Notes under the pieces: model-generated
Told to the model about the DNA's origin: nothing
Database searches by the model: none
The model's input: only the letters and a program-made list of their open reading frames with translations
In this document: one piece after another, positions 1-62,842 of the stretch
Layout: the number at the start of each line of letters is the position of its first letter
Position numbering within the stretch: the first letter of the stretch is position 1
Source of the DNA: a virus
Strand: one strand, 5' to 3'
IMG/VR virus record: IMGVR_UViG_3300045988_149506
Length of the DNA: 62,842 bases
Made by a program: the position numbers and the translations under genes

Positions 1-99
1 ACTATACTTCTGACTATCTAGAAACCAACGATTTACGCTATTTCATTAAATATCAAGCAATTATAAAAATATGCTTTCTAATTTCCAAACCAAATTCAT
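1..99. repeat. Terminal direct repeat, left copy (identical to 62744-62842)
   Basis: Base-by-base reading: the first 99 nt of the window equal the last 99 nt. This means either a circular or terminally redundant assembly overlap, or attL/attR. Confidence 0.95.
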
Positions 100-175
100 T
101 TTTACTTGATTTCCAGATATTTTTACGTTTCTTTCGAAACAATCTATAATTTAATCTATATTACCTAAAATAATT

Positions 176-1075
176 CTACTTATATACATTATACTCTATC
201 AAAAGATGATGGCTTTCGCCACTACTATCTGTATAGAGCAATTCTATTGTTATCTCGTAACCATTCTCCCCTAAAGTCACATACATATAACTGCCGGGTA
301 GAACATTTTCATAGCGCACAAAGCTACTCCATCTGTAATAGCTTCGGTCAGAAAGTTCTATCTTCTTCCCTAATTCGAAGTTATTTACTGTCATATCGAA
401 GTTAGTCTCTGTCTTTTCTCTATTACCCTTTTCAAAGGCATAACAAGAGAAGAAGGCAATGCCATCCTTAACATTAAACTCAGCCCATTTGCCATATACA
501 TAGGAAACGCCATCGCTGGTGAAGTCATAGCTGTAACTAGCTTTATTCTGCCAATCTTCTGCTGGCAGATAATCGCTATCACCTAACTTTCCTTCATACT
601 CAACATCCAGTTTATCCTTGCCATGACTACCGCTAGAATAGAGAAGATGAATGGCAACGCTTATACGGTCTCCCTTTCTTGAAAGAATATAATAGCTGCC
701 AGGCTCTATTTTAGAGCTTCCACCCTCAAAGGAATAAGTCTGTCTGCCATCATTGAACGTTATGCCAGAATCATACTTATCGGTTGTCAAATCAACTTTC
801 TCTCCATATATGTAGTTAACACAACTAAGATATAAACTCTTACCTGGATGCTCAGAGTTCTCCAAAGCCAAGTTTACCCCAAAGTACTTATCGTTTGATG
901 GAGCAGGTCTAGCAGGATCCGTACACCATGAATAACAAACGTCATACCTAGTATCATTCCAGGAAACAACATTTGTTTCCTCATCTGCATCATTCAAGCT
1001 TTCCTTGCTGCATGAACAAAGAAGGCACACGATGAGCATTAACATCAATTTCAAACTATTCTCTTTCATTTTCAT
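176..1075 (-). CDS. Predicted surface or periplasmic lipoprotein with an internal duplication (lysogeny-module accessory gene)
   Basis: N-terminal signal peptide with lipobox (LLCSC). Two similar halves end in PGSYYILSRKGDRISVAIHLLYSSGSHG and PGSYMYVTLGENGYEITIELLYTDSSGESH. It shares the strand of the integrase and repressor. Confidence 0.7.
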   Translation of the reverse strand: MKMKENSLKLMLMLIVCLLCSCSKESLNDADEETNVVSWNDTRYDVCYSWCTDPARPAPSNDKYFGVNLALENSEHPGKSLYLSCVNYIYGEKVDLTTDKYDSGITFNDGRQTYSFEGGSSKIEPGSYYILSRKGDRISVAIHLLYSSGSHGKDKLDVEYEGKLGDSDYLPAEDWQNKASYSYDFTSDGVSYVYGKWAEFNVKDGIAFFSCYAFEKGNREKTETNFDMTVNNFELGKKIELSDRSYYRWSSFVRYENVLPGSYMYVTLGENGYEITIELLYTDSSGESHHLLIEYNVYK

Positions 1076-1081
1076 TCATAT

Positions 1082-2443
1082 TTAATGATTATACGCACGC
1101 CTAAAACCTTCCTGAATAGCTTCAGCAATTTCAAACTTATAGCCTTTTCCCTTGGCGTTAATCTTCACCAGGTCATAGTGCCTATCAAATGGCAGATGAT
1201 AAATCTTTTGACCTGTATTATGATTCACATTGCACTTGATGGCCGGAAACCTGTCCATGGGCAATCGTCTTACTTTAATGCCTAGCAAATTGACACATTT
1301 GATAGCTTCAGGAGACAAGTCACAAGTGACATAAAGCCATGGCTCTACTTCCACCCCTTTGATTTTATCTTCATTGTCCAACTTCCATTGAACAAAAGAG
1401 CCATATAATTGAAAAACTACATTTTCTCTTATCTGGCTATGTTCACTCCAATTTTTACATTGAACTATCAGAATCTTTCCTGTCTTTTGATGCGTTGCTA
1501 TAATATCACGACCACCATCTTCCAGTTTTTTATTTAAGCCTTCCTGAATAATGTCGTAACCTTCATTATAAAGCCTGTAGGCACAATATATCTCATAATT
1601 GCGTCCCTTCTCCCAGTCTGTCCATCTAGAACTATCTGAAATGTAGCGATTCACTGCCAACTGCTCCCTGCCTTGTTCTGTCATCTGAGAATACTCATCA
1701 TCAGATAACCAATTTCTAATATTACACCTCTTCTCTTCTTCATGCATATAATTGATATAAGCAACATCATCCTTAAATTTACTCAATTCAGGATATATAG
1801 AAAGAAGATACTCAAACTTATATTGATATTTAAACAAAGAAGCAAGCTCCTCTACATTAGAATCAACATACATGTTCTCGTGTTCCAAAGCATGAGCACG
1901 AAGATGGGCAACATAATCAAATGGATTCTTTGCATTAATCATCTGATAAAAATCATCTATCTTCTGTTCCAGATTGTTAATGTCAGATTTGGCGCATTCA
2001 TACTTATCGAATAGTTCACGATAAATATATTCCACTTCATCAAGCTCTTTCTTTAGCTTGGCATTCAAATCCTGCAATTCATTTTTTTCAAAGTTCAATC
2101 CATGGACAACAGCTTTCTGATTAGATAAATCTACAGTCTGCTTGTTTATCACCTTAAGCTTTGATTCAACATCTGATTCCAGTTGCTTTATCAAATCCAC
2201 CTGCCTGGCATTCAAATCTGCTAATACAGATTTCTCCTTCTTAATCTTTTGCAATTCTTCTCCTTGCTTGGTAAAATCAGCTTTCCATCTTTCTATCTGA
2301 TTTCGAAGCATATTAATAGTACTATTGAAGTATGTCATATCAGCAACAGGTTCATTTTTTTGGAATTTCCCCAGTAACAATACAACAATAACAACAACAC
2401 ATAGAACTATTATAAGCAACAATACGCCATCCATTTCACTCAA
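1082..2443 (-). CDS. Membrane-anchored coiled-coil protein with a C-terminal Mrr-type (PD-(D/E)xK) restriction-endonuclease-like domain
   Basis: N-terminal TM helix (VLLLIIVLCVVVIVVLLL) and about 150 aa of heptad-rich coiled coil. Nuclease core is GGRDIIATHQKTGKILIVQCKNW...VVFQLYGS. Terminal motif is IYHLPFDRHYD...AEAIQEGFRRA. Confidence 0.65.
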   Translation of the reverse strand: MSEMDGVLLLIIVLCVVVIVVLLLGKFQKNEPVADMTYFNSTINMLRNQIERWKADFTKQGEELQKIKKEKSVLADLNARQVDLIKQLESDVESKLKVINKQTVDLSNQKAVVHGLNFEKNELQDLNAKLKKELDEVEYIYRELFDKYECAKSDINNLEQKIDDFYQMINAKNPFDYVAHLRAHALEHENMYVDSNVEELASLFKYQYKFEYLLSIYPELSKFKDDVAYINYMHEEEKRCNIRNWLSDDEYSQMTEQGREQLAVNRYISDSSRWTDWEKGRNYEIYCAYRLYNEGYDIIQEGLNKKLEDGGRDIIATHQKTGKILIVQCKNWSEHSQIRENVVFQLYGSFVQWKLDNEDKIKGVEVEPWLYVTCDLSPEAIKCVNLLGIKVRRLPMDRFPAIKCNVNHNTGQKIYHLPFDRHYDLVKINAKGKGYKFEIAEAIQEGFRRAYNH

Positions 2444-2452
2444 ACAGTTTTA

Positions 2453-2788
2453 CTATCCTACATGTACCTGGCTTCTAGCAGAAAGACCATGAATCTCCCT
2501 CAGCACCTTATTCTCAGCCCTAAGAGCAATCACCTCTCGTTCCAACTCGTTCATGTCAACCACATTACTATTATTATTAGCCAAAGATGGAGCTTTCTTC
2601 TCTGAACCGAAAAATTCAGCAACATCAACACCAAGAACTTCGGCAAGATTTTCAACCGTGCTAACTTTCACATCAGCACCATTAAGAAGGTTATCCAGTG
2701 TAGTTCTGCTAACCTTCATCCTAGAAGCAATATCAATTTTGCTCAGTTTACTGGACGTTATAATGTCCACTATTCTCTGCACATTCAT
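2453..2788 (-). CDS. XRE/cI-type helix-turn-helix transcriptional repressor
   Basis: HTH segment LSKIDIASRMKVSRTTLDNLLNG...VENLAEVLGV. The gene is divergent from the plus-strand early operon. Confidence 0.8.
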   Translation of the reverse strand: MNVQRIVDIITSSKLSKIDIASRMKVSRTTLDNLLNGADVKVSTVENLAEVLGVDVAEFFGSEKKAPSLANNNSNVVDMNELEREVIALRAENKVLREIHGLSARSQVHVG

Positions 2789-2873
2789 ACTAAAATCCTT
2801 TAAAAGTTCAACAAAGTGGGTTAATTAATATTAATATCGCCCACTATATTATACATATATAAAAAGTTTATTG

Positions 2874-2881
2874 TACTTTTG
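2874..2881 (+). promoter_or_regulatory. Bacteroidetes-type -7 box (TACTTTTG) for the early rightward operon
   Basis: Matches TAnnTTTG about 50 nt upstream of the ATG at 2934, inside the repressor/early divergent region. An inverted repeat GTGGG...CCCAC lies at about 2816-2844. Confidence 0.4.
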
Positions 2882-2933
2882 CACCGTAAAGTTAGTAAAT
2901 AAATAAATAAGTACCAAATAAAATTGAAGAAAA

Positions 2934-3335
2934 ATGAAAAAAGATAGCAAAAAATCTCACGATGCACCATTAAGGCTGTTCGTCTGTCCTTTTCACACTG
3001 CGCTTACAGCAGGATGGAAAGACCGTGAAGGAAACCTACATGACGGTCAACCTATATGGCATGGAATGGAGGTCAGAATGGGTAGAGACGATGAGGAATA
3101 CATCAACCTAGCCAAAGTCTGGCACCAAGGAAAAGAACTTCCAAAAAGCAACAACGAGGATTGCCTCCTTGATTACGCTGACGGCATGACTACAGAAGTC
3201 GGTCATACATATACAGACCCAGATGGCAGTCGTGGATGGCTCACAGATTCTGGAGCACATCTATTCGAAGAAATCGGTCAATGGGCATACCTCAAAGATA
3301 TTGTTCCTATCAAATTAAAGAAAGGAGGCAAATAA
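2934..3335 (+). CDS. Hypothetical early protein
   Basis: First ORF of the rightward operon. Its C-terminal W-x3-KDIVPI-x-L motif is shared with the product of 10775-11242. Confidence 0.7.
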   Translation: MKKDSKKSHDAPLRLFVCPFHTALTAGWKDREGNLHDGQPIWHGMEVRMGRDDEEYINLAKVWHQGKELPKSNNEDCLLDYADGMTTEVGHTYTDPDGSRGWLTDSGAHLFEEIGQWAYLKDIVPIKLKKGGK

Positions 3336-3685
3336 TGAAAAAGAACGAAAATGACAATTCAGTAGCTCACTTCTATTCTCTGTGTGAAGAATGGAAGAAG
3401 TTGAAGGATGATATTGCCAAGCAGCAGAAGAGACTCTGGCTCAGAACCAAGATTTATGAGATTACAGGCATCGAGACTCCTTTAACCCCAACCGAAAAAG
3501 ACAGTTTCGAGGAAATCTTCGATTGGATATTTCAAGCACCCATCTACGAGTGGGAAGGCATGTTATATTGCTTTAATCATGAATACGAGATAGTAATAGA
3601 TTCGCCTGTTGAAAAAATTTCCATAGAATCTAACATTGAATATGCCCTAGAAAATGCCAAGGTACTTTACTCATTCCTTAAATAA
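3335..3685 (+). CDS. Hypothetical early protein
   Basis: The track ORF is 3236-3685. The likely start is the ATG at 3335, which overlaps the upstream stop (TAATG). Confidence 0.65.
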   Translation: MKKNENDNSVAHFYSLCEEWKKLKDDIAKQQKRLWLRTKIYEITGIETPLTPTEKDSFEEIFDWIFQAPIYEWEGMLYCFNHEYEIVIDSPVEKISIESNIEYALENAKVLYSFLK

Positions 3686-3709
3686 CAACAAAACAAAGGA
3701 GACAAGACT

Positions 3710-4294
3710 ATGCAAAAGATAATGTTCAATGACCAGTACGGTCTCACCCAAGCAGTCCTAGATGGTCGCAAGACCCAGACCAGAAGAATCGCCTATCAAA
3801 AGCCTTTCAAGTATAATTGCAACTGCGGTTTCTGTACGGAAGGAAAAGACAAGGGCAAGTTCACCATCAATGATGGCAATGAGATAGTGGCAAAGTCCAC
3901 TTATAGAATAGGTGAAGTCGTGGCAGTCGCTCAAAGATACAGCGACATTTCACTGGAACCATCCATCAGGACAATACTATGCAAACATCCTGGATGGAAT
4001 AACAAGATGTTCGTCACGGCAAAAACGATGCATCATCAAATCAAGATTATCAACATCAGTGTACAGCGCCTACAGAACATCAGCACCGATGACTGCATGA
4101 AGGAAGGAATCTTCTGTAGCCACATCGAAGGCATTGCCGATGCCTTTTCATACGATGCCACAAATGATAGCTTTGAGAAGAAATGGTGGTACAGAACTCC
4201 TATCGAAGCATACAAGATGCTCAGCTGTAAGCTCCACCTCCATTGGGGCAGCAATCCTCTCGTCTTCGTTTACGATTTCGAACTAGTTAAATAA
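3710..4294 (+). CDS. ASCH-like domain protein
   Basis: The N-terminus FNDQYGLTQAVLDGRKTQTRRI resembles the ASCH/PUA-like beta-barrel start. Confidence 0.45.
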   Translation: MQKIMFNDQYGLTQAVLDGRKTQTRRIAYQKPFKYNCNCGFCTEGKDKGKFTINDGNEIVAKSTYRIGEVVAVAQRYSDISLEPSIRTILCKHPGWNNKMFVTAKTMHHQIKIINISVQRLQNISTDDCMKEGIFCSHIEGIADAFSYDATNDSFEKKWWYRTPIEAYKMLSCKLHLHWGSNPLVFVYDFELVK

Positions 4295-4309
4295 TAATTC
4301 ATCATCAAT

Positions 4310-4501
4310 ATGAAAGAAGAAACATTACCTCTCAGACCTCAGATTAGGGAACTGGCGTTAGGTCAAGCCATCGACTTCCCTATCAAGAGAATGCTATCGG
4401 TCAAGAGTAGTTGCACCGACCTCGGTGCCATCTACAGCCGAAAGTTCAAGACCAAGCTCAACCGTGAGCAAGGAGTTATCACAGTTACAAGAATCAAATA
4501 A
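4310..4501 (+). CDS. Hypothetical small protein
   Basis: 63-aa ORF tightly packed within the operon. Confidence 0.55.
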   Translation: MKEETLPLRPQIRELALGQAIDFPIKRMLSVKSSCTDLGAIYSRKFKTKLNREQGVITVTRIK

Positions 4502-4513
4502 AACAAAATAGTC

Positions 4514-4813
4514 ATGAACCAAACAGTACAAATCCAGTTCGCTGACAAGATGGTCTCATTCGACACATTCCTATCAGCCATACGCAATGTAGTCCAGGAA
4601 GAAATTTCCAAGGCTGTAGGCAAGCGACCATTCATCACCCAAGCCAAGGCATTCGATACCTTCGGCAGACGCAATGTAGAGCGATGGGTGAAGGAAGGCA
4701 AGGTCAAGGTCTTCGGGCGTGGCAAGAACGGCAAGATTACTCGCTACGAATACCGACTGTCCGAGCTGGAAGCCTGTGCCTGTAAAGTTCAAGACTATCT
4801 ACATCCCACATAG
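4514..4813 (+). CDS. Excisionase/MerR-like HTH DNA-binding protein
   Basis: ITQAKAFDTFGRRNVERWVKEGKVKVFGRG resembles an HTH_17/Xis-type helix-turn-helix. Confidence 0.5.
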   Translation: MNQTVQIQFADKMVSFDTFLSAIRNVVQEEISKAVGKRPFITQAKAFDTFGRRNVERWVKEGKVKVFGRGKNGKITRYEYRLSELEACACKVQDYLHPT

Positions 4814-4901
4814 GTAATTTTACTTTTAGAGAATAGACATAAGCTAACATTGCAAACAAGAAAAGCTCGCTGTGAAGCGAAACTTATCGTTGAAACATTC
4901 A

Positions 4902-4986
4902 AAAGGTGCCTGGGCAAATATCCCTGCGAAAACAGCTATTCATCATTAAAAATCTGATAAGTACAAATCCTACTCAGGCACCTTTC
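4902..4986 (+). terminator. Long-range 11-bp inverted repeat followed by a T-rich run
   Basis: AAAGGTGCCTG (4902-4912) pairs with CAGGCACCTTT (4976-4986) and is followed by CTTTTC. It lies downstream of the stop at 4813. Confidence 0.35.
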
Positions 4987-4993
4987 TTTTCAC

Positions 4994-5152
4994 GGTCGGC
5001 ATTGCAATCTTGCATGTAGCCTAGCCCATCGGGGGCGATGTTCATAACAAACGATTGATTGTTTAAATGCTTTTTTACTAGGTTCACCATGATTTCTGCG
5101 AAAAAGAACTAAGCAGATAGGCACAAGGGTTCGACTCCCTAACCGACCACCA
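4994..5152 (+). ncRNA. tRNA-like element: acceptor-like helix, T-arm and encoded ACCA. It is not a canonical tRNA.
   Basis: GGTCGG (4994-4999) pairs with CCGACC (5143-5148). T-arm is AGGG-TTCGACT-CCCT (5126-5140). The 3' end is A-CCA (5149-5152). The element is 159 nt and I could not draw a cloverleaf. Confidence 0.3.
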
Positions 5153-5179
5153 TTACAAACAATATAAAACGATAAAGTT

Positions 5180-5398
5180 ATGAAAACAATTAAGATTATC
5201 TTCTGCATTGCCATCTGGCTAGTCCTTGGATGGCTCTGCCTCAGTAAACTCTCACAGGACATCCACGATGAGAATCTGATTTCTCAGATGCCACAGTGTA
5301 CATACGATGAGATAGTCGATACGCTCACCTCTCGTAATGGCTTCCAGCCTACAGAGCATCAGATAGTAACCTACTATTATGAGCGATTCAAGAAGTAA
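5180..5398 (+). CDS. Small membrane or secreted protein
   Basis: N-terminal hydrophobic helix IIFCIAIWLVLGWLCL. Confidence 0.6.
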   Translation: MKTIKIIFCIAIWLVLGWLCLSKLSQDIHDENLISQMPQCTYDEIVDTLTSRNGFQPTEHQIVTYYYERFKK

Positions 5399-5519
5399 GA
5401 GCACCTATGCAGCTCGCAAGTGCCTCCTCTGCCCAAATGGGCGTAACTGCATCAATGGCAAGTATTGTCTTAAATACAAGATGTACGTGCAGCATCAGGA
5501 GAAACTTCTATGTGAATAA
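5379..5519 (+). CDS. Unlisted 46-aa Cys-rich (zinc-ribbon-like) small ORF
   Basis: Hand translation gives MSDSRSKSTYAARKCLLCPNGRNCINGKYCLKYKMYVQHQEKLLCE. It fills the 5399-5537 gap and overlaps the upstream gene by 20 nt. Confidence 0.35.
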   Translation: MSDSRSKSTYAARKCLLCPNGRNCINGKYCLKYKMYVQHQEKLLCE

Positions 5520-5537
5520 CTTTTTAAACTAAATAAT

Positions 5538-6038
5538 ATGGAACAGAACAACAAACAGACGATGCCATGTTTCGAACTTGGCTACCTTTACGTCTTCAAA
5601 GAAGAAGACGAGGACGGAGAGCTGACAATCATCGGCAAGCTCATCGGCAAGAACGAGAGCGAGGACACGCTGACATTCGGCAACCAGTACGAAATCGAGA
5701 ACGAGAAGTTCGTGACCGACCAAGCCTTCGACCTGCGTATCAGCGTACACGAGGAACTGCGAGAAGCAACAGAGGGCGAAGCCGCCACGTTCCAGGAGGC
5801 TTTCACTCTCTGGAAGAAGAGCAAGAATCAGCCATCATTCAGAACCTTCGATAAGGTTCTTGTGCGTAACAGCGATGAACACAAATGGAGACCAGCAATC
5901 TTCGCACGAACACGTATAGGTGAATCCCCATACAAATACAACGCTTTGCTATTATGCACCGGGCACGTAGGTGACTTTATCCAATGCATCCCATACAAAG
6001 GAAATGAGAAAATGGCATTCACCACAGACCCATTTTAG
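5538..6038 (+). CDS. Hypothetical protein (acidic N-terminal half)
   Basis: 166-aa ORF. The alternative-frame ORFs over the same DNA look like compositional artefacts. Confidence 0.7.
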   Translation: MEQNNKQTMPCFELGYLYVFKEEDEDGELTIIGKLIGKNESEDTLTFGNQYEIENEKFVTDQAFDLRISVHEELREATEGEAATFQEAFTLWKKSKNQPSFRTFDKVLVRNSDEHKWRPAIFARTRIGESPYKYNALLLCTGHVGDFIQCIPYKGNEKMAFTTDPF

Positions 6039-6056
6039 GTAACAAGATTAAGCAAT

Positions 6057-7457
6057 ATGAATCACGCTAGTTTATTCAGCGGAATCGGTGGCGCAGAGAT
6101 CGCTGCATCCATGATGGGATGGAAGAATCTCTTCCATTGCGAGATACAGGAGTTCCCTCGCAAGGTGCTCGACTACTGGTTTCCAAATTCAGAAAGTTAT
6201 GAAGACATTACCAAAACAGACTTCACAAAGTGGCACGGCAAGGTCGATGTTCTCACAGGAGGATTCCCCTGCCAACCTTTCTCCCTCGCTGGCAGAAGAA
6301 AGGGAGCGGACGATAACCGCTACCTCTGGCCACAAATGCTTCGAGCGATACGGCAGATACACCCCACTTGGGTCGTTGGTGAAAACGTTGCTGGCATCAA
6401 GACGATGGTGGAGTCCTGCCAAGTCACTCAGATGGGACGCACAGACTATCTTTTCGAAGAGAATCACCTATACCGAGAGGAAAGCCGATTCACCCTCGAC
6501 AAAATCTGTGCAGACCTCGAAGCCGAAGGATATTCCGTCCAACCGATTGTTATTCCAGCTTGTGCCATCGGAGCACCGCACAGAAGAGACCGAGTTTGGA
6601 TTATTGCCCACCGTTCAGACCCAAGGGCTGAAACAGTGCAACAAGAAAGGCAAGACGGAATTTGTTCCGCTAGACCTTCTCCCCACACCCAATGCGATGG
6701 ACATAGCCCACAAGGACATGGAAATCAACGAGAGAGGGCGAAGAAATCCAAAGAAGGGCAAGACCGACCACAGCCTGGGTCTAGAAGACATGGCAGTGGC
6801 ACAACTCCTTCCTACGCCCACGGCACTCGACAAAGGAGGAGGAAGAATAAACAAGAGCCTTTCACCGAATGCAGCAGAACGCCCAACCTTGGCACTCGCC
6901 GCTCGAAAAGGCTTGCTTCCCACTCCTTGCAGCATAGAAGCCACGAAGTTCACCAAGACCATCAATCCCAATTCCCAGATGGGGCAAGGACTAACAACCT
7001 TGGCAGTCAATGGTCTTCTTCCCACTCCTACCGCAATGGAGGTAAAGCACTCCAAGCGAGTAAAGGGCTTGAAAGAACAGGGCGCAAAAGGGATGTACAG
7101 CCGAAAGAACGGAGCACTTCGCCCGAATGGACTGACCGACTTTCTGGATTTCCATTATCTCCTCACTCCAAGTGCAACAGATGGTCTCAGAAGTACAATG
7201 ACAATGGATTCTTTGAAGAGCCACAACAAGGAGAATGCCAACCTGGCGGAGCAGATAGCCCACAAAGTAGGTGGCGGAACTTCCCAACTCAATCCCCTGT
7301 TTGTAGAGGAAATGATGGGATTCCCTTTGATGTGGACAGCCTTACCATTTCTTTCCCAAAGTGGCGACAAGAATCCATAAAGGCTTACGGCAATGCCTGG
7401 GTGCCACAAGTGGCTTACGAGATATTCCGAGCCATCGAGGCAGAAGAAAACAAATAA
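6057..7457 (+). CDS. DNA (cytosine-5)-methyltransferase, long ORF. The middle third is low-complexity in this frame.
   Basis: In this frame: motif I FSGIGG, IV GFPCQPFS, VI GENV, VIII APHRRDRVWIIA and X GNAWVPQVAYEIF. See the finding on the overlapping frame. Confidence 0.8.
   Translation: MNHASLFSGIGGAEIAASMMGWKNLFHCEIQEFPRKVLDYWFPNSESYEDITKTDFTKWHGKVDVLTGGFPCQPFSLAGRRKGADDNRYLWPQMLRAIRQIHPTWVVGENVAGIKTMVESCQVTQMGRTDYLFEENHLYREESRFTLDKICADLEAEGYSVQPIVIPACAIGAPHRRDRVWIIAHRSDPRAETVQQERQDGICSARPSPHTQCDGHSPQGHGNQRERAKKSKEGQDRPQPGSRRHGSGTTPSYAHGTRQRRRKNKQEPFTECSRTPNLGTRRSKRLASHSLQHRSHEVHQDHQSQFPDGARTNNLGSQWSSSHSYRNGGKALQASKGLERTGRKRDVQPKERSTSPEWTDRLSGFPLSPHSKCNRWSQKYNDNGFFEEPQQGECQPGGADSPQSRWRNFPTQSPVCRGNDGIPFDVDSLTISFPKWRQESIKAYGNAWVPQVAYEIFRAIEAEENK
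6199..7380 (+). CDS. Overlapping +1-frame ORF with LLPTPxAxD repeats and a motif-IX-like LNPLFVEEMMGFPLMWT
   Basis: 393-aa ORF entirely inside 6057-7457. It has five LLPT(P)/LLTP repeats (starting 6601, 6676, 6805, 6913, 7015, and 7159 as LLTP) and globular-looking composition. It stops 9 nt before motif X of the other frame. Confidence 0.45.
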   Translation: MKTLPKQTSQSGTARSMFSQEDSPANLSPSLAEERERTITATSGHKCFERYGRYTPLGSLVKTLLASRRWWSPAKSLRWDAQTIFSKRITYTERKADSPSTKSVQTSKPKDIPSNRLLFQLVPSEHRTEETEFGLLPTVQTQGLKQCNKKGKTEFVPLDLLPTPNAMDIAHKDMEINERGRRNPKKGKTDHSLGLEDMAVAQLLPTPTALDKGGGRINKSLSPNAAERPTLALAARKGLLPTPCSIEATKFTKTINPNSQMGQGLTTLAVNGLLPTPTAMEVKHSKRVKGLKEQGAKGMYSRKNGALRPNGLTDFLDFHYLLTPSATDGLRSTMTMDSLKSHNKENANLAEQIAHKVGGGTSQLNPLFVEEMMGFPLMWTALPFLSQSGDKNP

Positions 7458-7501
7458 ATGATAGAAATCGTAAATTCTACATTCCAAATAAAGAAGAATA
7501 A

Positions 7502-8911
7502 ATGAAAACAGATGGCTACATATTTACTCCAGAGCTGTTGCAGTGGCGTTACTTCCATCGTCCTGTGGTCGTTCAGGTGCTCATCCATGTGCTCCTCTCC
7601 TCCGCTCACAACGAGGCTTCCGCTGCCACCCTCTCCTATCGTGATTTGGCTCTACAGCTCCATACCACGGTCAAGACCATCCGTGTCGCCATCGATGTGC
7701 TCATAGCCGAGAAAATCATCACCAAGTGCTCTGCTCCAAGAGCCTCAACCAAACTCTATGTTAACAGTTCTCACCCCCTATCCCACTGCATCATACCGTG
7801 GCAAAGAGACCAAGGGTCACAGGTTACGGCACACTTCGGGGCACAGATTGGGGCACAATCTAGGGCACAGATTTCAAACTCACAACAAGCTGATAATCAA
7901 GGTTGCAAGGTGTATTACCAAGATGAGCAGGGCACAGATTGGGGCGCAGTTATGGGCACGGATGGGGCACAGCAAAGGGCGCAGCAAAAACAAGGGGCAC
8001 AGCCAAGGGCACAATCTAGGGCACAGATTTCACACTTCGAAACCCCTTTAAATAAAGGTGATTCCGAAGATTTGAGCAAAGTCAAGGGCACAGATGAGGA
8101 CATTGCCAAGGGCACACTTGCGAGAAAAGGGAAGAAAGAAACGAAAGAAACAAAAGAAAGCCTTTCCCCCGAACCCCCTATTAAAGAAAAGAAAGAAAGA
8201 AAAGAAAGAAGGCAAAAGAGAGCACCCACCCAAACACAAAAAAAAGAAAAAGAAAAAAAGTCGGTGGATGCTGAAACTCAGTTCTCCGAAGTGTTAAGGC
8301 TCTTCAACCGCCTCTTCCTGGGCACGCAGGTAAAGCCAATCTCGAAGATGACTCCCGACCGCAAGAAGCTAGTCGCCAAGTTTATCTCAGACTACTCCTT
8401 CGAGGATATTGAGCCGATGCTTCGCAAGGCTCTCAACTCAGACCTGCTCTCAGGGCGCAAGGATGGTGGCTGCTATATCTCCTTCAACTGGCTTTTCAAT
8501 CCAAAGAACTACGAGCCTCTGATGGAAGGAACGTTCGACAACCCATCAGTTGAAGCCTCAGCCAGAAAGAAGCCTCAGCCTTCAAGTTCTAAACCATCTT
8601 CTCCTCCACAGCCTCAACACGAGGAAACCAACGAGGAAATTGAAGCTCGTCTCAAAAGGAAGGAAGAACGCAAGAAGGAATTGGAGAAAGAACAGGCAGA
8701 AGCCTTACGGCAGAAATATGTAGGCTGGATAGAAGCTGCCAAGAAGAATCCGGATGGTTCCATGGCACAGATGGTGAAAGATGCCTACAAGAATGGCACT
8801 TTAGCTAAACTGGGCATCGACTGGACACCACCTGTGGAAGAGGAAACGAAAAACCTCCTCGACTTGGACGATAAGACACAAAACTATCTCCAGTCTCTCC
8901 TCAGCGACTAA
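7502..8911 (+). CDS. Replication initiation / replisome-organiser-like protein
   Basis: Winged-helix-like N-terminus (LSYRDLALQLHTTVKTIRVAIDVLIAEKII), central GAQ-repeat and K/E-rich linker, and a DnaD/phage-replisome-organiser-like C-terminal block (FNRLFLGTQVKPISKMTPDRKKLV...YISFNWLFNPKNYE). Confidence 0.55.
   Translation: MKTDGYIFTPELLQWRYFHRPVVVQVLIHVLLSSAHNEASAATLSYRDLALQLHTTVKTIRVAIDVLIAEKIITKCSAPRASTKLYVNSSHPLSHCIIPWQRDQGSQVTAHFGAQIGAQSRAQISNSQQADNQGCKVYYQDEQGTDWGAVMGTDGAQQRAQQKQGAQPRAQSRAQISHFETPLNKGDSEDLSKVKGTDEDIAKGTLARKGKKETKETKESLSPEPPIKEKKERKERRQKRAPTQTQKKEKEKKSVDAETQFSEVLRLFNRLFLGTQVKPISKMTPDRKKLVAKFISDYSFEDIEPMLRKALNSDLLSGRKDGGCYISFNWLFNPKNYEPLMEGTFDNPSVEASARKKPQPSSSKPSSPPQPQHEETNEEIEARLKRKEERKKELEKEQAEALRQKYVGWIEAAKKNPDGSMAQMVKDAYKNGTLAKLGIDWTPPVEEETKNLLDLDDKTQNYLQSLLSD
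7813..8120 (+). repeat. Iteron-like array of about 13 GGGCAC(A/G) repeats inside the initiator gene (candidate origin)
   Basis: Copies at about 7839, 7851, 7863, 7930, 7942, 7954, 7964, 7977, 7993, 8006, 8018, 8086 and 8109, mostly 10-13 nt apart. A purine-rich tract follows at 8120-8265. Confidence 0.45.
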
Positions 8912-8945
8912 GATACAAGTAACAAACAATTTAATTCATACAGTT

Positions 8946-9518
8946 ATGGACAGACAAGAATTAATAGACCGTCTCAACGGCAATTATCCCGAGTACACGC
9001 AAAAGCCTCAGCACAAGAAGGTGCAGCGTGAAGGTCAGTTGCAGATAGCCTGTGTACGATGGTTTCGCCTACAGTACCCGGCATTCTCTACTCTCCTCTT
9101 CCATCCCAAGAACGAGGCAGACGGTGCCACCAGTGGCAAGAAGATAGCCATCAATGCAGCATCGGGCGTGGTCCCAGGCGTTCCCGACCTCATCCTAGCC
9201 CTCCCTTCCATGAAGGATGGCAAGACAGGCATCATCTACGAGAACCCAGAAGTTTACTTCGGCTTGGGCATCGAATTGAAGTATGGCAAGACAAACAATC
9301 AGTCTGCCAATCAGAAACGCTTCCAGGGCTATTGGCAGTCCGCTGGCTACAAGTACGCCCTCTGTCGTTCTCTCGAAGATTTCATGCAGGTAGTCAATGC
9401 CTATATGCAAGCTGCCGAAGTCAACGCTTTCGAGAAAGTTCGCTCCTATCACACCACCGATGATGATACAGCGCACAATAAGCAAGTATTAAACAAAATC
9501 ATTAAAAACAAAAAGTAA
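8946..9518 (+). CDS. VRR-NUC domain nuclease
   Basis: GVVPGVPDLILALP...GLGIELKYGKTNNQSANQKRFQGYW matches the VRR-NUC PD-(D/E)xK pattern. Confidence 0.7.
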   Translation: MDRQELIDRLNGNYPEYTQKPQHKKVQREGQLQIACVRWFRLQYPAFSTLLFHPKNEADGATSGKKIAINAASGVVPGVPDLILALPSMKDGKTGIIYENPEVYFGLGIELKYGKTNNQSANQKRFQGYWQSAGYKYALCRSLEDFMQVVNAYMQAAEVNAFEKVRSYHTTDDDTAHNKQVLNKIIKNKK

Positions 9519-9519
9519 T

Positions 9520-9750
9520 ATGGAAATCGGATTTATCATCATCATGCTGTGCCTGGTTGTTATGGCCAGCACATTCATCTATCTAGTTTACCACCATGGC
9601 CATCGCTCCTGTAAGGGTTGTAAGTTCTTCCATCCTACAGCAAATAGTAAGTACAGCGGAACATGCAACGGCTTCGGTCATCATCGCTTCCACTGGGAGT
9701 GCTGTGGAGAATGGAAACGTAAAGCAACCAACCAAGAGGATGAACTTTAA
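9520..9750 (+). CDS. Small TM protein with a Cys/His-rich tail
   Basis: TM helix IIIMLCLVVMASTFIYLVY followed by CKGCKFFH...CNGFGHHRFHWECCGEW. Confidence 0.6.
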   Translation: MEIGFIIIMLCLVVMASTFIYLVYHHGHRSCKGCKFFHPTANSKYSGTCNGFGHHRFHWECCGEWKRKATNQEDEL

Positions 9751-9762
9751 AATCATGCATCT

Positions 9763-10320
9763 ATGGGCAATTACATCAAACAAAGCCTGATGCAGCCAAC
9801 ACCATCAGTTGCTAATCAGGAGAAAATGAGGATGTGCAAGTTCTGTGTACATAGCCACATCAGCGACCTCGGCTACAACCATTGCTGGAAGTCTGATAGT
9901 GTTACGTATAATGGAGATTCCCCTACAGGCATCTGTAGCGCATATAGGGATAAGAGAATATGGGAACCCTATTATTTCTCTGGTCTCATGTCACACTACA
10001 GGGGAAACATCTGTTGGGCAAGACCAGTGTATAACTCTCCTAAAAAGGGCAAGAGCCGTATTTTTAAATACGAAGTCATCGACCCGATAGCCTCAACAAT
10101 AGCAACCCTCTTGCCAAAGGAGTTCGCCAAGGAATACATTCCAGCCACTCCTGGCTCCCAGCCTCCACATACGATGAAGGAGTATGAGAAATTTGACACC
10201 TATTGTTTCGGTGGCTACGACCCACAGCTAACCGAGAACCAAGAGGCAAGAAATTACAATGAAGCCCACTGGCAGAAAATTCTAGCCCAGGAAGCAATCG
10301 AAGAACAATTAAAACAATAA
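9763..10320 (+). CDS. Hypothetical Cys-rich protein
   Basis: 185-aa ORF with CKFCVHSH...CWKSD...GICSAY. Confidence 0.65.
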   Translation: MGNYIKQSLMQPTPSVANQEKMRMCKFCVHSHISDLGYNHCWKSDSVTYNGDSPTGICSAYRDKRIWEPYYFSGLMSHYRGNICWARPVYNSPKKGKSRIFKYEVIDPIASTIATLLPKEFAKEYIPATPGSQPPHTMKEYEKFDTYCFGGYDPQLTENQEARNYNEAHWQKILAQEAIEEQLKQ

Positions 10321-10325
10321 GCAAT

Positions 10326-10586
10326 ATGAAAAAAAGATATTTTTACGTAGTCGCATCATTTATGCGCAAAGACGTAGCCAACACATGGCGTAAGGTTGAC
10401 TTTACCATTATGAAGGATGATGGTTCTGCATTGTTCCCTCTCATGGAGGCTATCAAGGCGATTAATGAAGGATATTCTGAGATAGCTGACCCTGCAACTG
10501 TCCAGTTCGACAGCTGCATAGAAATCAGCAAGGAAGACTTTGAGGCTTTCAACAAGCTCAATAATTTAGTCAAAGTGAATAAGTAG
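10326..10586 (+). CDS. Hypothetical protein
   Basis: 86-aa ORF within the operon. Confidence 0.6.
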   Translation: MKKRYFYVVASFMRKDVANTWRKVDFTIMKDDGSALFPLMEAIKAINEGYSEIADPATVQFDSCIEISKEDFEAFNKLNNLVKVNK

Positions 10587-10704
10587 CGTATGAGAAGAAC
10601 AATGAAGACTGTGGATAAGTATTTATCAGATATGAAAAAGTTAGAAAATTTAGTTAAGCGCAATAAACGTTTGATTATTTTGAAAACAAGAAAGATTTGG
10701 TAAA

Positions 10705-10738
10705 AGCCACCGTTCCCAGCGATTCCATCGCTGGTCCC
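10705..10738 (+). terminator. Conserved hairpin element, copy A (variant with a compensatory change)
   Basis: GCCACCGTTC-CCAGCGAT-TCC-ATCGCTGG-TCC with an 8-bp stem (10716-10723 / 10727-10734). It lies at the end of the first plus-strand block. Confidence 0.5.
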
Positions 10739-10774
10739 TCAGAAAGAATATTAACAAAGTAAGAAATTAAGGAA

Positions 10775-11242
10775 ATGGAAAAAACAATTTATATTCCAGG
10801 TGATTTGGTTATGACCAACGGCATTCCTATCGGAACGAAAAAAGGAATTGTTTACCAAGTCACAGAAAGTAATGCTGATAAATATGCAAAAGTGAAAGAT
10901 GGAAATGCTTTCACTGAGCTTAAAGGTTCCGTCACTCTTGCCAACTTAAAAGGGAAAACCATTCATGATGATGGATTCCTGTATGTTGACAGTGGCGCAT
11001 GGGTGAAGGATATAGTTCCTATCCCTCTCACTCCTTCCATCCTAGAGAAGAATGGCTATAAGCAAGTAGTCAATCATAGCTATATTTACCAACATATAGA
11101 AAATGATTGCTATGAAATCTGGAAAAATGTGAAGAATTGGACTATGTATTGGAGAGGTGTAAACCTATGCAGTTTCAAATATTTGCATGAGTTACAACAT
11201 ATTCTCTTATTCCTTGGTTTAAATTCAGAAATGGAGGTGTAG
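10775..11242 (+). CDS. Hypothetical protein (shares the KDIVPI motif with 2934-3335)
   Basis: 155-aa ORF containing GAWVKDIVPIPL. Confidence 0.65.
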   Translation: MEKTIYIPGDLVMTNGIPIGTKKGIVYQVTESNADKYAKVKDGNAFTELKGSVTLANLKGKTIHDDGFLYVDSGAWVKDIVPIPLTPSILEKNGYKQVVNHSYIYQHIENDCYEIWKNVKNWTMYWRGVNLCSFKYLHELQHILLFLGLNSEMEV

Positions 11243-11245
11243 CGT

Positions 11246-11494
11246 ATGAAGATTCATTTATTGCAAGCCTCGTCTTGCGCAGACGATGAGCATGATATAA
11301 GAAATTATCCTCGTTCATCATTCAAGTCGAAACCAGAACTTCCTGCTGGCACTAGACTTAGTGTCAAGGAGAAATGGCAAAATTTCTACGGAAGATATTA
11401 CCGCTGCTATCTCCCAGACGAAATGAAGGATAAGGGATATTCCATACCTTGGTACGACATCCCTGCCGACAAAGCAAAAGTGATAGAACTTTAA
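11246..11494 (+). CDS. Hypothetical protein
   Basis: 82-aa ORF. Confidence 0.6.
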   Translation: MKIHLLQASSCADDEHDIRNYPRSSFKSKPELPAGTRLSVKEKWQNFYGRYYRCYLPDEMKDKGYSIPWYDIPADKAKVIEL

Positions 11495-11505
11495 TCAATT
11501 ATCGT

Positions 11506-11736
11506 ATGGACAGAATACAGAACGAAATCAGTAAGCTTCGCCATGAGCAGAATTTGCACGAAAGACTGCAAGCTGCCAAACTTCGACAGATTAAGCGTGA
11601 GCACGATGGTCTCCACAAGTGGATAACCATCACGCCACGCCTCAGACTCCTCTGCCGAATAGACGAGCAAGGCAACCTCCTCCCAAAGGAGCTAGACCGC
11701 ATCAAGAAAGTTAAACAAACATTAGGTATCAAATAA
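11506..11736 (+). CDS. Hypothetical coiled-coil protein
   Basis: The track ORF is 11449-11736. The likely start is MDRIQNEISKL at 11506, after the upstream stop. Confidence 0.55.
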   Translation: MDRIQNEISKLRHEQNLHERLQAAKLRQIKREHDGLHKWITITPRLRLLCRIDEQGNLLPKELDRIKKVKQTLGIK

Positions 11737-11739
11737 ACT

Positions 11740-12330
11740 ATGAGTGAAGAATCAGCATTATCCTTTCGCAAGCTAGTTTCAGCTATGCGAACCACCGAGA
11801 AGGAGTATTGGGCACACCGAGACAAAAAGATGCTTCGCCAATCCATCGAGTTAGAAAAGCGTGTCGATGATATTATCTTGAAGGCAGATGGCTCAGCCGT
11901 CCCTCAGAACGACAACGGCACCTTCTTCCTTCTGGTGGCAGAACTTAGAGCCTCAACCATCCAATACTTCCAAGAGAAGAAGAAGGCACAGCCCGACAAA
12001 GAGCTGGTCAATACCCTCTTCAAGACCATCAAGGAGAAAGAAGCCAAGCTAGATAAGATGCTCATTCGCCTCCAAGATGAACAGATAAAGAAAGATGGCT
12101 ACAGCATCCACTACGAGGTTATGGAGAAACTGCCAAGAGCACATCAAGCTCGCAAAGTCTTTAGTTCCATGGATGAGCAACTTGCCAAGGTAGAGTTGAA
12201 CGACCTCTACCGCCATCCCGACCCTCCTGGCACTATGTATTTCATTTGCAAGAAGTATCTTGGCAAAGACGGAAAACCTCTATCAGAAGAAGAGGTAAAT
12301 AAAATTACAAATAACAATTCAAATTCTTAA
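11740..12330 (+). CDS. Hypothetical protein
   Basis: 196-aa ORF. Confidence 0.7.
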   Translation: MSEESALSFRKLVSAMRTTEKEYWAHRDKKMLRQSIELEKRVDDIILKADGSAVPQNDNGTFFLLVAELRASTIQYFQEKKKAQPDKELVNTLFKTIKEKEAKLDKMLIRLQDEQIKKDGYSIHYEVMEKLPRAHQARKVFSSMDEQLAKVELNDLYRHPDPPGTMYFICKKYLGKDGKPLSEEEVNKITNNNSNS

Positions 12331-12334
12331 GATT

Positions 12335-12865
12335 ATGGAAAAGAAAACAGAAAGTTTAAAAGTCAAAGTTGACAAAGCCATTGCCGAAAAGATTATTGGC
12401 ACAGGCAACGGTTCATCCCTTCGTTCTCGCACAGGCTCATGGTTCGAGTGCAAGGTGCGCTATGAGAAGACCCAGGACGATGGTAGCGAGAAAATGGTAA
12501 ACGAGCTGTACGTGGTCGATGCCCTATCCTTCACAGAGGCAGAAGCAAGCATCATTGACAACATGCAGGTCTATGTATCTGGTGAGTTTAAGGTTGCCAA
12601 CATCAACCCTACCAACTACAACGAGATATTCTTCTCGGATATTGATGACGATGATTTATGGTTTAAGGCACGTTTGGCTTTCATCACCATTGATGATAAG
12701 AGCAACAAGGAGAAGCGTTCCTATGTCAACTACCTCATCCAAGCCAAGTGCATCGAGCGTGCAAAGCGTTACGTTGACGAGGTTATGGGCAAAACCATGA
12801 TAGACTACGAGTTGAAGAGCCTCAGCGAGACCAAGATTCTTGATGTCTTCGAACATAAAGCATAA
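12335..12865 (+). CDS. DUF4494-like protein (Bacteroidota-restricted family)
   Basis: WFECKVRYEKTQDDGSEKMVNELYVVDALSFTEAEA...WFKARLAFITIDDKSNKEKR matches my recollection of the DUF4494 pattern. Confidence 0.5.
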   Translation: MEKKTESLKVKVDKAIAEKIIGTGNGSSLRSRTGSWFECKVRYEKTQDDGSEKMVNELYVVDALSFTEAEASIIDNMQVYVSGEFKVANINPTNYNEIFFSDIDDDDLWFKARLAFITIDDKSNKEKRSYVNYLIQAKCIERAKRYVDEVMGKTMIDYELKSLSETKILDVFEHKA

Positions 12866-12911
12866 GTTGCGCAAGTTATCACTTCTGTTCCGCACAGAAG
12901 TGGTAACTTAG
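12864..12911 (+). promoter_or_regulatory. Phage-specific promoter: AAGTTGCGCAAGTT-ATCAC-N21-TAACTTAG
   Basis: Same architecture and exact 26-nt spacing as four other loci. The spacer contains the hairpin ACTTCTGT-TCCGC-ACAGAAGT. Confidence 0.6.
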
Positions 12912-12944
12912 CCCACATTATTAATATATAATATAGTACAATAT

Positions 12945-13280
12945 ATGAAAAAGTTGAAACGTTTCATCATTTATCTCCGTCTCTGGTTCATCCGCAAGAT
13001 GGGCTATACCCTCCCATCCCTCAGAGAAGCTACTAGCATTGTGCCTGGAGAGTTTTACGACCTCTTCGGGCGCATTGTTCGAGCTGTACCCAACAAGGAA
13101 TCAGCCTCACCACTGGCAAAAGGCAACTTTGAGTATGAGGAAGTCCCAGAGCATTGCCTTAACTGCGATTTGTTCAAAGAGCACATTCCTTGCTCCTTCA
13201 ATCATCGTATGCCCAACGGCTGCGATATTTGCGACAATCATCATTTCGAAATCATCTGCATTAACAGAGGTAACATCTAA
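12945..13280 (+). CDS. Hypothetical Cys-rich protein
   Basis: 111 aa with CLNCDLFKEHIPCSFNHRMPNGCDICDNHH. Confidence 0.6.
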   Translation: MKKLKRFIIYLRLWFIRKMGYTLPSLREATSIVPGEFYDLFGRIVRAVPNKESASPLAKGNFEYEEVPEHCLNCDLFKEHIPCSFNHRMPNGCDICDNHHFEIICINRGNI

Positions 13281-13286
13281 AGCATA

Positions 13287-14036
13287 ATGAATATGAAACA
13301 GCAGAAGTCAAATTACAAGCTCGACAAAAAAACTGGCCACCTTCTCGAAGTCCCTTCCAAGAAGCAAGTTCGTGAGCACGTAAAGAAGGTACGTGAGCAG
13401 ACTAGCCAAGAGCCTCAGCAACCTATCACAGTGCATGAGACCCAAGCCGACAAGAATTTCAATAAGGTTCAGAAGGTTATCGACCGAATGCACGCCAAGG
13501 CGAAGCTCCCCGACTTCCTTCACATGGCACGCAAGAAGTTCCTTTCCACCGTCTGCGTTATCAATCGCCCAGGCAAGCAGCGTAGCCTCCTCCCCGACAA
13601 GAAAGGGCGTTATGTCATGCTCTGCCACCGCAAGATGGCAAAGGTCTTCACAGCTGATGTCTGCCTTCTGGTCAAGATTCAGAAGTCCTTTGTCGAAATC
13701 ATAGACGACAAACTTCTTGAATGCACAGTACACAAAGGGGAAAAATGGCAAGATGGTAGCTGGAGCATCGTCCCATGCAGAGTGGACAAAAGCAACTACA
13801 CCACCATTCAGGAAGTCCGTCTTCGCCCATGGTTCTTTCTCCACCGCTATTGGTACGAGATAACCTTTGATGGCAGGGTAGAGCCAGCTATGATGCTCCA
13901 CGATTACAACCTCAACCCTACCCTACGCAAGAAACATTTCTATGTCACCCGAGAATATGTAAAAGTACGTAACCAGGATGCCGAAAACGACTACTTCCGT
14001 TTCTGGCTCCACAAACCTACAGATTATGCAGAATGA
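13287..14036 (+). CDS. Hypothetical protein
   Basis: 249-aa ORF. The antisense 197-aa ORF was judged spurious. Confidence 0.7.
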   Translation: MNMKQQKSNYKLDKKTGHLLEVPSKKQVREHVKKVREQTSQEPQQPITVHETQADKNFNKVQKVIDRMHAKAKLPDFLHMARKKFLSTVCVINRPGKQRSLLPDKKGRYVMLCHRKMAKVFTADVCLLVKIQKSFVEIIDDKLLECTVHKGEKWQDGSWSIVPCRVDKSNYTTIQEVRLRPWFFLHRYWYEITFDGRVEPAMMLHDYNLNPTLRKKHFYVTREYVKVRNQDAENDYFRFWLHKPTDYAE

Positions 14037-14430
14037 AACAGATTTTTTTATCCTCAACCGTCCACGCCCTCAAAAGCGTGGACTCACCCTCAACAAGAAT
14101 GGGCGCATCACCTTGCGTTCCTACCCTGTAAAGCTCTTGGGGCTACAGCGAGGCGACAAAATCGTGTTCTTCTGTCTCGGCTCTCAGATGTATATCACCA
14201 AGTCCTCCTCTCTTCCTGATGCCATACCTCTCTATGGGCGCAAGGCACAGCTTCATGGTTGCAGTGCTAGCACTGTCAAATGCCTCTTCCTCCACACCCT
14301 AGGCGTTCCACCTAACGCCCAAGAGATAGACTTGGTAGTCTCTGACCGTCTAGAGACCATCACCGTAGGCAACGACACCATACAGGCATTGGCTGTAGTC
14401 AATCGTGCCGACCTATCCCATTGCCGATAA
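14026..14430 (+). CDS. Hypothetical protein, possibly AbrB/SpoVT-like DNA binding
   Basis: The likely start is MQNETDFF at 14026 (ATGCAGAATGA overlap). GRITLRSYPVKLLGLQRGDKIVFF resembles a swapped-hairpin motif. Confidence 0.4.
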   Translation: MQNETDFFILNRPRPQKRGLTLNKNGRITLRSYPVKLLGLQRGDKIVFFCLGSQMYITKSSSLPDAIPLYGRKAQLHGCSASTVKCLFLHTLGVPPNAQEIDLVVSDRLETITVGNDTIQALAVVNRADLSHCR

Positions 14431-14467
14431 TTAAATATTAAACAATACACATTAAACATTAATAAAG

Positions 14468-17389
14468 ATGCAACAGTCAATTAGATACAAAGGCCTCAGC
14501 CTCACACCCGATGAAATGGCAGTAGAGAACGGTGCGCTATCCCTCTGCGGCAACCTAGAGCTGCACGATGGCGCATTGCGCCCAGCCATCCTTTCCGGCA
14601 CGCAGATTTCAGAAGCATTGCTAGTAGGCAGCACCCAAAGCATTGCCACCCTCCTCTATATCCACGAAACAGGCAATTACAAGCACCTCATCGCCCTCCA
14701 GCCCAATGCTGGTACCGATGCAGGTGTCAGTACGCCATCCATCCATTGGTTCGATGAAGACGGCACCTACATGAATCTCCTCCACACCTTCCCATCCGGA
14801 ACTACCATCCAGTCCGTCAATTCCGTAGGCAACACCCTCATCATCATTGCCACCGATGGCATCCACTATGCCATCTTCCACCCAGATGCCACCTACGGCT
14901 CCTACCAGTATCTGGGGGCAAAGCCGCCATTCCTCCAGCTCAGCTTCTCCATCGACACACAGAACCATTACGAAAACTACGACCTCGGAGGCATTGACAG
15001 CAAGAGCAGCAGCAACGGTTTCCAGGATTGTTTCCAGCAAACCAGCCTCTCCTGTGCCGAAGCATTCAGCGTAGTAGCCAACGACAGTTTCAGCCTGGGC
15101 GAAATCTGTGCCAGCATCAAGGAAGAAAGGCAGTCCGATATAACCCAGAGCATCTACGCCCTGGTCAATCGTACCAACAACCTCATCGCCCGCAACGGCC
15201 GTTTCTATGCCAATTTCTTCGTGCGCTATTGCTACCGCATGTTCGATAACACAATGATCATGCACTCATCCCCGGTCTTCATCCCAGTCCAGGTTCCCGA
15301 TTCCTATGCAGTGGCCAGCGCAAATCTCACCTTCAATAGCTCAGATGTAGTAGGCGATGTGCTCAAAGGAAAAATAAACGTCAAGGACGAAGTCGCATTC
15401 TCACGCCAGGATGGCGATTTCCAGTCCTACGATATTAAAATCAACAAGGCAGCCTTCTACTATTACCCTCGCAATGTCTCCCTTCTCTATAGCTTGAAGG
15501 GCGAAATAGAAGAGTTGAAGAAGTGGAAAGATGTCATCAAGTCCATCGATGTCTTCATCACGCCACCCATCACCAATGTAGATACATCGCAGAAGATTTC
15601 CTCACTCGCCATCTATAGCCCAAACTATGGTCTCGGCATCAGTGGTAGGGCAGACCACTACACCTACGGCAACAACCAGGACAAGATAGGCTATGTACGT
15701 GTCAAGTTCCCAACCATATCCGCTGATGTGTACAAGAACAAGCTGGCCAACGCCTCATCCTTCTACAAAGTAAGTTCCCTCAATGTCGAAGACCTTAAGG
15801 GCTGCAGCAGCATAGCCCTCCCAGTAGATAAGCAGGCCATCTACGAAATCTCCTTGCAGGAACAGATGAAAGACGATTACAAGTCCCACAACTCCCTCTT
15901 CTCGTCAGGCAGCTACGTCTATAACCATCGACTCAATCTCTATGGCATACACGAAAAGCTCTTCTCAGGCTTCAATCGTTACGTCATGTTCCCAAATTCC
16001 GAATTATTAAAAGGTGAATCAGGCATAGTCAACTACCATTATCTCATCAAAAAGATAGTCACCGTACTCAACACATCGTCAGGAACCAAATACGTAGAAG
16101 CCACCTGCTGCACCAGCGATAAGAATGTAGATGCCTATATGCTCGCCAATCTGGTCAAGTTCTACCCAGACTCCAGAGCCACACAGATGGTAATCTTCGC
16201 ATTAAGGCAGGAAACACAGGAAGAAGTCATCTACTCCTTCCCCCTCACGCCATGCTCCGAACTCAACGGAGCCATGCACATGGGCGATTTCACGAAAACA
16301 GAAGAGGAGTTCCTCGTCACCTCATTCCCATACACGGCAGATACGATGGTAGAACTCCCTAGCAAGCTCTACACATCCGAGGCAGACAACCCCTTCCACT
16401 TCCCCCTCAACGCCATCAACACCGTGGGCATAGGCCATATCCAGGGCATAGCCTCCACCACGCGTGCCCTCTCCCAGGGTCAGTTCGGCCAATACCCACT
16501 CATGGCATTCTCCACCGATGGCATCTGGGCACTCAACGTCTCCGCCTCCGGCACCTATAGCAGCATCCACCCCATCAGTCGTGAGGTTTGCAGCAATCCG
16601 AAGTCCATCACCCAGCTAGACCAGTCCGTGCTCTTCGCCACCAATCGCTCCCTCAGTCGCATAGCTGAGTCACAAGTGGCTTCCATGTCCGATGTCTTGG
16701 ATGGACCAGGCTTCAATATAGTGGGCAACCTTGGCAAGTTCCTCAACTTCTTCAATGATGCCGAAGGCGATGATGATACCACCAAGACCATCAAGGCACA
16801 GATGCGCCAACTCATAGATTTCACCTCCTCGCCAATCGACTTCTTTCAGCGTTGTCAGGTTATCTACGATTACAAGAACTCTCGCATCTTCTGCCTAGAT
16901 GTCAGCCAACTTACCAAGGAAGCCTCAGCCGATACCGTAGCCCTCTGCTATTCCATCAAGGATGAAGCCTGGAGCACCTTCCTCATCAAGAACGTGCTCA
17001 CAGCCCTCAACTCCTACCCTCACCCATACATACAGTATCGAGACGGTAGCGTAATAGTTTTGGATAGCGGTTACGATTACGAGGATGAAACAGAGTATCA
17101 CGGCATCATAGTTACTCGTACCTTGAAGTTCGATGAGGAGAACGCTCCCGATGCCATCACAGGCTACATCCATTCCCTCACCTCTGGCACCGTGCCAATC
17201 ATGTGGCTGTATGGTAGCAACGATAACCAAAATTGGCATTACCTAGGGCGTTGTGGTGGCATGAAGTCCAGCTATATGTCCTCTCATAGCTACCGCTTCT
17301 TCCGCATAGCCCTCTATCTTAAGATGAAGTCAATGAATCAGTACTTTGCCACTCGCCTCGAAGTTATCAGGCGTTTCAACAAGTTCTAG
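14468..17389 (+). CDS. Large hypothetical protein (putative virion or tail component)
   Basis: 973-aa ORF downstream of the late-type promoter at 12864. No catalytic motif was recognised. Confidence 0.6.
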   Translation: MQQSIRYKGLSLTPDEMAVENGALSLCGNLELHDGALRPAILSGTQISEALLVGSTQSIATLLYIHETGNYKHLIALQPNAGTDAGVSTPSIHWFDEDGTYMNLLHTFPSGTTIQSVNSVGNTLIIIATDGIHYAIFHPDATYGSYQYLGAKPPFLQLSFSIDTQNHYENYDLGGIDSKSSSNGFQDCFQQTSLSCAEAFSVVANDSFSLGEICASIKEERQSDITQSIYALVNRTNNLIARNGRFYANFFVRYCYRMFDNTMIMHSSPVFIPVQVPDSYAVASANLTFNSSDVVGDVLKGKINVKDEVAFSRQDGDFQSYDIKINKAAFYYYPRNVSLLYSLKGEIEELKKWKDVIKSIDVFITPPITNVDTSQKISSLAIYSPNYGLGISGRADHYTYGNNQDKIGYVRVKFPTISADVYKNKLANASSFYKVSSLNVEDLKGCSSIALPVDKQAIYEISLQEQMKDDYKSHNSLFSSGSYVYNHRLNLYGIHEKLFSGFNRYVMFPNSELLKGESGIVNYHYLIKKIVTVLNTSSGTKYVEATCCTSDKNVDAYMLANLVKFYPDSRATQMVIFALRQETQEEVIYSFPLTPCSELNGAMHMGDFTKTEEEFLVTSFPYTADTMVELPSKLYTSEADNPFHFPLNAINTVGIGHIQGIASTTRALSQGQFGQYPLMAFSTDGIWALNVSASGTYSSIHPISREVCSNPKSITQLDQSVLFATNRSLSRIAESQVASMSDVLDGPGFNIVGNLGKFLNFFNDAEGDDDTTKTIKAQMRQLIDFTSSPIDFFQRCQVIYDYKNSRIFCLDVSQLTKEASADTVALCYSIKDEAWSTFLIKNVLTALNSYPHPYIQYRDGSVIVLDSGYDYEDETEYHGIIVTRTLKFDEENAPDAITGYIHSLTSGTVPIMWLYGSNDNQNWHYLGRCGGMKSSYMSSHSYRFFRIALYLKMKSMNQYFATRLEVIRRFNKF

Positions 17390-17402
17390 CCAGAAAAAAA
17401 AT

Positions 17403-17451
17403 AAGAGCCTTCGCTTTTTCAGGAATCCATCCCGATTTAGCGAAGGCTCTT
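17403..17451. terminator. 13-bp-stem hairpin between convergent genes
   Basis: AAGAGCCTTCGCT (17403-17415) pairs with AGCGAAGGCTCTT (17439-17451). Confidence 0.6.
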
Positions 17452-17485
17452 TCCATAAACACCCAAAATAATGAAGAAAAAGAAT

Positions 17486-17519
17486 AGCCACCGTTCCAGG
17501 CGATTCCATCGCCTGTCCC
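17486..17519 (+). terminator. Conserved hairpin element, copy B
   Basis: GCCACCGTTC-CAGGCGAT-TCC-ATCGCCTG-TCC (stem 17497-17504 / 17508-17515). Confidence 0.5.
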
Positions 17520-17529
17520 CAATAGCCTC

Positions 17530-18168
17530 CTACGTAAAGCTAGGTCTTCTCTGCGTATAGTTATCCCGGCTCAGCAAGTCGCTCTTGATGTTATTGTAGT
17601 CTGCCGTTGCGCTTTCGCCATACGTTCCTGCCTTGTCGGCAAACTGGTCCATCAGGAATTGGCTCATTACGTAGTCCACGATGTAGCGGTGGCAATGGCT
17701 CTTCAAGGCATCCGTCACAGCCACGTTCCAGTTCGGAATCTCCAGTTTCAGCGTCACGGTCTCATAGATGTTTTCCTCCCTGTCCTTACCAGCTTTGTTC
17801 ACGGTAGCGGTCGTTTCGCTCTCCTCACCATCAATGATGGTGGTCACTACCTCCGTCCACGTACCGTTTTTGTTGTCAGTATAGGCATACTTTCGTGTTC
17901 CCTTCACCAGTCGTTCCAAGTTGTTGTTGTCCTCCACTCTACCAGTGGTCAGATAACGCTGAGCAGCCAGTTTGATGTTACCGATGGCTTCCGTCACGGC
18001 ACGATTGATGATACTGCGAGTCTCGTCACTGTCTGGGCTTTCGATGTTGGCTCTGATGTCCTTCTGGGCTTCGTCCACCATTCCCTGGCTCACTACATAG
18101 CATCTTGCAAGCACATCATTACATACCTGCTCCATGCCAAAATTCAATGTAATCAATTTTCTATCCAT
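17530..18168 (-). CDS. Hypothetical structural protein
   Basis: 212-aa ORF at the end of the minus-strand late operon. The overlapping plus-strand ORF looks like antisense noise. Confidence 0.65.
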   Translation of the reverse strand: MDRKLITLNFGMEQVCNDVLARCYVVSQGMVDEAQKDIRANIESPDSDETRSIINRAVTEAIGNIKLAAQRYLTTGRVEDNNNLERLVKGTRKYAYTDNKNGTWTEVVTTIIDGEESETTATVNKAGKDREENIYETVTLKLEIPNWNVAVTDALKSHCHRYIVDYVMSQFLMDQFADKAGTYGESATADYNNIKSDLLSRDNYTQRRPSFT

Positions 18169-18196
18169 AATTGCAATTATTTGTTTTGATGAAAAA

Positions 18197-19306
18197 TTAT
18201 CTTAGTTCGTAAGGTGGCCTACCTCCGCTCCAGTCCACATAGTCTTGGTGGAAATGTTGTGAAGCAAAGTCAGGATTTCGCTCAGAGCCTTTCAGTCCTC
18301 TCTGCTCATCCTTGGCTACCTCGTCCTCTTTTCGAGCCTCAGCATCCAATGAATTGCCTTCCTTGACCGCTCCATCGGCACCTCTAGCCTCAGCGTTCAG
18401 AGCATTTTGAGTTTTGCCCTCATCATCCTCCTTGCGGTTATCAGTACCTATGGCACCTCTATCCTTCTTTTCCGAATCAGCACCCCTTCCATCTGTAGCC
18501 AAAGACTGAGCCTGTTTGCTCATTTCATCCTCACCTCTCACAGTAGTACCAGGAGAAGCAGCATTCTTTCCTACACTGTCCGAAGTTCTAGTTTCAGCAG
18601 ATTGGGCATTCATCTGTTTATCAGAATCATCCTCCACTCTCATTGAAGTAGAAGAACGATTGCTGTCCTTTCCTGCTTCATCTTCTTTTCTCTCGGAAGC
18701 AGAAGAGGATGAAGCATTCTTTGCAACACCATCCACAGCCCTTCTCCCTATAGGCGAAAAGCTGCTATTCTTTTCAACTCCATCCCCTCCTCTAGCCACA
18801 GCATCAACAGCCGAAGAACCATCTTTCACGGTATCGTCAGCGGTTCTTTCAGCCTCAGCAAAGCTAAAGTCCTTCTTTAGCAAAACCTCCTTAATGGCTT
18901 CTAGGTCGCTCGCTCCCATGCTAGCATAGTCCGTATGGTTCATGTCTGGGAAGTCACTCAGCCATCCGGCAAGGATAGCATGTACCAGATAGTTCTGTAT
19001 TTGGTTGGTCAGCACACCGCTCAATCTAGGTGGCCAAGATGCCAAGGTCTTGATGGTGATTGTGAAATCATCAGCCAGTGCCTGTAGGTCAAACTGCTGT
19101 GTGGTCGAAGAAGAGAATCTTGCCAAGAAGTTCTCTAGGTCGGTTATTGCTTCCCTATAGTAGATGTCCAGCTTCGCTTCCTCGCCATTACTCGCCCAGA
19201 CGGTCTGAAAGTCCACCTCTGGGTTATGCTGCGCAATGGTGGCAGATAGTCCCTCTACCACGCCCATCACGCTCTTCTTCACTATTTTTATCGTTATTGT
19301 CTTCAT
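18197..19306 (-). CDS. Hypothetical structural protein with 11 tandem 17-residue repeats
   Basis: Globular N-terminus of about 150 aa. The following repeats have invariant R-x2-D-x3-K every 17 residues, with Arg at positions 172 to 342. Confidence 0.7.
   Translation of the reverse strand: MKTITIKIVKKSVMGVVEGLSATIAQHNPEVDFQTVWASNGEEAKLDIYYREAITDLENFLARFSSSTTQQFDLQALADDFTITIKTLASWPPRLSGVLTNQIQNYLVHAILAGWLSDFPDMNHTDYASMGASDLEAIKEVLLKKDFSFAEAERTADDTVKDGSSAVDAVARGGDGVEKNSSFSPIGRRAVDGVAKNASSSSASERKEDEAGKDSNRSSTSMRVEDDSDKQMNAQSAETRTSDSVGKNAASPGTTVRGEDEMSKQAQSLATDGRGADSEKKDRGAIGTDNRKEDDEGKTQNALNAEARGADGAVKEGNSLDAEARKEDEVAKDEQRGLKGSERNPDFASQHFHQDYVDWSGGRPPYELR
18272..18850 (-). repeat. Degenerate 51-nt (17-aa) coding tandem repeats, about 11 copies
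   Basis: Arg positions 153, 172, 189, 206, 223, 240, 257, 274, 291, 308, 325 and 342. Each is followed by D at +3 and K at +7. Confidence 0.8.
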
Positions 19307-19310
19307 ACGC

Positions 19311-19739
19311 TCATTTCTTTCTGTGCCATAGCCAAATCAACAAACCAATCACTGCGACTACGAGAGTCCAAATCATCTTGGCGGTATACTTCCCAAGGGT
19401 GATATACTTTTGTTCTGCCTTGGTAAGTTCTCGTGTCATCGGCTTCGGCACATATATAGTATCTCGTTTGATGAAAGAATCCGTCTTCACCTTGTTAAGA
19501 TACCTGTACCTATCTTGAAGCACAAGCCTATCCTTAAAGATAGTGTCACCTCTCTGATAGATATACACGCTATCCTTCCGATAGATACTATCTGTTTTCT
19601 CCACCGTGTCCGTTCTTACCACATATTGGGTATGATATTCTGGCACGGTTACATACTTCGTCTTGCAGCTCGTCAGGAAGAGCAACGAGAAGTACGCCAC
19701 CCAAACGAACAGATAGATTATCCAATGTCTTGTTTTCAT
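19311..19739 (-). CDS. Unimolecular spanin-like lysis protein (lipoprotein signal plus C-terminal TM)
   Basis: Lipobox LFLTSC at the N-terminus and C-terminal TM IWTLVVAVIGLLIWLW. It lies immediately downstream of the endolysin. Confidence 0.5.
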   Translation of the reverse strand: MKTRHWIIYLFVWVAYFSLLFLTSCKTKYVTVPEYHTQYVVRTDTVEKTDSIYRKDSVYIYQRGDTIFKDRLVLQDRYRYLNKVKTDSFIKRDTIYVPKPMTRELTKAEQKYITLGKYTAKMIWTLVVAVIGLLIWLWHRKK

Positions 19740-19742
19740 AAG

Positions 19743-20279
19743 CTATGATATGTTTAAGGCTCGCTTGGACTTCTTCAAATACTCCTCGCATTTGTCCAGC
19801 CCATTATAGCCTCCATTAATTTTCTTTCTGATTGCTTTCAGATTATCCTCGTCAGCCAATTCATTGCAGCCGAAGGTATCGAATATCCACATCGATGAAC
19901 GTGTGGCACCAAGAGGCTGCTCCAACAGCTCAGGCTTCTCCACTACATCATAGCCACAATATCCGGCATACTTCCTGTAGTTGGCTCTTCCTGTTATCTG
20001 AATAAGCCCCCTGCCCTTATACCTCACCCCATCACCCTTATAGGTATTGCCCAAGTCTTTTCGCCCCTCATACGCCTTTCCGCTGGCTATCTCCTTGGTA
20101 TATTTCAGTTCACCGCTCTCATGCGCTATCTGAGCCAAGTAGTGCGCCCACCTCAAAGGCGTGTTGATTTCAAATTCCTGAGCATACTTATTCAGGTATG
20201 GCAGAAACTTCTCTGCTCTTTTCCCTGCATTAGGCATCGCCATCAGCAGCTGTTCCAATCTGATTTCCTTCATTTCCAT
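19743..20279 (-). CDS. Glycoside hydrolase family 19 (chitinase-like) endolysin
   Basis: AHYLAQIAHESGELKYTKE...YEGRKDLGNTYKGDGVRYKGRGLIQITGRANY. The likely start is MEMKEIRL (20279), which overlaps the end of the holin gene. Confidence 0.8.
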   Translation of the reverse strand: MEMKEIRLEQLLMAMPNAGKRAEKFLPYLNKYAQEFEINTPLRWAHYLAQIAHESGELKYTKEIASGKAYEGRKDLGNTYKGDGVRYKGRGLIQITGRANYRKYAGYCGYDVVEKPELLEQPLGATRSSMWIFDTFGCNELADEDNLKAIRKKINGGYNGLDKCEEYLKKSKRALNIS

Positions 20280-20748
20280 TCTCCTTATTGTTCTTATATT
20301 CTTGATACTTCTTGAACATTGGCATTTTCTCCACGAAGCCAAGTGTCAGCGCATAATATCCATAGTCCACTAGCCTGTACCAAGGCGAATCTGGCACCAG
20401 CATTCGTTTCAGATTCTTCAAGATGTTGGTCGTGAATAGATAGGTCGCGGCTATGCACACCCACTTCACGCAAAACAGTGCCTCAGCATCCGAATGCAAG
20501 AAGTGCCCGATGATAAACAGTGCAGCCACCGTCACGAAAAACACCGCACAGCAAACGAAGAACATACCGAATTTCTTCCAGCTCCATTCCTCACCATTAA
20601 ACACCGCTGCCACGATGCCAAACACAAGGTTCAGCCCGAACAATACCATCATGGCAATCATAAAATCTCTGATGGGTACTAGCAGACTCAGAAAAGTCCA
20701 TATCGTCCCAATTAAGTAACCTCGAATATCATTCATTTTCTTTTCCAT
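20230..20748 (-). CDS. Holin-like multi-TM protein
   Basis: Four predicted TM helices, located directly upstream of the endolysin. It is the first gene after the promoter at 20781-20828. Confidence 0.55.
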   Translation of the reverse strand: MEKKMNDIRGYLIGTIWTFLSLLVPIRDFMIAMMVLFGLNLVFGIVAAVFNGEEWSWKKFGMFFVCCAVFFVTVAALFIIGHFLHSDAEALFCVKWVCIAATYLFTTNILKNLKRMLVPDSPWYRLVDYGYYALTLGFVEKMPMFKKYQEYKNNKENGNEGNQIGTAADGDA

Positions 20749-20780
20749 TTTTCCGTCCCCACTCCGTTATGGAAACGATG

Positions 20781-20828
20781 CAAATTTAAGCCATCATTCC
20801 CGATTCTCAGTGATAAGTTGCGCAACTT
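20781..20828 (-). promoter_or_regulatory. Phage-specific promoter (minus strand): AAGTTGCGCAACTT-ATCAC-N21-TAAATTTG
   Basis: Palindrome at 20815-20828. The -7 box is the reverse complement of 20781-20788. The gap is exactly 26 nt. Confidence 0.65.
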
Positions 20829-20946
20829 CATACGAAAAAAGAGAACACAAGTCCTTTTCCTCAGCCTGCATTCTCTTCTTCTGATAGTTTTCTTTTATAT
20901 ATCTCTAGGTGTTATGGAATAATTCTTAATTATAAATTATAAATTA

Positions 20947-21438
20947 TTAATTATTAAAGTACCCCCATGCCTTGCACTTTCCGTATGGGTTATCATCGTC
21001 TCTCAGCCAGTTCACAGCCAAGTCCACCATTTTATCCATCAGCTGCTCCTCGCTATCATCGGCAAACCATTTCTTCATCAGGTTGTAGTTGTCCGAATAC
21101 ACCATGTTCAGAACCACGGCAAAGTCCCATTGGTTGTAAGGGCGAATCTCGTCCTTCACCGTCTCATATATTTCCTGCGTCTTCGCCATGGTATAGTAAG
21201 GAGCACGATGCTCTATCTCCTTATCATCCTCAAAAACCATCTTCTTAATTTGAGCCTCAGCGAAGAAGTCATTGAAGTGTCCGTTGCCCACTACCCCATA
21301 GATTTCCTTATACAGCAGCAAGAGGTCTTCATCCGTTGCGTGCATAGCCACGAATTTGCCGATTATCTTTGTCACCAGCACCATCTGTTCCGGTGTGGCA
21401 TCGGTCTGATATTTTGTAATAAGTTCTACTAAGTTCAT
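20947..21438 (-). CDS. Hypothetical protein
   Basis: The likely start is MNLVELITKY at 21438, abutting the upstream stop at 21440. Confidence 0.65.
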   Translation of the reverse strand: MNLVELITKYQTDATPEQMVLVTKIIGKFVAMHATDEDLLLLYKEIYGVVGNGHFNDFFAEAQIKKMVFEDDKEIEHRAPYYTMAKTQEIYETVKDEIRPYNQWDFAVVLNMVYSDNYNLMKKWFADDSEEQLMDKMVDLAVNWLRDDDNPYGKCKAWGYFNN

Positions 21439-21439
21439 G

Positions 21440-21931
21440 TCATTCTTGTTTTTGCGATTTGACGAATTTGAAAATCTCATCCAGCTTGCTTTCCATCTGG
21501 TTGAGCCTTTCGTTTGTTTTCTGCTGGTCACGAAACGTTGTGTCCAGTTCTGAGAGGAGATTATCACAGTCCTTTACGGTCTGCTCGAAATCAGGCATCT
21601 TTCTTAGGATGTCGTTAGCTTGGTTCTTCAATGCGTTCACCTCGTTGATGATGTTCTCCTTGCTACAGGATATTACAAGGGTGTCGCTGTATGCTGTTTG
21701 CTCAGTATCTACCACCGAATAGATGGACTGCTTGCCATCCTCGGTTTGCACATTCACCTTCACGTTCCTCGCCCCATAGTTCGGCATTCCCGGCATAGCA
21801 GCCATCACGTTCGGCTTGCCATTCTCAAAGTCAGGGCAAGGATTGCTCGTCACCTTGCCTTGCTTAAATTTTCTGCTGGCTCTATCAAATAGATAGACTG
21901 GGAATCCAGCCTTCAAGTCTCTGAATATCAT
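21440..21931 (-). CDS. Hypothetical protein (coiled-coil C-terminus)
   Basis: 163-aa ORF. Confidence 0.65.
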   Translation of the reverse strand: MIFRDLKAGFPVYLFDRASRKFKQGKVTSNPCPDFENGKPNVMAAMPGMPNYGARNVKVNVQTEDGKQSIYSVVDTEQTAYSDTLVISCSKENIINEVNALKNQANDILRKMPDFEQTVKDCDNLLSELDTTFRDQQKTNERLNQMESKLDEIFKFVKSQKQE

Positions 21932-22012
21932 ATATTGTATATATTTTGAAGTTAGTATTATGCGAGGGAAACGATGGCTCTCTTCCGTCCATCCTTTCCC
22001 TCTATAATGATA

Positions 22013-22456
22013 CTAAGCAGTAGTCAATGCTACGGTTAGACTGTCAAATATGCTTAGGCCTCTAGCCTTTCCGCATACCACATCGTTAGCCTTTTGCGTC
22101 CGTCCCACGCTGGCGATGGTCACAGCTGTTGGTAGGGCTGTCTGCCCTTGGAAGGCTGCAATCCATTTTTCCGTGTAAATCAATGGCTGTGCTCTCATCA
22201 CGTTTCTGTTGCCTGTTACAGGCGAAATGATGGATATTGTCGCCACGATAGGCACGAATACCGTTGTACCGTTCAGGATAGGCTGCTCATAACTGTAGGT
22301 TATGCTAGCCTGTGGCTGCACGTTGCCGTTCACGCAATAAGGTCTGCAAAGCTTCTCATTGTAAGTAGCTAAGACTGAAACTTGGTTGGCTACCAATGCT
22401 GTAGTAGCCAATCCCACTGGAGAAATTTTGTTCATACCACTACGCTTCTGTTTCAT
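22013..22456 (-). CDS. Hypothetical structural protein
   Basis: 147-aa ORF. Confidence 0.6.
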   Translation of the reverse strand: MKQKRSGMNKISPVGLATTALVANQVSVLATYNEKLCRPYCVNGNVQPQASITYSYEQPILNGTTVFVPIVATISIISPVTGNRNVMRAQPLIYTEKWIAAFQGQTALPTAVTIASVGRTQKANDVVCGKARGLSIFDSLTVALTTA

Positions 22457-22469
22457 TCTTTACTCTTTT

Positions 22470-23333
22470 TTACTGATAGCCACCTGCTACACCTGCGCCA
22501 CATCCGCAACCGCCATTCATCAGATTGGCAAAGTAGATGTTCTGCTGCAACTGAGAGTTCTTAAACTTCAAGTCCTGAATCTCGTTAGCTTGCTCCTGGC
22601 TCCAATGACCTGTCAAGGTGTCAATGATACGCTGAGTGTTGTTCTCACCTGCACGGATAACGTCACACTTGTCTTGCTGCATCTGGAAACCGAGGTTCGA
22701 AGCAGCTCTTTCTATACCAGTGTTGGTATAGCTAAAGCCCTGCTGCATCTGGTTAACGATGTCCTTCTGACCAAGCTGGTTATCATAGCCCATCTTGATG
22801 ATGTTCTGCTGGGTCTGGCAGCAGCAATCCTTCAATGCTATGGTCATCTGCAAGTTACCCTGAGAGATAGCGTTGATTACTCGCTCTGCCGAGAATCCAA
22901 CCTGACCACCAAGCTGCTGGATGCCAGCCTGAATGCCACAGATAGAGTTCTGCAAGGCGTTGAAGTCACAGTTCAGATTGCTTGCCAACATCTTAAGGTC
23001 GTTACCATTACCCTGGATAGCACCCATCAGCAAGTTGCTGTTCTGGTTGTCTGCCATCTGGTTGCGCAAACTCTCGATTTGGCTCTGAATCTCTGCACGC
23101 TGCACATCTGCGCCATTGTCACGGTTGTTCCAGTCTGCACCATACATATAGCGCATCATGCCCATCATCATCATGTAGGCGAACGGATTGTTCCACATGT
23201 CATCATCGTCACGGTTACGCATCATAGCCGCCATTGCCAAAGGATTGTTGTCACGATTTGCCATCGCTCCAAGCAAACCACCCATCATTGCATCGTTGCA
23301 ACAAGAGGTTGTCTTAATTACTTCTTCTGCCAT
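22470..23333 (-). CDS. Met/Asn/Gln/Cys-rich hypothetical protein
   Basis: 287 aa with runs such as AYMMMMGMMRYMYG, CC/CCC clusters and a GGCGCGAGVAGGYQ tail. The antisense 318-aa ORF was judged spurious. Confidence 0.65.
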   Translation of the reverse strand: MAEEVIKTTSCCNDAMMGGLLGAMANRDNNPLAMAAMMRNRDDDDMWNNPFAYMMMMGMMRYMYGADWNNRDNGADVQRAEIQSQIESLRNQMADNQNSNLLMGAIQGNGNDLKMLASNLNCDFNALQNSICGIQAGIQQLGGQVGFSAERVINAISQGNLQMTIALKDCCCQTQQNIIKMGYDNQLGQKDIVNQMQQGFSYTNTGIERAASNLGFQMQQDKCDVIRAGENNTQRIIDTLTGHWSQEQANEIQDLKFKNSQLQQNIYFANLMNGGCGCGAGVAGGYQ

Positions 23334-23564
23334 AATTCCTAAAGAAATAAAAGTTGTACATTTTGTTTATACTCACATGTAACCGATTACGCATGCAAAG
23401 ATACAAGGAATTGGCAAGCTATTTAATAACTCTGTCACAAAAACTTTTATTCTCTGAATATCAGCGTATTAACATGACATAAACCCATATCAAAACCATC
23501 GTATGTATATTTTAGCAAGAATATTGCGTATAATTTAAGGCAAAAATTGTGAGTTTTAGAGCAT

Positions 23565-23587
23565 AAAAAAGAGAGAAGCAATCTCTC
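23565..23587 (-). terminator. Rho-independent-type terminator (minus strand)
   Basis: The minus strand reads GAGAGA-TTGCT-TCTCTC followed by TTTTTT. It lies downstream of the 23609 stop. Confidence 0.6.
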
Positions 23588-23608
23588 GCCTCTCTCCTAG
23601 CCTACCAT

Positions 23609-23800
23609 TTAGTTCATCAGAAATGAAGAAAATGCAATAATATCCCCTATCCATATAAAAATGGTGAAAGCAGCTATCCATACAAACGTCCATCTTGGCA
23701 TTTTCTTATACAGCTTAGAGCACAAAAGATGGATGAACGCACCAGTGATAAATACCGTGAAGATTAAGGTCACAGCAATCATAAAATATATTTCTTGCAT
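23609..23800 (-). CDS. Small two-TM membrane protein
   Basis: 63 aa with two hydrophobic helices. Confidence 0.55.
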   Translation of the reverse strand: MQEIYFMIAVTLIFTVFITGAFIHLLCSKLYKKMPRWTFVWIAAFTIFIWIGDIIAFSSFLMN

Positions 23801-23831
23801 ATCATATCGCTTATCCGTGTTGCGATAGGGC

Positions 23832-24209
23832 TTAGTTCTTATATTTCTTAAGTCTTTTCTTGATAAACTCCCTTACGTCCCATTTCTTGAAGAAATGAGA
23901 ATGGTCCCCAGCGTTCCCCACGCTTTCCAGCTCCCCATCAGCGATAGCCCTTCTTAGGGTAGATTCGCTGATATGCGCCTCCTTCTTCACCTGCCCGGCA
24001 GTCATATAAGGATTCAGCATGAAAGGAATCTGTTCACAAAGATTGTCCAAATCATCATCGCTCATTCCGCAAGCCGTAACCTTCTCCCCATTCTTCTGCT
24101 GCTCTGCTGCCTTGAAGCAAGCATCGCTCAATGACTTCAATGCCCATCCCAGGGTATCATAATTCAATATCTTCTTCATAATTCTCCAATTTTCTCTGTT
24201 ATTCTCCAA
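23832..24209 (-). CDS. HTH (excisionase/MerR-like) DNA-binding protein
   Basis: The C-terminal MTAGQVKKEAHISESTLRRAIADGELESVG...WDVREFIKK resembles an HTH_17 motif. Confidence 0.5.
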   Translation of the reverse strand: MENNRENWRIMKKILNYDTLGWALKSLSDACFKAAEQQKNGEKVTACGMSDDDLDNLCEQIPFMLNPYMTAGQVKKEAHISESTLRRAIADGELESVGNAGDHSHFFKKWDVREFIKKRLKKYKN

Positions 24210-24234
24210 AAATCTCTATTATCTACAGCAATCT

Positions 24235-24741
24235 CTATGCGAAGAATTTTCTACCCATCTTCGTCTGTTTGATGAACATATCAACAAATCCATACAGATA
24301 AAATATCGCGGTAACAATCATGATTGTATAGCAAGAGTCCACCATATCATTGGTAGTGTACCAGCTCCATTCCACTATATGTGCAGCATTAATGCCAAAG
24401 AAATAGAAAAAAGGAATACGATACCACCAGCACAAAAAGAAAAATCTACTAGCCAGAATTGTCACCATCGGAAGAATATAGACCATAAAATAAATGAAAA
24501 GATAACATGGCAAATTTTCTTCGTGAGGAACAAACATTTCTCTGGGATGCTGAGAAAAGTCCCAGATACCATAAGCGTGGAAGAACATAAGGCTTATAGG
24601 CATATACTTGCAGTACCACCGGAAGAACTTCAAGATTCTCCTGGAATATCTGTTGCCATGCTTCATAAGCATTCCCATCAGTTCAGTAACATCTACGTCC
24701 TTTATCAACCGTTGGACTTCGGCTTCTTGTTCTTGTGTCAT
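24235..24741 (-). CDS. Multi-TM membrane protein
   Basis: 168 aa with at least four aromatic-rich hydrophobic helices. Confidence 0.6.
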   Translation of the reverse strand: MTQEQEAEVQRLIKDVDVTELMGMLMKHGNRYSRRILKFFRWYCKYMPISLMFFHAYGIWDFSQHPREMFVPHEENLPCYLFIYFMVYILPMVTILASRFFFLCWWYRIPFFYFFGINAAHIVEWSWYTTNDMVDSCYTIMIVTAIFYLYGFVDMFIKQTKMGRKFFA

Positions 24742-24892
24742 TGAAAAACCTCCTTTTGTTAATTGTTCATATGTTCTTGATAAAAATTAAAATCTGTGGC
24801 AAAATTACAACTTTTTACACAAACCAAATCATTTTGAGCAAAATTTTAAAGTTAAACTTTGCTAAAGTAACAATTCATAAGCAACTTTTTGG

Positions 24893-24900
24893 TATCTTTG
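24893..24900 (+). promoter_or_regulatory. -7 box TATCTTTG
   Basis: TAnnTTTG match 23 nt upstream of the ATG at 24924. Confidence 0.5.
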
Positions 24901-24923
24901 CAGAAAATTAAACATTCAAACTT

Positions 24924-25151
24924 ATGAAGAAGAAAATATTAGCTTATATTATAGGTGTACTTGGTTGCATTATTATTGATGCAGGATTTGTAGCAATAGC
25001 AATCCATCATGAAGCACCAGTTTCTGATTATATCCTTATGGGTATATTCCTGCCTATTATTGATGTTGCGTTTATTGCTATGGGTAGCTTGTGCTTAAAG
25101 AAGTCTGGAAAGGAGTGCTTGGTGGTCAAACTTCCTGATACGGTAGATTAG
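24924..25151 (+). CDS. Small two-TM membrane protein
   Basis: 75 aa with two hydrophobic helices. Confidence 0.55.
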   Translation: MKKKILAYIIGVLGCIIIDAGFVAIAIHHEAPVSDYILMGIFLPIIDVAFIAMGSLCLKKSGKECLVVKLPDTVD

Positions 25152-25181
25152 GAACAGAAAAACTTGAATAGTAAATACAAG

Positions 25182-25212
25182 AAAAGGGAGTGTTGTTTTA
25201 GCACTCCCTTTT
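25182..25212. terminator. Bidirectional terminator hairpin
   Basis: AAAAGGGAGTG (25182-25192) pairs with CACTCCCTTTT (25202-25212), between convergent genes. Confidence 0.6.
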
Positions 25213-25228
25213 ACTATTCCAATACGGT

Positions 25229-25426
25229 TTACTCCCCATACTTTGGCTCCTCATACACCAAGTTATGCTCATCTACGTAAGCCTTGGCTTCTGGGTATGT
25301 GTCAAACTCTACTGCGGTGGCATCTACTGCTGGGAATACCTCAGCATTGTCACCTTCCTCTGTGAGAGGGAACACCATCTTGGTTCCCTCATGTACTACC
25401 TTATACTTCTTTGTTAACTTGTTCAT
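25229..25426 (-). CDS. Small acidic hypothetical protein
   Basis: 65-aa ORF at the end of the tail-fibre operon. Confidence 0.55.
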   Translation of the reverse strand: MNKLTKKYKVVHEGTKMVFPLTEEGDNAEVFPAVDATAVEFDTYPEAKAYVDEHNLVYEEPKYGE

Positions 25427-25459
25427 ATCTTATTTCCTTTCTTTGCTTTAACATTAAAC

Positions 25460-26542
25460 TTATGCCTTTGCAATACTGATTGTATAACCCTTCTGCTGCA
25501 AGGTTGCTACTGCATCATCTGATACTGATGTGCGGTTTCCAGCGACTTGGATAGTCTTATACCAGATAGCATCTCCTGATGAAAATCCAACCTGACATTG
25601 TGCTTGATCTTGCAGCATCTTGTCAATGTTGTTAAGTGTAGCATTTCCTTCAATGGCAATAATTTTGGCAGAAGAGGAACGAGTGCTCCATGTGAATACT
25701 GAACCTTTATTATTTTGGAATGAAGCAAATCGGCATACAGAAGGAAGAGATGCAAGGTCGCCAGTCAGCTTACTGTACTTAAAGGACATTTCAGTACACT
25801 TTGATAGAGCACTTAATTCATCTATATTTCCTGTTAGTGAAGTGTATTCACCATACAAATTAAGTGTAGTCAATGCTGTCAAATTCTTCAAATTAGCAAT
25901 ATCACCACTTACTCGTGTATTAGCTAAGTTTAGATTAGTCAATGCTGTCAAATTCTTCAAATTAACAACATCACCACTTACTCGTGTATTAGCTAAGTTT
26001 AGATTAGTCAATGCTGTCAAATTCTTCAAATTAACAACATCACCACTTACTTGTGTACCATACAAATTAAGTGTAGCCAATGCTGTCAAATTCTTCAAAT
26101 TAGCAATATCACCACTTACTTGTGCACTAGGTAAGTTTAGAGTGATTAGAGCAGTGGAATATTTTAAATCATCAATATCAAAGAATTTGTTTTTAGCATA
26201 TACTGTGCCATTTGGCTGATTATTATAGTAAGCATTAATCCTAGTGATAGCATACTTTCCTAGCAAAGCAACTTCAACATCACTGGTAGAAGACACGAAG
26301 ATTCCATTAGTAGTGGAATCTATTGAGAGACTTTTGCCTTTGTTTTCCTGCAAGTTCTTGTCTGTAAAATATCCATCACCTATGATTTCCACTTTTGATG
26401 GTGTATTTACAAATAAGCCAAGCAACTGAGTTCCTTCCGTAGGAACATCAACTTTGTTAATCTTAAATCTCATTTCTCCAAGTCTTAAAATAGAATTATT
26501 ATTTACAGTTCCATTTAACTTTGTTACTAAACATTTTCCCAT
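25460..26542 (-). CDS. Leucine-rich-repeat protein (putative receptor-binding or tail-fibre protein)
   Basis: At least five 23-aa LRR units (LANTRVSGDVVNLKNLTALTNLN). It lies at the distal end of the tail-fibre gene block. Confidence 0.7.
   Translation of the reverse strand: MGKCLVTKLNGTVNNNSILRLGEMRFKINKVDVPTEGTQLLGLFVNTPSKVEIIGDGYFTDKNLQENKGKSLSIDSTTNGIFVSSTSDVEVALLGKYAITRINAYYNNQPNGTVYAKNKFFDIDDLKYSTALITLNLPSAQVSGDIANLKNLTALATLNLYGTQVSGDVVNLKNLTALTNLNLANTRVSGDVVNLKNLTALTNLNLANTRVSGDIANLKNLTALTTLNLYGEYTSLTGNIDELSALSKCTEMSFKYSKLTGDLASLPSVCRFASFQNNKGSVFTWSTRSSSAKIIAIEGNATLNNIDKMLQDQAQCQVGFSSGDAIWYKTIQVAGNRTSVSDDAVATLQQKGYTISIAKA
25850..26130 (-). repeat. 69-bp in-frame tandem repeats (LRR units), including two near-identical adjacent copies
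   Basis: 25921-25989 and 25990-26058 are identical except near the unit end. Flanking copies at about 25852-25920 and 26059-26127 are more diverged. Confidence 0.85.
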
Positions 26543-26561
26543 AATTATTTATTTTAATTAA

Positions 26562-29330
26562 TTAAACTTCTGTATAACTGTACGTTTTATCCAAAAATGC
26601 CAATCTGTTCGTTAACCAAACAGAAACTCGTTTTACTGAATTATAAAAACCACAATAGTATGGTCTGTTACTATAAGCCGAAGATAAAGGTGGCACATCG
26701 GTTAATGTGGTTGTTGCCTTAAAGGTATAGCCCCTGTAGATACAAGTATCACCTTCATTGTAAATTTTCTCTGCATTGTAATTATCTTCTTTACTAGTAT
26801 AATCAACTATTGCCCATCCGCTATTAAGATTTGGATTTCTGTAAGATGGAGTGTCAGGATATAGTTTTATTTCGTCCTCCATATTCTCGTAACCAATGTT
26901 ATTAAGCCATTTTTCTAGCAAATTTATAATATTGTCAACAGAGAATATGTTTGAATCACGAAGCTGTTTATACCTAGCCTTTATCTCGTCTGCATAAAGG
27001 AGTTCAAGACCAAAAACATTTTCAACTCCTAATATGGTATTTTTGTCACTATTTGGTATGACAAATGTACCATTCCAATGTGCTCCTAATATACTGTCAA
27101 CATCATATAGAGTAGGTGTCCAATGCAGCCCGTCCCAAGTACACCAAATCCAATTTTTTCTGAAACCATCTAAATGATAAATTACTTGTGAAATAACAAA
27201 GTAATCAATGAAGGCATCAATAATAAAGTACTTTTCAAAAGTTTCTTTTGTGTTACTTTCAGTCAAGGCAGCTTTTACACCAGACAATCTAAGCAAGTAA
27301 TCTTTCACCTTCTTACTATTTTTATCTGTTTCAGAAAGTTCCTTCGGATTATCTCCGTCATATTTGTTACCATCAATATCAATGAGAGACTTTGGATTTC
27401 TGATTTCAAATTGTGTCCAATCAACAGTTCCACCAAACAAGGTACTATTACTTATTACACCATCAAGTATGATATTCTCAGGTGTTTTCTTATCTGCGTG
27501 ATATATCTCTTTTGATTTTTTGAGATTCCACGCATAAACACCCATATTTTTCTCCTCTTTGGTTTTGGTGTTAACCCATGTTATAACAATAGGAAAACCA
27601 TCAGGATGGCATTTTGCTCCAGTGTAGAAGTCTCGATTAACTTTACCGTTTCCAGTATAAGGGCTATATACATCAGACAACAGCTCATAAGGATAACGTT
27701 TGCCTACTGCTCTTGTTTGATAAACCTGCTCCATCAGCCAATATCCAACAATACATTGTCCACGGAATATGTCAATGAAATATTTCTTTAGATGAAAGCT
27801 GTCCTGTGCAGGAAAATCACCAAACTTGATTTTTGAATCATCATTGATGTCAATAGCCATATTTTTTACATAGTATGACATAGATGAAGAACCTTGTGCA
27901 TTCAAGATTACAGGCTTACGGAAATAATTTCCATCCTTATCATTGTACTCTATCTCAGCTTCTATATCATCCTGCTTTGTTGTAGGCAACTTTGGGGCAT
28001 AAAGCCTTACTTGTGCAGCAACTCTAGGAATGGGTAATTCTACATAGATGTTCTTGCTGAAATCAGATGGGTTATCCGTCTTGATACCAGCAGACTTGAA
28101 AGCATCATTTACTTCTTTTGCTGCATCCTCTGATAAATCAATGTGATTAACAGAAATCTTATGTTCATGACGTGTGCCTTCTGAATCTCTGTAACCAAGA
28201 ACCTTTCCTTTTGAATCTTCTGTAATCTCTGTTCTTCCCTCTACATCTTCAAAGCTGGCATTTGCATCAGCAACATCAGCATTAATAAGAGATTTCCCCT
28301 CTTCTTTATCAACCTTAGCATCAATAGTCTCAGATTTCAAGTTATGAGAATAGTGACTACCATCATTGTAAGTTCCTGAAAGAACCCTTCCATCTGCATC
28401 TTTCTCTATTGCAAGATACTCAGGACTCTCCTGCATAGAGAAGACATCGAGCAGTTCTTTGAGATTGGTATCTATTGTACCTACCTTCTCCTGCAATGAT
28501 GCGAGGTCTGATTGAAGCTGAGAGATAACTTGCTTCAAGGCATTGACAGCATGGATTTCGCCAATGATTTGTCCGTCTCTTCTGATACCAAGAACTACTT
28601 TATCGTCAGTAGTAAGCCAGGCAGCAAAGAACTCTTCATTCTGAATGACATGATACATTTCATTGAGAGGATAATATGGCTTGCCAGTATCTCGGTAAAT
28701 GCCATAGAGAGCTCTATCCTCTAAATCAACTACAGCCCAAAGGAACTCTTCATTCTCGATTACTCTAAATGGAGTGTCTTGAATTTCACCAGCTTCATCC
28801 TTGATAGTTGTCTTATCTAAGATGCCATTGATGGTATTAATTGACCCTAACAAGTCTGTTTTATCCTGCTGGCACTGAGTGATAATCTCCTGCAACTTGG
28901 TTCTGATAGGTGCAGGAATACCCTTGCCCCACTCAATGGAACCATCAAGCTGAATACCAAAAAGAAAACGGTCTTCTGCATCAACAATACAATGCAAGAA
29001 CTCAGGAGACTCAATCTCCCTGAAAGGAGTCTTGATAGTCTTTCCCTCTTTATTCTTAATTTCTGTGTTTTCTGCCAACTTGTCAATCCGACTACCAGCA
29101 TTATATGCGCCAAGGGCATTAGCCACAATAATCCACTTGTCTGTGTTGATGGCATATACCTTGCCATCGTCACGTTCCTCTGCTGGCGGATTGCCAACAT
29201 TATCATCGGCAACACTTTGGAAAGTACTGCCGAACATAGTCACCTGATTGTCTCTGTAGTATGAAGTTTCACCATCATACTCACCTCTGAGCACAGGTAA
29301 GCTACCTATGATTGTTTGTATTTCTGCCAT
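26562..29330 (-). CDS. Tail fibre or spike protein with N-terminal ~40-aa repeats and a CotH-like C-terminal domain
   Basis: Repeats are TPFREIESPEFLHCIVDAEDRFLFGIQLDG, TPFRVIENEEFLWAVVDLEDRALYGIYRDTG, YHVIQNEEFFAAWLTTDDKVVLGIRRDG and ESPEYLAIEKDADGRVLSGTYNDG. The C-terminal IDAFIDYFVISQVIYHLDGFRKNWIWCTWDGLHWTPTLYDVDSILG resembles the CotH kinase-fold core. Confidence 0.55.
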   Translation of the reverse strand: MAEIQTIIGSLPVLRGEYDGETSYYRDNQVTMFGSTFQSVADDNVGNPPAEERDDGKVYAINTDKWIIVANALGAYNAGSRIDKLAENTEIKNKEGKTIKTPFREIESPEFLHCIVDAEDRFLFGIQLDGSIEWGKGIPAPIRTKLQEIITQCQQDKTDLLGSINTINGILDKTTIKDEAGEIQDTPFRVIENEEFLWAVVDLEDRALYGIYRDTGKPYYPLNEMYHVIQNEEFFAAWLTTDDKVVLGIRRDGQIIGEIHAVNALKQVISQLQSDLASLQEKVGTIDTNLKELLDVFSMQESPEYLAIEKDADGRVLSGTYNDGSHYSHNLKSETIDAKVDKEEGKSLINADVADANASFEDVEGRTEITEDSKGKVLGYRDSEGTRHEHKISVNHIDLSEDAAKEVNDAFKSAGIKTDNPSDFSKNIYVELPIPRVAAQVRLYAPKLPTTKQDDIEAEIEYNDKDGNYFRKPVILNAQGSSSMSYYVKNMAIDINDDSKIKFGDFPAQDSFHLKKYFIDIFRGQCIVGYWLMEQVYQTRAVGKRYPYELLSDVYSPYTGNGKVNRDFYTGAKCHPDGFPIVITWVNTKTKEEKNMGVYAWNLKKSKEIYHADKKTPENIILDGVISNSTLFGGTVDWTQFEIRNPKSLIDIDGNKYDGDNPKELSETDKNSKKVKDYLLRLSGVKAALTESNTKETFEKYFIIDAFIDYFVISQVIYHLDGFRKNWIWCTWDGLHWTPTLYDVDSILGAHWNGTFVIPNSDKNTILGVENVFGLELLYADEIKARYKQLRDSNIFSVDNIINLLEKWLNNIGYENMEDEIKLYPDTPSYRNPNLNSGWAIVDYTSKEDNYNAEKIYNEGDTCIYRGYTFKATTTLTDVPPLSSAYSNRPYYCGFYNSVKRVSVWLTNRLAFLDKTYSYTEV

Positions 29331-29342
29331 ATCTATTTTTGT

Positions 29343-29831
29343 TTAATCTAACTCATGATTCATAATAATTCTACCAGTCTTACGGTCTTGAACGCATCCT
29401 GTAATTCTGCTACGGTCGCTAGTCGTGCCAATAATCTGACCTGTCGAACGGTTGAAGGAGATGGATAGCACATTTCTCTTCAAATCAGTTTTAATGTTTT
29501 CTACCTGCTTATTGACAGCAGCAAACTCACGTTCTGCATTCTCTTCCATCTTGGCTGTTTGCGGAGTACCATCCCAATGAATACCTGCTAAGAAATGCTC
29601 TTCGGCATCCAACATGGCAAAGATATACTCTTCGTTGACGATATACCTAAATGGGGTCTGTTGTACATTTCCATCAGCATCCTTGACAACCGACAATTCA
29701 TTAAGAACAGACTGATATTCTTGCAGTTCCTCATCGAAGGTTTCATAAGCTACTACAGCCACATGGTCTTTGGCAGTGCTGTGTAATGCATTACCAATAT
29801 TTCCTTTTGCTATTTTTAATTTTTCAGCCAT
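29343..29831 (-). CDS. Tail-fibre-associated protein carrying one copy of the same repeat
   Basis: TPFRYIVNEEYIFAMLDAEEHFLAGIHWDG. Confidence 0.6.
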   Translation of the reverse strand: MAEKLKIAKGNIGNALHSTAKDHVAVVAYETFDEELQEYQSVLNELSVVKDADGNVQQTPFRYIVNEEYIFAMLDAEEHFLAGIHWDGTPQTAKMEENAEREFAAVNKQVENIKTDLKRNVLSISFNRSTGQIIGTTSDRSRITGCVQDRKTGRIIMNHELD

Positions 29832-29846
29832 ATTTACTTATTTTTT

Positions 29847-31085
29847 TTAGTTCGCTTGAACGTTCAAAGTTACGCCATTCATGTAAATAGCACCACTCTT
29901 ATACATGTAGTAGTCCTTGCCATTGATGGTGACGGAAGTAGTCTCCATCACGAAAGGAGCACCACCCATCGTGAAGTTGGTAAGTTTCGGAAGAGTCTTT
30001 GGCGCAAGGATAATGAAGTTAACATCGTCCTTTGCCGAAGTCTTTGTGTAAGTTCCACTAGCAGACAGACGAGGCGAAAGCTTATTGGCTGCAATAGCTA
30101 TGTCCGTTTCCGTTGTACCGAAGCCGTAGTAGATAGGCAACACCATTGTCACTTTACTCAATGCCGACTTTACGAGGTTGCCATGCTTTGCGGTGAGGAT
30201 GATTTGCGTTTCTCCTTCCTTATTCACCTTGATAGTGACTGTATCTGCTTGCTTTACATCAATAAAAACAAGAGAACCATCAACAGACAGAGCCAATGCT
30301 GTAGGCGTTATTGGCGAACCTTTGCGCTTGATAGAGTAAGTAGCTTTGATGCTCTGCTCACTACCAGTAAACTCCAGCAAAGACTTGTCAAGGGATAAAG
30401 ACACTTCTAGCGGAAAGACCGTATTTTGCAGCTCTGTAAGGTTATCTGTAACAACCTTCTGGCTCATAACCTTATCTGTAGCCGTCCCTGTTTCTTGAAC
30501 AACAGAAACTTTGTCAAACTTCTTGGCAAGTTCCGTGTTCATCGTTTCCTTATCAGCTTTCTTAGATAAAGCCTCATCCACATCGGTCGTATTAGCCTTG
30601 CGGTTAATGGCATCGGTAATCGCCTTCTGGCTCACAAGCATGGTGGTACTAGCCCCAAGTTCCTGTGCGATGGAAATAAGGCTCTGCACAGTCCACGATT
30701 TACCGTCCAAAGTCAGCAGTACATTGATGCCCTGTGCTACATCTTGGTTTCCGAAGTTAGCATATTTTCCACCTTGCAGCGCAAAATAAAACATCTTTGC
30801 AACCGAACTATCTGGCACGGTTCCAGTAGTAGCCATCCCCATATAGGTAGCACCCTTGATGGTCTTGAAATGTTCGATGATATTGGTGATAAGCTCATCC
30901 CAGTAGCTATCCCTCTGAGCGTTCACGCACCAAGTCCCTCTGTCCGCATTCCAGTAATGCGCCCAACCATCAATAGCCACATAGTCACCTTCCACGCCTC
31001 CCGAAGGAAACTTCTGGTTAGCCTCGTAGATACTACCAAACTCCCCCTTGTAGTGAGGACTTGTTTTGTCTATATCATTAGCCAT
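29847..31085 (-). CDS. Putative tail or structural protein
   Basis: 412-aa ORF upstream of the fibre genes. No motif was assigned. Confidence 0.55.
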   Translation of the reverse strand: MANDIDKTSPHYKGEFGSIYEANQKFPSGGVEGDYVAIDGWAHYWNADRGTWCVNAQRDSYWDELITNIIEHFKTIKGATYMGMATTGTVPDSSVAKMFYFALQGGKYANFGNQDVAQGINVLLTLDGKSWTVQSLISIAQELGASTTMLVSQKAITDAINRKANTTDVDEALSKKADKETMNTELAKKFDKVSVVQETGTATDKVMSQKVVTDNLTELQNTVFPLEVSLSLDKSLLEFTGSEQSIKATYSIKRKGSPITPTALALSVDGSLVFIDVKQADTVTIKVNKEGETQIILTAKHGNLVKSALSKVTMVLPIYYGFGTTETDIAIAANKLSPRLSASGTYTKTSAKDDVNFIILAPKTLPKLTNFTMGGAPFVMETTSVTINGKDYYMYKSGAIYMNGVTLNVQAN

Positions 31086-31091
31086 ATCTTG

Positions 31092-31811
31092 TTAAATTTG
31101 TGATAATTGGTTATACTTCTCGCCCAGTTCACTCTCCTTCTTACTTATCAAGAAGATAGAGATGGCACGATAGATAAGATACTTCTTGCACTCGTCAGTC
31201 AGGGCTAGGATGATTTTCTGGTCTGTCACCGTTTTCCCATCCTTTTCAAGCACATCCTCTACCTTTTGATAAGGAAGGTATGTGAACAGCTCTACTTCAT
31301 GGTCATACACCTTGTTTGTGGGCTTATCATGGTTAGCAGAATACCGTCCAGCTGTCCAGTACATCAATACTCGCTTTCCTGTAGTAGGCGAAACGGTTAT
31401 CATGCCCTTCGGCTTCTGCGGTGTCCCTCTAGTCCATCGAGAGGCTTGCATCTGAGCCTCCTTGCTGCCTGGGTCCATCAATGCCACCAACGAAGAAGAC
31501 CAGCTTTTCAGCCTCAGCTCTACCAGCCTCAGCCAATCGTCTGGTATCACAAGGCTACCATGCCCATCAGTGTATTGCGTCTGAATGGCATCATAATCTT
31601 GCTTACCGCTTTCATTCAGCGAAGCCACTACTCTTTGGGGCTGTAGCATCTGCGGTGGTGCTTGCAGCAAAAGCTGTTGTGCGGCAGTCTCGATGGCTTG
31701 CTTCATTTCCTCGTCCGAATCATCGGCAAAGACATCGTTCAGCTCGTCATGCTTCACCTCGTCCAGCGCAAGCCTCATATCCTTTACAAGGTCACTCATC
31801 AGTGCTTCCAT
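31092..31811 (-). CDS. Hypothetical structural protein (possible head-tail joining)
   Basis: 239-aa ORF between the capsid and tail genes. The call rests on position only. Confidence 0.45.
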   Translation of the reverse strand: MEALMSDLVKDMRLALDEVKHDELNDVFADDSDEEMKQAIETAAQQLLLQAPPQMLQPQRVVASLNESGKQDYDAIQTQYTDGHGSLVIPDDWLRLVELRLKSWSSSLVALMDPGSKEAQMQASRWTRGTPQKPKGMITVSPTTGKRVLMYWTAGRYSANHDKPTNKVYDHEVELFTYLPYQKVEDVLEKDGKTVTDQKIILALTDECKKYLIYRAISIFLISKKESELGEKYNQLSQI

Positions 31812-31850
31812 ATCGCAAGAAATTAAACATTAAACACTAAAAATTAAACA

Positions 31851-32243
31851 CTAAAACACGATGTTCACCCCAAGCTCCTTAGCCTTCTCCTTCACCTGCT
31901 CAGGTGATTTCAGTTTCCTTACATCCACCTTGAAGGACTTCTGGAGATAGTTCTTAGCCTTGGTGATATTCTCGAAGCGAAGGGCGTTATCGTCCATCAA
32001 GTCCATCGCCTTCCCTATTACCTCATCAAGAGCTTTCTTTGGCTCTGGCTCGGGTTCGCTTTCATCGATGATGCGTCCTGCCTTGGTCAACGGATGCTTT
32101 CTGATGCAGTCTGCCACCTGCTTATTGTCCGTGAGGTAAGAATAAGCATTGTTACTGCACCTCTCAAACTCCACGCTCTTGATAAGTCCGCTTGGCAGAG
32201 TCACCACAAAGATGAGCATACTGTTTGCTACAAATCTATACAT
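31851..32243 (-). CDS. Hypothetical protein
   Basis: 130-aa ORF downstream of the capsid gene. Confidence 0.6.
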   Translation of the reverse strand: MYRFVANSMLIFVVTLPSGLIKSVEFERCSNNAYSYLTDNKQVADCIRKHPLTKAGRIIDESEPEPEPKKALDEVIGKAMDLMDDNALRFENITKAKNYLQKSFKVDVRKLKSPEQVKEKAKELGVNIVF

Positions 32244-32367
32244 ATCTTTTGTGTTTATGGGTGAAGGGATAGTGAAGCCCAGTCCGAGGCTTTTTTTCCT
32301 TACTAGAGCCTCAACTATCCCCGAGTTTTGATATATGTTAGAAAACTATCAGTTCCCTTTGTTTTGA

Positions 32368-33939
32368 TTAAGCAGCCTCCTGAATCTGCTCATCGGTCAC
32401 ACCGTTCTCAGTGAAGGTAGGACGAGATACACGAGCATGGGCATCTGGGAAGGTAAGTACCCAACAGCTATACTCCTCCATTACCACACCTGCGGTATTG
32501 CGAATCAGCAAGTCCTTGGCATTAAACTCATTTCGTGACCAAGTACCAAATACATACTTGTCGAGATAACGAGCATCCAAACAGAAGGCTCTACCATCCA
32601 TGCCCCAACTATTGAAGGCATCGTGGCGATAAATGAGAATTTTAGTTCCCATGCTCTCAAACTTCTCGAAGTCGAGTTTCCATCCCTGGTAGTCCTTTTC
32701 GGTCTGTGTAATGATGCGCTTGTTAGAGCGGAGGTTGGCAAATGCCTGATAAATCAAGTTGTCCACGAAGAGCAACTTGGTACGGCTAGAGTTACCTGCA
32801 CCCTTCAACATAGCAGCAATAAATGAGGTCAGCTCCTTCTCACTAATCACATATTCATATACCTGCTTCTTCACTACCTCAGTACCGCCATCATCACCCT
32901 TTGGAACGGTCACATCTGCGGTTACAGGCACAAGAGTGCCATCGGCTTGTCTAAACATCTTTGGCTCCCAGTGTCCAATCTGCAAATCCTTACCAGCTGC
33001 CCAGAAGATGCCACCCATGGTATAAACAAGACCTACATCCTTGCCACCATTCGACATAGAGCGATAGCCAAACAGTCCGCTCAGCTCCTGACCTTGGCGC
33101 ATATCGTCCATAGCCATCTTCTCCTGACGTGTGAAGTCCCACTGCACCTGGGTCTTGCTCATACGGTCGATAAGAGACTCCTCCACCTGCATGATGAATC
33201 GCTGGCAATACTGGAAGCTCTTGTCTGGCATAGAGTAGTAGCTACCAGTCTCTACCTCTTTTTCACCAGCAGCTCGTCCCAGGCGCATTACGACAGTACC
33301 TGCCTCAATATCCTCAGGAATATCCCGGTTACCACGACTGGCATTCTTTTTACCATTCAGCGCATAGCATGTAGGGTTTCCATCGTTATCTACCTCTGTT
33401 ACACGCAGCTGCAAAGGAATCATCGTGCTTCGGTCAGTACCGTTGTCCTGATAGCCCAGGCAGCTTTTAATCATAATGATGTCACCAGTACCAAACACTG
33501 TAGCATTTTCCACCGTTAGCTTTACAGAGCCACCGTTTGTAGTTTTACTTACCTTCACTGCAAGTTTGGATTTGATTGGTCGCTGACCGATGGAATAGTA
33601 CTCAATGCGGTTACTGTCCACAGGAGTCATTCGCTTCGAGGCTCGAAGAATCTGGTCGATTGGACAACTCTCCAGCTTCATTTCCACCACGGTAGGGTTC
33701 ACATGAGCCACATAGTAGTCCCAGTTGTTCATCTTCTCCTGTTGCTCTTGGCTTCCACCCTGCCACTTTGGACCCGTGCCACCTACACCTGGTCCATCTG
33801 TTGGACCTGTAGGACCACCGCCACCTTCACCTGCTGGAATATTAGGAGGAGTTTCTGCCATAGCATAAGAGTTGCCACCACTCAGAATCATGACGAAAAT
33901 CGCCATCATGAATCCAAACCATTTCTTAAACTGTTTCAT
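32368..33939 (-). CDS. Putative major capsid protein (HK97-fold-like) with an unusual hydrophobic N-terminus
   Basis: The gene follows the scaffold gene, and its size and overall sequence pattern look MCP-like. The N-terminus reads MKQFKKWFGFMMAIFVMILSGGNSYAMA followed by a Gly/Pro-rich linker. Confidence 0.5.
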   Translation of the reverse strand: MKQFKKWFGFMMAIFVMILSGGNSYAMAETPPNIPAGEGGGGPTGPTDGPGVGGTGPKWQGGSQEQQEKMNNWDYYVAHVNPTVVEMKLESCPIDQILRASKRMTPVDSNRIEYYSIGQRPIKSKLAVKVSKTTNGGSVKLTVENATVFGTGDIIMIKSCLGYQDNGTDRSTMIPLQLRVTEVDNDGNPTCYALNGKKNASRGNRDIPEDIEAGTVVMRLGRAAGEKEVETGSYYSMPDKSFQYCQRFIMQVEESLIDRMSKTQVQWDFTRQEKMAMDDMRQGQELSGLFGYRSMSNGGKDVGLVYTMGGIFWAAGKDLQIGHWEPKMFRQADGTLVPVTADVTVPKGDDGGTEVVKKQVYEYVISEKELTSFIAAMLKGAGNSSRTKLLFVDNLIYQAFANLRSNKRIITQTEKDYQGWKLDFEKFESMGTKILIYRHDAFNSWGMDGRAFCLDARYLDKYVFGTWSRNEFNAKDLLIRNTAGVVMEEYSCWVLTFPDAHARVSRPTFTENGVTDEQIQEAA

Positions 33940-33995
33940 AATCTGCTAATTTTTAAACTATTAATTATTAACTATAAATTCTTAATTGATAAGAG

Positions 33996-34808
33996 CTACA
34001 TTCCAACCATCTGGCTGTACACCTGTTCCGTCCGGCTCTTCTCCTTTGGAAGAGAAGGAGCACCACCGCCACCATTGATATTGATGTTCCTCTTGCCACC
34101 CTGTCTTCCATCATGCAGCTGCTTCTGTTGGTCGATTTTCTCGTTCTTGCCACGCTTGTAGCCACGTTCCTCGGCATCAGCCACAGCCTTGTCGAAGTCC
34201 TTTATTTGGAAGAGTCGCAAGAAGTCAGCCTTCTTCAAGCCATAACGAGCAGCACGCCATACGAATCCATCATCATCGTGGTCTTCGCCATCATCGCTGC
34301 GCTTATACATCCACTCTATCAAGTCCTTGATATCCTCGGGCTTAATCTTGGCTTCCTTCATGGCTGCATCAAGCTCCTTATCCTCTTGCTCCATGTTGGC
34401 TGCAAGAGTCTCCTTGCCCTTGGCTAGCTTCTCACTGGCTGCAAGCTTTTCCTTCTCGCTAGCCTTCAAGCGTTTCCTAGCCTCCTCGTCACCATTGATG
34501 GCTTCGATGTAGTCCTGTCCTAGCTCGTCTATCAAGTAGTCGATAAGGTTGAAGTCGCCACCGTCTGCATTTTTCTTGGTCACAAGACCTGTCACAAGCC
34601 CAGGCGCATGAGGATTTTCTTTCAGCATATTGTTGAAGTCGTCCATCCTTTTCTTGCTTTGGTCGTACTGGTCGTAATCGGTCGCAATTTGGTTAAAAAC
34701 AGCCTCATCATCGTCCATATTCAGGTCGGGATAACGCTGAGCAAGACGCTCTCTGAAAGAATCTCGCTTTGATTTAACATTCTGATTATCAATCGTTTCT
34801 TTTGCCAT
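33996..34808 (-). CDS. Putative scaffolding protein
   Basis: Acidic, helical, coiled-coil-rich 270-aa protein directly upstream of the capsid gene. Confidence 0.5.
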   Translation of the reverse strand: MAKETIDNQNVKSKRDSFRERLAQRYPDLNMDDDEAVFNQIATDYDQYDQSKKRMDDFNNMLKENPHAPGLVTGLVTKKNADGGDFNLIDYLIDELGQDYIEAINGDEEARKRLKASEKEKLAASEKLAKGKETLAANMEQEDKELDAAMKEAKIKPEDIKDLIEWMYKRSDDGEDHDDDGFVWRAARYGLKKADFLRLFQIKDFDKAVADAEERGYKRGKNEKIDQQKQLHDGRQGGKRNININGGGGAPSLPKEKSRTEQVYSQMVGM

Positions 34809-34834
34809 AAACGTTCGTTTTTAATATTTGTGTG

Positions 34835-34882
34835 CTAAATTAAGGAAAATTTCGCATTACTTTGTGATAAGTTCTGCATCTT
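34835..34882 (-). promoter_or_regulatory. Phage-specific promoter (minus strand), degenerate distal half: AAGATGCAGAACTT-ATCAC-N21-TAATTTAG
   Basis: Element at 34869-34882. The -7 box is the reverse complement of 34835-34842. The gap is 26 nt. Confidence 0.55.
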
Positions 34883-34902
34883 GGTGAATTAATTTTGTTG
34901 GC

Positions 34903-35337
34903 ATGAAACATCTAAATTCCATATCCGAAATTTACCTTAAAAGAGACCAGGAAATGCTTCTGCTCTTTCGTAAGGCCAAGAGGATGGTAGAATATCCTAC
35001 CACCATGGCTAAGATATGCGATTACATCGCCAAGATGCCAGCCTCTTGTTATTATCTCGCTGATAGCACAGCCTATCGGTATGTATGCAAACGCATCAAG
35101 GGGAAAAAGCCTAAGTTCGGCAAATACCAAGCCATGAAAGAAAAACTCTTCGAAGCCTTCTATCAGGATTTCTTGCGCCTTCGTCAGATGGAACAATACA
35201 AGGAATACAACACCAAGCATCTTGTGTATGTGTGCCTAGACCTCCCTGCGCCAAACTTGGGCATGGCTCCTAGATATATACAGATGAAAATCAACAATTA
35301 TTTCCGCAATAAGAAAACATCATTCATCACTCGATAA
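34903..35337 (+). CDS. Hypothetical protein (candidate small terminase by position only)
   Basis: 144-aa ORF at the head of the TerL operon. A -7 box TAATTTTG at 34890-34897 sits only 5 nt upstream of the ATG, so the true start may be an internal Met. Confidence 0.35.
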   Translation: MKHLNSISEIYLKRDQEMLLLFRKAKRMVEYPTTMAKICDYIAKMPASCYYLADSTAYRYVCKRIKGKKPKFGKYQAMKEKLFEAFYQDFLRLRQMEQYKEYNTKHLVYVCLDLPAPNLGMAPRYIQMKINNYFRNKKTSFITR

Positions 35338-35351
35338 AACTTTCATTCATT

Positions 35352-35831
35352 ATGCGTACATTATATATAACACTCCTCATCATCATCCTGATGGCTTTCA
35401 TCATTCCGCTGCACGCCAATCTTGCAGTGTCACCATCCTCGCCCCAATACTCCCATTTCGTTTACATGTTCGGTCATGCCAACTTCATCCATTGGGCTGT
35501 TAATGCCTGGTGCCTCCTCATGGTGCATCGTCTGTTTCGCTTTCATCGGGTGCTGGCTTCGTGGCTTGCATCCGTGGCTCTCTCCTTCCTCTATTATCCG
35601 TCCCTCCCAGTCTTGGGCGCATCGGTCATTATATCTTTCTTCATGGGTTTCACTGCTCCGTGGCTCTACAGGCGAAAACGCTTAGCCTTCTGGCAGATGC
35701 TCATCCTCCTAGTGATTGGATGCCTCCTCCCTCACATAGCCGGCATCTATCACCTCATCCTCTTCGCCATCGGATTCATCTATGCCAAGGCAGAAGGATT
35801 CATTCGCAAGTCTCAAAAACTCAACATTTAA
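35352..35831 (+). CDS. Rhomboid-like polytopic membrane protein
   Basis: HANFIHWAVN (H-x4-H-x3-N), VLGASVIISF (GxS) and PHIAGIYHLILFAIG (TM6-like His) spread over about 5-6 TM helices. Confidence 0.4.
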   Translation: MRTLYITLLIIILMAFIIPLHANLAVSPSSPQYSHFVYMFGHANFIHWAVNAWCLLMVHRLFRFHRVLASWLASVALSFLYYPSLPVLGASVIISFFMGFTAPWLYRRKRLAFWQMLILLVIGCLLPHIAGIYHLILFAIGFIYAKAEGFIRKSQKLNI

Positions 35832-35860
35832 CATTCAACACTCAACATTAAAAATAAAAA

Positions 35861-38044
35861 ATGCCAGTAGCAAAGTCTTTATTAAAGGTACGACCTCAGC
35901 AGCAGATTTCCGAAAAGAAGCTCAAAGAACTTCTAGAGGAAGATAAGAGAAGGCTCACAAGCCTCCTCGCTAGCTATCGTCCCATTACTGGAGAAAACGC
36001 CCCTGGTCTTCGTTTCGAGTGTGTCATTGAGGATTTCTTAAAAGGCAAGAAGCTTTGGCTTCCGGTAGAAATGTTGAAGGAAAAGAAGTTCTGCGCCATC
36101 ATCAAGTGCGGTTCCATCCAAGCCTTCTGCGAGAAGTATATGGCAGACCTGGATCAAGAAAAGGCACGCGATGCAGTATTCCGCTATCTCATCCGTCTCC
36201 GCTGCAAGCACGATTTCTATTTCTTCGCCTACGCCTATGCCCGAATCAAGAACAAGGATGGTGGCGATGATATACCTTTTCTTCTTCGCAATGCCCAGAT
36301 TAAGTTAGCCAAGGTCTTCGAGCAGTTGCGCCTTCATAGTCAGTACCGCTATATCCGTGTCATTCTCTTGAAGTGTCGCCAATGGGGTGGTTCTACCCTC
36401 ACCGACATCTACATGGCATGGCTGCAAATCTTCTGGAAGACCAACTGGAACAGCAACATCGTGGGTCACCAGTCTTCTTCTGCTACCCAGGTGTTCGATA
36501 TGTACGAGAAACTTATCAACGCCATCCCTACATGGCTCTTCTACGACATCGGGCAACCATTCAAACCTGATACTCGCAAGTTGAAGACTTCTGGCACCAT
36601 TCAGAACATCAAGTACCTCATCCCTCGTTCCTGCAAGATTCAGACTGGTTCGGCTCGTAACCCTGAGTCCTGTCGTTCCGGTGATGCTGCCCTCGCACAT
36701 ATCACCGAGGAAGCCTTCTTCCCGAATACTACTGAGTGGACCCCGGCAAAGGTTATCAAGGCTGCTTCTTCATCCATCCAGCCAGACCCTCTTACCTTCA
36801 TTGTCCGTGAGTCCACCCCTAATGGTCGTGAAAACGAGTTCCATGATGCTTGGGTAGCTGCCAACTCCGTGGATAAGGATGGCAAACCTCTCTCTGCTTA
36901 TACGCCTGTCTTCGTGGCATGGTTCGAGATTGAGAAATATGTACTCCCATTCGCCTCCGAGGATGAGCGTGCCGATTTCATCATCTGGCTGTGGAAGAAT
37001 CGCAATGACGAGCAAGGTCATGGAAAGTATTATTGGTGGCTCTACGAGTGCAAGGGCGCTTCCTTCGAGGGCATCCATTGGTACATCGAGAAGGCCAAGG
37101 AGTATGAGACTCTTGACGATATGCGTCAGGAGTTCCCTTCCGATGACGTGGAAGCCTTCCTGTTCTCTGGTACTACTGTCTTCGACCCTTACAAGTTGAA
37201 GGAGATGGAAGAGGACTGCAAGGGCATCGAGCCTATCATGGTGGGCGACATCGAGGGCGATTCCTACGATGCAGCCGACCCTGCTTGTATGAACAACATC
37301 CGTTTCGTGGAACGTTCCGGTGGACCTCTCAAAGTTTGGGCTGGACCCGACAACTCCGAGATTGTCAAGCATCGTTACGTTGTAGCCTGCGATATTGGTG
37401 GTTCACATAAAACCTCCGACTTCTCAGATATAGTAGTCTTCGACCGTTACGATGAAATCTACGGTGGCGTTCCCGAACTGGTAGCCGAATGGCATGGTCA
37501 CTGTGATGCCGACCAACTCGCCATGCGTTGCGCCCAGATTGCTCATTTCTTTAATGATGCCTTCCTGGTTATCGAGAACAATACCGCTTACTCTCGTATG
37601 AACAATACCGAGGGCAACCAGTCTGAGCTGTTCTTCCCTATCCTCATCCCTCTCTACAGCAACCTGTATAGTGCCTCCCAGTCCAAGCTGAAGAAGGTGA
37701 AGAATATCGAAATGAAATGGGGATTCAACACCAATAAGGCAACCAAGGTGGCAGTAGTGAAGACCATGGCACGCATCATCCGAGACGGTGGCTATATGGA
37801 GCGTGAGCTTGCAGCCATCGATGAATGCACCTACTTCCTCTACTACAAGCAAAACGACTGCTACGGTGCCATTGCTGGCAAGCATGATGACCGTGTTATG
37901 GCTAGAGCCATCGCCCTCTACGTAGAAAAGGACATGCCAGCCCCAGAAATCATCCCATTCCGTTCTAAGTCCGACATAGAGCGAGAACGCCTCCGCAACC
38001 GCCCTCCAGTAGTAGCCGAGTTAGCCGGAATAGGTGGCAGCTAA
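35861..38044 (+). CDS. terL: Terminase large subunit
   Basis: ATPase-like LLKCRQWGGSTL, nuclease-half YVVACDIGGSHKTSDFSDIVVFD and C-terminal GKHDDRVMARAIALY. Confidence 0.85.
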   Translation: MPVAKSLLKVRPQQQISEKKLKELLEEDKRRLTSLLASYRPITGENAPGLRFECVIEDFLKGKKLWLPVEMLKEKKFCAIIKCGSIQAFCEKYMADLDQEKARDAVFRYLIRLRCKHDFYFFAYAYARIKNKDGGDDIPFLLRNAQIKLAKVFEQLRLHSQYRYIRVILLKCRQWGGSTLTDIYMAWLQIFWKTNWNSNIVGHQSSSATQVFDMYEKLINAIPTWLFYDIGQPFKPDTRKLKTSGTIQNIKYLIPRSCKIQTGSARNPESCRSGDAALAHITEEAFFPNTTEWTPAKVIKAASSSIQPDPLTFIVRESTPNGRENEFHDAWVAANSVDKDGKPLSAYTPVFVAWFEIEKYVLPFASEDERADFIIWLWKNRNDEQGHGKYYWWLYECKGASFEGIHWYIEKAKEYETLDDMRQEFPSDDVEAFLFSGTTVFDPYKLKEMEEDCKGIEPIMVGDIEGDSYDAADPACMNNIRFVERSGGPLKVWAGPDNSEIVKHRYVVACDIGGSHKTSDFSDIVVFDRYDEIYGGVPELVAEWHGHCDADQLAMRCAQIAHFFNDAFLVIENNTAYSRMNNTEGNQSELFFPILIPLYSNLYSASQSKLKKVKNIEMKWGFNTNKATKVAVVKTMARIIRDGGYMERELAAIDECTYFLYYKQNDCYGAIAGKHDDRVMARAIALYVEKDMPAPEIIPFRSKSDIERERLRNRPPVVAELAGIGGS

Positions 38045-38076
38045 ATAGTTAGCAGCTAAGATAGTTTCCCCCTCTG

Positions 38077-38110
38077 AGCCTCCGTTCCAGGCGATTCCAT
38101 CGCCTGTCCA
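38077..38110 (+). terminator. Conserved hairpin element, copy C
   Basis: GCCTCCGTTC-CAGGCGAT-TCC-ATCGCCTG-TCC (stem 38088-38095 / 38099-38106), 33 nt after the TerL stop. Confidence 0.5.
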
Positions 38111-38140
38111 TATAAATTAATAATTAAAAGATAAAAGAAA

Positions 38141-38608
38141 ATGAAAAAAGTTTATCAAAATCATCTTCGCAAAATGCTGATAGCCATCTACCAGCCAGTC
38201 ATCACTCGTATCGAACTCTTCCGCTCCACTCGTATGTGGCAGAAGGGAGTAAAAGCCACGCTCGCCAAGTACAAGGAAGGTGGTGCGCCTCGCTTCTACA
38301 TGCTCTACGACCAGTCTCACAAGGATTGGGCTATCATGACCTACGACCCCAACCGCAAGGGTATGCTCGCCTACCGTCGCCTGGTGCAGCTTGGTAAGTG
38401 GAAGGCTACACGCTACTTCAAGAACGTGAAAGACATCAAGGCTGCATCCTTCTACTACACACCTTCCAAGTGGGGTGCCATCGGCTGCGATGCCGACAAC
38501 AAGGTTAGAGCCAAGAAGTTGAAGCAGTGGCAAGACTATTACATGTATCGTGTTTCCGTCCCGATGGAAAAGCTACGTTCCTACAAGAAGAAATATGGTA
38601 TAGCTTAA
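38141..38608 (+). CDS. Hypothetical basic protein
   Basis: 155-aa ORF. Confidence 0.65.
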   Translation: MKKVYQNHLRKMLIAIYQPVITRIELFRSTRMWQKGVKATLAKYKEGGAPRFYMLYDQSHKDWAIMTYDPNRKGMLAYRRLVQLGKWKATRYFKNVKDIKAASFYYTPSKWGAIGCDADNKVRAKKLKQWQDYYMYRVSVPMEKLRSYKKKYGIA

Positions 38609-38623
38609 GCCCTCACAAAACAA

Positions 38624-38667
38624 AAGGAAGAGAAAGCCATCACGGTCTCCTCTTCCTTATCTTTTTA
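38624..38667 (+). terminator. Terminator hairpin with T-run between convergent genes
   Basis: AAGGAAGAG (38624-38632) pairs with CTCTTCCTT (38650-38658) and is followed by ATCTTTTT. Confidence 0.5.
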
Positions 38668-38742
38668 CCTTTAAACTAAAACCTAAAAACAATCTACTAA
38701 CTAAAAACTTAAGAGTTTATTATGATTCTAAGAACTTTCCTT

Positions 38743-40800
38743 TTATGTGCCCGATGATGGCAAAGTTGCCAAGTCATTTACACCATCGCTTGCATCTTTC
38801 AGGTGTGTTGCTGGCGTACCTGTTTGCTGTTGTCCAGCTCCTGCTGTAGGTATTTCGCCATTCGCTTGCTGTTGCGCTTGCATCGCCTGTAGTTTCTCTA
38901 GCTGTTCCTTGAAGTACTTCTTCATTCGGCTTGTACCAGGGAATTGTCCTACGGTCAGCATAGTATATGGGTCCATCTTACCGCTAACCATCATCTGCCA
39001 AGCCATATCGTTATTAGCATTTCTGATAAGTGGGCTGTAAGCGCCCAAGTCGATTGAAACATCAAGGTCCATATCCCTCATGGTCTCCGGATTGAAATGT
39101 GTCTCGAAATCGTCCCCTGTCAGTTTCACGCTGTCCGCTGAGGTACAAAATTCCTGAATGAGGTACAGCTTCTTCTTGGCGATTCTCACCTTGAAGTTAT
39201 TGAAGCTCTCCACAAAATCTTGTATTGTGGTAGAAGAACTTTCCCTTTCCAGTTGGTATTGCTTACCGCTAGTGTTGCGATGAACGCCTTGCAGAGCACC
39301 CTGCACGCCTGTACCCTCACTTGCCATAGTTTTGGCGAAGTTAACCATGAAGTCAACTCCTGCCGGAATACTCTTGTTGACCAAAGTCTGCGGTGGCTTG
39401 CCTCCGTTGGCTGAGTTCCACAAGATGATGCTATCCGTCTTCACATAGTTCGCTTGCATTTCATCGATACTTTGTTTTTCGCTCAGAGCATTCTCATCCA
39501 CAAGCATCGTACCCTTTGCACCATTGGCAACAATGAAGTTTATCATCATCATATAGTGGTTCAAGGTGCGTTGATTATTCTCAGCACGCATCGAAAAACT
39601 TCTTACCTCGCCATTCAGACAAGGGTATGCCACGAAGGTATATGGCATGATGGAAGTTCTGAAACCGTCTCTCAGAACATAGTAAGGCGATTCTCTCGCA
39701 TCCAGCAGATAGCCATTCGGAGTTAGGTATCTTCTGTACCAATAGGTCTCAACCTCATCCTTCATTTCGATGGTCTTAAGCTCTGATGGGTCCACATAAT
39801 AGATAGGCTCACCGTTCTCATCGAGCACAGGCAGACCGTTCTCGTCCTTCATGATGTTGGCTTCCTCTAGCTTCCGCTTCTTCTCCTCGTAGAAAGCTCG
39901 TTGGTCAGGAGAGGCATATCCGCTAGTTCCTGCATCCCAGTCATGCACCCAGATGGCTGGTCTAGTCTCCTTCGTCCATATCTCCAATACCCTGTACTTG
40001 CCGATTACCGAAGAATGGGTGAAATCGTCTATCCCTGCATACTGCGCTTCACCATTCGGGTGATAAGTCTGCTCAGGAGCGAAATGATGCTGTGTCTGTA
40101 GATATATCTCGCTCAGTTTGTCCACCTCAGCCTTGCTTCCATCGGTGAAGGTGGCGATTATCTCTCGCCAAGTCAAATCGTGAGCCTCAGCGATAAATTC
40201 TATGTCGCTCAGGTCATACTTGAAGAAAGGTGGCAACGCTATCTTAAAGATGTCCACCATGTAGTCAAAGATGCCATTCTTGCCATCTTTCCTGCCATAG
40301 TAGGTTTTCATGCCCACGAAGGCGAAGACACAGAAGGCATAAAACATTCTGGCATCTAGCTCCTGCCTGTCGTTCAAGTTGTCGTTCTGACGAAGGTATT
40401 CATTGAGGAAATTGATATAGTCCTCCTCGTTGGGGTCAACGGCACTGCAAGAGGCTGTACTGCGCTGCTGGCGCACAAGTCCTACGAGAGAAAGCAGCTT
40501 GTCGCCTATCACATCATATTCCAGTATAGGCATACCCTTCATTTCCATATACTGACGGATGCTTATCTTTCTGCCGTTCCACTCTATCAGTTCTTCCAGC
40601 TGTCTGCCCATCACGAAGTCCTGCGCTCGCTTCCACTTCTTTCTCAGCTCTGCGCCATCATAGAAGTATTGGCAAGCCCATTCTATCAGCCGAAGGTTGC
40701 TGTCCGTCTGGGCAAACCGCTCCCTGCTCACTCCCTCCAGGGAGTCAGGTCCAGGCTCGGCATAGTTCGAAATATCATTTATAACACGATTATCTGGCAT
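38743..40800 (-). CDS. Putative portal protein
   Basis: 685 aa, adjacent to the terminase, with a Gln-rich C-terminal tail. The call rests on size and position. Confidence 0.6.
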   Translation of the reverse strand: MPDNRVINDISNYAEPGPDSLEGVSRERFAQTDSNLRLIEWACQYFYDGAELRKKWKRAQDFVMGRQLEELIEWNGRKISIRQYMEMKGMPILEYDVIGDKLLSLVGLVRQQRSTASCSAVDPNEEDYINFLNEYLRQNDNLNDRQELDARMFYAFCVFAFVGMKTYYGRKDGKNGIFDYMVDIFKIALPPFFKYDLSDIEFIAEAHDLTWREIIATFTDGSKAEVDKLSEIYLQTQHHFAPEQTYHPNGEAQYAGIDDFTHSSVIGKYRVLEIWTKETRPAIWVHDWDAGTSGYASPDQRAFYEEKKRKLEEANIMKDENGLPVLDENGEPIYYVDPSELKTIEMKDEVETYWYRRYLTPNGYLLDARESPYYVLRDGFRTSIMPYTFVAYPCLNGEVRSFSMRAENNQRTLNHYMMMINFIVANGAKGTMLVDENALSEKQSIDEMQANYVKTDSIILWNSANGGKPPQTLVNKSIPAGVDFMVNFAKTMASEGTGVQGALQGVHRNTSGKQYQLERESSSTTIQDFVESFNNFKVRIAKKKLYLIQEFCTSADSVKLTGDDFETHFNPETMRDMDLDVSIDLGAYSPLIRNANNDMAWQMMVSGKMDPYTMLTVGQFPGTSRMKKYFKEQLEKLQAMQAQQQANGEIPTAGAGQQQTGTPATHLKDASDGVNDLATLPSSGT

Positions 40801-40817
40801 AATTCTTAATTTTTCGC

Positions 40818-40899
40818 CAAAAATACCGCCTTTTTCTCACTTCTTAGTGATAAGTTGCGCAACTTAACATTACTTTCTCATATTTTCCCCTTATTTTTG
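40818..40899. promoter_or_regulatory. Bidirectional phage-specific promoter centred on the perfect palindrome AAGTTGCGCAACTT
   Basis: Palindrome at 40852-40865. The minus -7 box TATTTTTG is the reverse complement of 40818-40825, and the plus -7 box TATTTTTG is at 40892-40899. Both are exactly 26 nt from the palindrome. Confidence 0.65.
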
Positions 40900-40930
40900 T
40901 TCCGAATTTCATTTAAAAACGTTTTTAAGT

Positions 40931-41401
40931 ATGAGTAAATCAATAAATGTTCACGAAGCCTGTATCATCACCAAGGATGATAAAGGCAACCTCTCCCTGG
41001 TAGGCAAGGCAAAAGAAGCCCTCACCACCTTGAAGAAGAATAAGGTTTCCGTCTGCATTCTTCTCTGTGACAACAAGAAGGAGGATGTAGAAAAGTTCCT
41101 TAACGATAATAACGTGCCTTTCGCCTCTCTCTCCACCAAGCAGGAGACCGATAAGGATGGCAACACCGTGCATGTTGACCCACCAAAGGCAGATGTCACC
41201 ATCATGCCAAGTTCCAAGGTCATCACTCTCCGAGACGATTGGCAGTGGTGTCTAGACGATATTGCCCACCGTCTTTGGGGCGAGAAAAAGAAAGAAGCAC
41301 CCAAGAGTGAACAGCAGAGCATGGATGAAGCCATGAAGCGTTACATCGATTGGGCGAAGCCAAAGAAGGCAGAAGACAACGGACCCACTCAGCTAGGTTA
41401 A
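40931..41401 (+). CDS. Hypothetical protein
   Basis: 156-aa ORF divergent from the portal gene. Confidence 0.6.
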   Translation: MSKSINVHEACIITKDDKGNLSLVGKAKEALTTLKKNKVSVCILLCDNKKEDVEKFLNDNNVPFASLSTKQETDKDGNTVHVDPPKADVTIMPSSKVITLRDDWQWCLDDIAHRLWGEKKKEAPKSEQQSMDEAMKRYIDWAKPKKAEDNGPTQLG

Positions 41402-41480
41402 TCATCGCTCCAACATCTTCAAAACACGATTTTCATTTTTTATTAAAAATATATTTGGAATTTAGAATTTATGACTATCA

Positions 41481-41520
41481 AAAAGGGACTCGCTGTGAAG
41501 CAAGTCCCTTTTCTTTTTCT
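41481..41520. terminator. Bidirectional terminator hairpin
   Basis: AAAAGGGACT (41481-41490) pairs with AGTCCCTTTT (41503-41512) and is followed by CTTTTTCT. Confidence 0.6.
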
Positions 41521-41559
41521 GAGTATCGAGTAAGCCCTCGTAGCTTTTATCATGCCGGG

Positions 41560-44500
41560 CTACTCCATTCCATTCAATGTTTTCAGCAGCTCCTTTCTGG
41601 TCTTGCGAATCTCCACCATTTTGGCGGCATCGTTCTGACCATCCATTTGCTTCTTGGCTTTGTTCATCTTCTTCTTGGCAGCAGAGATAGCCTTTCTAGC
41701 TGCAAACAGTCGCTTGTTGGTCTTGCTGTTCTTGAAGGCGTTAGCCTTCGCCTTATCCACATCCTTCAAACGCTGATACTCATCGTAGGTTTCCATCGTT
41801 CCGTTCCATACAGCCTGTATTCTCCAGTCCTCGGTCACATCCTCCGATTTCGCCTTCATCAAGTACTTGTTTTCAGCCTTTTCCATCTCCTTCAAGTCTT
41901 CATCACCGTTCAGATAGCCCTGCACCATGTCCAGAGCCTCCTTCTGGGTGAAAGCCTTGTACTCACTCTGCGAGAGGAATTTCTTCATCTTCTGGCGCAT
42001 CTTCTTCTTTTCGGTGATACTCTTAGCCACATCGAAGCGTTCGCTAGCCACCTGTAGAGAGGTAACACCATCTTGCATTTCAGATGTCTCCAACGCCTTC
42101 ACGCTACCGATGGCTGCTTTTATCTGCTCCTCTGGGGCAATGCCATTGCGCTCACAGCTCTGGTAGGTCATTACCACGCCTTCCATGTCACCGCTCAGGA
42201 TGAAGTCCTTGAAGTAGCTCTGAGCCTTCCAAGGAGAGAAGCCCTTTGAGGATGGGAAGAAGAAATCCACTGCCTTAAACTCCTTGTTCTCTTGGCTCGG
42301 TATCAAGAAAGGTGCCCAGTAGAGCGCATCCTTGTAGAGCAGACCGATGGTCTTGCCATACTTTCTTTGTATCTCTTGGTCGGCATGGCTGGCTTGGAAA
42401 TCGCTCAGATAGTTTATATCGTCCAAGGTCATTCTCACCATCGGGTTCGCCTTACCTATCATTCGCTGCACCATAGGGCCAGGGAACTCTAGTTCACCCT
42501 TATGGTTGAAGAGATATTCAGGCACCTCTCGGAACTGCTTACCATGTCGGATATACATTTCCGTTCCGTCCGCATATCTGCCCATAAAGATTTTGCTCTG
42601 TTGTCCTAGGCTGTTTCCTCTCATCAAGTAGTCATACCACATCATGCCATCAGGATAAGCCAGTTCGTAAGGGCTACGGTAGTTAGGGTTGGTCTTCCTC
42701 AACTCCTCAGCCTTCTTGCGTTCCTTCTCCTCGTCCAGGGCACGGAAGGCAGCATTGATGCCATTAGCAATAGCCTCATAGAACAACATGAAGCCCAAGC
42801 CGTAGCAGAGAAGCGAAGAAATCTGTCTAGCCCTTCTGCCCTCATCTTCTGGAGTAAGTTTCTTATGATAAAGCTTCTTGTAATACTCCTTGAAGTTCTC
42901 AAAGGTCGCCTCATTCCAGACAGAGCCATATCCTGTAAGAGCCAAGAAGTGGCGAGTAGTGGAGGCATTCCAGTCTGGCGAAAGAAGAACTCGTCCGGCA
43001 TAGCGCAAGGTTCGATGGCTGGCACCAAGCACATCCCAGTGCTGACCGCCAAACATATCGTTCACAAACTGACCGTCTTCATCCAAAGCCCGGCTCAGTT
43101 CCTCCTCAGTCCATCCCTTCTTCTTGGCACGCTCCTTGGTCTTGTCTGCCCTCATCCGGTAGGTAGCAAGTTTCAGTCCGTCATGAAGGAAATCCCACAA
43201 GGCTCTATCCATACCCTTGTTGATGAGCGAAAGCATCTGCGAAGCCACCTTCAAAGGCATAGTAGCCAAAGCCACCGTTCCGGAAATTCCATTTCCGTCC
43301 TTCAACTTCTCCTGCACCTTCATCATTGCATCGCGCATATTGTCGAACATGTTCTGCACATCCGCTGCTGCATAGTCGTTGGTCGCTCCAAACTTCACCA
43401 AGTGGGTTGCTGCCTCTTGGAAGTCCTGCGGATTGGCAAAGCATGGCAACTGATGATTCTTCATCGTGTCGGCAAAGATGTACTTCATAAAGTTGGCAAG
43501 AGCCTTCTTGGGTCCATACTCAACCATGTTCTGCACCATATACACCTCGGTCAGTGCTCCTGCATGGAATCCACTGAAGCCAAGCTCCAACTTCTTCATG
43601 CTCGATGCAGTTGTATCGAAGAACTTCCAGAAAGGAGTTGACTGATAGGTATCGAATACAACTCCGAATCTATCTCCTGCACTTGCCTCCGAGTAGAGCA
43701 CCTTATCCTTGCCAGTGATTGGGTTCTTCACTTTCATCTGCTTAGGCGATACATTATATACCCATACAGGACCCACACCCGGAATCTCGAAGTATTTGTA
43801 TTGCTCCAAGTTGAAAGGTGCAACCGAAGAAAGCAGTGGGTCGGAAGAAATTATCTCTCCGTCCTCGTTGCGCTCTATTACGTTCAGTCCGCTCACCTCT
43901 TGGAGCATCGTCTTGTTAGCCCAAGCCTCGATGTTGCTTCTGCTGTAGTAAGCCATCATCTTAGTGATGTCCGTGGTCTTAGGCACAAGTCCTACCTCCA
44001 AGCCTTCCATGATGGTGTTAATCTGGCGTGGCTTCTCGTTCGGGCTTTTGGTTCGCTGTCTGTTCTCCACATACATGGCATAGGCATTCTTATCAGACTT
44101 CTCCTTATCCCAAAGGTGATTTACATAGTCCACGGTGAAACCAGTGTCTGCCTTCAAGGTGTTGTTGTCCTTCAACCAGTCGAAGGTATAGTTATACCAG
44201 TCTCTGATGGAATCCAACACACTCTTCATCGGCTCGCTCAGGTTCTTGTAGTCCACACCGTAAGGAGTGATACGCTTCAAGATGATAGGCAAAACATTCT
44301 TATTCAAGATGTCCGTACCATCGATAGGCACAAATCCAGGTTCTTTCTCATGGTTGCCATTGATGATGTCAGCCATCTTGCTAGCCACCTCGGATGCGCC
44401 CTTCATATCATCGAAGACTTCTACCTCTTTTCCATCCTTCAGCTCCGTGTGCTTTTTGGCAGTCACCTCGGCAAGTTGTGGGCGAAGCTCCTGAATAGCC

Positions 44501-47500
44501 TCAACATCGTTAGGAGTGATATGGATATGTCCCTCACCAAACACACCAGTGGAGTTCAGCTTGTAGGCGATTTCTCTGATGCGTCTAGGTGCCTCTATTA
44601 TATAAGGTATAGCCTCAGCTAGCTTTTCAGCCTTGTTTGGCTTGCCTTGGTAGTCGGAAAGCAACTTGTCGAAAGCACCGCTCTCAGCCATTTTCTCGAT
44701 GCTGTTTTTCACATCATTGATATAGATGGCATCGTCTGCGCTTGCCTCCTCCATGTTCTTTCTACGATGGATAACCGCATGTTTCACTGTTCTAGCAGCT
44801 CCCTCCTTGCTCACATCGGTACTAGTTACCTCTGCCAAGTCCTGCATCACTCGCTGCTCCAAGGCATCAGCCTCCGGATTGGTCTCGGCTGGGTATATCT
44901 TCCCTTCATACAAGTCAAGGTCGGCATTGTTCTGCTCGTTCAGTTCGTGTCTAGTCAGCCAGTCCTCGTACTTCTGCCTAGCCTCATCCTGCTTCTGCTT
45001 CTCAAACGAGAACATATCAGGCATCGGGTTTTCCTTGTCTGCCATGGCATCGTTCCACTTCTCCCATTCCTTGTAACGAGGGAAAAACTCCTCATCCGTC
45101 TCGCCTTCCTTGCGTTCCGGCTTAATCGGCATTTCGTCACCCTGCAGATGATGGCTTTCACGCCATTCCTTGTTAAGACGTTCCCATTCCTTCTTGCCCT
45201 CAACATCCTTGTCGAAGTCATAGAACATTGGTGGCTCGGGGTCTTCTGTGTCCTCTCGGGCAATCTTCCACTTTTCCCACTCTCTTTTACGTTTAATATA
45301 TGCGATTTCGCCCTCGCCCTTCTTTCGATGTGGCTTGCCCTTACCTGCACCATCAGATAGCGCATCCTTGATTTCGGCATTGCTAGCCTGTGTCATCATA
45401 GCCTCCTGCTGTGTCTTCGGCATATTGTCCCAAACGTGAAGAGCCTTACCAGCCTTCATCAGGTAATATCTCAAATCCTTATCATTGAGCAAACCAGGAA
45501 CACGGATGCCCAATTTCTTAAGCATCTTGATGAGATAATGCTTTATCTTAGTCCAAAGAGAAAAGTCCTCCGCTGTAGTCGGACCCTCCTCGGCAAGATG
45601 GGCGATATACTCCTGCGTGCCGATATTGATGCGGTCAGGATTGTTCCAACCTGGATCATACTGATAAGCGAAGTCGAGAATCTTGCCCCTCGTCTTCTTA
45701 TCTACAGACTTATATACGAAGTCCGCAAACTTTCTCACGCCCTGCTCACCACCAAGCAGCACTTCCATACCCTCATGTCCTATCTTCTCATGGAAGACGG
45801 TTCTCTGAGCCTCATCGGCATCAGCACAGTTAGGAAGGTACACATGCACTGTATGAGTGCTAGGGTCATACCAACCTCTTGCACCTTGCTCCACAGCTTC
45901 TTTGTACTCATCAGGCACTTCCGAAGCATTGGTGTAAGATGTAACCTCAGCACCACCCAATACGTTAGCAACGTTCTTCACCTTATCGGCAGAATTTTTC
46001 ATCTCCTGCGATTCAAAGGTGCGGATGGATGGCATCGACAATCGCAAAGGATTCTTGTGGTTCGGTATATAGGTATGCTGAATCATGGTGTCGAAGAAGT
46101 GCAAATCTCCGTTCTCATCCTTGATTACATTCCTTGGTTCGGCATCCCACAAGTCAAACTCGCCATTCGTCCAGCCCAAATCTACCTCATCAGCACTAAT
46201 CTGAATCATATCCAGCTTAAATCCATGGTCGGTCAGATACTGAGTGATTTCCTCTCTTGTTGGAGTTGTACCCTTCAAGTATGGTTGTTCCATTACAATA
46301 CAAGGGTCTCCCTTTTGATTGTAGGCGAAACCAAGAGGAGTATATTTGTCCTCTGGCATAAACTGGTTATGGGCATTGATGCGGTCTATGAACTCATTAA
46401 TGCGGAATAAGCTATCAGTCATGGTGAAATCATTGAGTTTGATAACTTTAGTATCATCATATTTGGCATGATACACAAAGTTCTCCTCACCATGACCAAT
46501 AGAATCACCCACTATTTTTTTGAGTTCTTCGTCTGGGATGAACGAAAGATTTTTCTTAGCTGCTCGAATGACATACCCAAGTACGGGTCCTCTATCCCAA
46601 GTGCCTTGTTGTTTCTCAGCTGTTGCTGTTTGATTTCTTCGAAAGTTATCGGCTGCTGCGCCCAACGTTTCATTAACTCTTCTTTGCGCCTGTGCTCGGC
46701 TTCCAATTCTTCTGGTGATAACATCTTTATTTGGATTTTTGTTCATACTATCACCATTTTCATCAGCAACATCTGTGCCATTGTCACCAAGAGAGAACTT
46801 CAAGATGCTTCGATACCCCTTTTCTCTATGATTCTTACCATACACCTTGGAATAATGCACACCATCATTCTCACCTCCTACGATTCTGCCTCTGTTATCG
46901 GTCTCAACAAACGGCACACCTCGCTTCTCCAACTCTTTTCTCAGACTTGGAGTAACCACATTCGAAGGCATAGTGATATTCTTGCCCTTGAACATATCAT
47001 TAACAATAACATCAGCCACCTCGCTATCAGGCACAATACGCACAGGCTTATCCCAACGAGAAAGCACCACTTTGCGTTTGCCTGTCAGCTGTCCTTGGAT
47101 GATACCAGCCTTCCACTCTACTTCACCCACGGCATCCTTGGCTTTATCAGCCTTGTAGCCACTGGTTAACTCGCTCTTTGGCACCTCAACCTCTACGGTT
47201 ACGATGTTAGGGCGATTCTGAGCCTCGCTAAACTGGTCATTCAGTGGAGTGCGAGAAGTATGAAGGTAAGGATTGTAAGCAGCCTTAAGCGATTTACCAT
47301 TACCCTTGTTTAGGGTAAACATACCCTTATCATCAGCAAGTTCTGGTCGCTCATCTGCCTGTTCCCACTTACCGAGTTCGATAGGTTCCACAAACTTGCC
47401 CTTCACCTTTGCAGCCATCGGTGGATAGAGTTTTCCATCATCACCTACCTGCATGGCACGATAAACCTTCACCGTGTCTTCCTTATCCAGCTTCTTGATG

Positions 47501-50500
47501 GTCTCTGGGTCTTTCACGATGCTATAGCTAGCATCGCTCCCATTCATCACGATTTGCTCATCACGGTTCACATCCTCAGTTTCAGATGCCAATGAATTTC
47601 TGCGCTCCTCGTCCGTCATACCCAAACGCTTCTCCACGTTACGAGCCTCAACCTCACCTGCCAACTTTCTATATTCTTGGTAAGAATCAAAGTCTGTACG
47701 TTGGAACCTATCCAAACGGAAACGCTTAATGGCATCATCCATACTTCTGTCTGCATAGCCACGTGCGAAGTAGTTGAATCCCTTAATTCGGGTTTCCTTG
47801 TCAGGAATGAACTCAGGCATATCCATGTCCTTATATTCCTGAATAAGGGCTTTCTCTACAGCAGATTGGTTATACTCACCACCCATTTCCTTGGCTTTCT
47901 CTTCCAATTCAAAGGCATAGGAACGTGCCTTCCATTCAACCTTAGCAGCATTGAAATCCCTCTCCACCTGCTCGGGTGTGCCACCATGCGCAAACCCCTC
48001 TTCACGCTGAATTACGTGCTGAATTTCATGATTCAGAATGCTATTCAGATACTTTAATTCATCCGCATGAATGGTAATAGTCTTTGTTTGTGGATTGTAT
48101 TCCCCATTTGAAGGCATGTCATTCATTACTGCATCAGTATGGATTTTAATATTTTTCAACTGAGGATAAGCCTCAAAAAGCTTTGGTGCATCCACAGCAT
48201 CTTCCAACTTACCATCAGTCCATAGCATATCCTCTTCGAAACGTTTAACGATATTTCCACCACCTACATCGATGGTGTCCTTTATCTTGGCATCAGGCAT
48301 TTCGTATCTCCACTTGCCATCCACGCCTTTCTCCCAACCTGTAGCCATCTTGATAACCTTGGCATCCTTCTTCTCCTCTTCCATCTGCTTAGCCACATCC
48401 AGGTTATCCATGCGGATAGTTTGCTCATCAGCCTTATCAGCCTCAGCAGCTCCCTTCTCTCCAGCAAACATGAAGCGAATATCGCTCTTGCGAGAATTGA
48501 AGCGCTTAGAAGGAGGAATAACGTCACCCTCATCATCATAGGTAACAAGGTCGTTCAACTTTCTATTATTCTTGGCATTCTTGTATTTATACTCCTTGCC
48601 ATCATCAAAGCCAAACTCGTTTGCGTCATTACCATCCCACCACAGTTGAGTAGCTGGAACTTCGTCTTCAATGATACGATATTTGCCTTCCAGTCGGTTC
48701 GTTCCGTGCATTTCGGCATATTTCTTAGAAGGAGTAACCCAGTCACCATTACGCAACTTTCCTTCCTTCACAGAAGTTGGAACTGCACGATAAACCTTTA
48801 CCTTAACATCCTTCTCGCCATTCTTAATGGCATCAATAGCCGTATTGATGGCTTTCACAGATTCCAATCCATGAGGAGTGTTCTGCGAATAACGCTCAGG
48901 GTGAGAGAAGTAATCATCCGGCTGAGGAGTGTACCCCAAAGCCATATCCTCCAGGTTTACATCTGAGCCACTGGATTCCCAATCGTCACGTCTCGCCTTG
49001 TCGCTTTCATATCCAGGGTTTCCCGGTGCAGCCCATGCACCTACGCCCTGATATGCGCTTTCGGTATCGTCATATCCCTTGCGTCTGGCAGCCTCATCAA
49101 GCATTTCCCTGGCTGTAGCATCATCACCCTTAGAAAGAGCATCCATATACTGCTTGTCAAGTTTATCTTCAGGAATCAAAGAAAGTTCCTCCAAGTGCTT
49201 TTTGCGCTTGGCTTCCTCTTCCTCTGCTCTCTTTCTAGCAGCTTCCATAGCATTACGCTCTGCTTCAACCTGCTTTCTTCGTTCCTCAATCATTGCATCA
49301 AGGTCACCAAAATTCACCTTCAAGGCTTCATTTATAGGTTTGGTGTACTTAACAACATCCTTAAATGAGAAAATGTTACCTTCATTTACCTGCATCAAGT
49401 GACGCTTAATATTGGCTCTGGCACGTGCAGCCTCAGCAGTAGAACCCTTCTTAACAGCATTGGCATACATTGCCACATCTGCCTCATCTACCCCAAATTG
49501 CTGAGATACAGCCTTAATTTTATCCTCCACAGATAAATTTCCACCATTTTCCTTGGTGATTTCAAAGGAATTGCGTATCTTTGCATCGCTATGAGGATTC
49601 AGGACGCTATCCTTTCCGCTTGGGTTATTTGCGGATGGAGTTAATGCCGAACCTTGATTCTCGCCCAAGGAATTAGAATCGCCTCTGAAACGATTCCATA
49701 GCACTTTTGATTCTGTCAATTCTTTCACAACTTTCGAAGGCTCTATTTGGTGTGCGCTAATTGCAACCTCATCTTCGCCCTGTTTCACTGTGATAGACTC
49801 ATAGTTAAGAATCTTTGTTCCATCAGCCTTCTTGAAAGATTTAATAAACAAATACTTTGTTTGGCGTTCTGCGCCTTCTTTAGGTGCAGACTTCTCCAAG
49901 ATAACATCAGGACGTTCCAAGGTAGGTTTCAACAAACCAAATCGTTTGATTCGGTCTTCTCTTCCAGCCTTCTTATATTGATTCTCACCCAGTTTGATAC
50001 TGCCAATAGGAGTAGAGACACGCCCATCTTTGCCAAATTCTTTCAGCCAATTCTCCTCCGTATGCTCCAAGACTCTCTCTTGTTCCGCATTATCTTCCAT
50101 TTGCTGGCGCAAGGAAATGGCATCGTCTTTGGTAAGGCGAGATTTCACATTACGTGGGTCCACTCCTTGCGCCAAATCTCTCAGCACAAGGTTACGAATA
50201 TCCTCCAAGGTCATTTTCTTGATGTCCTCAGGCTTCCACTTCGTAAATGTATCAAGAGTCCAATACCAGAACTTCTTCAACCAATCCTTCAATCGGTTGA
50301 TGATAGTAAGCTCTTTAGCAGTATCTAACGGATTCTCCTTAATGGCATCATTTGCCATCTGCTCCAGGATGGCAGCACCGTCCTCGCCAGTCAAACGAGC
50401 AAAAGCCTCATCGCAAATCTGCTCATCGCTCAGATGCTTGTAGTTAGGGTCCTCCTTCAAGTCGGCAAATAGCTGGGTCTGCATGATGAGTTTATCACCA

Positions 50501-53500
50501 TGCTCAATAAGCTCCGGATTCATGTTCTTGGCAGCAGTGCGCCACAAATGCTGATACTCATGGATAGGAGTATTAGGATTCAGATGCTCCTGATTCAGTA
50601 CAATCTCCTTGCCATCGGTATAGCCATACACCGTGCCCTTTCCCTTCGCAAACTTGTTATGGTCAACAATCTGCATATTCTCTGGCTTAAAGATAACATA
50701 GTTAGTGTCACCTTCCTCTGCACCACCAAAATTACGACCAGCCTTGTACTTGATGCCAGTGTAGCCTAAAGAAGAGAGGAATTTACTTGCAGCCTTATCG
50801 TCTTTATAGGTTGCATCATCGCTCTTCATCCTTATAGACAAAGAATCGTACAAATCTTTCCCATCAAGGAACTTGTATCTCTTATCCAACTCTGGGTCAA
50901 TAGGACGCTTACCTAGTTGCTCCAACTGTTTGTTTATTTTGTTCAGCAATCTTGCTCCAACCTTGGCATCCCAATTCAAGTAGTTCTTGCCATTATCATC
51001 AGGGATATTCACCTCATAGAGAGAAGTCTTAGGAGTTTCAACCGACAAATCTAAGTCAAGCAGTTTCTGCATTACATCAATCTGCTTTTTATAGAAATCA
51101 TTGTTATCTTCCTTGTATATCTCTTGATTTTCTTTTATGGAGTTCTTTAGCTTTTGTTTAGCCTTATCTACCCCCATTCTATCAACATTCATAAGGAAGT
51201 TGTCTGCCTTAGAAACTCCATCCATGCCAACAATATCACTAAGAGTTGCCGACATGTGCCGCCAATCCAGCTTTTCCCCATTATAGACAAAATACTTATC
51301 TTTTCTACCGCTCTCAGCATAGTATTTTCCTATTTCAGGAGAAGAGGTTACATATCCTCCCCATCCAAAGCTCTGTGTACCTTCCCCCTCTCCCATGTGG
51401 CCAAAGTCAAACTCCGTGAAGTCAGCACCGCTACCATGATAAGTACGCAAGAATCTCACTCCAGGCTGTACGATAGCCTTCAACTGTCTGTCCAAATCCT
51501 TATATTTCGCAAACAAGGAATCAAGCTTATCTTGATATTTTTCAAAGGATTTATTCCTGCAATCATTCCAAACATCATCAGGAATATCGTTTTCAGAAGC
51601 CAGTCCATGCTCATCCATGTACTCCTTCATCAACTGATTTTGATACTTCACACGTTCCTGCCCGGTTGAATTATAAGCATCCTCAGTCTCCTTAATCTGC
51701 TTTTTCAACTCATTCTTCTTACTGGTCTGTTCATCAATCTTATAAGGGTCAAACTCCGAAGGGAAAGAGCCAGTAAGCCCTGCTACATTGTCCTCAAAGC
51801 TCTTGTCGAGATTGAACACCTTGTAGTTTCCCCACATCAGCCTATTCAGGTAGGTACGTTCCTTTCTTGCCAGCTCCTGCTTCTGGTAGTACTCAGGCAT
51901 CTTATTCGGATTGCTCATATCCACCACGGCATACTGCGCCCATTTGTTTGGTCGCAACTCCTTGGCAAAGTTATAAGCATTCTCGGCAGCCTGCTTCTCC
52001 TCCGGAGTCTTGATTTTAAATCTCATCTCAGGATGATTCAGCAACATGGCAAGATTCAGATTATCCTGAGCCTCAGCCACCTTCTCCATCTCCTCGTTGC
52101 TTATCACCTTCACAGGTATTCCAGCCTTCTTAAGCATAGCAGAAACGGCATCAAAAGCCACCTTCTGCGCCTCCGTCATTTCAGATGGCTTCACCTCCTT
52201 TACATCGCGGTCAAACTTCGTCTGTTCCTTCTGTACAATGGCATAGTCAGCAAATGGCTTAGTCTTGCGGTCAGAAGCCTCTAACCACTTATCGAAGGTA
52301 GCCTTAGGCACAGCAGTAACCTTACCAAGTCCCTTCCAGTCCTTGGAATAGTTGGCAAGATAAGCCTCTGTAGCAGCCTCCTCAGAAGGATAGCCAAACA
52401 TCACCTTATGCTCGCCAAACTCACCAGTCTCTGGGTTCACCTGGTCAACAACATAAACGTTACCATCAAAAGAATCAAGGTCAGCAGCATCATTGATGAA
52501 CATATCGATATGGTCACCATCCACGCCAATCTTGCCCAAAATATAGCCATAAGTGTCGTGCATGGTCACGCTCCAAGGCTTGCCCTGCTCGTCCTTACCG
52601 CTACGTGTTGTACCCTTCGGTGTCTCTACAGTAAAGTCATAGCCACCGAAGGACAAATGTCCCTTCTTATAGTTACCTGCCTTCTTCTGAGCCTCAGAAG
52701 GGTTAGGCTCAGTCTCGGCAATGGCATTCTTTAAACGTTCTCCGAAGGATGCTTCTTGCGGTAGATGTGGAGTTCTATCAGCTGAGCCTTCGCCAGATGC
52801 CAAGCTGCTAATCTCTTGTCTCCCTTCGCCTGTGCTATTATGTAACGCTCCAGTCTCGGTCTCAGCAGATGCTTCTCTGCTACCACCTTCTTGGCGATTG
52901 CGATTTCCTTCATCAACTCCTCTCCGTGAAGAGTCGCTACCCAGGCTACTGCCTCCTCCATATCCTTCTTCATTGCTTCTGTCATCATAATCTGCTAATT
53001 CTGGTAAAATTGATTTGACATATTGTTTGTACTCTCGTTCACGATTCTCAATCTCCATCATGCGGTCATATTCCATACCAGCAATATGGTTAAGTTCGTT
53101 TTCTGACGGCAAAGGTACAGAATTATCTTCAAGATAAGCATAATAATCTGGATTTTCTGCCTGTCTTTCGATAATTTCACGCTCTTTCTGTGCCTCATAA
53201 TACTCTTCCTCGCTTGAAAGTTCCTCCTCTGCTGCAGCAATTCGGTTCATAAGTGCCACATTACGCATTTCCTTCACATTGTCGTAGGTCTTGAACATAT
53301 CCAGCAAGGTGTTTCTCACATCTTGGTCAGAATATCCCATATCCTGCAAGTTGATAGGAAGGTCATTGTACACTCTCACGGCAAAATCGTTAACAGACAT
53401 ACCAGTGCCTTTCTTGGCAATAAGATAATTGAACTTATTAGAATCATATCCCTTGCCAATACCAACCTTGAAATTACTCTTGCCCAACTCATATTGAAGA

Positions 53501-56500
53501 GATTCCGGATTCAAGCTATGAGGGTGCAAAGCTTGCGACACAGCCTCCTCCACTGTCTGAGGCGTTAAGTCCATAACATCTATAGAGGCATCCTTGTAAA
53601 TCTCTTTGATTGCTCCAAGGTCATTCTTCTTGAAGGCATCAGCCACAAGAACCTTGCGCTGCTCAGAAGGAGTCAATTCTTCCATCGCCTTGGCTCTCTC
53701 CTCCTTATTCTCTGCACTATATAGAGTATTGAGCAACTTATCCTGTGCCTTCAAATCCTTTGCCGATGCAGATAGATTAGCCTGTCTAGCCTCCAACTGA
53801 GCCATGGTAGTGTTCAATTCCTTCAACTGGTCAGCCGAATAATCAATGTCACCATTCATATATTGTTCCAGGGCTTCATTGATATTATCTATCTGTGGCT
53901 GCACCTCATCGTTCTGAATATGATAGATGCGCTTGCGCTCAGAGGCAATATAATTGCTAGCCTCATCCATGGTAGGATATTGCTTCTTCAATTCTTTATT
54001 GTCAAGCACAGCCACCTCACGCTCATCCGAAGGACTGCCAACACTATCATCTACACCAGCATTTTCGATTTCAGCCTTGCGCTCATTCTTCAAGGTTCTA
54101 GCCTCCTCTGGAGTCATAACCTCCTTGCGGATAGCATTCCAGTTCTTATAACGAGTTTCAAGGTCGGCAATCTGCTCGTTGACAAGAGCCAAGTCGTTCT
54201 CCACCTTCTGAGCCTTCTCTGGGTCCAAGTCGGCATTGAGAGATAGCCACTCCTCGTATTCAGATGCAGCCTTTCTCTTGTTATCCAACTGTTCCTTGAT
54301 GTCAGAACGGCTACCACTGATAAGATTCATCAGTTTACCATGGTCATTGCCAAATTGCTCCTGTAGATACTCAGCTGCCACCTTTGGCTCTGTGTCCTTA
54401 GAGGAATAATCAGGCTGTCCCATGCCCAAGCCTACGATACCCTTCTTATATCGCTCCTGCTTGTCAGCCTCAGCCTTGGCTGCATCATCGTTGGCACGCT
54501 GTGCGTCCTCGGCATCCAGCTCTGCACCAACAGAGGCATCGAGTGCGTTCTTTCTCCAAGCATTAAACTCGTCCTTGGTCAGAGCGATATTATCCTTGCC
54601 GTCAGAAAGCACAATCTTGCCATCCTCGCTATATCCGGCAAAGGTCATTTGCATAGGTTCTTCACCTGCTTCCATGGCAACCTCCACGGTGTCGCTAGGC
54701 TTCAACCCACTGCCATCATACTGGGCAAAGAACTGCTGCTGTCTCACATTTTTCTGCTCAGTAACTTTCTGGTCGATGAAATCATCAAGGGAAATAGGCG
54801 TACCCACTTCCTTGATGTCGGCACTAGATACCTGCTTAATCGTAGGCTGTCCCTGCTCATCAGGCACTACCACGAAACCACCACCATATTCATTGGCTTT
54901 CTTCAAGAATACCTGCTGACCAGTAGTAAGGGTAGCTGGCACGATGTTTCCGTCTTCCGTCTGATAAGGCCAAAGCTGCTGCTTCAAAGCCTCCCCATAG
55001 CCATCATCAGCATGTTGCAGAGCATCATAAACACCCTTCTTGGCATCCTGAGCCTCCACATATTTACGAACAGCATCCTGCTGCGCTGTAGTCATAGAGT
55101 TGGCACGCTGAGCCACAAACTGCTCCATGTCCTTGCCTTCCTCGTATGCCTTCACCACCACATCCATCATAGCCTCATCATCAGCAAAAGCACGCTTCAA
55201 TCGAGCTTTCGACACATCATCGTTATGGTCAATCGCTTTCAAGCCCTCAGCATCCCCATTCTGGTAGGCATTCTGTCCCATCACATAGGCATCAGACTTG
55301 CTTTCATTGGATGCAGTAGTGGCATCAGAAGGACTTGAACCGTTCTCCACCGAAGGTGTACCCTCCGCATTTGTAGGCGTTTCACCCCCAACAGGAGGCG
55401 TTGGCGGTTCAGTAGGTGGAACATCAGAAGAAACAGAAGCATCTACAGGCTTTTCCGCTGTAGCCTCAGCATTCTGAGCCGAAGCACCACCTTCCTGTGT
55501 GGCACCAGGCAGTTCACGCTGTCCCTCTATCAAGGTTTGGCTCATCTGCTCCTTGGCATCGTTCATTTCACGTTTCAGCACGATGTCGTTATAGAGCTGC
55601 TTCTGGTATTCCTCCACAAGTTTCTGTTGTTCGGCAGTGCGAGACTTGCCATCACCCTCTAGAGCCTTGCGAAGCGTACCATGCTCCACACCCTGCGAAT
55701 CCTCGAAGGTGCGAACATACTCCTTCATAATAGGGCTATTCTCGAAAGCACTATCATAGAAGTGACGATAACTGTTCACCATCTGCTGCTCCTGCTCGGT
55801 TAGTTCCATTCCGCTCTGCTGCTTCTGGATGATGTCCTTGATGGCAGCAGCATTCTGATGAAGATAGATTGCAGCCTTATCCTCATCACTCAGTTGTTCA
55901 CCTGCGGCATACTTATCCCTAGCTTGCTCATAAACAGTGTTCAGTCTGTCCTGCAAGGCATCGGTATGGTAAGCCTTTTCATACTCAGAAGTGATATTCA
56001 GCGACTTCTCGAAGTCTAGCTTCTTGTCTGCCTTCTGAGCCTCATCAAGCGAAGAATACTCCTTGCGGTCGATGATGCCACCATCCTTATTCAAGGTTTC
56101 GAGATATACCTTGCCATCATTATCCATTGGCTGCACGATGATAGAATCAATGACTGGCGAGAAGGAAGAAGGACGTTTTCCTTCCACCACAGCCATCATC
56201 TTTGCCTTCAATACCTCTGGCACACTCTTATCGTTCATCAGGTTCATGTACTTATCGGTAAGCTGCCCCATCATCTGCACACCGTCACCCTCTGCACGAA
56301 AGCCATTGATGCCCAACTTCTCGAAGGCATCACGCAAATCATCATAGCCGAATCTCTTCAACTCGGCAATATCTTGGTCGTTGAAGTCAAACTTGCGGTT
56401 AAACTCCTTGGCATCCTTGAATCGGGCATACTTGCCCACCATACCAGGCAAACCGATGGAAGTAAGGTTAGCCATGCTCTCCAAGAAGCTCTCAGCGGCA

Positions 56501-58713
56501 TCTTTGCCTGTAGGTTTGAAAGATGGGTCCTGTGCCATACGCTCCAACATCTGCTGACCTGTCATAATGCTAGAGTCCACCACCTTGCCACCTACATCTG
56601 CAAGGATATTGGTAGCCAAACCTCTGCCCTTGCCTACCATGTTGGCAATAGTACCACCTTGCATAATGGCACCTACGGCACTCTGCTTAACCACCTCGCC
56701 CAAAGTATTGGCAAGAATCTTGCCCACGGAAGGATTGTAAACCTTGCCATTCTCATCAAACTGACCTGTACGATAGATTTCATCGATAGGCTTGGAGATA
56801 GCCGATTGTCCACCGAAGGTTACTGCACCATGAGCTGCACCAGTCTTCAACGCCATTCCCTTACTCTTACCAATGAGAACCTTGGCTGCACGCTCTGCCA
56901 TCTTGGCTTCCATACCCTTAGCCATCAAGTCGCTAGCCAGTCTGCCCTCAGCCTTGGCAAGCATACTCTTGGTTACCTTGCCACCTGCGGCACCAGGAAG
57001 CCAATAACTCCAAGCATCACCTGCGAAGGTCAACGCTCCACTGCCTACACGCTCCCAGAAGCCCGGCTGATACTGTTGATTGGCAATATTCTCCAGCCAG
57101 TTCTGATAGTCGGTCTGAACCAACTTTCGTGTTATCTTGCCCACTATGGTATTACCCAAGCCTGTATTCATGATATACTCTGCACTACCCTTTGGTATCA
57201 TATTCTTCACCTCCAACTGATTGAGCTGAGCCTTCAACACTTCATCAATCATCGGCTTAAATTGCTTAGGATTTCCGCTCAGAGTTCCATTCATGCCATA
57301 TCGCTGCATCACCTTGAAGGCTGCGTTGCTCATATCGTTCAGGAACTGAGGATTCTTGTAAAGACCATTAAACTTCTTCTGCAATGTGTTGAGAGTCTTC
57401 TGAGGGTCTTTGGCTTGATTAGCCTCATACTGAGATGCAATGGCAGTACCAAGGCGAAGACTGGCAGGAATGTTCTGACTTCCTTCCATACCTTCATTAA
57501 AAGCCTTGCTTCCTGCCTCCTGTGCCTTGTTATACTCATCCACCACAGAAGGGTTTACATACTTGCTGACAACATCAGAAAGTGCCTCATTAATGTCTTG
57601 GTTCATCAGTCTGTCCTGCACATGCTCATCATGAGAATAAAGGCGTGTGGCGATGCCTTCAGCGATGTTTCGATAGTTCTGACCATACTTCTGCACAAGG
57701 CTCTCAACCATGGCTGGCTTCAAGTAGTGAGCCACATAATCATCATAGCTTACACCCATAGCCGAAGCCTCCTGCTTCAACTTATCTTGCACATCATGGC
57801 TATACCATTGAGCCTCGATATTCTTTTCGGCATCCTGTACAGTATCATCTGCCAAAGAAGAAACAACCTTGTTGGTCACTTCAAGAGCCGAACGATTAGC
57901 ATATCTGTTCAGAGCGTTCTGTGTGGCTTGTGTAGCCTCTTCAGGATTCATACCCTCGGCTTCAAGGTCTGCAACGAAGTTTTGGAAATAGTTGCCTTCC
58001 TTATCTGGTCGTTTCTTCCAATCCTCCAAATAATTAGCAAACTTTGCATCCATCAAAGTATTGTCGTTCACTACGCTAGGGATAGAAGGAGCTGGCTCCT
58101 GCCGTTGGGTAGCAGTCACCTGTTCTGTCTGCTGTACCTGCTGATTATTGTCTTGTGGTTGCTGCAATGGCTGCACTTGCTGCTCATTACCCCCAAGAAG
58201 CATACTGGTAATCATGCCACCCATTTTCTGCTCCCTACCTATATTACCTGCATCCACCTTCGGCATCATGCCGAGTGCTTGCGAAATCAAGCTAGGTTTC
58301 TTCAACTCGCCTCGCTGATACTCATCATTCAGCTGAGCCAAGTCCTTGAAGTTGCCTGGCTTGTTGTCAGGAGAATTGAAAGCATCAATCACCTCTTGTG
58401 GATATTGAGTCTGTTCAGTTCCCTGAGAAGGTGAAGAAGGAGAAGGCTTCTTGCCTACCTCATTGATAGGGGTAGCGTTTCCACTGGTATCATACCAAAT
58501 GTAACCTTGCTTACGATATTCTCCCACATCCTCGATAGGCACATCCACCTTCTGCTTCTTATCATCAAACATGGTAATATAGCCACCCTCGAAGTCCTTG
58601 GCGAAGTTATCCATGCCTCGCTGCTGAACAACCTCGTCTGGGATGTCATACTCGTTGTTGTCCTTATCCCATACATGATAAGTCAACTTAGATTTGTTGT
58701 CTTTGTCTGCCAT
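41560..58713 (-). CDS. Giant (5,717 aa) multidomain polyvalent protein, a putative virion-delivered effector or ejection protein
   Basis: A single uninterrupted ORF of 17,154 nt. Multiple enzyme-like modules are visible by motif and listed as sub-features below. It is co-oriented with two Ala/Gln/Gly-rich proteins downstream of the promoter at 60571-60618. Confidence 0.85.
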   Translation of the reverse strand: MADKDNKSKLTYHVWDKDNNEYDIPDEVVQQRGMDNFAKDFEGGYITMFDDKKQKVDVPIEDVGEYRKQGYIWYDTSGNATPINEVGKKPSPSSPSQGTEQTQYPQEVIDAFNSPDNKPGNFKDLAQLNDEYQRGELKKPSLISQALGMMPKVDAGNIGREQKMGGMITSMLLGGNEQQVQPLQQPQDNNQQVQQTEQVTATQRQEPAPSIPSVVNDNTLMDAKFANYLEDWKKRPDKEGNYFQNFVADLEAEGMNPEEATQATQNALNRYANRSALEVTNKVVSSLADDTVQDAEKNIEAQWYSHDVQDKLKQEASAMGVSYDDYVAHYLKPAMVESLVQKYGQNYRNIAEGIATRLYSHDEHVQDRLMNQDINEALSDVVSKYVNPSVVDEYNKAQEAGSKAFNEGMEGSQNIPASLRLGTAIASQYEANQAKDPQKTLNTLQKKFNGLYKNPQFLNDMSNAAFKVMQRYGMNGTLSGNPKQFKPMIDEVLKAQLNQLEVKNMIPKGSAEYIMNTGLGNTIVGKITRKLVQTDYQNWLENIANQQYQPGFWERVGSGALTFAGDAWSYWLPGAAGGKVTKSMLAKAEGRLASDLMAKGMEAKMAERAAKVLIGKSKGMALKTGAAHGAVTFGGQSAISKPIDEIYRTGQFDENGKVYNPSVGKILANTLGEVVKQSAVGAIMQGGTIANMVGKGRGLATNILADVGGKVVDSSIMTGQQMLERMAQDPSFKPTGKDAAESFLESMANLTSIGLPGMVGKYARFKDAKEFNRKFDFNDQDIAELKRFGYDDLRDAFEKLGINGFRAEGDGVQMMGQLTDKYMNLMNDKSVPEVLKAKMMAVVEGKRPSSFSPVIDSIIVQPMDNDGKVYLETLNKDGGIIDRKEYSSLDEAQKADKKLDFEKSLNITSEYEKAYHTDALQDRLNTVYEQARDKYAAGEQLSDEDKAAIYLHQNAAAIKDIIQKQQSGMELTEQEQQMVNSYRHFYDSAFENSPIMKEYVRTFEDSQGVEHGTLRKALEGDGKSRTAEQQKLVEEYQKQLYNDIVLKREMNDAKEQMSQTLIEGQRELPGATQEGGASAQNAEATAEKPVDASVSSDVPPTEPPTPPVGGETPTNAEGTPSVENGSSPSDATTASNESKSDAYVMGQNAYQNGDAEGLKAIDHNDDVSKARLKRAFADDEAMMDVVVKAYEEGKDMEQFVAQRANSMTTAQQDAVRKYVEAQDAKKGVYDALQHADDGYGEALKQQLWPYQTEDGNIVPATLTTGQQVFLKKANEYGGGFVVVPDEQGQPTIKQVSSADIKEVGTPISLDDFIDQKVTEQKNVRQQQFFAQYDGSGLKPSDTVEVAMEAGEEPMQMTFAGYSEDGKIVLSDGKDNIALTKDEFNAWRKNALDASVGAELDAEDAQRANDDAAKAEADKQERYKKGIVGLGMGQPDYSSKDTEPKVAAEYLQEQFGNDHGKLMNLISGSRSDIKEQLDNKRKAASEYEEWLSLNADLDPEKAQKVENDLALVNEQIADLETRYKNWNAIRKEVMTPEEARTLKNERKAEIENAGVDDSVGSPSDEREVAVLDNKELKKQYPTMDEASNYIASERKRIYHIQNDEVQPQIDNINEALEQYMNGDIDYSADQLKELNTTMAQLEARQANLSASAKDLKAQDKLLNTLYSAENKEERAKAMEELTPSEQRKVLVADAFKKNDLGAIKEIYKDASIDVMDLTPQTVEEAVSQALHPHSLNPESLQYELGKSNFKVGIGKGYDSNKFNYLIAKKGTGMSVNDFAVRVYNDLPINLQDMGYSDQDVRNTLLDMFKTYDNVKEMRNVALMNRIAAAEEELSSEEEYYEAQKEREIIERQAENPDYYAYLEDNSVPLPSENELNHIAGMEYDRMMEIENREREYKQYVKSILPELADYDDRSNEEGYGGGSSLGSDSSRRGVDEGNRNRQEGGSREASAETETGALHNSTGEGRQEISSLASGEGSADRTPHLPQEASFGERLKNAIAETEPNPSEAQKKAGNYKKGHLSFGGYDFTVETPKGTTRSGKDEQGKPWSVTMHDTYGYILGKIGVDGDHIDMFINDAADLDSFDGNVYVVDQVNPETGEFGEHKVMFGYPSEEAATEAYLANYSKDWKGLGKVTAVPKATFDKWLEASDRKTKPFADYAIVQKEQTKFDRDVKEVKPSEMTEAQKVAFDAVSAMLKKAGIPVKVISNEEMEKVAEAQDNLNLAMLLNHPEMRFKIKTPEEKQAAENAYNFAKELRPNKWAQYAVVDMSNPNKMPEYYQKQELARKERTYLNRLMWGNYKVFNLDKSFEDNVAGLTGSFPSEFDPYKIDEQTSKKNELKKQIKETEDAYNSTGQERVKYQNQLMKEYMDEHGLASENDIPDDVWNDCRNKSFEKYQDKLDSLFAKYKDLDRQLKAIVQPGVRFLRTYHGSGADFTEFDFGHMGEGEGTQSFGWGGYVTSSPEIGKYYAESGRKDKYFVYNGEKLDWRHMSATLSDIVGMDGVSKADNFLMNVDRMGVDKAKQKLKNSIKENQEIYKEDNNDFYKKQIDVMQKLLDLDLSVETPKTSLYEVNIPDDNGKNYLNWDAKVGARLLNKINKQLEQLGKRPIDPELDKRYKFLDGKDLYDSLSIRMKSDDATYKDDKAASKFLSSLGYTGIKYKAGRNFGGAEEGDTNYVIFKPENMQIVDHNKFAKGKGTVYGYTDGKEIVLNQEHLNPNTPIHEYQHLWRTAAKNMNPELIEHGDKLIMQTQLFADLKEDPNYKHLSDEQICDEAFARLTGEDGAAILEQMANDAIKENPLDTAKELTIINRLKDWLKKFWYWTLDTFTKWKPEDIKKMTLEDIRNLVLRDLAQGVDPRNVKSRLTKDDAISLRQQMEDNAEQERVLEHTEENWLKEFGKDGRVSTPIGSIKLGENQYKKAGREDRIKRFGLLKPTLERPDVILEKSAPKEGAERQTKYLFIKSFKKADGTKILNYESITVKQGEDEVAISAHQIEPSKVVKELTESKVLWNRFRGDSNSLGENQGSALTPSANNPSGKDSVLNPHSDAKIRNSFEITKENGGNLSVEDKIKAVSQQFGVDEADVAMYANAVKKGSTAEAARARANIKRHLMQVNEGNIFSFKDVVKYTKPINEALKVNFGDLDAMIEERRKQVEAERNAMEAARKRAEEEEAKRKKHLEELSLIPEDKLDKQYMDALSKGDDATAREMLDEAARRKGYDDTESAYQGVGAWAAPGNPGYESDKARRDDWESSGSDVNLEDMALGYTPQPDDYFSHPERYSQNTPHGLESVKAINTAIDAIKNGEKDVKVKVYRAVPTSVKEGKLRNGDWVTPSKKYAEMHGTNRLEGKYRIIEDEVPATQLWWDGNDANEFGFDDGKEYKYKNAKNNRKLNDLVTYDDEGDVIPPSKRFNSRKSDIRFMFAGEKGAAEADKADEQTIRMDNLDVAKQMEEEKKDAKVIKMATGWEKGVDGKWRYEMPDAKIKDTIDVGGGNIVKRFEEDMLWTDGKLEDAVDAPKLFEAYPQLKNIKIHTDAVMNDMPSNGEYNPQTKTITIHADELKYLNSILNHEIQHVIQREEGFAHGGTPEQVERDFNAAKVEWKARSYAFELEEKAKEMGGEYNQSAVEKALIQEYKDMDMPEFIPDKETRIKGFNYFARGYADRSMDDAIKRFRLDRFQRTDFDSYQEYRKLAGEVEARNVEKRLGMTDEERRNSLASETEDVNRDEQIVMNGSDASYSIVKDPETIKKLDKEDTVKVYRAMQVGDDGKLYPPMAAKVKGKFVEPIELGKWEQADERPELADDKGMFTLNKGNGKSLKAAYNPYLHTSRTPLNDQFSEAQNRPNIVTVEVEVPKSELTSGYKADKAKDAVGEVEWKAGIIQGQLTGKRKVVLSRWDKPVRIVPDSEVADVIVNDMFKGKNITMPSNVVTPSLRKELEKRGVPFVETDNRGRIVGGENDGVHYSKVYGKNHREKGYRSILKFSLGDNGTDVADENGDSMNKNPNKDVITRRIGSRAQAQRRVNETLGAAADNFRRNQTATAEKQQGTWDRGPVLGYVIRAAKKNLSFIPDEELKKIVGDSIGHGEENFVYHAKYDDTKVIKLNDFTMTDSLFRINEFIDRINAHNQFMPEDKYTPLGFAYNQKGDPCIVMEQPYLKGTTPTREEITQYLTDHGFKLDMIQISADEVDLGWTNGEFDLWDAEPRNVIKDENGDLHFFDTMIQHTYIPNHKNPLRLSMPSIRTFESQEMKNSADKVKNVANVLGGAEVTSYTNASEVPDEYKEAVEQGARGWYDPSTHTVHVYLPNCADADEAQRTVFHEKIGHEGMEVLLGGEQGVRKFADFVYKSVDKKTRGKILDFAYQYDPGWNNPDRINIGTQEYIAHLAEEGPTTAEDFSLWTKIKHYLIKMLKKLGIRVPGLLNDKDLRYYLMKAGKALHVWDNMPKTQQEAMMTQASNAEIKDALSDGAGKGKPHRKKGEGEIAYIKRKREWEKWKIAREDTEDPEPPMFYDFDKDVEGKKEWERLNKEWRESHHLQGDEMPIKPERKEGETDEEFFPRYKEWEKWNDAMADKENPMPDMFSFEKQKQDEARQKYEDWLTRHELNEQNNADLDLYEGKIYPAETNPEADALEQRVMQDLAEVTSTDVSKEGAARTVKHAVIHRRKNMEEASADDAIYINDVKNSIEKMAESGAFDKLLSDYQGKPNKAEKLAEAIPYIIEAPRRIREIAYKLNSTGVFGEGHIHITPNDVEAIQELRPQLAEVTAKKHTELKDGKEVEVFDDMKGASEVASKMADIINGNHEKEPGFVPIDGTDILNKNVLPIILKRITPYGVDYKNLSEPMKSVLDSIRDWYNYTFDWLKDNNTLKADTGFTVDYVNHLWDKEKSDKNAYAMYVENRQRTKSPNEKPRQINTIMEGLEVGLVPKTTDITKMMAYYSRSNIEAWANKTMLQEVSGLNVIERNEDGEIISSDPLLSSVAPFNLEQYKYFEIPGVGPVWVYNVSPKQMKVKNPITGKDKVLYSEASAGDRFGVVFDTYQSTPFWKFFDTTASSMKKLELGFSGFHAGALTEVYMVQNMVEYGPKKALANFMKYIFADTMKNHQLPCFANPQDFQEAATHLVKFGATNDYAAADVQNMFDNMRDAMMKVQEKLKDGNGISGTVALATMPLKVASQMLSLINKGMDRALWDFLHDGLKLATYRMRADKTKERAKKKGWTEEELSRALDEDGQFVNDMFGGQHWDVLGASHRTLRYAGRVLLSPDWNASTTRHFLALTGYGSVWNEATFENFKEYYKKLYHKKLTPEDEGRRARQISSLLCYGLGFMLFYEAIANGINAAFRALDEEKERKKAEELRKTNPNYRSPYELAYPDGMMWYDYLMRGNSLGQQSKIFMGRYADGTEMYIRHGKQFREVPEYLFNHKGELEFPGPMVQRMIGKANPMVRMTLDDINYLSDFQASHADQEIQRKYGKTIGLLYKDALYWAPFLIPSQENKEFKAVDFFFPSSKGFSPWKAQSYFKDFILSGDMEGVVMTYQSCERNGIAPEEQIKAAIGSVKALETSEMQDGVTSLQVASERFDVAKSITEKKKMRQKMKKFLSQSEYKAFTQKEALDMVQGYLNGDEDLKEMEKAENKYLMKAKSEDVTEDWRIQAVWNGTMETYDEYQRLKDVDKAKANAFKNSKTNKRLFAARKAISAAKKKMNKAKKQMDGQNDAAKMVEIRKTRKELLKTLNGME
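45436..45960 (-). other. Giant protein: HExxGH module (LPD1-like). Coordinates approximate.
   Basis: GWYDPSTHTVHVYLPNCADADEAQRTVFHEKIGHEGMEVLLGG. Confidence 0.35.
46070..46500 (-). other. Giant protein: protein-kinase-like module. Coordinates approximate.
   Basis: Gly-rich loop GHGEENFVY, Lys in TKVIKL, catalytic-loop-like LWDAEPRNVIKD and DFG-like HFFDTMI. Confidence 0.45.
47030..47480 (-). other. Giant protein: YPPM...YNPYLH...LNDQF module of unknown function. Coordinates approximate.
   Basis: VKVYRAMQVGDDGKLYPPMAAKV...LKAAYNPYLHTSRTPLNDQFSEAQNRPNIVTVEVEVPKSELTSGYKADKAKDAVGEVEWKAG. Confidence 0.3.
47624..48471 (-). other. Giant protein: Zn-metallopeptidase-like module 2 (HEIQH ... GEVEAR). 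Coordinates approximate.
   Basis: LFEAYPQLKNIKIH...ITIHADELKYLNSILNHEIQHVIQREEGFAHGGT...YRKLAGEVEARNVEKR. HEIQHVIQ lies at 48007-48030. Confidence 0.5.
48590..48810 (-). other. Giant protein: conserved YRAVP...GDWVT...YA module of unknown function. Coordinates approximate.
   Basis: VKVKVYRAVPTSVKEGKLRNGDWVTPSKKYAEMHG...LWWDGNDANEFGF. Confidence 0.3.
49700..50030 (-). other. Giant protein: Barnase/EndoU/ColicinE5-RelE-like (phage BECR-type) RNase-like module. Coordinates approximate.
   Basis: VSTPIGSIKLGENQYKKAGREDRIKRFGLLKPTLERPDVILEK...YLFIKSFKKADGTKILNYESITVKQGEDEVAISAHQ. Confidence 0.35.
50200..50650 (-). other. Giant protein: Zn-metallopeptidase-like module 1 (HEYQH). Coordinates approximate.
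   Basis: GTVYGYTDGKEIVLNQEHLNPNTPIHEYQHLW. The HExxH motif lies at about 50548-50562. Confidence 0.5.
50660..51460 (-). other. Giant protein: ADP-ribosyltransferase-like (ART-PolyVal-type) module. Coordinates approximate.
   Basis: VRFLRTYHGSGADFTEFDFGHMGEGEGTQSFGWGGYVTSSPEIGKYYA ... SLYEVNIPD ... GYTGIKYKAG...NYVIFKPENMQIV. Confidence 0.45.
52276..52700 (-). other. Giant protein: inorganic-pyrophosphatase-like module. Coordinates approximate.
   Basis: AGNYKKGHLSFGGYDFTVETPKGTTRSGKD...YGYILGKIGVDGDHIDMFI resembles the family-I PPase D-x-D-x-x-D signature region. Confidence 0.4.
56540..57070 (-). other. Giant protein: Gly-rich hydrophobic segments (possible membrane-interacting region). Coordinates approximate.
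   Basis: PGFWERVGSGALTFAGDAWSYWLPGAAGGK ... GAAHGAVTFGGQSAI ... GAIMQGGTIANMVGKGRGLATNILADVGGKVV. Confidence 0.35.
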
Positions 58714-58721
58714 ATATTATG

Positions 58722-60023
58722 TTATTTTCTTATATACTTTGAATAATCTACCTTTGTGCTCGAAGTTCCCTTGGCTGGTTTTCCACCATAAGGGCGAACG
58801 GTTCGTTTCTTTCCCTCCTTAGCCATCTTAGCCCTAGCGTAAGCGGATGCCTGTTGTCGGTTATACTTGTTTGCCCAAGTTCCACCTCTTCCATCAGTAT
58901 TGCCACCGATATTCATACCATTGTGTGTAGCCCATTCATTCACATGCTTCTTGAAAACAGGGTCGTTCACATAGTTGGTATTGAAATCGTCCGCTTCCTT
59001 ATCGGCTTGGTTGCCACGGTTTGCCTTCTCGGTCTCAGCCCCAATCTTGACAACTTGGGCTTTCTTCACAGCCACACCTGCTGCATGGTCAGCTGCTCCT
59101 GCATTGGCATTATTTGCTTGGGCGGTAAGCAAGTTACTCTTCTTTCCTCTCAGTTCGTCTTCCGTCTTGGTCTTGGCGGTAGAAAGACCAGCTGCTGCAT
59201 TAGAAGCTGCTTGTCTTGCCTGTTCGGTCTTCACCTTTTCAGGTGTCAAAGCATCCTCCTGTGCCTTCTGCGAACCACGATAAGCAGCAAGGGCATCATT
59301 AGCCTTGGCTGCTGCCTCTGCTTGCATCTGAGCTTGCTTATTGGCTCTATCTTTCCAAATATTCGCCATCATCTGGTCATAGCCTTTCTGTCGAAGGGCA
59401 TCAGTGCCTTCCCTTAGCTTGCGTTGGCGTTCTGTCAATGCCTGGGCTGATTCCACCTTCTGCTCAGGAGCACCGATAGCTGTGCCGAAGAAGTTGCCGA
59501 TATGCTGGAAAAGGTTGCCTAACTGTTCCCACTTTGCTTGTCTCTCGGCTTTCTTCTGCAAAACAGCATTGGCTGCTACCGTCCTATCCACATCACCAAG
59601 AGATTGAAGCCAAGGCATAAAAGAAGCCCAATCGCCATTGCCATTCTTCTCGAAGTCCCTCATGATGTCATAAGGTTTCATCTGCTGCAAGAGAGGGTTC
59701 TGCTCTATATCGGCATAAGGTTTGCTCCAATCAATAGAAATGCCTTGATTTGGAGTAACCTTGGTTACATCATCAGTTGGCTGTTGTGTGAAGGATGGTT
59801 GATTACCTTCTACCAATCCATTTGTATCTATTGGAGCTGTCGTAGTTGTTGATGTAGCTTGCGCTGCCATACTATCCCCACCAGATGGTGTTGGTGTCTG
59901 CACAGTGAAAGAAACTGGCTCTGATGGTGCTGACTGCCCATCATCATTGGATGGAAAATCGGTTACAGGTGTCACAGCCGTAGCTGGACGCTTTGGAGTT
60001 AAATCGTCACTCATAAATCCCAT
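58722..60023 (-). CDS. Ala/Gln/Lys-rich hypothetical protein (candidate internal virion or ejection protein)
   Basis: 433 aa with low-complexity helical composition, immediately upstream of the giant gene. Confidence 0.5.
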   Translation of the reverse strand: MGFMSDDLTPKRPATAVTPVTDFPSNDDGQSAPSEPVSFTVQTPTPSGGDSMAAQATSTTTTAPIDTNGLVEGNQPSFTQQPTDDVTKVTPNQGISIDWSKPYADIEQNPLLQQMKPYDIMRDFEKNGNGDWASFMPWLQSLGDVDRTVAANAVLQKKAERQAKWEQLGNLFQHIGNFFGTAIGAPEQKVESAQALTERQRKLREGTDALRQKGYDQMMANIWKDRANKQAQMQAEAAAKANDALAAYRGSQKAQEDALTPEKVKTEQARQAASNAAAGLSTAKTKTEDELRGKKSNLLTAQANNANAGAADHAAGVAVKKAQVVKIGAETEKANRGNQADKEADDFNTNYVNDPVFKKHVNEWATHNGMNIGGNTDGRGGTWANKYNRQQASAYARAKMAKEGKKRTVRPYGGKPAKGTSSTKVDYSKYIRK

Positions 60024-60038
60024 ATCTACCTCCTTTCC

Positions 60039-60542
60039 TTACCACGGCAAACTACTTGCAGCACTAGCCAAGCCACTAGCTGCACCTTGAATAGCTTGCG
60101 CCTGAGCCAAACCCTTTTCCTTCTTGGCGGTAGCAATGTAGTTGGTCATTTGGTCTATCTGAGAATCTGCGGTGTTCCAAACATTCTCTTTCTGCTGGGC
60201 ACCTTGCACAGCTGCTTGTTGCATCATGTTTCCCACTTGCTCATTGGCTGCTTGCTTACTCAGAGCCACAGCTTCATCACTACCACCACTCACGATGTTG
60301 GTATTCTTGGCTTTCTGCGTGGCATTATCCAGCACCTTCTGGGCGTTGGTCACTGCCACCTGGTTCTCGGCTGTCTGTGTCGGGTCCTGATAATAAAGAT
60401 TATCACGGTGGTCCTTCACCTGCTGCATACGATTCTCAAAGGTCTTGATGTATTCATTGTATGCAGCATTTTGTTTTTTGGCTGCTAGAGCACCACCTAC
60501 AGCTGAGGTAACGCCACCAGCAATACTTCCTATAAGTCCCAT
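60039..60542 (-). CDS. Gly/Ala/Gln-rich hypothetical protein (candidate internal virion protein)
   Basis: The N-terminus GLIGSIAGGVTSAVGGALAA is hydrophobic and Gly-rich. It is the first gene after the promoter at 60571-60618. Confidence 0.5.
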   Translation of the reverse strand: MGLIGSIAGGVTSAVGGALAAKKQNAAYNEYIKTFENRMQQVKDHRDNLYYQDPTQTAENQVAVTNAQKVLDNATQKAKNTNIVSGGSDEAVALSKQAANEQVGNMMQQAAVQGAQQKENVWNTADSQIDQMTNYIATAKKEKGLAQAQAIQGAASGLASAASSLPW

Positions 60543-60570
60543 AAAATTCGAATTTAATGTTTAAACAGTG

Positions 60571-60652
60571 CTAAAGTAATGCGTTTTTCTCGCCTATCTG
60601 TGATAAGTTGCGCAACTTGAACAACAAGTTTCGTTATTTTTCACTATATTTG
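60571..60652. promoter_or_regulatory. Bidirectional phage-specific promoter centred on the perfect palindrome AAGTTGCGCAACTT
   Basis: Palindrome at 60605-60618. The minus -7 box TACTTTAG is the reverse complement of 60571-60578, and the plus -7 box TATATTTG is at 60645-60652. Both gaps are 26 nt. Confidence 0.65.
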
Positions 60653-60692
60653 CACCCGAAAACTATCAGTAAACAATAAAATTCTATAGAAT

Positions 60693-61076
60693 ATGGCAAC
60701 AAAGAAAGATAATAGCAATGAGCCGAAACCAAAGCGAAAGAAGACAGGTGGACGCAAGGCTGGCACGGCAAACAAGATAACGAAAACGGTACGTGAAAGC
60801 CTCAGCGATGCCATCACTGGCTATTTTAACGGCATCAATGAAAAAGGCTACTCTCTCGCCAATGACCTCATGCAGATAGAAGAACCTGCTGGACGCTTGG
60901 CTATAGTAGCAAAGTTCCTCCCATACGTTGCTCCAAAGCTTCAATCCATATCATTCAACAATGATGAGCATCGAAGCCTGTCCGTGGAAGAGTCCTTCAT
61001 GGAGTTGGAAGAGAAATTTGAGAAACAGGAGACCAACATCAACATCAAGAATCTCAAAATTGTCAATAATGGCTAA
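60693..61076 (+). CDS. Hypothetical protein with a basic N-terminus
   Basis: KPKRKKTGGRKAGTANKITKTVRE is a DNA-binding-like basic arm. Function is unassigned. Confidence 0.55.
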   Translation: MATKKDNSNEPKPKRKKTGGRKAGTANKITKTVRESLSDAITGYFNGINEKGYSLANDLMQIEEPAGRLAIVAKFLPYVAPKLQSISFNNDEHRSLSVEESFMELEEKFEKQETNINIKNLKIVNNG

Positions 61077-61087
61077 ATACGAAAAAA

Positions 61088-61132
61088 GGGTAGCCCTCTC
61101 TAAAATTTCTACTACTTTAGAGAAGACTACCC
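61088..61132. terminator. Long imperfect hairpin between convergent genes
   Basis: GGGTAGCCCTCTCTAAA...TTTAGAGAAGACTACCC. Confidence 0.55.
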
Positions 61133-61199
61133 TATGGTATGAAATTGACTGAATCCGTCAGATATTAAGCTTTATTGGCACAATTTTAAGATATATTAG

Positions 61200-62666
61200 C
61201 TACTTTTTGCCCCTCATGCGTTCAAAATACTTGGTTTGGTCTTTGGTGATGTTCTTCACCTTTATCTGTATGGTGCAAGTGCTAGGTACGTTGTCGTTTA
61301 TGTTGGCCATCAGTTGGTCAATAATCTCATCCGTGTTCTTGTAGCCCTTGCCATCTAAATGAGCCACCACCTCGCCCATGAAGTAGGCATCGGCACAGAG
61401 TTCAAATGTTTCCTCCACCTTTTCAAAAACAGGCGCATGATACTCCTGTATTCGTCTGCTTGGGTCATTGGTAAAGAAAATCTTCTCCACCACCTTCTCG
61501 TTCAGTTCCCAAGCTCTGGAGAAGTCTGGCTTCACATAGCCCATGGTAATCTTATGAGTACTAACGTGATTCATTGCAAAGCCTATCTCTTCATAGTTGG
61601 CACCAATATCATTTTGCGCTATAGTTGCCCAAGTGTGGCGAAAAGTATAAGGAGTTATCTTCAATTCACTATCCTTCAATGTATTGACACAGAATTTCTT
61701 TAGAAAGATGCACAAATTACTATCCATCGACCTGCTACACCCATAGCTTTTATGGAAATTAAACAGATATGGGTCATCTTTATCTGCGAAATACTTCGTC
61801 ATTGTAGGTAGGAGCATATCAGGAACTCTCATTTCTATATATGCTTCATCAGCTCTAGCCGATTGCGTCTTCTGGCGCTTGTAATGAAGAATACCATCAT
61901 AATAATCAACCTTCTTCATTACATAAAGGTCAGCCACATTGATTCCGGCAAGACACAATACCATCTTGCACACATCCACTGCCAGGCATTCTGTCTTAGA
62001 AGAAGGAATCACAGAAAAAATCCTTCTGCAATCCTCCATCAGGATAGCACGCTTTTTGGGTACAACATGATTAGGAAACTCCACCTTAGTCCAAGGATTC
62101 ACCTTTATTCTTACGATGTCGTTGTCATAATCATTATATTTAGCCACACCTGCCTTGAACATTTTCTTTAAGAACCTTGGATAGAAGGCTTTCTTTGACT
62201 TAGAATCCTTCATACTATCTATCCATCCTTGCACAAGTTTGGTGTTCAATTCGCTAAACATTACTTTCTCAGAACCACAATATCTTTCTATGCTATGCAA
62301 TGTATTGTGATAATTGACAAGAGACTGAGGTCTCAATGTTTCTGACAATTCACCAATATATTCTCTAGCGAAGTCTGAGAAACACACATCAGCATCATTC
62401 TGCTCCAGATAGTCCCTAACCTGTTCAGCACTCCAAGAACGGATGTCAAGCTTATTCAGCTTGAACATCCATTCTTCAATAATTTGGTTCAGAGAATTAA
62501 GCACAAAAGAATCCTTAACATCATGAGAACCCTTCACGATGCCCTTCTGCCCCACCATCTTGCTCGTCTTGATATAAAGCGACCTACGATTATGAGTCAT
62601 TCGAATGTACACTTGATAAAAGCCATCAGACCTCTGATGCTGAACAACAATTTTAAATGTAGCCAT
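61200..62666 (-). CDS. int: Tyrosine site-specific integrase (Bacteroidota phage-integrase type) with a ~110-aa C-terminal extension
   Basis: Arm-binding-like N-terminus (MATFKIVVQHQRSDGFYQVYIRMTHNRRSLYIKT). Catalytic region is YTFRHTWATIAQ...GFAMNHVSTHKITMGYV. Confidence 0.85.
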   Translation of the reverse strand: MATFKIVVQHQRSDGFYQVYIRMTHNRRSLYIKTSKMVGQKGIVKGSHDVKDSFVLNSLNQIIEEWMFKLNKLDIRSWSAEQVRDYLEQNDADVCFSDFAREYIGELSETLRPQSLVNYHNTLHSIERYCGSEKVMFSELNTKLVQGWIDSMKDSKSKKAFYPRFLKKMFKAGVAKYNDYDNDIVRIKVNPWTKVEFPNHVVPKKRAILMEDCRRIFSVIPSSKTECLAVDVCKMVLCLAGINVADLYVMKKVDYYDGILHYKRQKTQSARADEAYIEMRVPDMLLPTMTKYFADKDDPYLFNFHKSYGCSRSMDSNLCIFLKKFCVNTLKDSELKITPYTFRHTWATIAQNDIGANYEEIGFAMNHVSTHKITMGYVKPDFSRAWELNEKVVEKIFFTNDPSRRIQEYHAPVFEKVEETFELCADAYFMGEVVAHLDGKGYKNTDEIIDQLMANINDNVPSTCTIQIKVKNITKDQTKYFERMRGKK

Positions 62667-62743
62667 AGTAATTTTATTTTCAAAGCAATTTCAAAACAAA
62701 CGCACTTGTTTGTCACGTTTAACGTGTCAAACGTTTCTAAAAC

Positions 62744-62842
62744 ACTATACTTCTGACTATCTAGAAACCAACGATTTACGCTATTTCATTAAATATCAAG
62801 CAATTATAAAAATATGCTTTCTAATTTCCAAACCAAATTCAT
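62744..62842. repeat. Terminal direct repeat, right copy (identical to 1-99)
   Basis: Identical 99 nt. It starts 77 nt beyond the integrase start codon. Confidence 0.95.

Follow-up and report, generated by a model that had tools for sequence, protein, structure and literature searches.

Our analysis suggests that a gene lodged between the repressor and the integrase of a temperate phage encodes a nuclease that the prophage would express, that would be anchored in the inner membrane of the host and that would act on DNA entering the cell, a reading that leans on analogy with known systems and to which we assign a probability of roughly 0.5. Its family, large and as yet without a name, occupies the lysogeny modules of many unrelated prophages and comprises 1369 clusters (50% identity) at E <= 1e-3, or 514 at E <= 1e-30. 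The original prediction for this locus put forward defence or exclusion; this appears to be the best reading of the gene, and two experimentally studied analogues that the prediction did not name, SNIPE (PD-lambda-1) and ShdA, back it.

The window (the whole stretch of DNA that was analysed, 62,842 nucleotides) is a circular phage contig of 62.7 kb, bases 1-99 being identical to the final 99, and its portal protein is P22-like. Its lysogeny module runs on the minus strand from an HTH repressor through the nuclease (450 or 453 aa) and a lipoprotein of 299 aa to an integrase that lies past the contig junction:

2453 to 2788, minus strand: CI-like HTH repressor of 111 aa, without an S24 peptidase domain (Pfam HTH_3, E = 5.8e-7; PHROG transcriptional regulator)
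1082 to 2443, minus strand: Mrr-type nuclease, predicted to be membrane-anchored, 453 aa from a TTG at 2443
176 to 1075, minus strand: lipoprotein of 299 aa, an orphan family in the variable slot on the integrase side
61200 to 62666, minus strand: tyrosine integrase of 488 aa (Pfam Phage_int_SAM_5; PHROG integrase, E = 6.8e-18)

Both middle reading frames, their position in a lysogeny module and their shared orientation with repressor and integrase agree with the original prediction, with the precision that it is the circularity of the contig alone that brings the integrase next to the lipoprotein gene. The spacing is operon-like, with 9 bp between repressor and nuclease and 6 bp between the nuclease stop and the lipoprotein start, and the repressor heads the probable operon. 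The true start of the nuclease is probably the ATG at 2434, which gives 450 aa, since homologues begin three codons in, at MDGVLL. At 35.5%, the GC content of the nuclease gene compares with 44.8% for the genome, a moron-like composition. We assign no promoter, because a sigma-70 promoter and terminator scan of the locus performed no better than on shuffled sequence and the Bacteroidetes -7 motif TAnnTTTG was not found upstream of the repressor. Among 50,697 GenBank phage records there was no match to the DNA of window positions 1-3000, nor any tblastn match to the C-terminal module of the nuclease; a scan of genome contigs for the locus returned one locus, in a MAG.

The nuclease itself divides into five parts:

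2369 to 2428, minus strand: N-terminal TM helix, aa 6-25, with an acidic N-flank and a Lys-containing C-flank
1931 to 2344, minus strand: extended helix or coiled-coil linker, aa 34-171, whose sequence and length both vary
1619 to 1930, minus strand: conserved, family-specific helical region, aa 172-275, with NPFDYVAHLRAHALEH ... REQLAV.RY
1253 to 1618, minus strand: Mrr_cat PD-(D/E)xK nuclease core, aa 276-397 (Pfam Mrr_cat and Mrr_cat_2)
1085 to 1252, minus strand: C-terminal 'sunset'-like tail, aa 398-453, with FPAIKCN..KIYHLPFDRHYD..GKGYKF..AEAI.EGFRRA

The catalytic assignment stands on profile matches, residue conservation and predicted structure. Mrr_cat (Pfam PF04471) exceeds its 21-bit cut-off with 28.5 bits over aa 280-351, and Mrr_cat_2 exceeds its cut-off of 22 with 25.4; distant family members reach up to 49 bits on Mrr_cat. 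Alignments of 28 and of 122 sequences, the latter set about 32-43% identical to the C-terminal module of the window nuclease, show no variation at the candidate catalytic positions E284, D313, Q328-x-K330 and E340, the QxK motif reading Q328-C329-K330 here. The original prediction had described a TM anchor, a long coiled coil and an Mrr-type core and had proposed the conservation of the nuclease residues as a check; that architecture is borne out, and E284, D313, Q328, K330 and E340 are all kept in homologues. AlphaFold2 modelled the full-length protein poorly from 23 close sequences (pLDDT 64, with the tail below 35), and a model of the C-terminal module built with 122 sequences (pLDDT 87.4) took its place. 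Searched with Foldseek, this second model matches 2vld (NucS/EndoMS, E = 3.2e-5) and 1y88 (AF1548, 6.8e-5) as well as MspJI and Hjc, which confirms a restriction-endonuclease-like alpha/beta fold. Foldseek also gave matches to XisH-family excision-controlling factors (2inb, E = 1.4e-4; 2okf, E = 9.5e-4). These structural matches fall on the core, with none for the helical region or the tail, and a PDB sequence search with the nuclease module gave chance-level matches only. NCBI annotates family members as 'restriction endonuclease'.

Upstream of the core, aa 34-171 are predicted by AlphaFold2 to form a single unbroken helix of about 138 aa (pLDDT about 74-88), and this linker has coiled-coil-type matches in Pfam and NCBIfam. 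The helical region that follows (aa 172-275) contains invariant blocks in alignments A1 and A2 and has no match in Pfam or PDB and no known domain. Consistent with the original prediction, which could match the architecture to no named system, PADLOC returned no system match, PD-Lambda-1 included, for the window nuclease or 28 family members; its RTasRmuC profile weakly matches the TM helix and coiled coil alone (aa 5-107, E = 5.8e-4). Three further labels were set aside: a PADLOC PDC-S02 match in one distant member spans only the Mrr core (E = 7.8e-5); the JGI label 'competence protein ComGC' on close homologues stems from nothing more than their hydrophobic N-terminal helix (NCBIfam ComGC, E = 0.58); and PHROG Rz-like spanin matches, together with SMC, Rad50 and LmuB matches, are coiled-coil and TM noise.

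The tail, which had been singled out as a short YHLPFD...GFRRA module, is real and is the best-conserved part of the nuclease, with a mean identity of 0.87. Twelve of its residues are invariant across the 122 sequences (I402, K403, Y415, H416, P418, D420, Y423, G446, F447, R448, R449 and A450), and 22 of 28 family members match the NCBIfam 'sunset' profile NF051437 (best E = 2.7e-5), to which the window nuclease itself compares at only E = 0.083. A literature search on the 'sunset domain' returned nothing relevant. The tail resembles sunset and an Ada-like YH.P...Y motif, and we take it to be a candidate DNA-binding element. Such a tail would suit a protein that binds DNA without cutting it, holding prophage or plasmid DNA or blocking entry sterically in the manner of Kiwa KwaB, and ShdA indeed draws DNA to the cell periphery (PMC10270631). 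We regard a non-catalytic tether as very improbable all the same, since the E, D, QxK and E set is invariant over deep divergence and a purely binding protein would not be expected to retain a full catalytic set.

A putative anchor is shared by nearly the whole family. The conserved module is C-terminal in every member, distant homologues aligning from about aa 200 on, and 227 of 248 distant members (about 92%) carry one or two N-terminal TM-like hydrophobic segments by a crude hydropathy count, which is not a topology predictor. The same count applied to flanking charge in one-TM members favours a C-in orientation in 90, the opposite in 28 and neither in 21 ties; for the window nuclease, the acidic N-flank and the Lys in the C-flank of its TM helix predict an N-out/C-in orientation. 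By contrast with the C-terminal parts, whose mean pairwise identities are 0.73-0.87, the N-terminal region averages 0.32 and, among close relatives, ranges in length from 99 to 194 aa. Outside the membrane, one-TM forms are predicted to expose no more than a few residues and two-TM forms a short loop, so that the envelope-coupled sensor of the original prediction is not indicated.

The genomic position of the nuclease is conserved well beyond its close relatives. In 18 of 18 related loci, the gene immediately upstream of it encodes a repressor relative of 36-95% identity. Across 30 distant viral clusters, a same-strand HTH gene is found within 2 kb upstream in 22, against 6 in the downstream control, and an integrase is found downstream in 15 and upstream in none, as counted with HTH and integrase profiles iteratively constructed from these same loci and possibly over- or under-inclusive. 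The order repressor, nuclease, integrase carries Pfam labels in L024/L025 (Clostridia), L028 and L029; it recurs in L021 and L022, but with a repressor-like upstream gene without a Pfam label, and in L023 (Porphyromonadaceae) the nuclease is immediately upstream of the integrase. Outside prophages, homologues occur on Hymenobacter plasmids amid metal-resistance genes, and further loci adjoin a serine recombinase or a relaxase. No defence-island context was seen for the nuclease.

The strict placement between repressor and integrase, the XisH-family matches and the lysogeny module, in which no recognisable excisionase gene was noticed, are features that one would expect if the nuclease served the phage life cycle, either as an XisH-like accessory of excision and integration or in the degradation of host DNA after induction. 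We consider such a role unlikely. A recombination cofactor would have little use for a membrane anchor or for a helix 20 nm long, and the likeness to XisH comes down to the shared PD-(D/E)xK core, on which NucS, AF1548 and MspJI score higher. Nuclease homologues, moreover, accompany unrelated integrase types and occur on plasmids, and L035, a member of the same phage family whose repressor is 93% identical and whose integrase is homologous, has no nuclease gene, which makes the gene dispensable.

The second gene of the pair is a lipoprotein made of two duplicated halves, as had been read from the window:

1010 to 1075, minus strand: signal peptide and lipobox L19-C20-S21-C22, with the mature N-terminus CSKESLNDADEE (14 homologues)
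593 to 874, minus strand: lipoprotein repeat 1, aa 68-161 (hhalign)
188 to 439, minus strand: lipoprotein repeat 2, aa 213-296 (hhalign)

Among 14 homologues, S21, C22 and E25 never vary, and S23 and K24 hardly do; their lipoboxes end in S-C, mostly as L-S-S-C or L-C-S-C, where the window reads LLCS-C22-SKE. The duplication is evident by profile comparison of the two halves (hhalign probability 96.7%, E = 3.8e-10, 84 columns), BLASTP between them reaching only E = 6e-4. Neither Pfam, NCBIfam, PADLOC nor PDB offered a match to the lipoprotein, a PDB profile search giving chance-level hits only, and together with 13 homologues it again had no match in Pfam, NCBIfam, PHROG (E <= 0.01) or PDB.

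The original prediction had joined the two genes into one cassette, and a survey of their co-occurrence does not bear this out. Nuclease and lipoprotein are found together in 9 of 18 close loci. At least 7 close loci have the nuclease but no lipoprotein, with other cargo beside the nuclease in L003, L006, L007, L011 and L012 and none in L016 and L017; L034 and L035 have the lipoprotein but no nuclease. As each gene is found alone in close relatives, the pair is not an obligate two-gene system; the lipoprotein is exchangeable cargo in its own right, occupying a hypervariable slot beside the integrase. More broadly, between repressor and integrase in this phage family, cargo is exchanged at two or more independent positions, and nearly all of it consists of envelope proteins.

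These observations bear directly on the idea that lipoprotein and nuclease form one envelope-spanning unit, in which the former senses and signals to the tethered latter. Adjacency across a 6-bp gap and joint presence in half of the close loci speak for it, yet we find it scarcely credible. In addition to the loci with either gene alone, two other genes split the pair in L008, no lipoprotein homologue (E <= 1e-3) is present at any of the distant nuclease loci inspected, the numbers of homologues are very unequal (19 for the lipoprotein versus more than 1275 for the nuclease), and hardly any of the nuclease would lie in the periplasm to receive a signal.

For the nuclease as a prophage-expressed enzyme acting on entering DNA, we infer expression, topology, activity, target and phenotype as follows. 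In lysogens it would be co-transcribed with the repressor, its N-terminal helix would anchor it in the cytoplasmic membrane, and the long variable helix would keep the C-terminal module (helical region, Mrr core and tail) just beneath the membrane on the cytoplasmic side. Anchoring would separate the nuclease from the nucleoid, so that self DNA is protected by location, and DNA crossing the membrane would be cut on entry, be it that of a superinfecting phage or possibly DNA arriving by conjugation or transformation. The variable N-terminal region may set which entry machinery the nuclease meets. The working mode would thus resemble that of SNIPE and ShdA, with a different, non-homologous nuclease module. 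More tentatively, the family might be another class of 'spatial self/non-self' nucleases, the second to evolve and independent in origin: membrane-anchored Mrr-type enzymes, fixed in place between repressor and integrase in prophages of Bacteroidota and Clostridia, would cut entering DNA and give lysogens direct, SNIPE-like immunity, with the hypervariable N-terminal linker serving as a specificity adapter.

If this holds, the principle embodied by SNIPE, which tells foreign from self DNA by location at the membrane, would have arisen two or more times in evolution, on nuclease folds unrelated to each other, and the nuclease would be a standard item in the lysogeny modules of many gut prophages. 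A large family (more than 1300 clusters at 50% identity), unannotated in that PADLOC finds nothing in it, would join the catalogues of defence systems. It would help to explain the superinfection resistance of Bacteroidales and Clostridia lysogens, possibly along with resistance to transformation or conjugation, and would offer a natural series of N-terminal 'adapters' for studying how nucleases locate the site of entry.

Among known systems, the lipoprotein is best compared with Ltp of the Streptococcus thermophilus phage TP-J34, which blocks DNA injection (PMC3952083). Both are prophage-encoded, adjoin the integrase in the lysogeny module and contain a repeated domain; the likeness is positional and architectural only. 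There is no sequence similarity, and the host here is of Gram-negative type. With T5 Llp and phi80/N15 Cor as further comparators, the lipoprotein is most likely an envelope-level exclusion factor of this kind. The genomic logic of the nuclease, downstream of a prophage repressor, is that of BstA and RexAB: these defence genes have their promoter in common with the repressor, and their position is conserved across diverse prophages (PMC8585504). The proteins and mechanisms are unrelated, BstA being a KilA-N domain protein that works through abortive infection and comes with a self-immunity element, aba, and RexB being an ion channel (PMC8585504).

Mrr and other type IV enzymes have a homologous catalytic core with the D...QxK motif. 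Unlike Mrr, the nuclease has no Mrr_N winged-helix domain (no Pfam match at E <= 1), and in its place are the TM helix, the coiled coil, the family-specific helical region and the tail.

Shield ShdA of Pseudomonas is closer in its anchoring. It is a membrane-bound PD-(D/E)xK (RmuC) DNase whose TM-less form could not be cloned, and it provides population-level immunity as a non-specific DNase that is toxic when unanchored (PMC10270631). In Shield I it can defend as a single gene, its anchor apparently curbing toxicity. Like the nuclease described here, it joins an N-terminal TM helix to a nuclease of the PD-(D/E)xK superfamily, cytoplasmic in ShdA and predicted to be so here, and resides on mobile elements; it differs in its RmuC domain (Pfam PF02646, not found in our nuclease), in its helical region and tail, and in its taxa and genomic position. 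This precedent makes abortive infection worth weighing, with an anchored DNase that lies idle until it is freed or activated, be it by infection, by a perturbed membrane or through proteolytic release, and then degrades host and phage DNA alike, so that immunity would be population-level and not direct. An Mrr-type core without an obvious sequence-reading domain would fit such a toxic effector, and the secreted M48-like metallopeptidase encoded directly downstream of the nuclease in L011 and L012 loosely recalls ShdB, the peptidase partner of ShdA. That protein, however, carries a signal peptide and would therefore lie on the opposite side of the membrane, the downstream slot is otherwise variable or empty and holds no conserved partner, and neither a cleavage site nor a sensor domain is evident in the nuclease. 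Given also that the system closest in overall layout, SNIPE, defends directly, we consider abortive infection rather doubtful.

SNIPE, first found as PD-lambda-1 in a screen (PMC9519451), cuts lambda DNA during injection in E. coli; deletion of its TM segment is toxic, membrane sequestration has been proposed to shield self DNA, and its defence is direct (bioRxiv 10.1101/2025.11.03.685801). It recognises tape-measure proteins, a mode of recognition that may not extend to whatever phages this host meets. Its homologues have a poorly conserved, length-variable N-terminal region, mostly with one or two TM segments (bioRxiv 10.1101/2025.11.03.685801), as do most homologues of the nuclease. SNIPE is a GIY-YIG (T5orf172-type) enzyme with DUF4041, whereas the nuclease of the window is an Mrr-type PD-(D/E)xK enzyme in which GIY-YIG was not found and DUF4041 had no Pfam match (E <= 1 for the window nuclease, E <= 0.01 for 10 distant members). 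The two nonetheless share a layout in a single polypeptide, with an N-terminal TM segment, an elongated helical part, a conserved middle and a C-terminal nuclease, to which the family described here adds a sunset-like tail and a place in the prophage lysogeny modules of Bacteroidota and Clostridia.

The first and last 99 bases of the window (1..99 and 62744..62842) are identical, and the window represents a genome that is closed into a circle (or terminally redundant) and has a unique length of 62,743 bp. Because the contig is circular, the integrase adjoins the lipoprotein, and four genes follow one another, all on the minus strand:

2453..2788, minus strand, HTH_3 repressor, 111 aa, no S24 peptidase domain
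1082..2443, minus strand, nuclease, 453 aa, 9 bases after the repressor
176..1075, minus strand, lipoprotein, 299 aa, 6 bases after the nuclease
61200..62666, minus strand, tyrosine integrase, beyond the contig junction

The original prediction had located and described the lipoprotein and nuclease ORFs correctly; its placement of both between integrase and repressor holds on the circular map and fails on the linear contig. The nuclease probably starts at 2434, giving 450 aa, because homologues begin at an ATG three codons in. The entire lysogeny module has a higher AT content than the remaining genome (GC 35.5% in the nuclease gene and 38.9% in the lipoprotein gene versus 44.8% for the genome), consistent with exchangeable cargo. 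The repressor has an HTH and a leucine-zipper-like helix at its C-terminal end; it lacks the S24 self-cleavage domain, and induction must therefore go another way. Divergent from it lies a 133-aa ORF (2934..3335, plus strand), kept in most related phages at 25-79% identity. Other features of the genome are:

41560..58713, minus strand, 5717-aa ORF of the 'polyvalent protein' type (Pfam InPase, E = 4e-50; PBECR2 nuclease, LPD23, Kinase-PolyVal)
38743..40800, minus strand, P22-like portal protein (E = 2e-34)
26562..29330, minus strand, 922-aa protein with a CotH-kinase-like domain (E = 1.4e-7)

The portal suggests a podovirus-like particle. Giant multi-enzyme polyvalent proteins are thought to be delivered together with the DNA against host defences.

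The nuclease begins with a strongly hydrophobic helix (residues 6-25), flanked by acidic residues on its N-side and lysines on its C-side, followed by a single unbroken helix predicted by AlphaFold2 (residues 34-171), for which only profile matches of the coiled-coil type were obtained. Pfam Mrr_cat scores 28.5 bits (cut-off 21) and together with Mrr_cat_2 covers residues 280-398. A second, confident model of residues 175-453, built from 122 diverse homologues (mean pLDDT 87.4, pTM 0.76), has a core resembling NucS/EndoMS, AF1548, MspJI, Hjc and other PD-(D/E)xK nucleases in Foldseek, where the matching viral models are phage 'restriction endonucleases' without further name; the helical region (172-275) and the tail (398-453) matched no solved structure in this search. 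XisH was also matched, which might hint that the nuclease serves the phage's own excision or induction; these matches, however, reflect the shared core only, and we regard such a role as improbable. The tail (FPAIKCN...KIYHLPFDRHYD...GKGYKF..AEAI.EGFRRA) can be assigned by profile to the NCBIfam 'sunset' domain, matched by 22 of 28 family members (best E = 2.7e-5; E = 0.083 for the window protein alone); our literature search found nothing on this domain.

A HMMER scan of residues 175-453 against 1.84 billion representatives recovered 1369 clusters at E <= 1e-3, of which 514 pass E <= 1e-30. The module is C-terminal in every case, mostly in proteins of 380-730 aa; a small number of entries are shorter and look truncated. 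N-terminal hydrophobic segments are present in 227 (92%) of 248 members that are 340 aa or longer (one in 139, two in 84, more in 4), and a crude count of flanking charges in the one-segment members favours a cytoplasmic C-terminus in 90, points the other way in 28 and is tied in 21. E284, D313, Q328-C329-K330 and E340, as well as tail residues I402, K403, Y415, H416, P418, D420, Y423, G446, F447, R448, R449 and A450, are invariant in alignments of 28 and 122 sequences only about 32-43% identical to the window C-terminal module. The nuclease residues on whose conservation the original prediction had staked its case are thus retained, and with such a catalytic site it is very hard to credit that the protein is a non-catalytic tether. 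Close family members share on average a pairwise identity of 0.39 in the TM segment, 0.32 in the linker, 0.76 in the helical region, 0.73 in the core and 0.87 in the tail, and clean deletions in the helix vary the N-terminal part from 99 to 194 aa. In four distant homologues (P0170, P0188, P0211 and P0238) the linker between TM helix and conserved module holds a SWIM zinc finger; SWIM-bearing members are the longer ones, of about 640-730 aa. Members come from Bacteroidia, Porphyromonadaceae, Bacteroides and Clostridia MAGs and are named only 'restriction endonuclease' at source. PADLOC assigned no defence system to the module in the window protein or 28 members, and in the partial literature covered no paper on the family or its lysogeny-module position was found, an absence that is weak evidence.

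A repressor homologue lies directly upstream of the nuclease in 18 of 18 close-relative loci (57-92% identity). For more distant relatives, the Pfam-labelled neighbours of nine proteins were inspected. The order HTH repressor, nuclease, integrase recurs in L024/L025 (a Clostridia MAG with host genes beyond), L028 and L029, the HTH gene often with an S24 peptidase domain, and in L021/L022, where the gene upstream is repressor-like but carries no Pfam label. The Porphyromonadaceae locus L023, also with host genes beyond, has the integrase directly after the nuclease and unlabelled genes upstream; a repressor-like HTH is found close to L030/L031, L026 lies in a prophage early region where no integrase is in view, and L027 and L032/L033 are on or beside other mobile elements. 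Separately, 62 IMG/VR loci with modules 35-43% identical yielded 59 nuclease ORFs in 30 clusters: 22/30 have an HTH-family gene on the same strand no more than 2 kb upstream (downstream control, 6/30), and an integrase lies downstream in 15/30 and upstream in 0/30, co-occurring with the upstream HTH in 14. The 15/30 is a lower bound, because many loci stop less than 2.5 kb downstream. Integrase types (Phage_int_SAM_5, Arm-DNA-bind_4/SAM_3, Phage_int_M) and replication modules vary; the conserved element is the position of the nuclease, not the phage. The family is not confined to prophages, since homologues annotated 'restriction endonuclease' occur on Hymenobacter plasmids (L019, 7626-8822; L020, 7470-8666). 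These plasmids are large and non-mobilisable; the homologue follows a 415-aa hypothetical protein common to both, amid copper and arsenic resistance genes. Family size, an invariant catalytic site and a repressor-integrase place conserved across phyla make this nuclease notable.

The lipoprotein has a signal peptide and a lipobox (L-C-S-C22), with S21, C22 and E25 invariant in 14 homologues, and its halves are homologous to each other (hhalign 96.7%, E = 3.8e-10). It matched no known family or structure in the databases searched, and a search of 5.8 billion proteins yielded only 19 homologues. The original prediction had joined it to the nuclease as one cassette and had suggested an envelope-coupled sensor and effector; each gene is found without the other within the same phage family, and this separability refutes obligate pairing by the co-occurrence test proposed with that claim. 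Despite the adjacency of the two genes, a sensor-effector pair is highly improbable. The nuclease-integrase slot holds the lipoprotein in nine loci of this family, a 117-aa TM protein plus a 208-aa secreted protein in L003 (7363-8373) and L007 (7363-8371), with a remnant in L006 (7325-8134), a secreted M48-like metallopeptidase in L011/L012 (7309-8280), and extra membrane proteins, including a 197-aa multi-TM protein, in L008 (7498-8419); in L016 and L017 it is empty. The 117-aa protein ends in RYHKDRNCP...CGWCGK, a Cys-rich sunset/Ada-like motif that is a Cys-containing relative of the one in the nuclease tail. Conversely, among phages with a repressor of this type, L034 has the lipoprotein and a small multi-TM protein of 266 aa (3831-4631) at the nuclease position, and L035, whose repressor is 93% identical to that of the window, has a 116-aa multi-TM protein (4561-4911) there, then a lipoprotein homologue; these multi-TM proteins suggest alternative membrane-located exclusion functions. 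Because nuclease and lipoprotein are each replaced or absent separately, at least two independent swap positions lie between repressor and integrase, filled almost only by envelope proteins. As prophage cargo the lipoprotein is ordinary and variable; by analogy, it would most simply be an independent envelope-level exclusion factor: Ltp of TP-J34, which adjoins int and blocks injection (PMC3952083), is alike in position and repeat build, a likeness that is analogy only.

The observations of the original prediction are confirmed and its interpretation finds partial support, in the architecture, conserved residues and lysogeny position of the nuclease, which belongs with the single-gene, membrane-anchored nucleases that mobile elements carry. 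The reading with most support is that of a nuclease expressed from the prophage and sequestered at the membrane, acting on incoming DNA. Expression from the prophage is suggested by the gaps of 9 bp and 6 bp; the enzyme would be sequestered at the membrane in its putative orientation, its predicted activity would be directed at DNA entering the cell, the variable linker may be an adapter, and the presumed phenotype would be defence or exclusion. We put the probability of a defence or exclusion nuclease overall at about 0.5; cleavage specifically during entry is a more tentative proposition. A membrane-held nuclease might also be released or activated upon infection as an abortive-infection effector, which we consider unlikely.

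Two systems studied by experiment, SNIPE and ShdA, share the layout of the window nuclease. In SNIPE (PD-lambda-1), an N-out TM helix is combined with an elongated helical stretch, DUF4041 and a GIY-YIG nuclease that lies in the cytoplasm. SNIPE resides constitutively at the membrane, cuts lambda DNA during injection, and becomes toxic and nucleoid-bound without its TM helix; among its homologues the N-terminal region is poorly conserved and varies in length, with a single TM in 59% and two in 7% (bioRxiv 10.1101/2025.11.03.685801). The window nuclease may work alike, yet it is not a member, having neither DUF4041 nor a GIY-YIG domain nor a PADLOC match. ShdA of Shield is a membrane-bound RmuC (PD-(D/E)xK) DNase that alone suffices for defence and could not be cloned without its TM (PMC10270631); the window protein likewise sets a PD-(D/E)xK fold after a TM anchor, although the RmuC domain is lacking. 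Its Mrr_cat domain is a true one, but without Mrr_N the protein does not count as a canonical Mrr enzyme.

Follow-up and report, generated by a model that had tools for sequence, protein, structure and literature searches.

How does a viral C5-methyltransferase gene come to hold a second long ORF within its own length, in another reading frame, and what keeps both frames open? The question arises at positions 6057–7457 of IMG/VR record IMGVR_UViG_3300045988_149506, of which the whole 62,842-nucleotide stretch analysed is here called the window. Among phages and bacteria, long overlaps between genes on one strand are seldom found, and claims of them are often contested. For this locus the original prediction had offered three mechanisms, namely dual coding, programmed frameshifting, and a disordered-linker methyltransferase accompanied by a separate frame B protein. 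The first and third are supported, and are here one and the same, while programmed frameshifting is disfavoured. Our preferred reading, which sequence comparison makes likely, is that the locus consists of nested same-strand overlapping genes, each translated independently, whose products form a split, two-subunit phage C5 methyltransferase.

Both ORFs that had been proposed, 6057–7457 and 6199–7380, are present, with frame B at +1 to frame A. The features of the locus are as follows.

6057–7457, plus strand: frame A ORF (alpha), 466 aa, from the ORF list, with PF00145, TIGR00675 and phrog_363 matches; its contents are, in order, a C5-methyltransferase catalytic core (motifs I–VIII), a stop-free spacer, a pre-X element and motif X.
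6199–7380, plus strand: frame B ORF (beta), 393 aa, from the ORF list, +1 relative to A and wholly nested in it, matching phrog_1008; its contents are, in order, an N-domain, an array of LLPTP modules and a motif-IX-like block.
6199–6201, plus strand: frame B start ATG, formed by the last two bases of the frame A Tyr48 codon TAT and the G of the next codon.
6057–6198, plus strand: R1, frame A alone, with motif I inside; synonymous-codon identity 0.48 (baseline).
6199–6614, plus strand: R2, dual-coding, with frame A motifs IV, VI and VIII over the B N-terminal domain (residues 1–138).
6615–7268, plus strand: R3, the frame B repeat/module array; frame A is a low-complexity, unconserved, stop-free spacer (A residues 187–404).
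7269–7380, plus strand: R4, the second dual-coding segment, with the A pre-X element over the B motif-IX-like block and tail.
7381–7457, plus strand: R5, frame A alone, motif X and a C-terminal helix; synonymous identity 0.48; matches the QFGNSVV region of M.HhaI.
6075–6092, plus strand: frame A motif I, FSGIGG.
6261–6284, plus strand: frame A motif IV, GFPCQPFS (catalytic Cys in PCQ).
6381–6389, plus strand: frame A motif VI, ENV.
6573–6608, plus strand: frame A motif VIII, APHRRDRVWIIA.
7272–7337, plus strand: frame A pre-X element, WRNFPTQSPVCRGNDGIPFDVD.
7389–7412, plus strand: frame A motif X, GNAWVPQV.
7288–7338, plus strand: frame B motif-IX-like block, LNPLFVEEMMGFPLMWT.
6601, 6676, 6805, 6913, 7015 and 7159, plus strand: starts of the frame B LLPTP-type repeats, five LLPT and one LLTP.
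7323–7329, plus strand: heptamer C_CCT_TTG (X_XXY_YYZ), read in frame B at 'GFPL'.

The overlap is 1182 nt long and fully nested. A stop in the +1 frame lies at 6112–6114, within R1 and upstream of frame B, and the frame B stop codon ends at 7380, leaving 8 nt before motif X. Five LLPT repeats had been reported in frame B, and those five are there, but the total is six, one more unit reading LLTP. Motifs I, IV, VI, VIII (RxR) and X (GNA) all lie on one chain, that of frame A, which matches PF00145 (E=1.1e-41, 143.8 bits against a cut-off of 22), TIGR00675 (E=9.7e-33, 114.2 bits against 100.65) and the phrog_363 HMM (E=2.5e-69). Frame B matches the phrog_1008 HMM (E=8.8e-26) and no Pfam or NCBIfam model, PF00145 included. 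Between motifs VIII and X, frame A lacks a TRD and motif IX; the IX-like block sits in frame B. The middle of frame A (residues 187–404) is 57% R/S/Q/G/P/H and 11% hydrophobic, compared with 32% and 33% in the rest of A.

Within this sequence alone, frame A is open beyond what codon usage would give. Our recount over 6613–7341 finds 42 T-ending frame B codons, with 28.8% of codons starting AA, AG or GA, and no T-ending codon followed by one of these, against 12.1 such stop-making junctions expected; the stop avoidance first noticed by hand counting is thus real. Over the 219 codons of 6613–7269, frame A has no stops, where codon-order shuffles give 11.2 and synonymous shuffles 10.3, and a stop-free frame A was reached in 0 of 20,000 shuffles of either type. 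The third frame over the same positions has 14 stops, against 11.7–13.5 expected.

Comparison among relatives divides the overlap by mode of selection. In pairwise comparisons of 52 non-redundant loci, which are not phylogenetically independent, frame A synonymous-codon identity is 0.48 where A stands alone, and rises to 0.65 in R2 (about 6199–6614; MWU p=7e-8) and to 0.78 in R4 (about 7269–7380; MWU p=9e-10). Amino acid identity in the +1 frame over 6204–6614 is 0.548, compared with 0.347 after stop-free synonymous shuffling of A, while the controls give 0.38 against 0.33 and 0.34 against 0.31 (observed against shuffled); the corresponding values in R4 are 0.642 and 0.403. Summed over 51 loci, all chosen for having both ORFs, frame B has 0 stops in R2 against 123 expected, and frame A has 0 in R3 against 306. 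The segments 6199–6614 and 7269–7380 are dual-coding, with amino-acid-level constraint on both frames. R3 behaves differently, with an amino acid identity of 0.52 in frame B and 0.32 in frame A. Since B synonymous identity there is at baseline (0.46), the A spacer constrains nothing except stops; 6615–7268 codes for frame B, and frame A is merely held stop-free. The comparative data agree with the original prediction that selection, and not two accidental indels, keeps A open and the locus dual-coding.

The arrangement is widespread. Of 80 IMG/VR loci with B proteins 36–95% identical, about 74 have the nested pair: in these, frame A is open across all of B and carries motifs I, IV, VI, VIII and X. 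The third frame in the IMG/VR loci contains 10–34 stops. An identical arrangement is found in 65 of 80 Bacteroidota genome loci, and the pair is present in Bacteroides phages BS-TP4 and BKO1-TP3, in Paenibacillus phage Jacopo (where both ORFs are annotated), and in Salmonella SEN4, Lactobacillus Lc-Nu, Pseudomonas PMG1 and Gordonia Gudmit. Where a single frame bearing all the motifs had been named as the contrary outcome, the homologues keep two nested frames instead. Frame B homologues number 3655 cluster representatives (50% identity clusters) at E<=1e-3, and matches to phrog_1008 include Jacopo gp57 (6e-72) and PMG1_00057 (5.9e-46). Repeat units number about 1 to 14 in relatives, and among close ones the differences are indels of whole units.

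The start of frame B, some 20 codons upstream of motif IV, is itself conserved. The Tyr codon that supplies its ATG is TAT in 49 of 51 loci, compared with 41% TAT at other frame A Tyr positions, and 37 of 52 loci have the first ATG of B in this column. Where the host uses SD sites, homologous B starts are preceded by SD-like sequences: GGGAGGTG lies about 10 nt upstream of the B ATG in Jacopo, and GAGGA-type sites lie upstream of the B start in SEN4 and PMG1. We infer from these sequence features that frame B is translated, and from its own ATG.

What, then, would the two chains do? Read from A to B and back to A, the DNA had been proposed to be collinear with a canonical I-to-X enzyme, and alignments of a chimera (A1-185/B139-386/A435-466) agree. 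The chimera spans PF00145 end to end (profile positions 1–323 of 324), although at 138.8 bits it scores no better than frame A alone (143.8 bits). It aligns to M.HhaI, including GKTRKLHPRECARVMGYP...QFGNS; the E=1.8e-11 comes from its frame A stretch at the N-terminus. When B is compared locally with M.HhaI and Dcm, the best matches are to motif IX, at the spacing from X that canonical enzymes have, with non-significant scores: the B motif-IX domain scores 1.5 bits against M.HhaI, and hhalign of the B profile with E. coli Dcm yields a single match, to Dcm motif IX, at a non-significant E=0.19 and probability 0.3%.

Structure models add little to this. An AlphaFold2 model of frame B (62-sequence alignment) has a mean pLDDT of 58 and a pTM of 0.32, with moderate confidence only at the N-domain (residues 29–130) and the C-terminus, and about 40 over the module region. 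A Foldseek search of this model against the PDB returned nothing below E=1, and the B profile matched no PDB sequence by hmmsearch. The frame A model (31 near-identical sequences) reaches a pLDDT of 29.6, so poor that disorder of the A spacer is argued only from its composition and non-conservation.

Variant loci are informative about the relation between the chains. In two relatives, L085 and L171, it is frame B that holds the pre-X element and motif X, after motif IX, and frame A stops 5–20 codons past motif VIII; P0467 and P0473 are further B chains with this layout. Without motif X, frame A in L085 and L171 cannot be complete without B, and it follows from the same layout that the openness of A tracks the frame that holds motif X. 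In Gudmit gp58, motifs I–VIII share one frame with the LLPTP units, the IX-like block and motif X.

These variants bear on the alternative that survives best, in which the two proteins function independently. Frame A would be a methyltransferase that works alone, carries a disordered insert and has little or no sequence specificity, while B would be an overprinted gene with another job, such as regulation, DNA binding or anti-defence. Such independence would fit the presence on A of every motif of the large catalytic domain, the want of significant similarity between B and solved structures or Pfam families, and the fact that the B N-domain has no known methyltransferase counterpart. We nevertheless consider it unlikely. 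The chains of L085 and L171, where B has motif X and A does not, must complement each other, and among about 170 loci no B-type ORF is found apart from an A-type gene. Moreover, in Gudmit a single frame carries the catalytic core, the modules and the IX-like block, and motif IX is all that B matches locally in canonical enzymes, at the canonical distance from X, albeit with non-significant scores.

Very unlikely, in our judgement, is a programmed recoding in which a +1 shift after motif VIII and a -1 shift before motif X (for example at C_CCT_TTG, 7323–7329) yield one I-to-X chain, or several isoforms. The collinearity of the A-B-A reading with a canonical enzyme would suit this, as would rare database proteins that are in-frame A-to-B or B-to-A fusions (P0137, P0236, P0262). 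The heptamer, canonical in form and the only candidate slippery site, lies in frame B where a -1 slip would join the B motif IX to the A motif X, and occurs, as C_CCT_TTR, in 29 of 52 relatives. It is missing, however, from 20 of the 52 loci in which the architecture is kept, BS-TP4 and Jacopo among them, and the A-to-B junction has no conserved +1 signal, such as a stop or rare codon. The end point of B varies by lineage, as comparison of this locus with Gudmit and L085 makes plain. Nor does recoding need B to be open and constrained for 138 codons upstream, a conserved B ATG, or A to be open for 218 codons downstream, all of which are seen. With the slippery site unconserved and the observed ORF extensions unneeded, we reject frameshifting as the general mechanism; the heptamer is probably a by-product of two conserved peptides.

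We give practically no credence to the idea of a pseudogene, to a sequencing artefact in the form of two compensating indels, or to chance openness from codon usage. A few database relatives (L009, L013, L035, L036) do have frameshifts or stops, and some prophage copies have decayed. Pseudogene and sequencing error are nevertheless ruled out by conservation: the same two frames recur across hundreds of independent assemblies and among phage isolates from four bacterial phyla, and both show amino-acid-level constraint. Chance openness is ruled out by the shuffles.

We therefore return to the reading of the locus as two nested genes for one split methyltransferase, and set out how it might work. 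Alpha, from frame A, would provide the AdoMet-binding and catalytic large domain with motifs I–VIII and, after a 218-residue spacer, the conserved pre-X element and motif X. The sequence of the spacer would be free to vary, with stop codons barred so that motif X stays covalently joined to the core. Beta, made from its own ATG, would begin with the 138-residue N-terminal domain overprinted on A motifs IV–VIII, the role of which may be docking. Its six LLPTP-type modules would stand in place of the target-recognition (variable) region and, by analogy, may act in target recognition; the motif-IX-like block would follow. We infer that the two chains assemble into a single enzyme, which would methylate phage DNA against host restriction.

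A broader proposal can be made only tentatively, and we think it somewhat less probable than not. In it, phrog_1008/phrog_363 pairs form one ancient, cross-phylum class of phage methyltransferases, built on a fully nested overlap of more than 1 kb. Some 140 core codons (motifs IV–VIII) would be dual-coding with a B domain of unknown fold, and about 220 codons would form a sequence-free spacer. The inner gene would serve as an exchangeable set of recognition modules in a two-subunit, multispecific anti-restriction enzyme, whose specificity evolves by gain and loss of units with both frames kept intact. Some lineages may add poly-G phase shifts, poly-G tracts being present in L035, L036 and L116, or -1 slippage at C_CCU_UUG.

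The overlap is large and deeply conserved, and natural variants split it into three regimes: both frames constrained, one constrained, and one merely open. The locus is thus a clean natural benchmark for methods of detecting dual coding, and illustrates selection that acts on the continuity of an ORF and not on its sequence. It also probably represents a new split DNA methyltransferase architecture, with recognition modules on a separate, nested subunit. For annotation it carries a warning, as on many contigs gene callers report a single member of the pair, and frame B alone is called here. Database records annotate one frame or the other, or both, without comment. M.EcoHK31I has already been put to use in split-methyltransferase engineering and, if the module array does set specificity, loci of this kind are a possible source of modular split methyltransferases for such work.

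The PHROG families of frame A (phrog_363) and frame B (phrog_1008) are both labelled 'DNA methyltransferase' and treated as two unrelated families, yet they are two frames of one locus. In the literature searched for a nested phage methyltransferase arrangement, we found no paper placing phrog_1008 members inside phrog_363-type genes in the +1 frame. The multispecific C5-methyltransferases of Bacillus temperate phages (SPR, phi3T and relatives) are orphan enzymes with tandem TRDs in the variable region (PMC12707154). Frame B, with its six LLPTP-type units, is like them in layout, in that it has tandem units; unlike the system described here, however, those enzymes are single polypeptides in one frame.

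The closest precedents for the proposed split enzyme are M.EcoHK31I and M.AquI. As described in PMC2836561 and PMC3404938, M.EcoHK31I (E. coli, YGGCCR) is a two-polypeptide C5-methyltransferase whose beta lies wholly within alpha in another frame; alpha has motifs I–VIII and X, beta has motif IX, and activity needs both. By that described layout our locus is alike, with a beta ORF (6199–7380) nested in another frame of an alpha ORF (6057–7457), and motifs I–VIII and X on alpha. The B block LNPLFVEEMMGFPLMWT aligns to motif IX of M.HhaI and Dcm at canonical spacing from X, with non-significant scores. The two systems differ in that M.EcoHK31I alpha has a predicted TRD and its beta is small, whereas here the alpha variable region is an unconserved, stop-free spacer and the modules are in B; beta is 393 aa long, starts upstream of motif IV, and holds a 138-residue overprinted domain and the whole module array. 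M.AquI (Agmenellum quadruplicatum, CYCGRG), as described in PMC3404938, consists of two chains split in the variable region, alpha having motifs I–VIII and beta the distal variable region and motifs IX–X. L085 and L171 share this partition of motifs, while in our locus motif X is on alpha. Finally, the M.AquI beta begins near the end of alpha, whereas in all the variants described here beta starts about 140–160 codons inside alpha, in the +1 frame.

The open reading frames (ORFs) and motif positions of the original prediction agree with those that we re-derived, which are as follows, in window coordinates.

6057..7457, plus strand: frame A (alpha) ORF, 466 aa
6075-6092, plus strand: motif I, frame A
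6199..7380, plus strand: frame B (beta) ORF, 393 aa, +1 relative to A and wholly within it
6261-6284, plus strand: motif IV, frame A
6381-6389, plus strand: motif VI, frame A
6573-6608, plus strand: motif VIII, frame A
6601, 6676, 6805, 6913, 7015 and 7159 (starts), plus strand: six LLPTP-type units, frame B
7288-7338, plus strand: motif-IX-like block LNPLFVEEMMGFPLMWT, frame B
7389-7412, plus strand: motif X, frame A

The two frames overlap by 1182 nt. Frame A matches C5-methyltransferase models (PF00145, E=1.1e-41; TIGR00675, E=9.7e-33), and frame B has no match among the Pfam and NCBIfam models. Residues 187-404 of frame A are 57% R/S/Q/G/P/H and 11% hydrophobic. A local rise in G+C coincides with the dual-coding gene (0.50 over 6001-8000, compared with 0.36-0.47 in the 2-kb segments on either side, up to 14 kb).

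The hand count behind the original claim of stop avoidance held up: of the frame-B codons, 42 end in T and 28.8% start with AA, AG or GA, and the former are never followed by the latter (12.1 such junctions expected). Permutation upheld the claim. Shuffling 6613-7269 with either frame B's codons or frame B's protein held fixed gives an expectation of 10.3-11.2 frame-A stops where none is observed, and none of 20,000 shuffles came down to zero; in the third frame, the 14 stops match expectation.

Identity, shuffling and stop counts distinguish three regimes of selection among 52 non-redundant loci, codon-aligned in each frame, with the caveat that the compared pairs are phylogenetically non-independent and the loci were chosen for having both ORFs. 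Synonymous-codon identity in frame A, measured among pairs with the same amino acid, is 0.48 where A stands alone (6057-6197 and 7380-7454; 52 loci), 0.65 in 6198-6614 (per-column Mann-Whitney p=7e-8) and 0.78 in 7269-7379 (p=9e-10). In frame B it is 0.80 in the N-terminal part, 0.67 in the C-terminal part, and at the baseline, 0.46, in 6613-7269; amino-acid identity in the middle segment is 0.52 for B versus 0.32 for A. Shuffling the synonymous codons of A, with +1 stops forbidden, lowers +1-frame identity from 0.548 to 0.347 in 6204-6614 and from 0.642 to 0.403 in 7269-7376, compared with 0.38 to 0.33 and 0.34 to 0.31 in control segments without a B ORF. Summed over 51 loci, frame-B stops in the first segment number 0 against 123 expected, and frame-A stops in the middle segment 0 against 306, the latter bearing out the proposal that selection keeps frame A open. 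On these patterns, 6199-6614 and 7269-7380 are dual-coding, with constraint on both proteins, and 6615-7268 codes for B, A there being constrained only to stay open.

Frame B appears to possess its own start. Its ATG consists of A's Tyr48 codon, TAT, and the next G; TAT is used for this Tyr in 49 of 51 loci, compared with 41% at frame A's other Tyr codons, and the resulting ATG is the first of B in 37 of 52 loci. Homologous B starts in hosts that use Shine-Dalgarno (SD) sequences are preceded by SD-like ones: GGGAGGTG lies ~10 nt upstream in Paenibacillus phage Jacopo, and GAGGAA and GAGGAT lie upstream in Salmonella phage SEN4 and Pseudomonas phage PMG1, respectively.

It had been proposed that a canonical motif I-to-X methyltransferase requires passage from A to B and back to A. 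Collinearity supports this, given that the chimera A1-185 + B139-386 + A435-466 follows PF00145 from position 1 to position 323 of the 324-position profile and also follows M.HhaI, including GKTRKLHPRECARVMGYP...QFGNS; the sole hhalign match of the frame-B profile to E. coli Dcm is motif IX of Dcm. The homology of motif IX stands less firmly: no local match of B to M.HhaI or Dcm reaches significance by itself, and Pfam scores the chimera no higher than frame A alone, making the assignment a well-placed resemblance rather than proven homology. The best-supported reading of these sequences is that the nested pair forms a split enzyme of two chains.

If the methyltransferase were instead produced by programmed frameshifting, as the original prediction allowed, a -1 slip could link motif IX of B with motif X of A at C_CCT_TTG (7323-7329, at 'GFPL' in frame B), a canonical heptamer for -1 slippage that 29 of 52 relatives have. 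However, this sole candidate is missing in 20 of the 52 loci, the first junction (A to B) has no conserved +1 signal, and frameshifting predicts none of the ORF extensions seen. We therefore disfavour it, although low-level slippage may occur in the window's own lineage.

Variant loci bear on a further alternative, that B is a separate protein of unrelated function. In L085 (P0232) and L171 (P0487), frame A ends 5-20 codons past motif VIII, and frame B, again +1, begins upstream of motif IV and carries, in order, 7-14 LLPTP units, the MMGFP block, the pre-X element (a conserved stretch before motif X) and motif X; P0467 and P0473 are additional chains of this type. Since A lacks motif X here, each chain must supply what the other is missing, and B is unlikely to have an unrelated function. 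In gp58 of Gordonia phage Gudmit, a single frame holds motifs I-VIII together with the final two units, the IX-like block and motif X, so the modules are part of a methyltransferase polypeptide. The 218-codon stop-free spacer of A appears only where motif X is in A's frame, and would serve to tether motif X to the core.

The remaining explanation, two accidental indels or an error at the locus, is contradicted by the same nested architecture in relatives. Both frames are likewise open in the closest isolated phages, Bacteroides phages BS-TP4 and BKO1-TP3, whose frame B is 40-45% identical to the window's with nucleotide similarity barely detectable. Jacopo and its relatives have gp56 with a nested +1 gp57, both annotated as DNA methyltransferases, and tblastn with Jacopo gp57 found the family beneath annotated cytosine-methyltransferase genes of several other phages (SEN4, Lactobacillus phage Lc-Nu, Gudmit and PMG1), each time in +1 relative to an open A-type gene; in PMG1 the B frame alone is annotated, as 'Mte8-like'. 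Phages carrying the nested pair infect Bacteroidota, Firmicutes, Proteobacteria and Actinobacteria. The frame-B family gave 2692 matches in a word-indexed search and 3655 representatives of 50%-identity clusters in an exhaustive one, most beginning at query residue 1. Among 80 IMG/VR loci encoding frame-B relatives at 36-95% identity, frame A, with motifs I, IV, VI, VIII and X, is open over all of B in ~74, and the third frame has 10-34 stops; in Bacteroidota genomes (prophages) the arrangement is retained in 65 of 80 loci, the remainder looking decayed.

Relatives P0020, P0028 and P0085 are 82-87% identical to the window in frame B, with whole LLPTP-flanked units deleted or replaced relative to 6676-7182 (lengths, with the window's, of 357, 358, 393 and 410 aa); every such change spans a multiple of three bases and thereby leaves both frames open. 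Other loci carry insertions. In L003 (MT835926.1, ~921-1560), an intein-like insert in the frame-A homologue, ending ...NGIVVHN, abuts CQPFS, placing it directly ahead of motif IV's catalytic cysteine, and the B-frame ORF begins within its end. In L083 (2341-3957), frame A has an in-frame stop between motifs VI and VIII and a ~190-residue HNH endonuclease-like insert that separates the pre-X element from motif X, and frame B ends early, right after MMGFP. Poly-G tracts (G7-G9) occur between motifs I and IV in L035 (~2495-2505), L036, L116, L026-L029, L090, L091 and L094; the window has none. In L035, L036 and L116 the sequence is out of phase by one base, in L036 within a neighbouring A-run rather than the G-run, so that A's motif-I segment continues into frame B, a fusion also seen in protein clusters P0150, P0178, P0218 and P0219. 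The offset could be phase variation or homopolymer sequencing error.

PHROGs splits the frames into phrog_363 (A) and phrog_1008 (B), each labelled 'DNA methyltransferase'. The window appears to be an entire JGI contig, 62,842 nt long. On it, JGI calls frame B, as 'hypothetical protein', and we found no JGI record of frame A there; the exact frame-A protein is recorded solely from Logan/ENA. Among public records of relatives, some annotate A alone, some B alone and some both frames. The contig, roughly 63 kb, is of Bacteroides-phage type, and the locus belongs to its replication module, upstream of replication-initiator-like and VRR-NUC-like genes. No restriction gene is adjacent among the ORFs examined around it, which fits an orphan, anti-restriction methyltransferase, as we infer it to be. 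The 469-aa ORF at 7502-8911, which resembles a replication initiator or DnaD-like loader, includes low-complexity repeats of the GAQ(S/P)RAQ type and a stretch rich in K/E; several ORFs of 60-100 aa overlap this region in other frames.

In the split enzyme, alpha (frame A) would supply the catalytic large domain, spacer, pre-X element and motif X, and beta (frame B) an N-domain, a module array at the variable, target-recognition position, and motif IX. AlphaFold models the N-domain of B as two helices and a long hairpin (pLDDT 70-79), and our guess at its role is docking. We found no description of the nested arrangement in phage methyltransferases in the literature searched, and it is notable for how far the genes overlap (1182 nt), for a second selected domain overprinted on catalytic motifs IV-VIII, and for its breadth over phages of Bacteroidota, Firmicutes, Proteobacteria and Actinobacteria. 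The principle of nested chains is already known from M.EcoHK31I, whose beta chain, with motif IX, is nested in another frame of alpha (PMC2836561, PMC3404938), and M.AquI is likewise a two-chain enzyme (PMC3404938). The module array of frame B is reminiscent of the TRDs that multispecific enzymes of Bacillus phages carry in tandem (PMC12707154), and by this analogy may itself be multispecific.

Follow-up and report, generated by a model that had tools for sequence, protein, structure and literature searches.

A conserved dyad at fixed spacing from Bacteroidota -7 boxes as a putative late promoter class in a Segatella copri phage lineage

The window considered here is the whole 62,842-nucleotide stretch of viral DNA recorded as IMG/VR IMGVR_UViG_3300045988_149506; it represents a temperate podovirus-like phage of ~63 kb with 44.8% G+C. 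Its temperate character is seen in an encoded integrase (61200-62666) and a cI-like HTH_3 protein (2453-2788). Other recognizable products are a C5 methylase (6057-7457), a DUF4494 protein (12335-12865), a holin-like protein and an endolysin (20748-19743), an SU10-type capsid protein (32368-33939), the terminase large subunit (35861-38044), a P22-type portal (38743-40800), and a 5717-aa polyvalent protein (InPase, Kinase-PolyVal, LPD23, PBECR2; 41560-58713). No near-identical annotated phage is present among GenBank phages, and searches of the window against Rfam at gathering score and for tRNAs returned no match. A literature search found no described S. copri prophage of similar kind, and the palindrome sequence, DUF4494, and the relative BF1-TP2 discussed below were absent from the published papers found.

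Sequence comparison assigns the host as Segatella (Prevotella) copri, a member of the Bacteroidota, because exact occurrences of the 19-mer AAGTTGCGCAACTTATCAC, the conserved part of the element described here, fall in homologous prophages of S. copri genomes and MAGs. In a search of 185,579 species genomes, the exact 19-mer was confined to copies of this phage and one match in Pontibacter. Its carriers were the chromosome of S. copri G8 (NZ_CP146523), which harbors a close relative of the phage, and S. copri MAGs, each time within a homologous prophage, and three phage-homologous contigs (two bins without an S. copri label); the Pontibacter match is a chance one, with neither a -7 box nor homology. 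This restriction to copies of the phage favors a lineage-specific factor, whether phage- or host-encoded, as the reader of the motif.

The element occurs at five loci, and re-reading of the sequence bore out every coordinate given for them in the original prediction. Site 1 (12864-12911, plus strand; 27.6 bits in the weight-matrix scan described below) reads AAGTTGCGCAAGTTATCAC (12864-12882), a 21-nt spacer, and the -7 box TAACTTAG (12904-12911), ahead of an ATG at 12945; its palindrome adjoins the DUF4494 stop codon with no terminator between. The remaining four sites lie on the minus strand. Site 2 (20781-20828; 30.7 bits) has the exact 19-mer (20810-20828), a 21-nt spacer, and the box TAAATTTG (20781-20788) before the ATG of the holin-like gene at 20748. 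At site 3 (34835-34882; 23.5 bits), which precedes a scaffold-like gene with its ATG at 34808, AAGATGCAGAACTTATCAC is followed after 21 nt by TAATTTAG (34835-34842); the distal half of this copy had been called degenerate, and so it is. Site 4 (40818-40865; 30.7 bits) again carries the exact 19-mer (40847-40865), now 21 nt from TATTTTTG (40818-40825) and upstream of the portal ATG at 40800, and site 5 (60571-60618; 30.7 bits) repeats the pattern with the exact 19-mer (60600-60618), the 21-nt spacer, and TACTTTAG (60571-60578) before an ATG at 60542.

Two of these sites also face the other way, as had been claimed. On the plus strand, the site 4 palindrome is followed at exactly 26 nt by a second box, TATTTTTG (40892-40899; arrangement 40852-40899), and that of site 5 at exactly 26 nt by TATATTTG (60645-60652; arrangement 60605-60652). 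The downstream starts are an ATG at 40931 for a 156-aa protein and an ATG at 60693 for a 127-aa basic protein. The Bacteroidetes -7 box TAnnTT[TA]G is thus found in all seven equally spaced arrangements, and among the 22 intergenic boxes of this form in the window, seven have a palindrome exactly 26 nt upstream. The distance from box to first start codon is 17-33 nt, with 31 and 40 nt for the reverse arms.

The genes behind the sites support the proposal of a dedicated late regulon. The site 1 block (12945-17389, plus strand) ends in a gene (14468-17389) for a 973-aa protein that has a homologue in the structural core of BF1-TP2 and is probably itself structural. The minus-strand blocks are the lysis genes of site 2 (20748-17530), the scaffold, capsid, and tail genes of site 3 (34808-25229), the portal gene of site 4, and the site 5 operon (60542-41560), comprising genes for a 167-aa protein, a 433-aa protein, and the 5717-aa polyvalent protein. 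The two reverse arms serve the plus-strand genes 40931-41401 and 60693-61076.

Most of these motif-driven units are bounded by terminator-like hairpins: hairpins with T-runs close the units of sites 2, 3, 4, and 5 and the 40931-41401 unit. On the minus strand, one such hairpin (17403-17462; -31 kcal/mol) ends the site 2 unit, convergent with the site 1 unit, and another (25166-25225; -19.5 kcal/mol) ends the capsid-tail unit of site 3. Two-way hairpins lie between the ends of the terminase operon (plus) and the portal gene (minus) at 38609-38683, and between the ends of the 40931-41401 gene (plus) and the giant gene (minus) at 41481-41543 (-20.5 and -23 kcal/mol). Directly upstream of site 2, a minus-strand hairpin with a U6 run (20835-20881; -20.6 kcal/mol, z = -4.5) forms the terminator-like end of the 24741-20947 operon.

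The further claim that the motif defines the transcription units stands for the blocks behind the five sites and fails for the terminase, 24741-20947, early, and lysogeny units, which use other promoters; by weight-matrix scan and box list, there is no motif copy before the early operon, the lysogeny module, the 24741-20947 operon, or the terminase operon. The terminase operon is normally late. A -7-like box at 34890-34897 in front of it puts the site 3 palindrome at about -33 to -20, where the palindrome looks more like an occluding operator relative to this putative terminase promoter.

The motif is real and occurs far beyond chance. The string AAGTTGCGCAACTTATCAC-N21-TAnnTTWG has five occurrences against 0.01-0.19 expected, and the shorter TTATCAC-N21-TAnnTTWG picks out precisely the five claimed sites, with 0 mismatches in each and 0.19 expected. 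Allowing up to 3 mismatches, the 14-bp palindrome AAGTTGCGCAACTT has 10 matches in the window (2.87 expected) and the 19-mer 7 (0.01 expected), a number reached in 0 of 100 shuffles. A scan of the window with a weight matrix built from 27 distinct variants of the 19-mer placed the five sites at 23.5-30.7 bits, and whatever ranked next was either a palindrome read in reverse or noise of no more than 12 bits. The palindrome itself is exact at 20815, 40852, and 60605, with 1 mismatch at 12864 and 3 at 34869.

One correction concerns ATCAC, which is not a box of its own. Comparison among relatives, whose sites can be perfect palindromes over a greater length, shows that the dyad is longer and that ATCAC forms the outer portion of its promoter-proximal half. 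In a sister lineage (L209 and genome IMGVR_UViG_3300045988_174751; portal ~65% identical), the portal site TTGATAAATTGTACAATTTATCAA is palindromic without a flaw over 24 bp and is followed at either end, after 21 nt, by TATTTTTG, and in L211 (portal 80% identical), a perfect 20-mer, GATAAGTTGCGCAACTTATC, has a box on either side. The element is therefore best described as a dyad of 20-24 bp, (TT)GATAARTTGY|RCAAYTTATC(AA). Over the 27 variants, the consensus is RAGTTGCGCAAYTTATCAM, in which T5 and T14-A15-T16-C17 never vary and the distal half is less well conserved than the proximal one. The outer TTATCA arm stands on both sides only where promoters point both ways, as in the sister lineage, which has a full TTATCAA arm on the reverse side of site 4. 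The boxes follow the same rule: all 24 distinct contexts of site 4 and all 12 of site 5 have a reverse-side box at exactly 26 nt, as against none of the 35 contexts of sites 1-3, where a divergent gene is absent.

Several other identities for the palindrome were tried and set aside. A methylation signal (the central GCGC together with the phage C5 methylase) does not fit the sister lineage, which has GTAC, GCAC, or GTGC at this place; in the window, GCGC is about as frequent as expected (99 observed, 95 expected). By eye, there is some likeness to a DnaA box, an IHF site, and a Hin hix half-site, but the register or the orientation is wrong.

Conservation can be followed well beyond the window. 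The exact 19-mer is found in more than 118 IMG/VR stretches, each time followed by N21 and a box, in a sample selected by the motif. An independent sample consists of relatives fetched through their proteins rather than the motif (portal 65-99% identical, other proteins 45-99%). In these protein-fetched relatives, the element recurs at all five equivalent positions, the outcome that the conservation check proposed with the original prediction had called for; the distance to the -7 box is constantly 21 nt, while the spacer sequences are free to diverge. Relatives with portals 89-99% identical show hardly any change in the palindrome, in ATCAC, or in either box, and more in the spacer; at site 4, the palindrome and both boxes are near-invariant across 56 distinct upstream sequences. 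Loci fetched via the giant protein have site 5 without exception (22 of 22 distinct upstream sequences). Four loci fetched via the 973-aa protein (L225-L228; 67-82% identical) keep AAGTTGCGCAA[GC]TTATCAC plus 21 nt at site 1, with four different spacer sequences. Site 2 is conserved in L225-L227, and L228 has a weaker variant, AGATTCCGCTATTTATCAA, with the same spacing; a weaker variant also occurs in L003 and L406. Equivalents of site 3 in two other lineages show other deviations and identical spacing.

The window and all fetched loci together provide 118 distinct contexts in which the 19-mer is strong. A box lies at exactly 21 nt in 107 of them and at 20 or 22 nt in none; the remaining contexts are chance matches in unrelated DNA or have the box variant TAATTTCG. 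In 120 distinct contexts, a motif-selected sample for which the figures are descriptive only, mean pairwise identity reaches 0.89 in the 19-mer and 0.81 in the box, against 0.46 in the spacer and 0.38-0.42 in the flanks.

Variation among the sites has a pattern of its own. Each of sites 1-5 in the sister lineage (four read from one genome, site 5 from a close relative) conforms to the ATTTATCA type: position 12 is T, as against C or G in the window. In L228 the two types occur side by side, and variants at positions 3, 12, and 19 are found together in this one genome. Co-evolution of motif and regulator was considered on this basis and rejected, given that mixture and a sister-lineage HTH_17 operon 84-97% identical to that of the window; motif variants appear to travel with the downstream gene module in mosaic genomes that are broken at these junctions, and the differences between site types are therefore taken as tolerated variation rather than a demonstrable specificity switch.

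The position of the element relative to known promoter architecture is informative. Primary-sigma promoters of Bacteroidota are of the -33/-7 type, with TTTG at -33 and TAnnTTTG at -7 (PMC7366714), the latter box occupying -12 to -5 (PMC9723704). A TAnnTTTG-type box is present in all seven arrangements and kept in relatives, and by sequence the downstream element is the -7 box of the host sigma-A, placed before the start according to PMC9723704. Predicted leaders of ~13-29 nt fit the distribution of 5' UTR lengths in Bacteroides, whose mode is 23 nt (PMC7366714). Counting from the box, the predicted positions are -33 to -13 for the spacer, -38 to -34 for ATCAC, and -52 to -39 for the 14-bp palindrome, with the dyad center at about -45.5, a value that depends on the sigma-A box position known from other Bacteroidota. 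In none of the seven arrangements is there a TTTG at the right distance near -33, where (T)TATCAC or its equivalent stands instead. Such a lack is no proof of activator dependence, since the -33 element is weak across the phylum and weak or undetectable in many Bacteroidota promoters (PMC7366714).

Taken together, the -7 box, the missing -33 TTTG, the dyad arm in the -33 region, and the exact spacing with symmetric use form the signature of a dimeric recruiting activator. Our main reading, to which we give a probability of about 0.65, is that the five elements are activator-dependent late promoters read by host primary-sigma RNA polymerase with the help of a dimeric activator. The activator, a DNA-binding dimer that is most likely encoded by the phage and produced at an earlier stage of the cycle, would bind (TT)GATAARTTGY|RCAAYTTATC(AA) with the dyad center ~45.5 bp upstream of the start. 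The proximal arm TTATCA would sit where a -33 element is expected (about -40 to -35), and the bound protein would recruit or position RNA polymerase on the TAnnTTTG box exactly 21 bp farther on. At the portal and giant-gene loci, one bound dimer could serve the promoters on either side, because the site is symmetric. The regulon would then consist of the virion, ejection-protein, and lysis operons. We infer activation rather than repression from geometry only; the dyad symmetry argues for a dimeric factor, and the transcription starts, the dimeric state, and the phage origin of that factor are likewise what we infer here.

Other readings of the same features deserve to be weighed. If the dyad were the operator of a dimeric phage repressor, made in the lysogen or early and shutting the late promoters until it is removed, the overlap of the proximal arm with the region usually contacted by sigma region 4 (PMC9723704 geometry) would make sense, as would the temperate character of the phage, with its integrase and cI-like HTH_3 protein, and the fact that the site 3 palindrome, at about -33 to -20, falls within the putative terminase promoter. 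We nevertheless consider this unlikely: the dyad center lies upstream of the core promoter, the early and lysogeny control region (2789-2933) has no copy of the motif, and a spacing kept to the base pair, symmetrically on both sides, across more than 100 distinct contexts is a usual mark of recruitment rather than occlusion; operators normally differ in position from one promoter to the next. A related question is whose protein binds. An S. copri transcription factor, for example one tied to stress or growth phase, might recognize the dyad, the phage having evolved sites that tap it. That domain, sequence, and structure searches assigned no phage regulator is in keeping with this, and a distant relative on another host genus has another motif, which fits a host-specific as well as a phage-specific factor. 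Within S. copri genomes, however, an exact-match search finds the 19-mer confined to this prophage, and lineage-specific small basic proteins track the motif-bearing genomes and are missing from the motif-less relative, so that a host factor seems unlikely.

The original prediction had offered a dimeric activator or an alternative sigma factor, and of these the dimer is favored by the dyad symmetry. An alternative or modified sigma would read the asymmetric GCAAYTTATCAM as a -35-type element, and could be a phage sigma, a sigma-appropriating factor (compare MotA/AsiA of T4), or a host ECF sigma. The better conservation of the proximal half (TTATC invariant, AA at positions 10-11) points in this direction, and GCAACTT resembles GGAACTT, the -35 element of ECF sigmas. 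Yet a monomeric reader has no need of the symmetry seen in the perfect 14 bp of site 2, the near-perfect site 1, and the perfect 24 bp of the sister lineage, and no sigma, AsiA, or MotA domain is present in any ORF. The downstream element, moreover, is the sigma-A box TAnnTTTG (PMC9723704) and not the CGT-type -10 box of ECF promoters, and AACTT stands 26 nt from it, not 16-17 nt; we regard such a reader as very unlikely. Extremely improbable, finally, is an element that is not primarily transcriptional, be it a linker for module recombination, a packaging or replication site, or a hairpin acting as an N4-type promoter or terminator. The sequence is palindromic, and its variants move with the downstream module in genomes that break at these junctions, but the fixed register to -7 boxes and start codons, two-sided at divergent genes, would serve no recombination or packaging role, and five scattered copies are found rather than one. 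As a single strand, the palindrome folds at only -0.2 to -4.3 kcal/mol (about -3 kcal/mol; z from -0.1 to +0.7, near 0) with no U-run; because no stable hairpin forms and Rfam and tRNA searches give no match, an N4-type hairpin promoter, a terminator, and a known RNA element are excluded.

Returning to the dimeric activator, we looked for its gene among the ORFs. The original prediction had noted no obvious sigma factor, and the scanned ORFs yielded neither a sigma-70 nor an RNA polymerase domain. Mor/C, Ogr, and AsiA/MotA domains are likewise absent from all ORFs, and Pfam Mor matched no ORF at E <= 0.01 and none of ten small proteins at E <= 10. The three candidate regulators put forward earlier (4514-4813, 23832-24209, and 14026-14430) gained no confirmation. 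The HTH_17 protein (23832-24209) has the only clear DNA-binding domain outside the lysogeny module, and its homologues, 58-60% identical, lie within the same cassette of a 168-aa protein and HTH_17 in unrelated phages. It was rejected as the best candidate for the dyad regulator, since the cassette carriers (unrelated DGR-bearing phages of ~41-45 kb and a contig of ~125 kb, with 20 kb examined in each) have neither the late motif nor a shared dyad upstream of -7 boxes in those 20 kb. GTTTAAC occurs upstream of the HTH_17 cassettes and is like a conserved palindrome of the window, AAAGTTAAACTTT at 24848-24860, which is more likely than the late dyad to be the HTH_17 target. The 168-aa protein itself (24235-24741) resembles a membrane protein.

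The proteins of 4514-4813 and 14026-14430 have suggestive sequence patterns by eye. Searches with Pfam, PHROGs, NCBIfam, PDB sequences, and structure prediction found no DNA-binding domain in either. Prediction without an alignment gave an unusable model for 14026-14430 (pLDDT 40) and a pLDDT of 67 for 4514-4813, whose fold search against the PDB had no match at E < 0.01. PDB sequence searches with five candidate proteins returned nothing significant, and a Cys-rich 111-aa protein (12945-13280) has no family match. Further candidates were discarded for their own reasons: the 60693-61076 protein is not exceptionally conserved, being 71-100% identical, like its neighbors, in loci not selected by the motif; DUF4494 is present too in motif-less BF1-TP2; and the 973-aa protein, considered for the role of phage RNA polymerase, lacks a DxDGD-type motif and has its homologue in the structural core of BF1-TP2.

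A set of lineage-specific small basic proteins, by comparison, is found in every motif-bearing genome examined and is absent from motif-less BF1-TP2. That this distant relative has the structural core and a different repeat in place of the motif also favors a lineage-specific factor, of phage or host origin. We put forward, as a tentative possibility, that the dyad reader belongs to an undescribed family and is one of the lineage-specific small proteins (for example, from 12945-14430 or the early operon), switching two divergent sigma-A promoters at once. Read-through into 12945-14430 is possible because the site 1 palindrome adjoins the DUF4494 stop codon without a terminator, and the proteins of this operon could first be made by read-through from the early operon and could then boost their own promoter.

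What is described here is a strongly conserved, lineage-specific class of putative late promoters in an abundant S. copri phage family, a lineage plentiful in human gut metagenomes, with a portal cluster of thousands of member sequences and more than 100 IMG/VR contigs that carry the motif. S. copri is a key gut species with, to our knowledge, almost no genetic tools and no characterized phage regulation. For uncultivated relatives, the motif provides a map of late transcription units and a marker for late-gene annotation. Bacteroidota RNA polymerase uses an unusual primary sigma and promoter architecture, and one dyad, one spacing, and a few candidate proteins offer a concrete entry to late-gene switching in a Bacteroidota phage. 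A compact, factor-dependent promoter that may work in two directions could become an expression tool for Segatella and Prevotella. We know of no late-gene activator system defined for Bacteroidota phages before, and a dyad reader of a new family, if true, would be the first.

Comparison with known systems helps to place the element. In class II CRP activation, a symmetric dimer site is centered at -41.5 and bound by a host global regulator with an effector; as proposed here, the site reaches up to or into the upstream promoter element and can be shared by divergent promoters, whereas the present regulon is specific to a phage lineage. The Ogr, Delta, and B proteins of P2, P4, and 186 are small zinc-finger proteins that activate several late operons through a dyad at a fixed position in promoters without a -35, their sites being TGT-N12-ACA centered near -55. 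The shared feature is a conserved dyad at a fixed place upstream of several late operons, but dyad sequence and position differ here, and no Ogr-like protein was matched. Middle promoters of T4 also replace the upstream promoter element with a phage-specific one and keep the host downstream element; the MotA box, however, is asymmetric, centered at -30, and read by a monomer with a sigma-remodeling factor (AsiA), in contrast to a dyad in a phage that encodes no AsiA or MotA homologue.

Closer to home, the element has the -7 consensus and the distance to start codons of Bacteroidota sigma-A (sigma-ABfr) promoters (PMC7366714, PMC9723704) and departs from them in having no TTTG at -33, with the TTATCA arm of the dyad in its place. 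The closest isolated relatives are Bacteroides temperate phages BF1-TP2, BS-TP4, and BKO1-TP3 (PQ571263, PQ571277, and PQ571269), with portals 26-30% identical. BF1-TP2, the one of the three used for comparing gene order, motif, and repeats, agrees with the window in gene order and encodes homologues of the capsid protein, terminase, portal, 973-aa protein, and DUF4494, along with a methylase common to both and a giant gene of its own. It has no copy of the motif and shares none of the small candidate regulators; unlike the present phage, it carries another repeat, CCCCATAAC[GA]ATAAA, at the equivalent divergent junctions.

The nearest parallel in kind is with phage Mu, in which several late promoters have, in place of a -35 element, a 16-bp dyad centered at -43.5 and bound by a dimer of Mor or C (PMC4390567, PMC2582627). 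Like the middle and late promoters of Mu (Pm, Plys, PI, PP, Pmom), those described here have a recognizable downstream promoter element and no upstream (-35/-33) element, appear to use host primary-sigma RNA polymerase, and share their site among several dispersed late operons; at its predicted position in the -40s, the putative dimer site would likewise overlap the -35 region. The differences are that the dyad is longer (20-24 bp) with a predicted center at -45.5, ~2 bp farther upstream, that the core promoter is of the Bacteroidota -7 type, that two sites serve divergent promoters, and that no Mor/C-family protein is detectable and the site sequences have no similarity. By this analogy, the element would work like the Mor/C system yet be no member of that family. 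Activation by a Mor/C-like dimer, familiar in kind, is the most likely mode of action, and what is new here lies in the sequence, the host phylum, and the two-way use.

At site 3 of the late dyad (34835-34882, minus strand), a -7-like box TAATTTTG (34890-34897, in the stretch 34890-34902) lies 7 nt from the palindrome and 5 nt before the ATG at 34903, the start of the terminase operon; it is kept in the relatives L107 and L209. This sequence arrangement suggests that the terminase operon transcript is leaderless or near-leaderless and that its promoter and the late dyad share sequence, an overlap through which the terminase and capsid operons could be regulated oppositely.

Immediately 5' of late-gene start codons there are also short A/T-rich dyads with CG at the centre: TTAAAAACGTTTTTAA (40913-40928) before the ATG at 40931, and, on the minus strand, AAATTCGAATTT (60544-60555) before the ATG at 60542 and AAACGAACGTTT (about 34812-34823) before the ATG at 34808. 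Since the site-5 leader in relatives reads AAAATTCGAATTTT or AAAATCGATTTT, the start-codon dyad there has been kept through a symmetric indel. As RNA hairpins, these dyads are too weak.

Surroundings of site 1 (12864-12911, plus strand) differ among relatives. A partial second copy of the core (TCTTGCGCAATTT) is found about 30 nt upstream in L225, L226, L228, L003, and L085, relatives with a longer intergenic region before the site, and may contribute to cooperative binding; the window lacks it. Inside the site-1 spacer, a 9-bp inverted repeat, CACTTCTGT-TCCGC-ACAGAAGTG (12883-12903), is shared by the window genome and L227 and is missing from the other variants of the spacer. Early operons of L225-L228 carry Sequestin and Tad2-like (anti-defence) domains, and the window has other small genes at those positions; such differences mark a predicted variable anti-defence island upstream of the DUF4494 gene (12335-12865) that directly precedes site 1.

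Another candidate control element is the 13-bp palindrome AAAGTTAAACTTT (24848-24860), within the divergent promoter region (24742-24923) upstream of the cassette encoding a 168-aa protein and an HTH_17 protein. In relatives the palindrome is kept and its flanks vary, and unrelated DGR-bearing phages (L389, L391) likewise have GTTTAAC upstream of their homologue of the cassette. The HTH_17 protein probably uses this palindrome as its operator.

Two coding regions deserve mention. The leucine-rich-repeat tail protein gene (25460-26542) contains four tandem repeats of about 69 bp (25881-26107), and a single minus-strand gene (41560-58713) encodes a 5717-aa polyvalent protein with InPase, Kinase-PolyVal, LPD23, and PBECR2 domains. 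Its relatives reach 5910 aa, with extra ART-PolyVal and DNA_methylase domains; the protein probably enters the cell with the injected DNA.

The distantly related Bacteroides phage BF1-TP2 (PQ571263) has a repeat of its own, CCCCATAAC[GA]ATAAA, at the scaffold/terminase (about 39150-39210) and gp70/gp71 (about 60992-61090) junctions, forming at the latter an inverted repeat around two back-to-back -7 boxes. For the BF1-TP2 lineage, this repeat may be the late control element that corresponds to the dyad.
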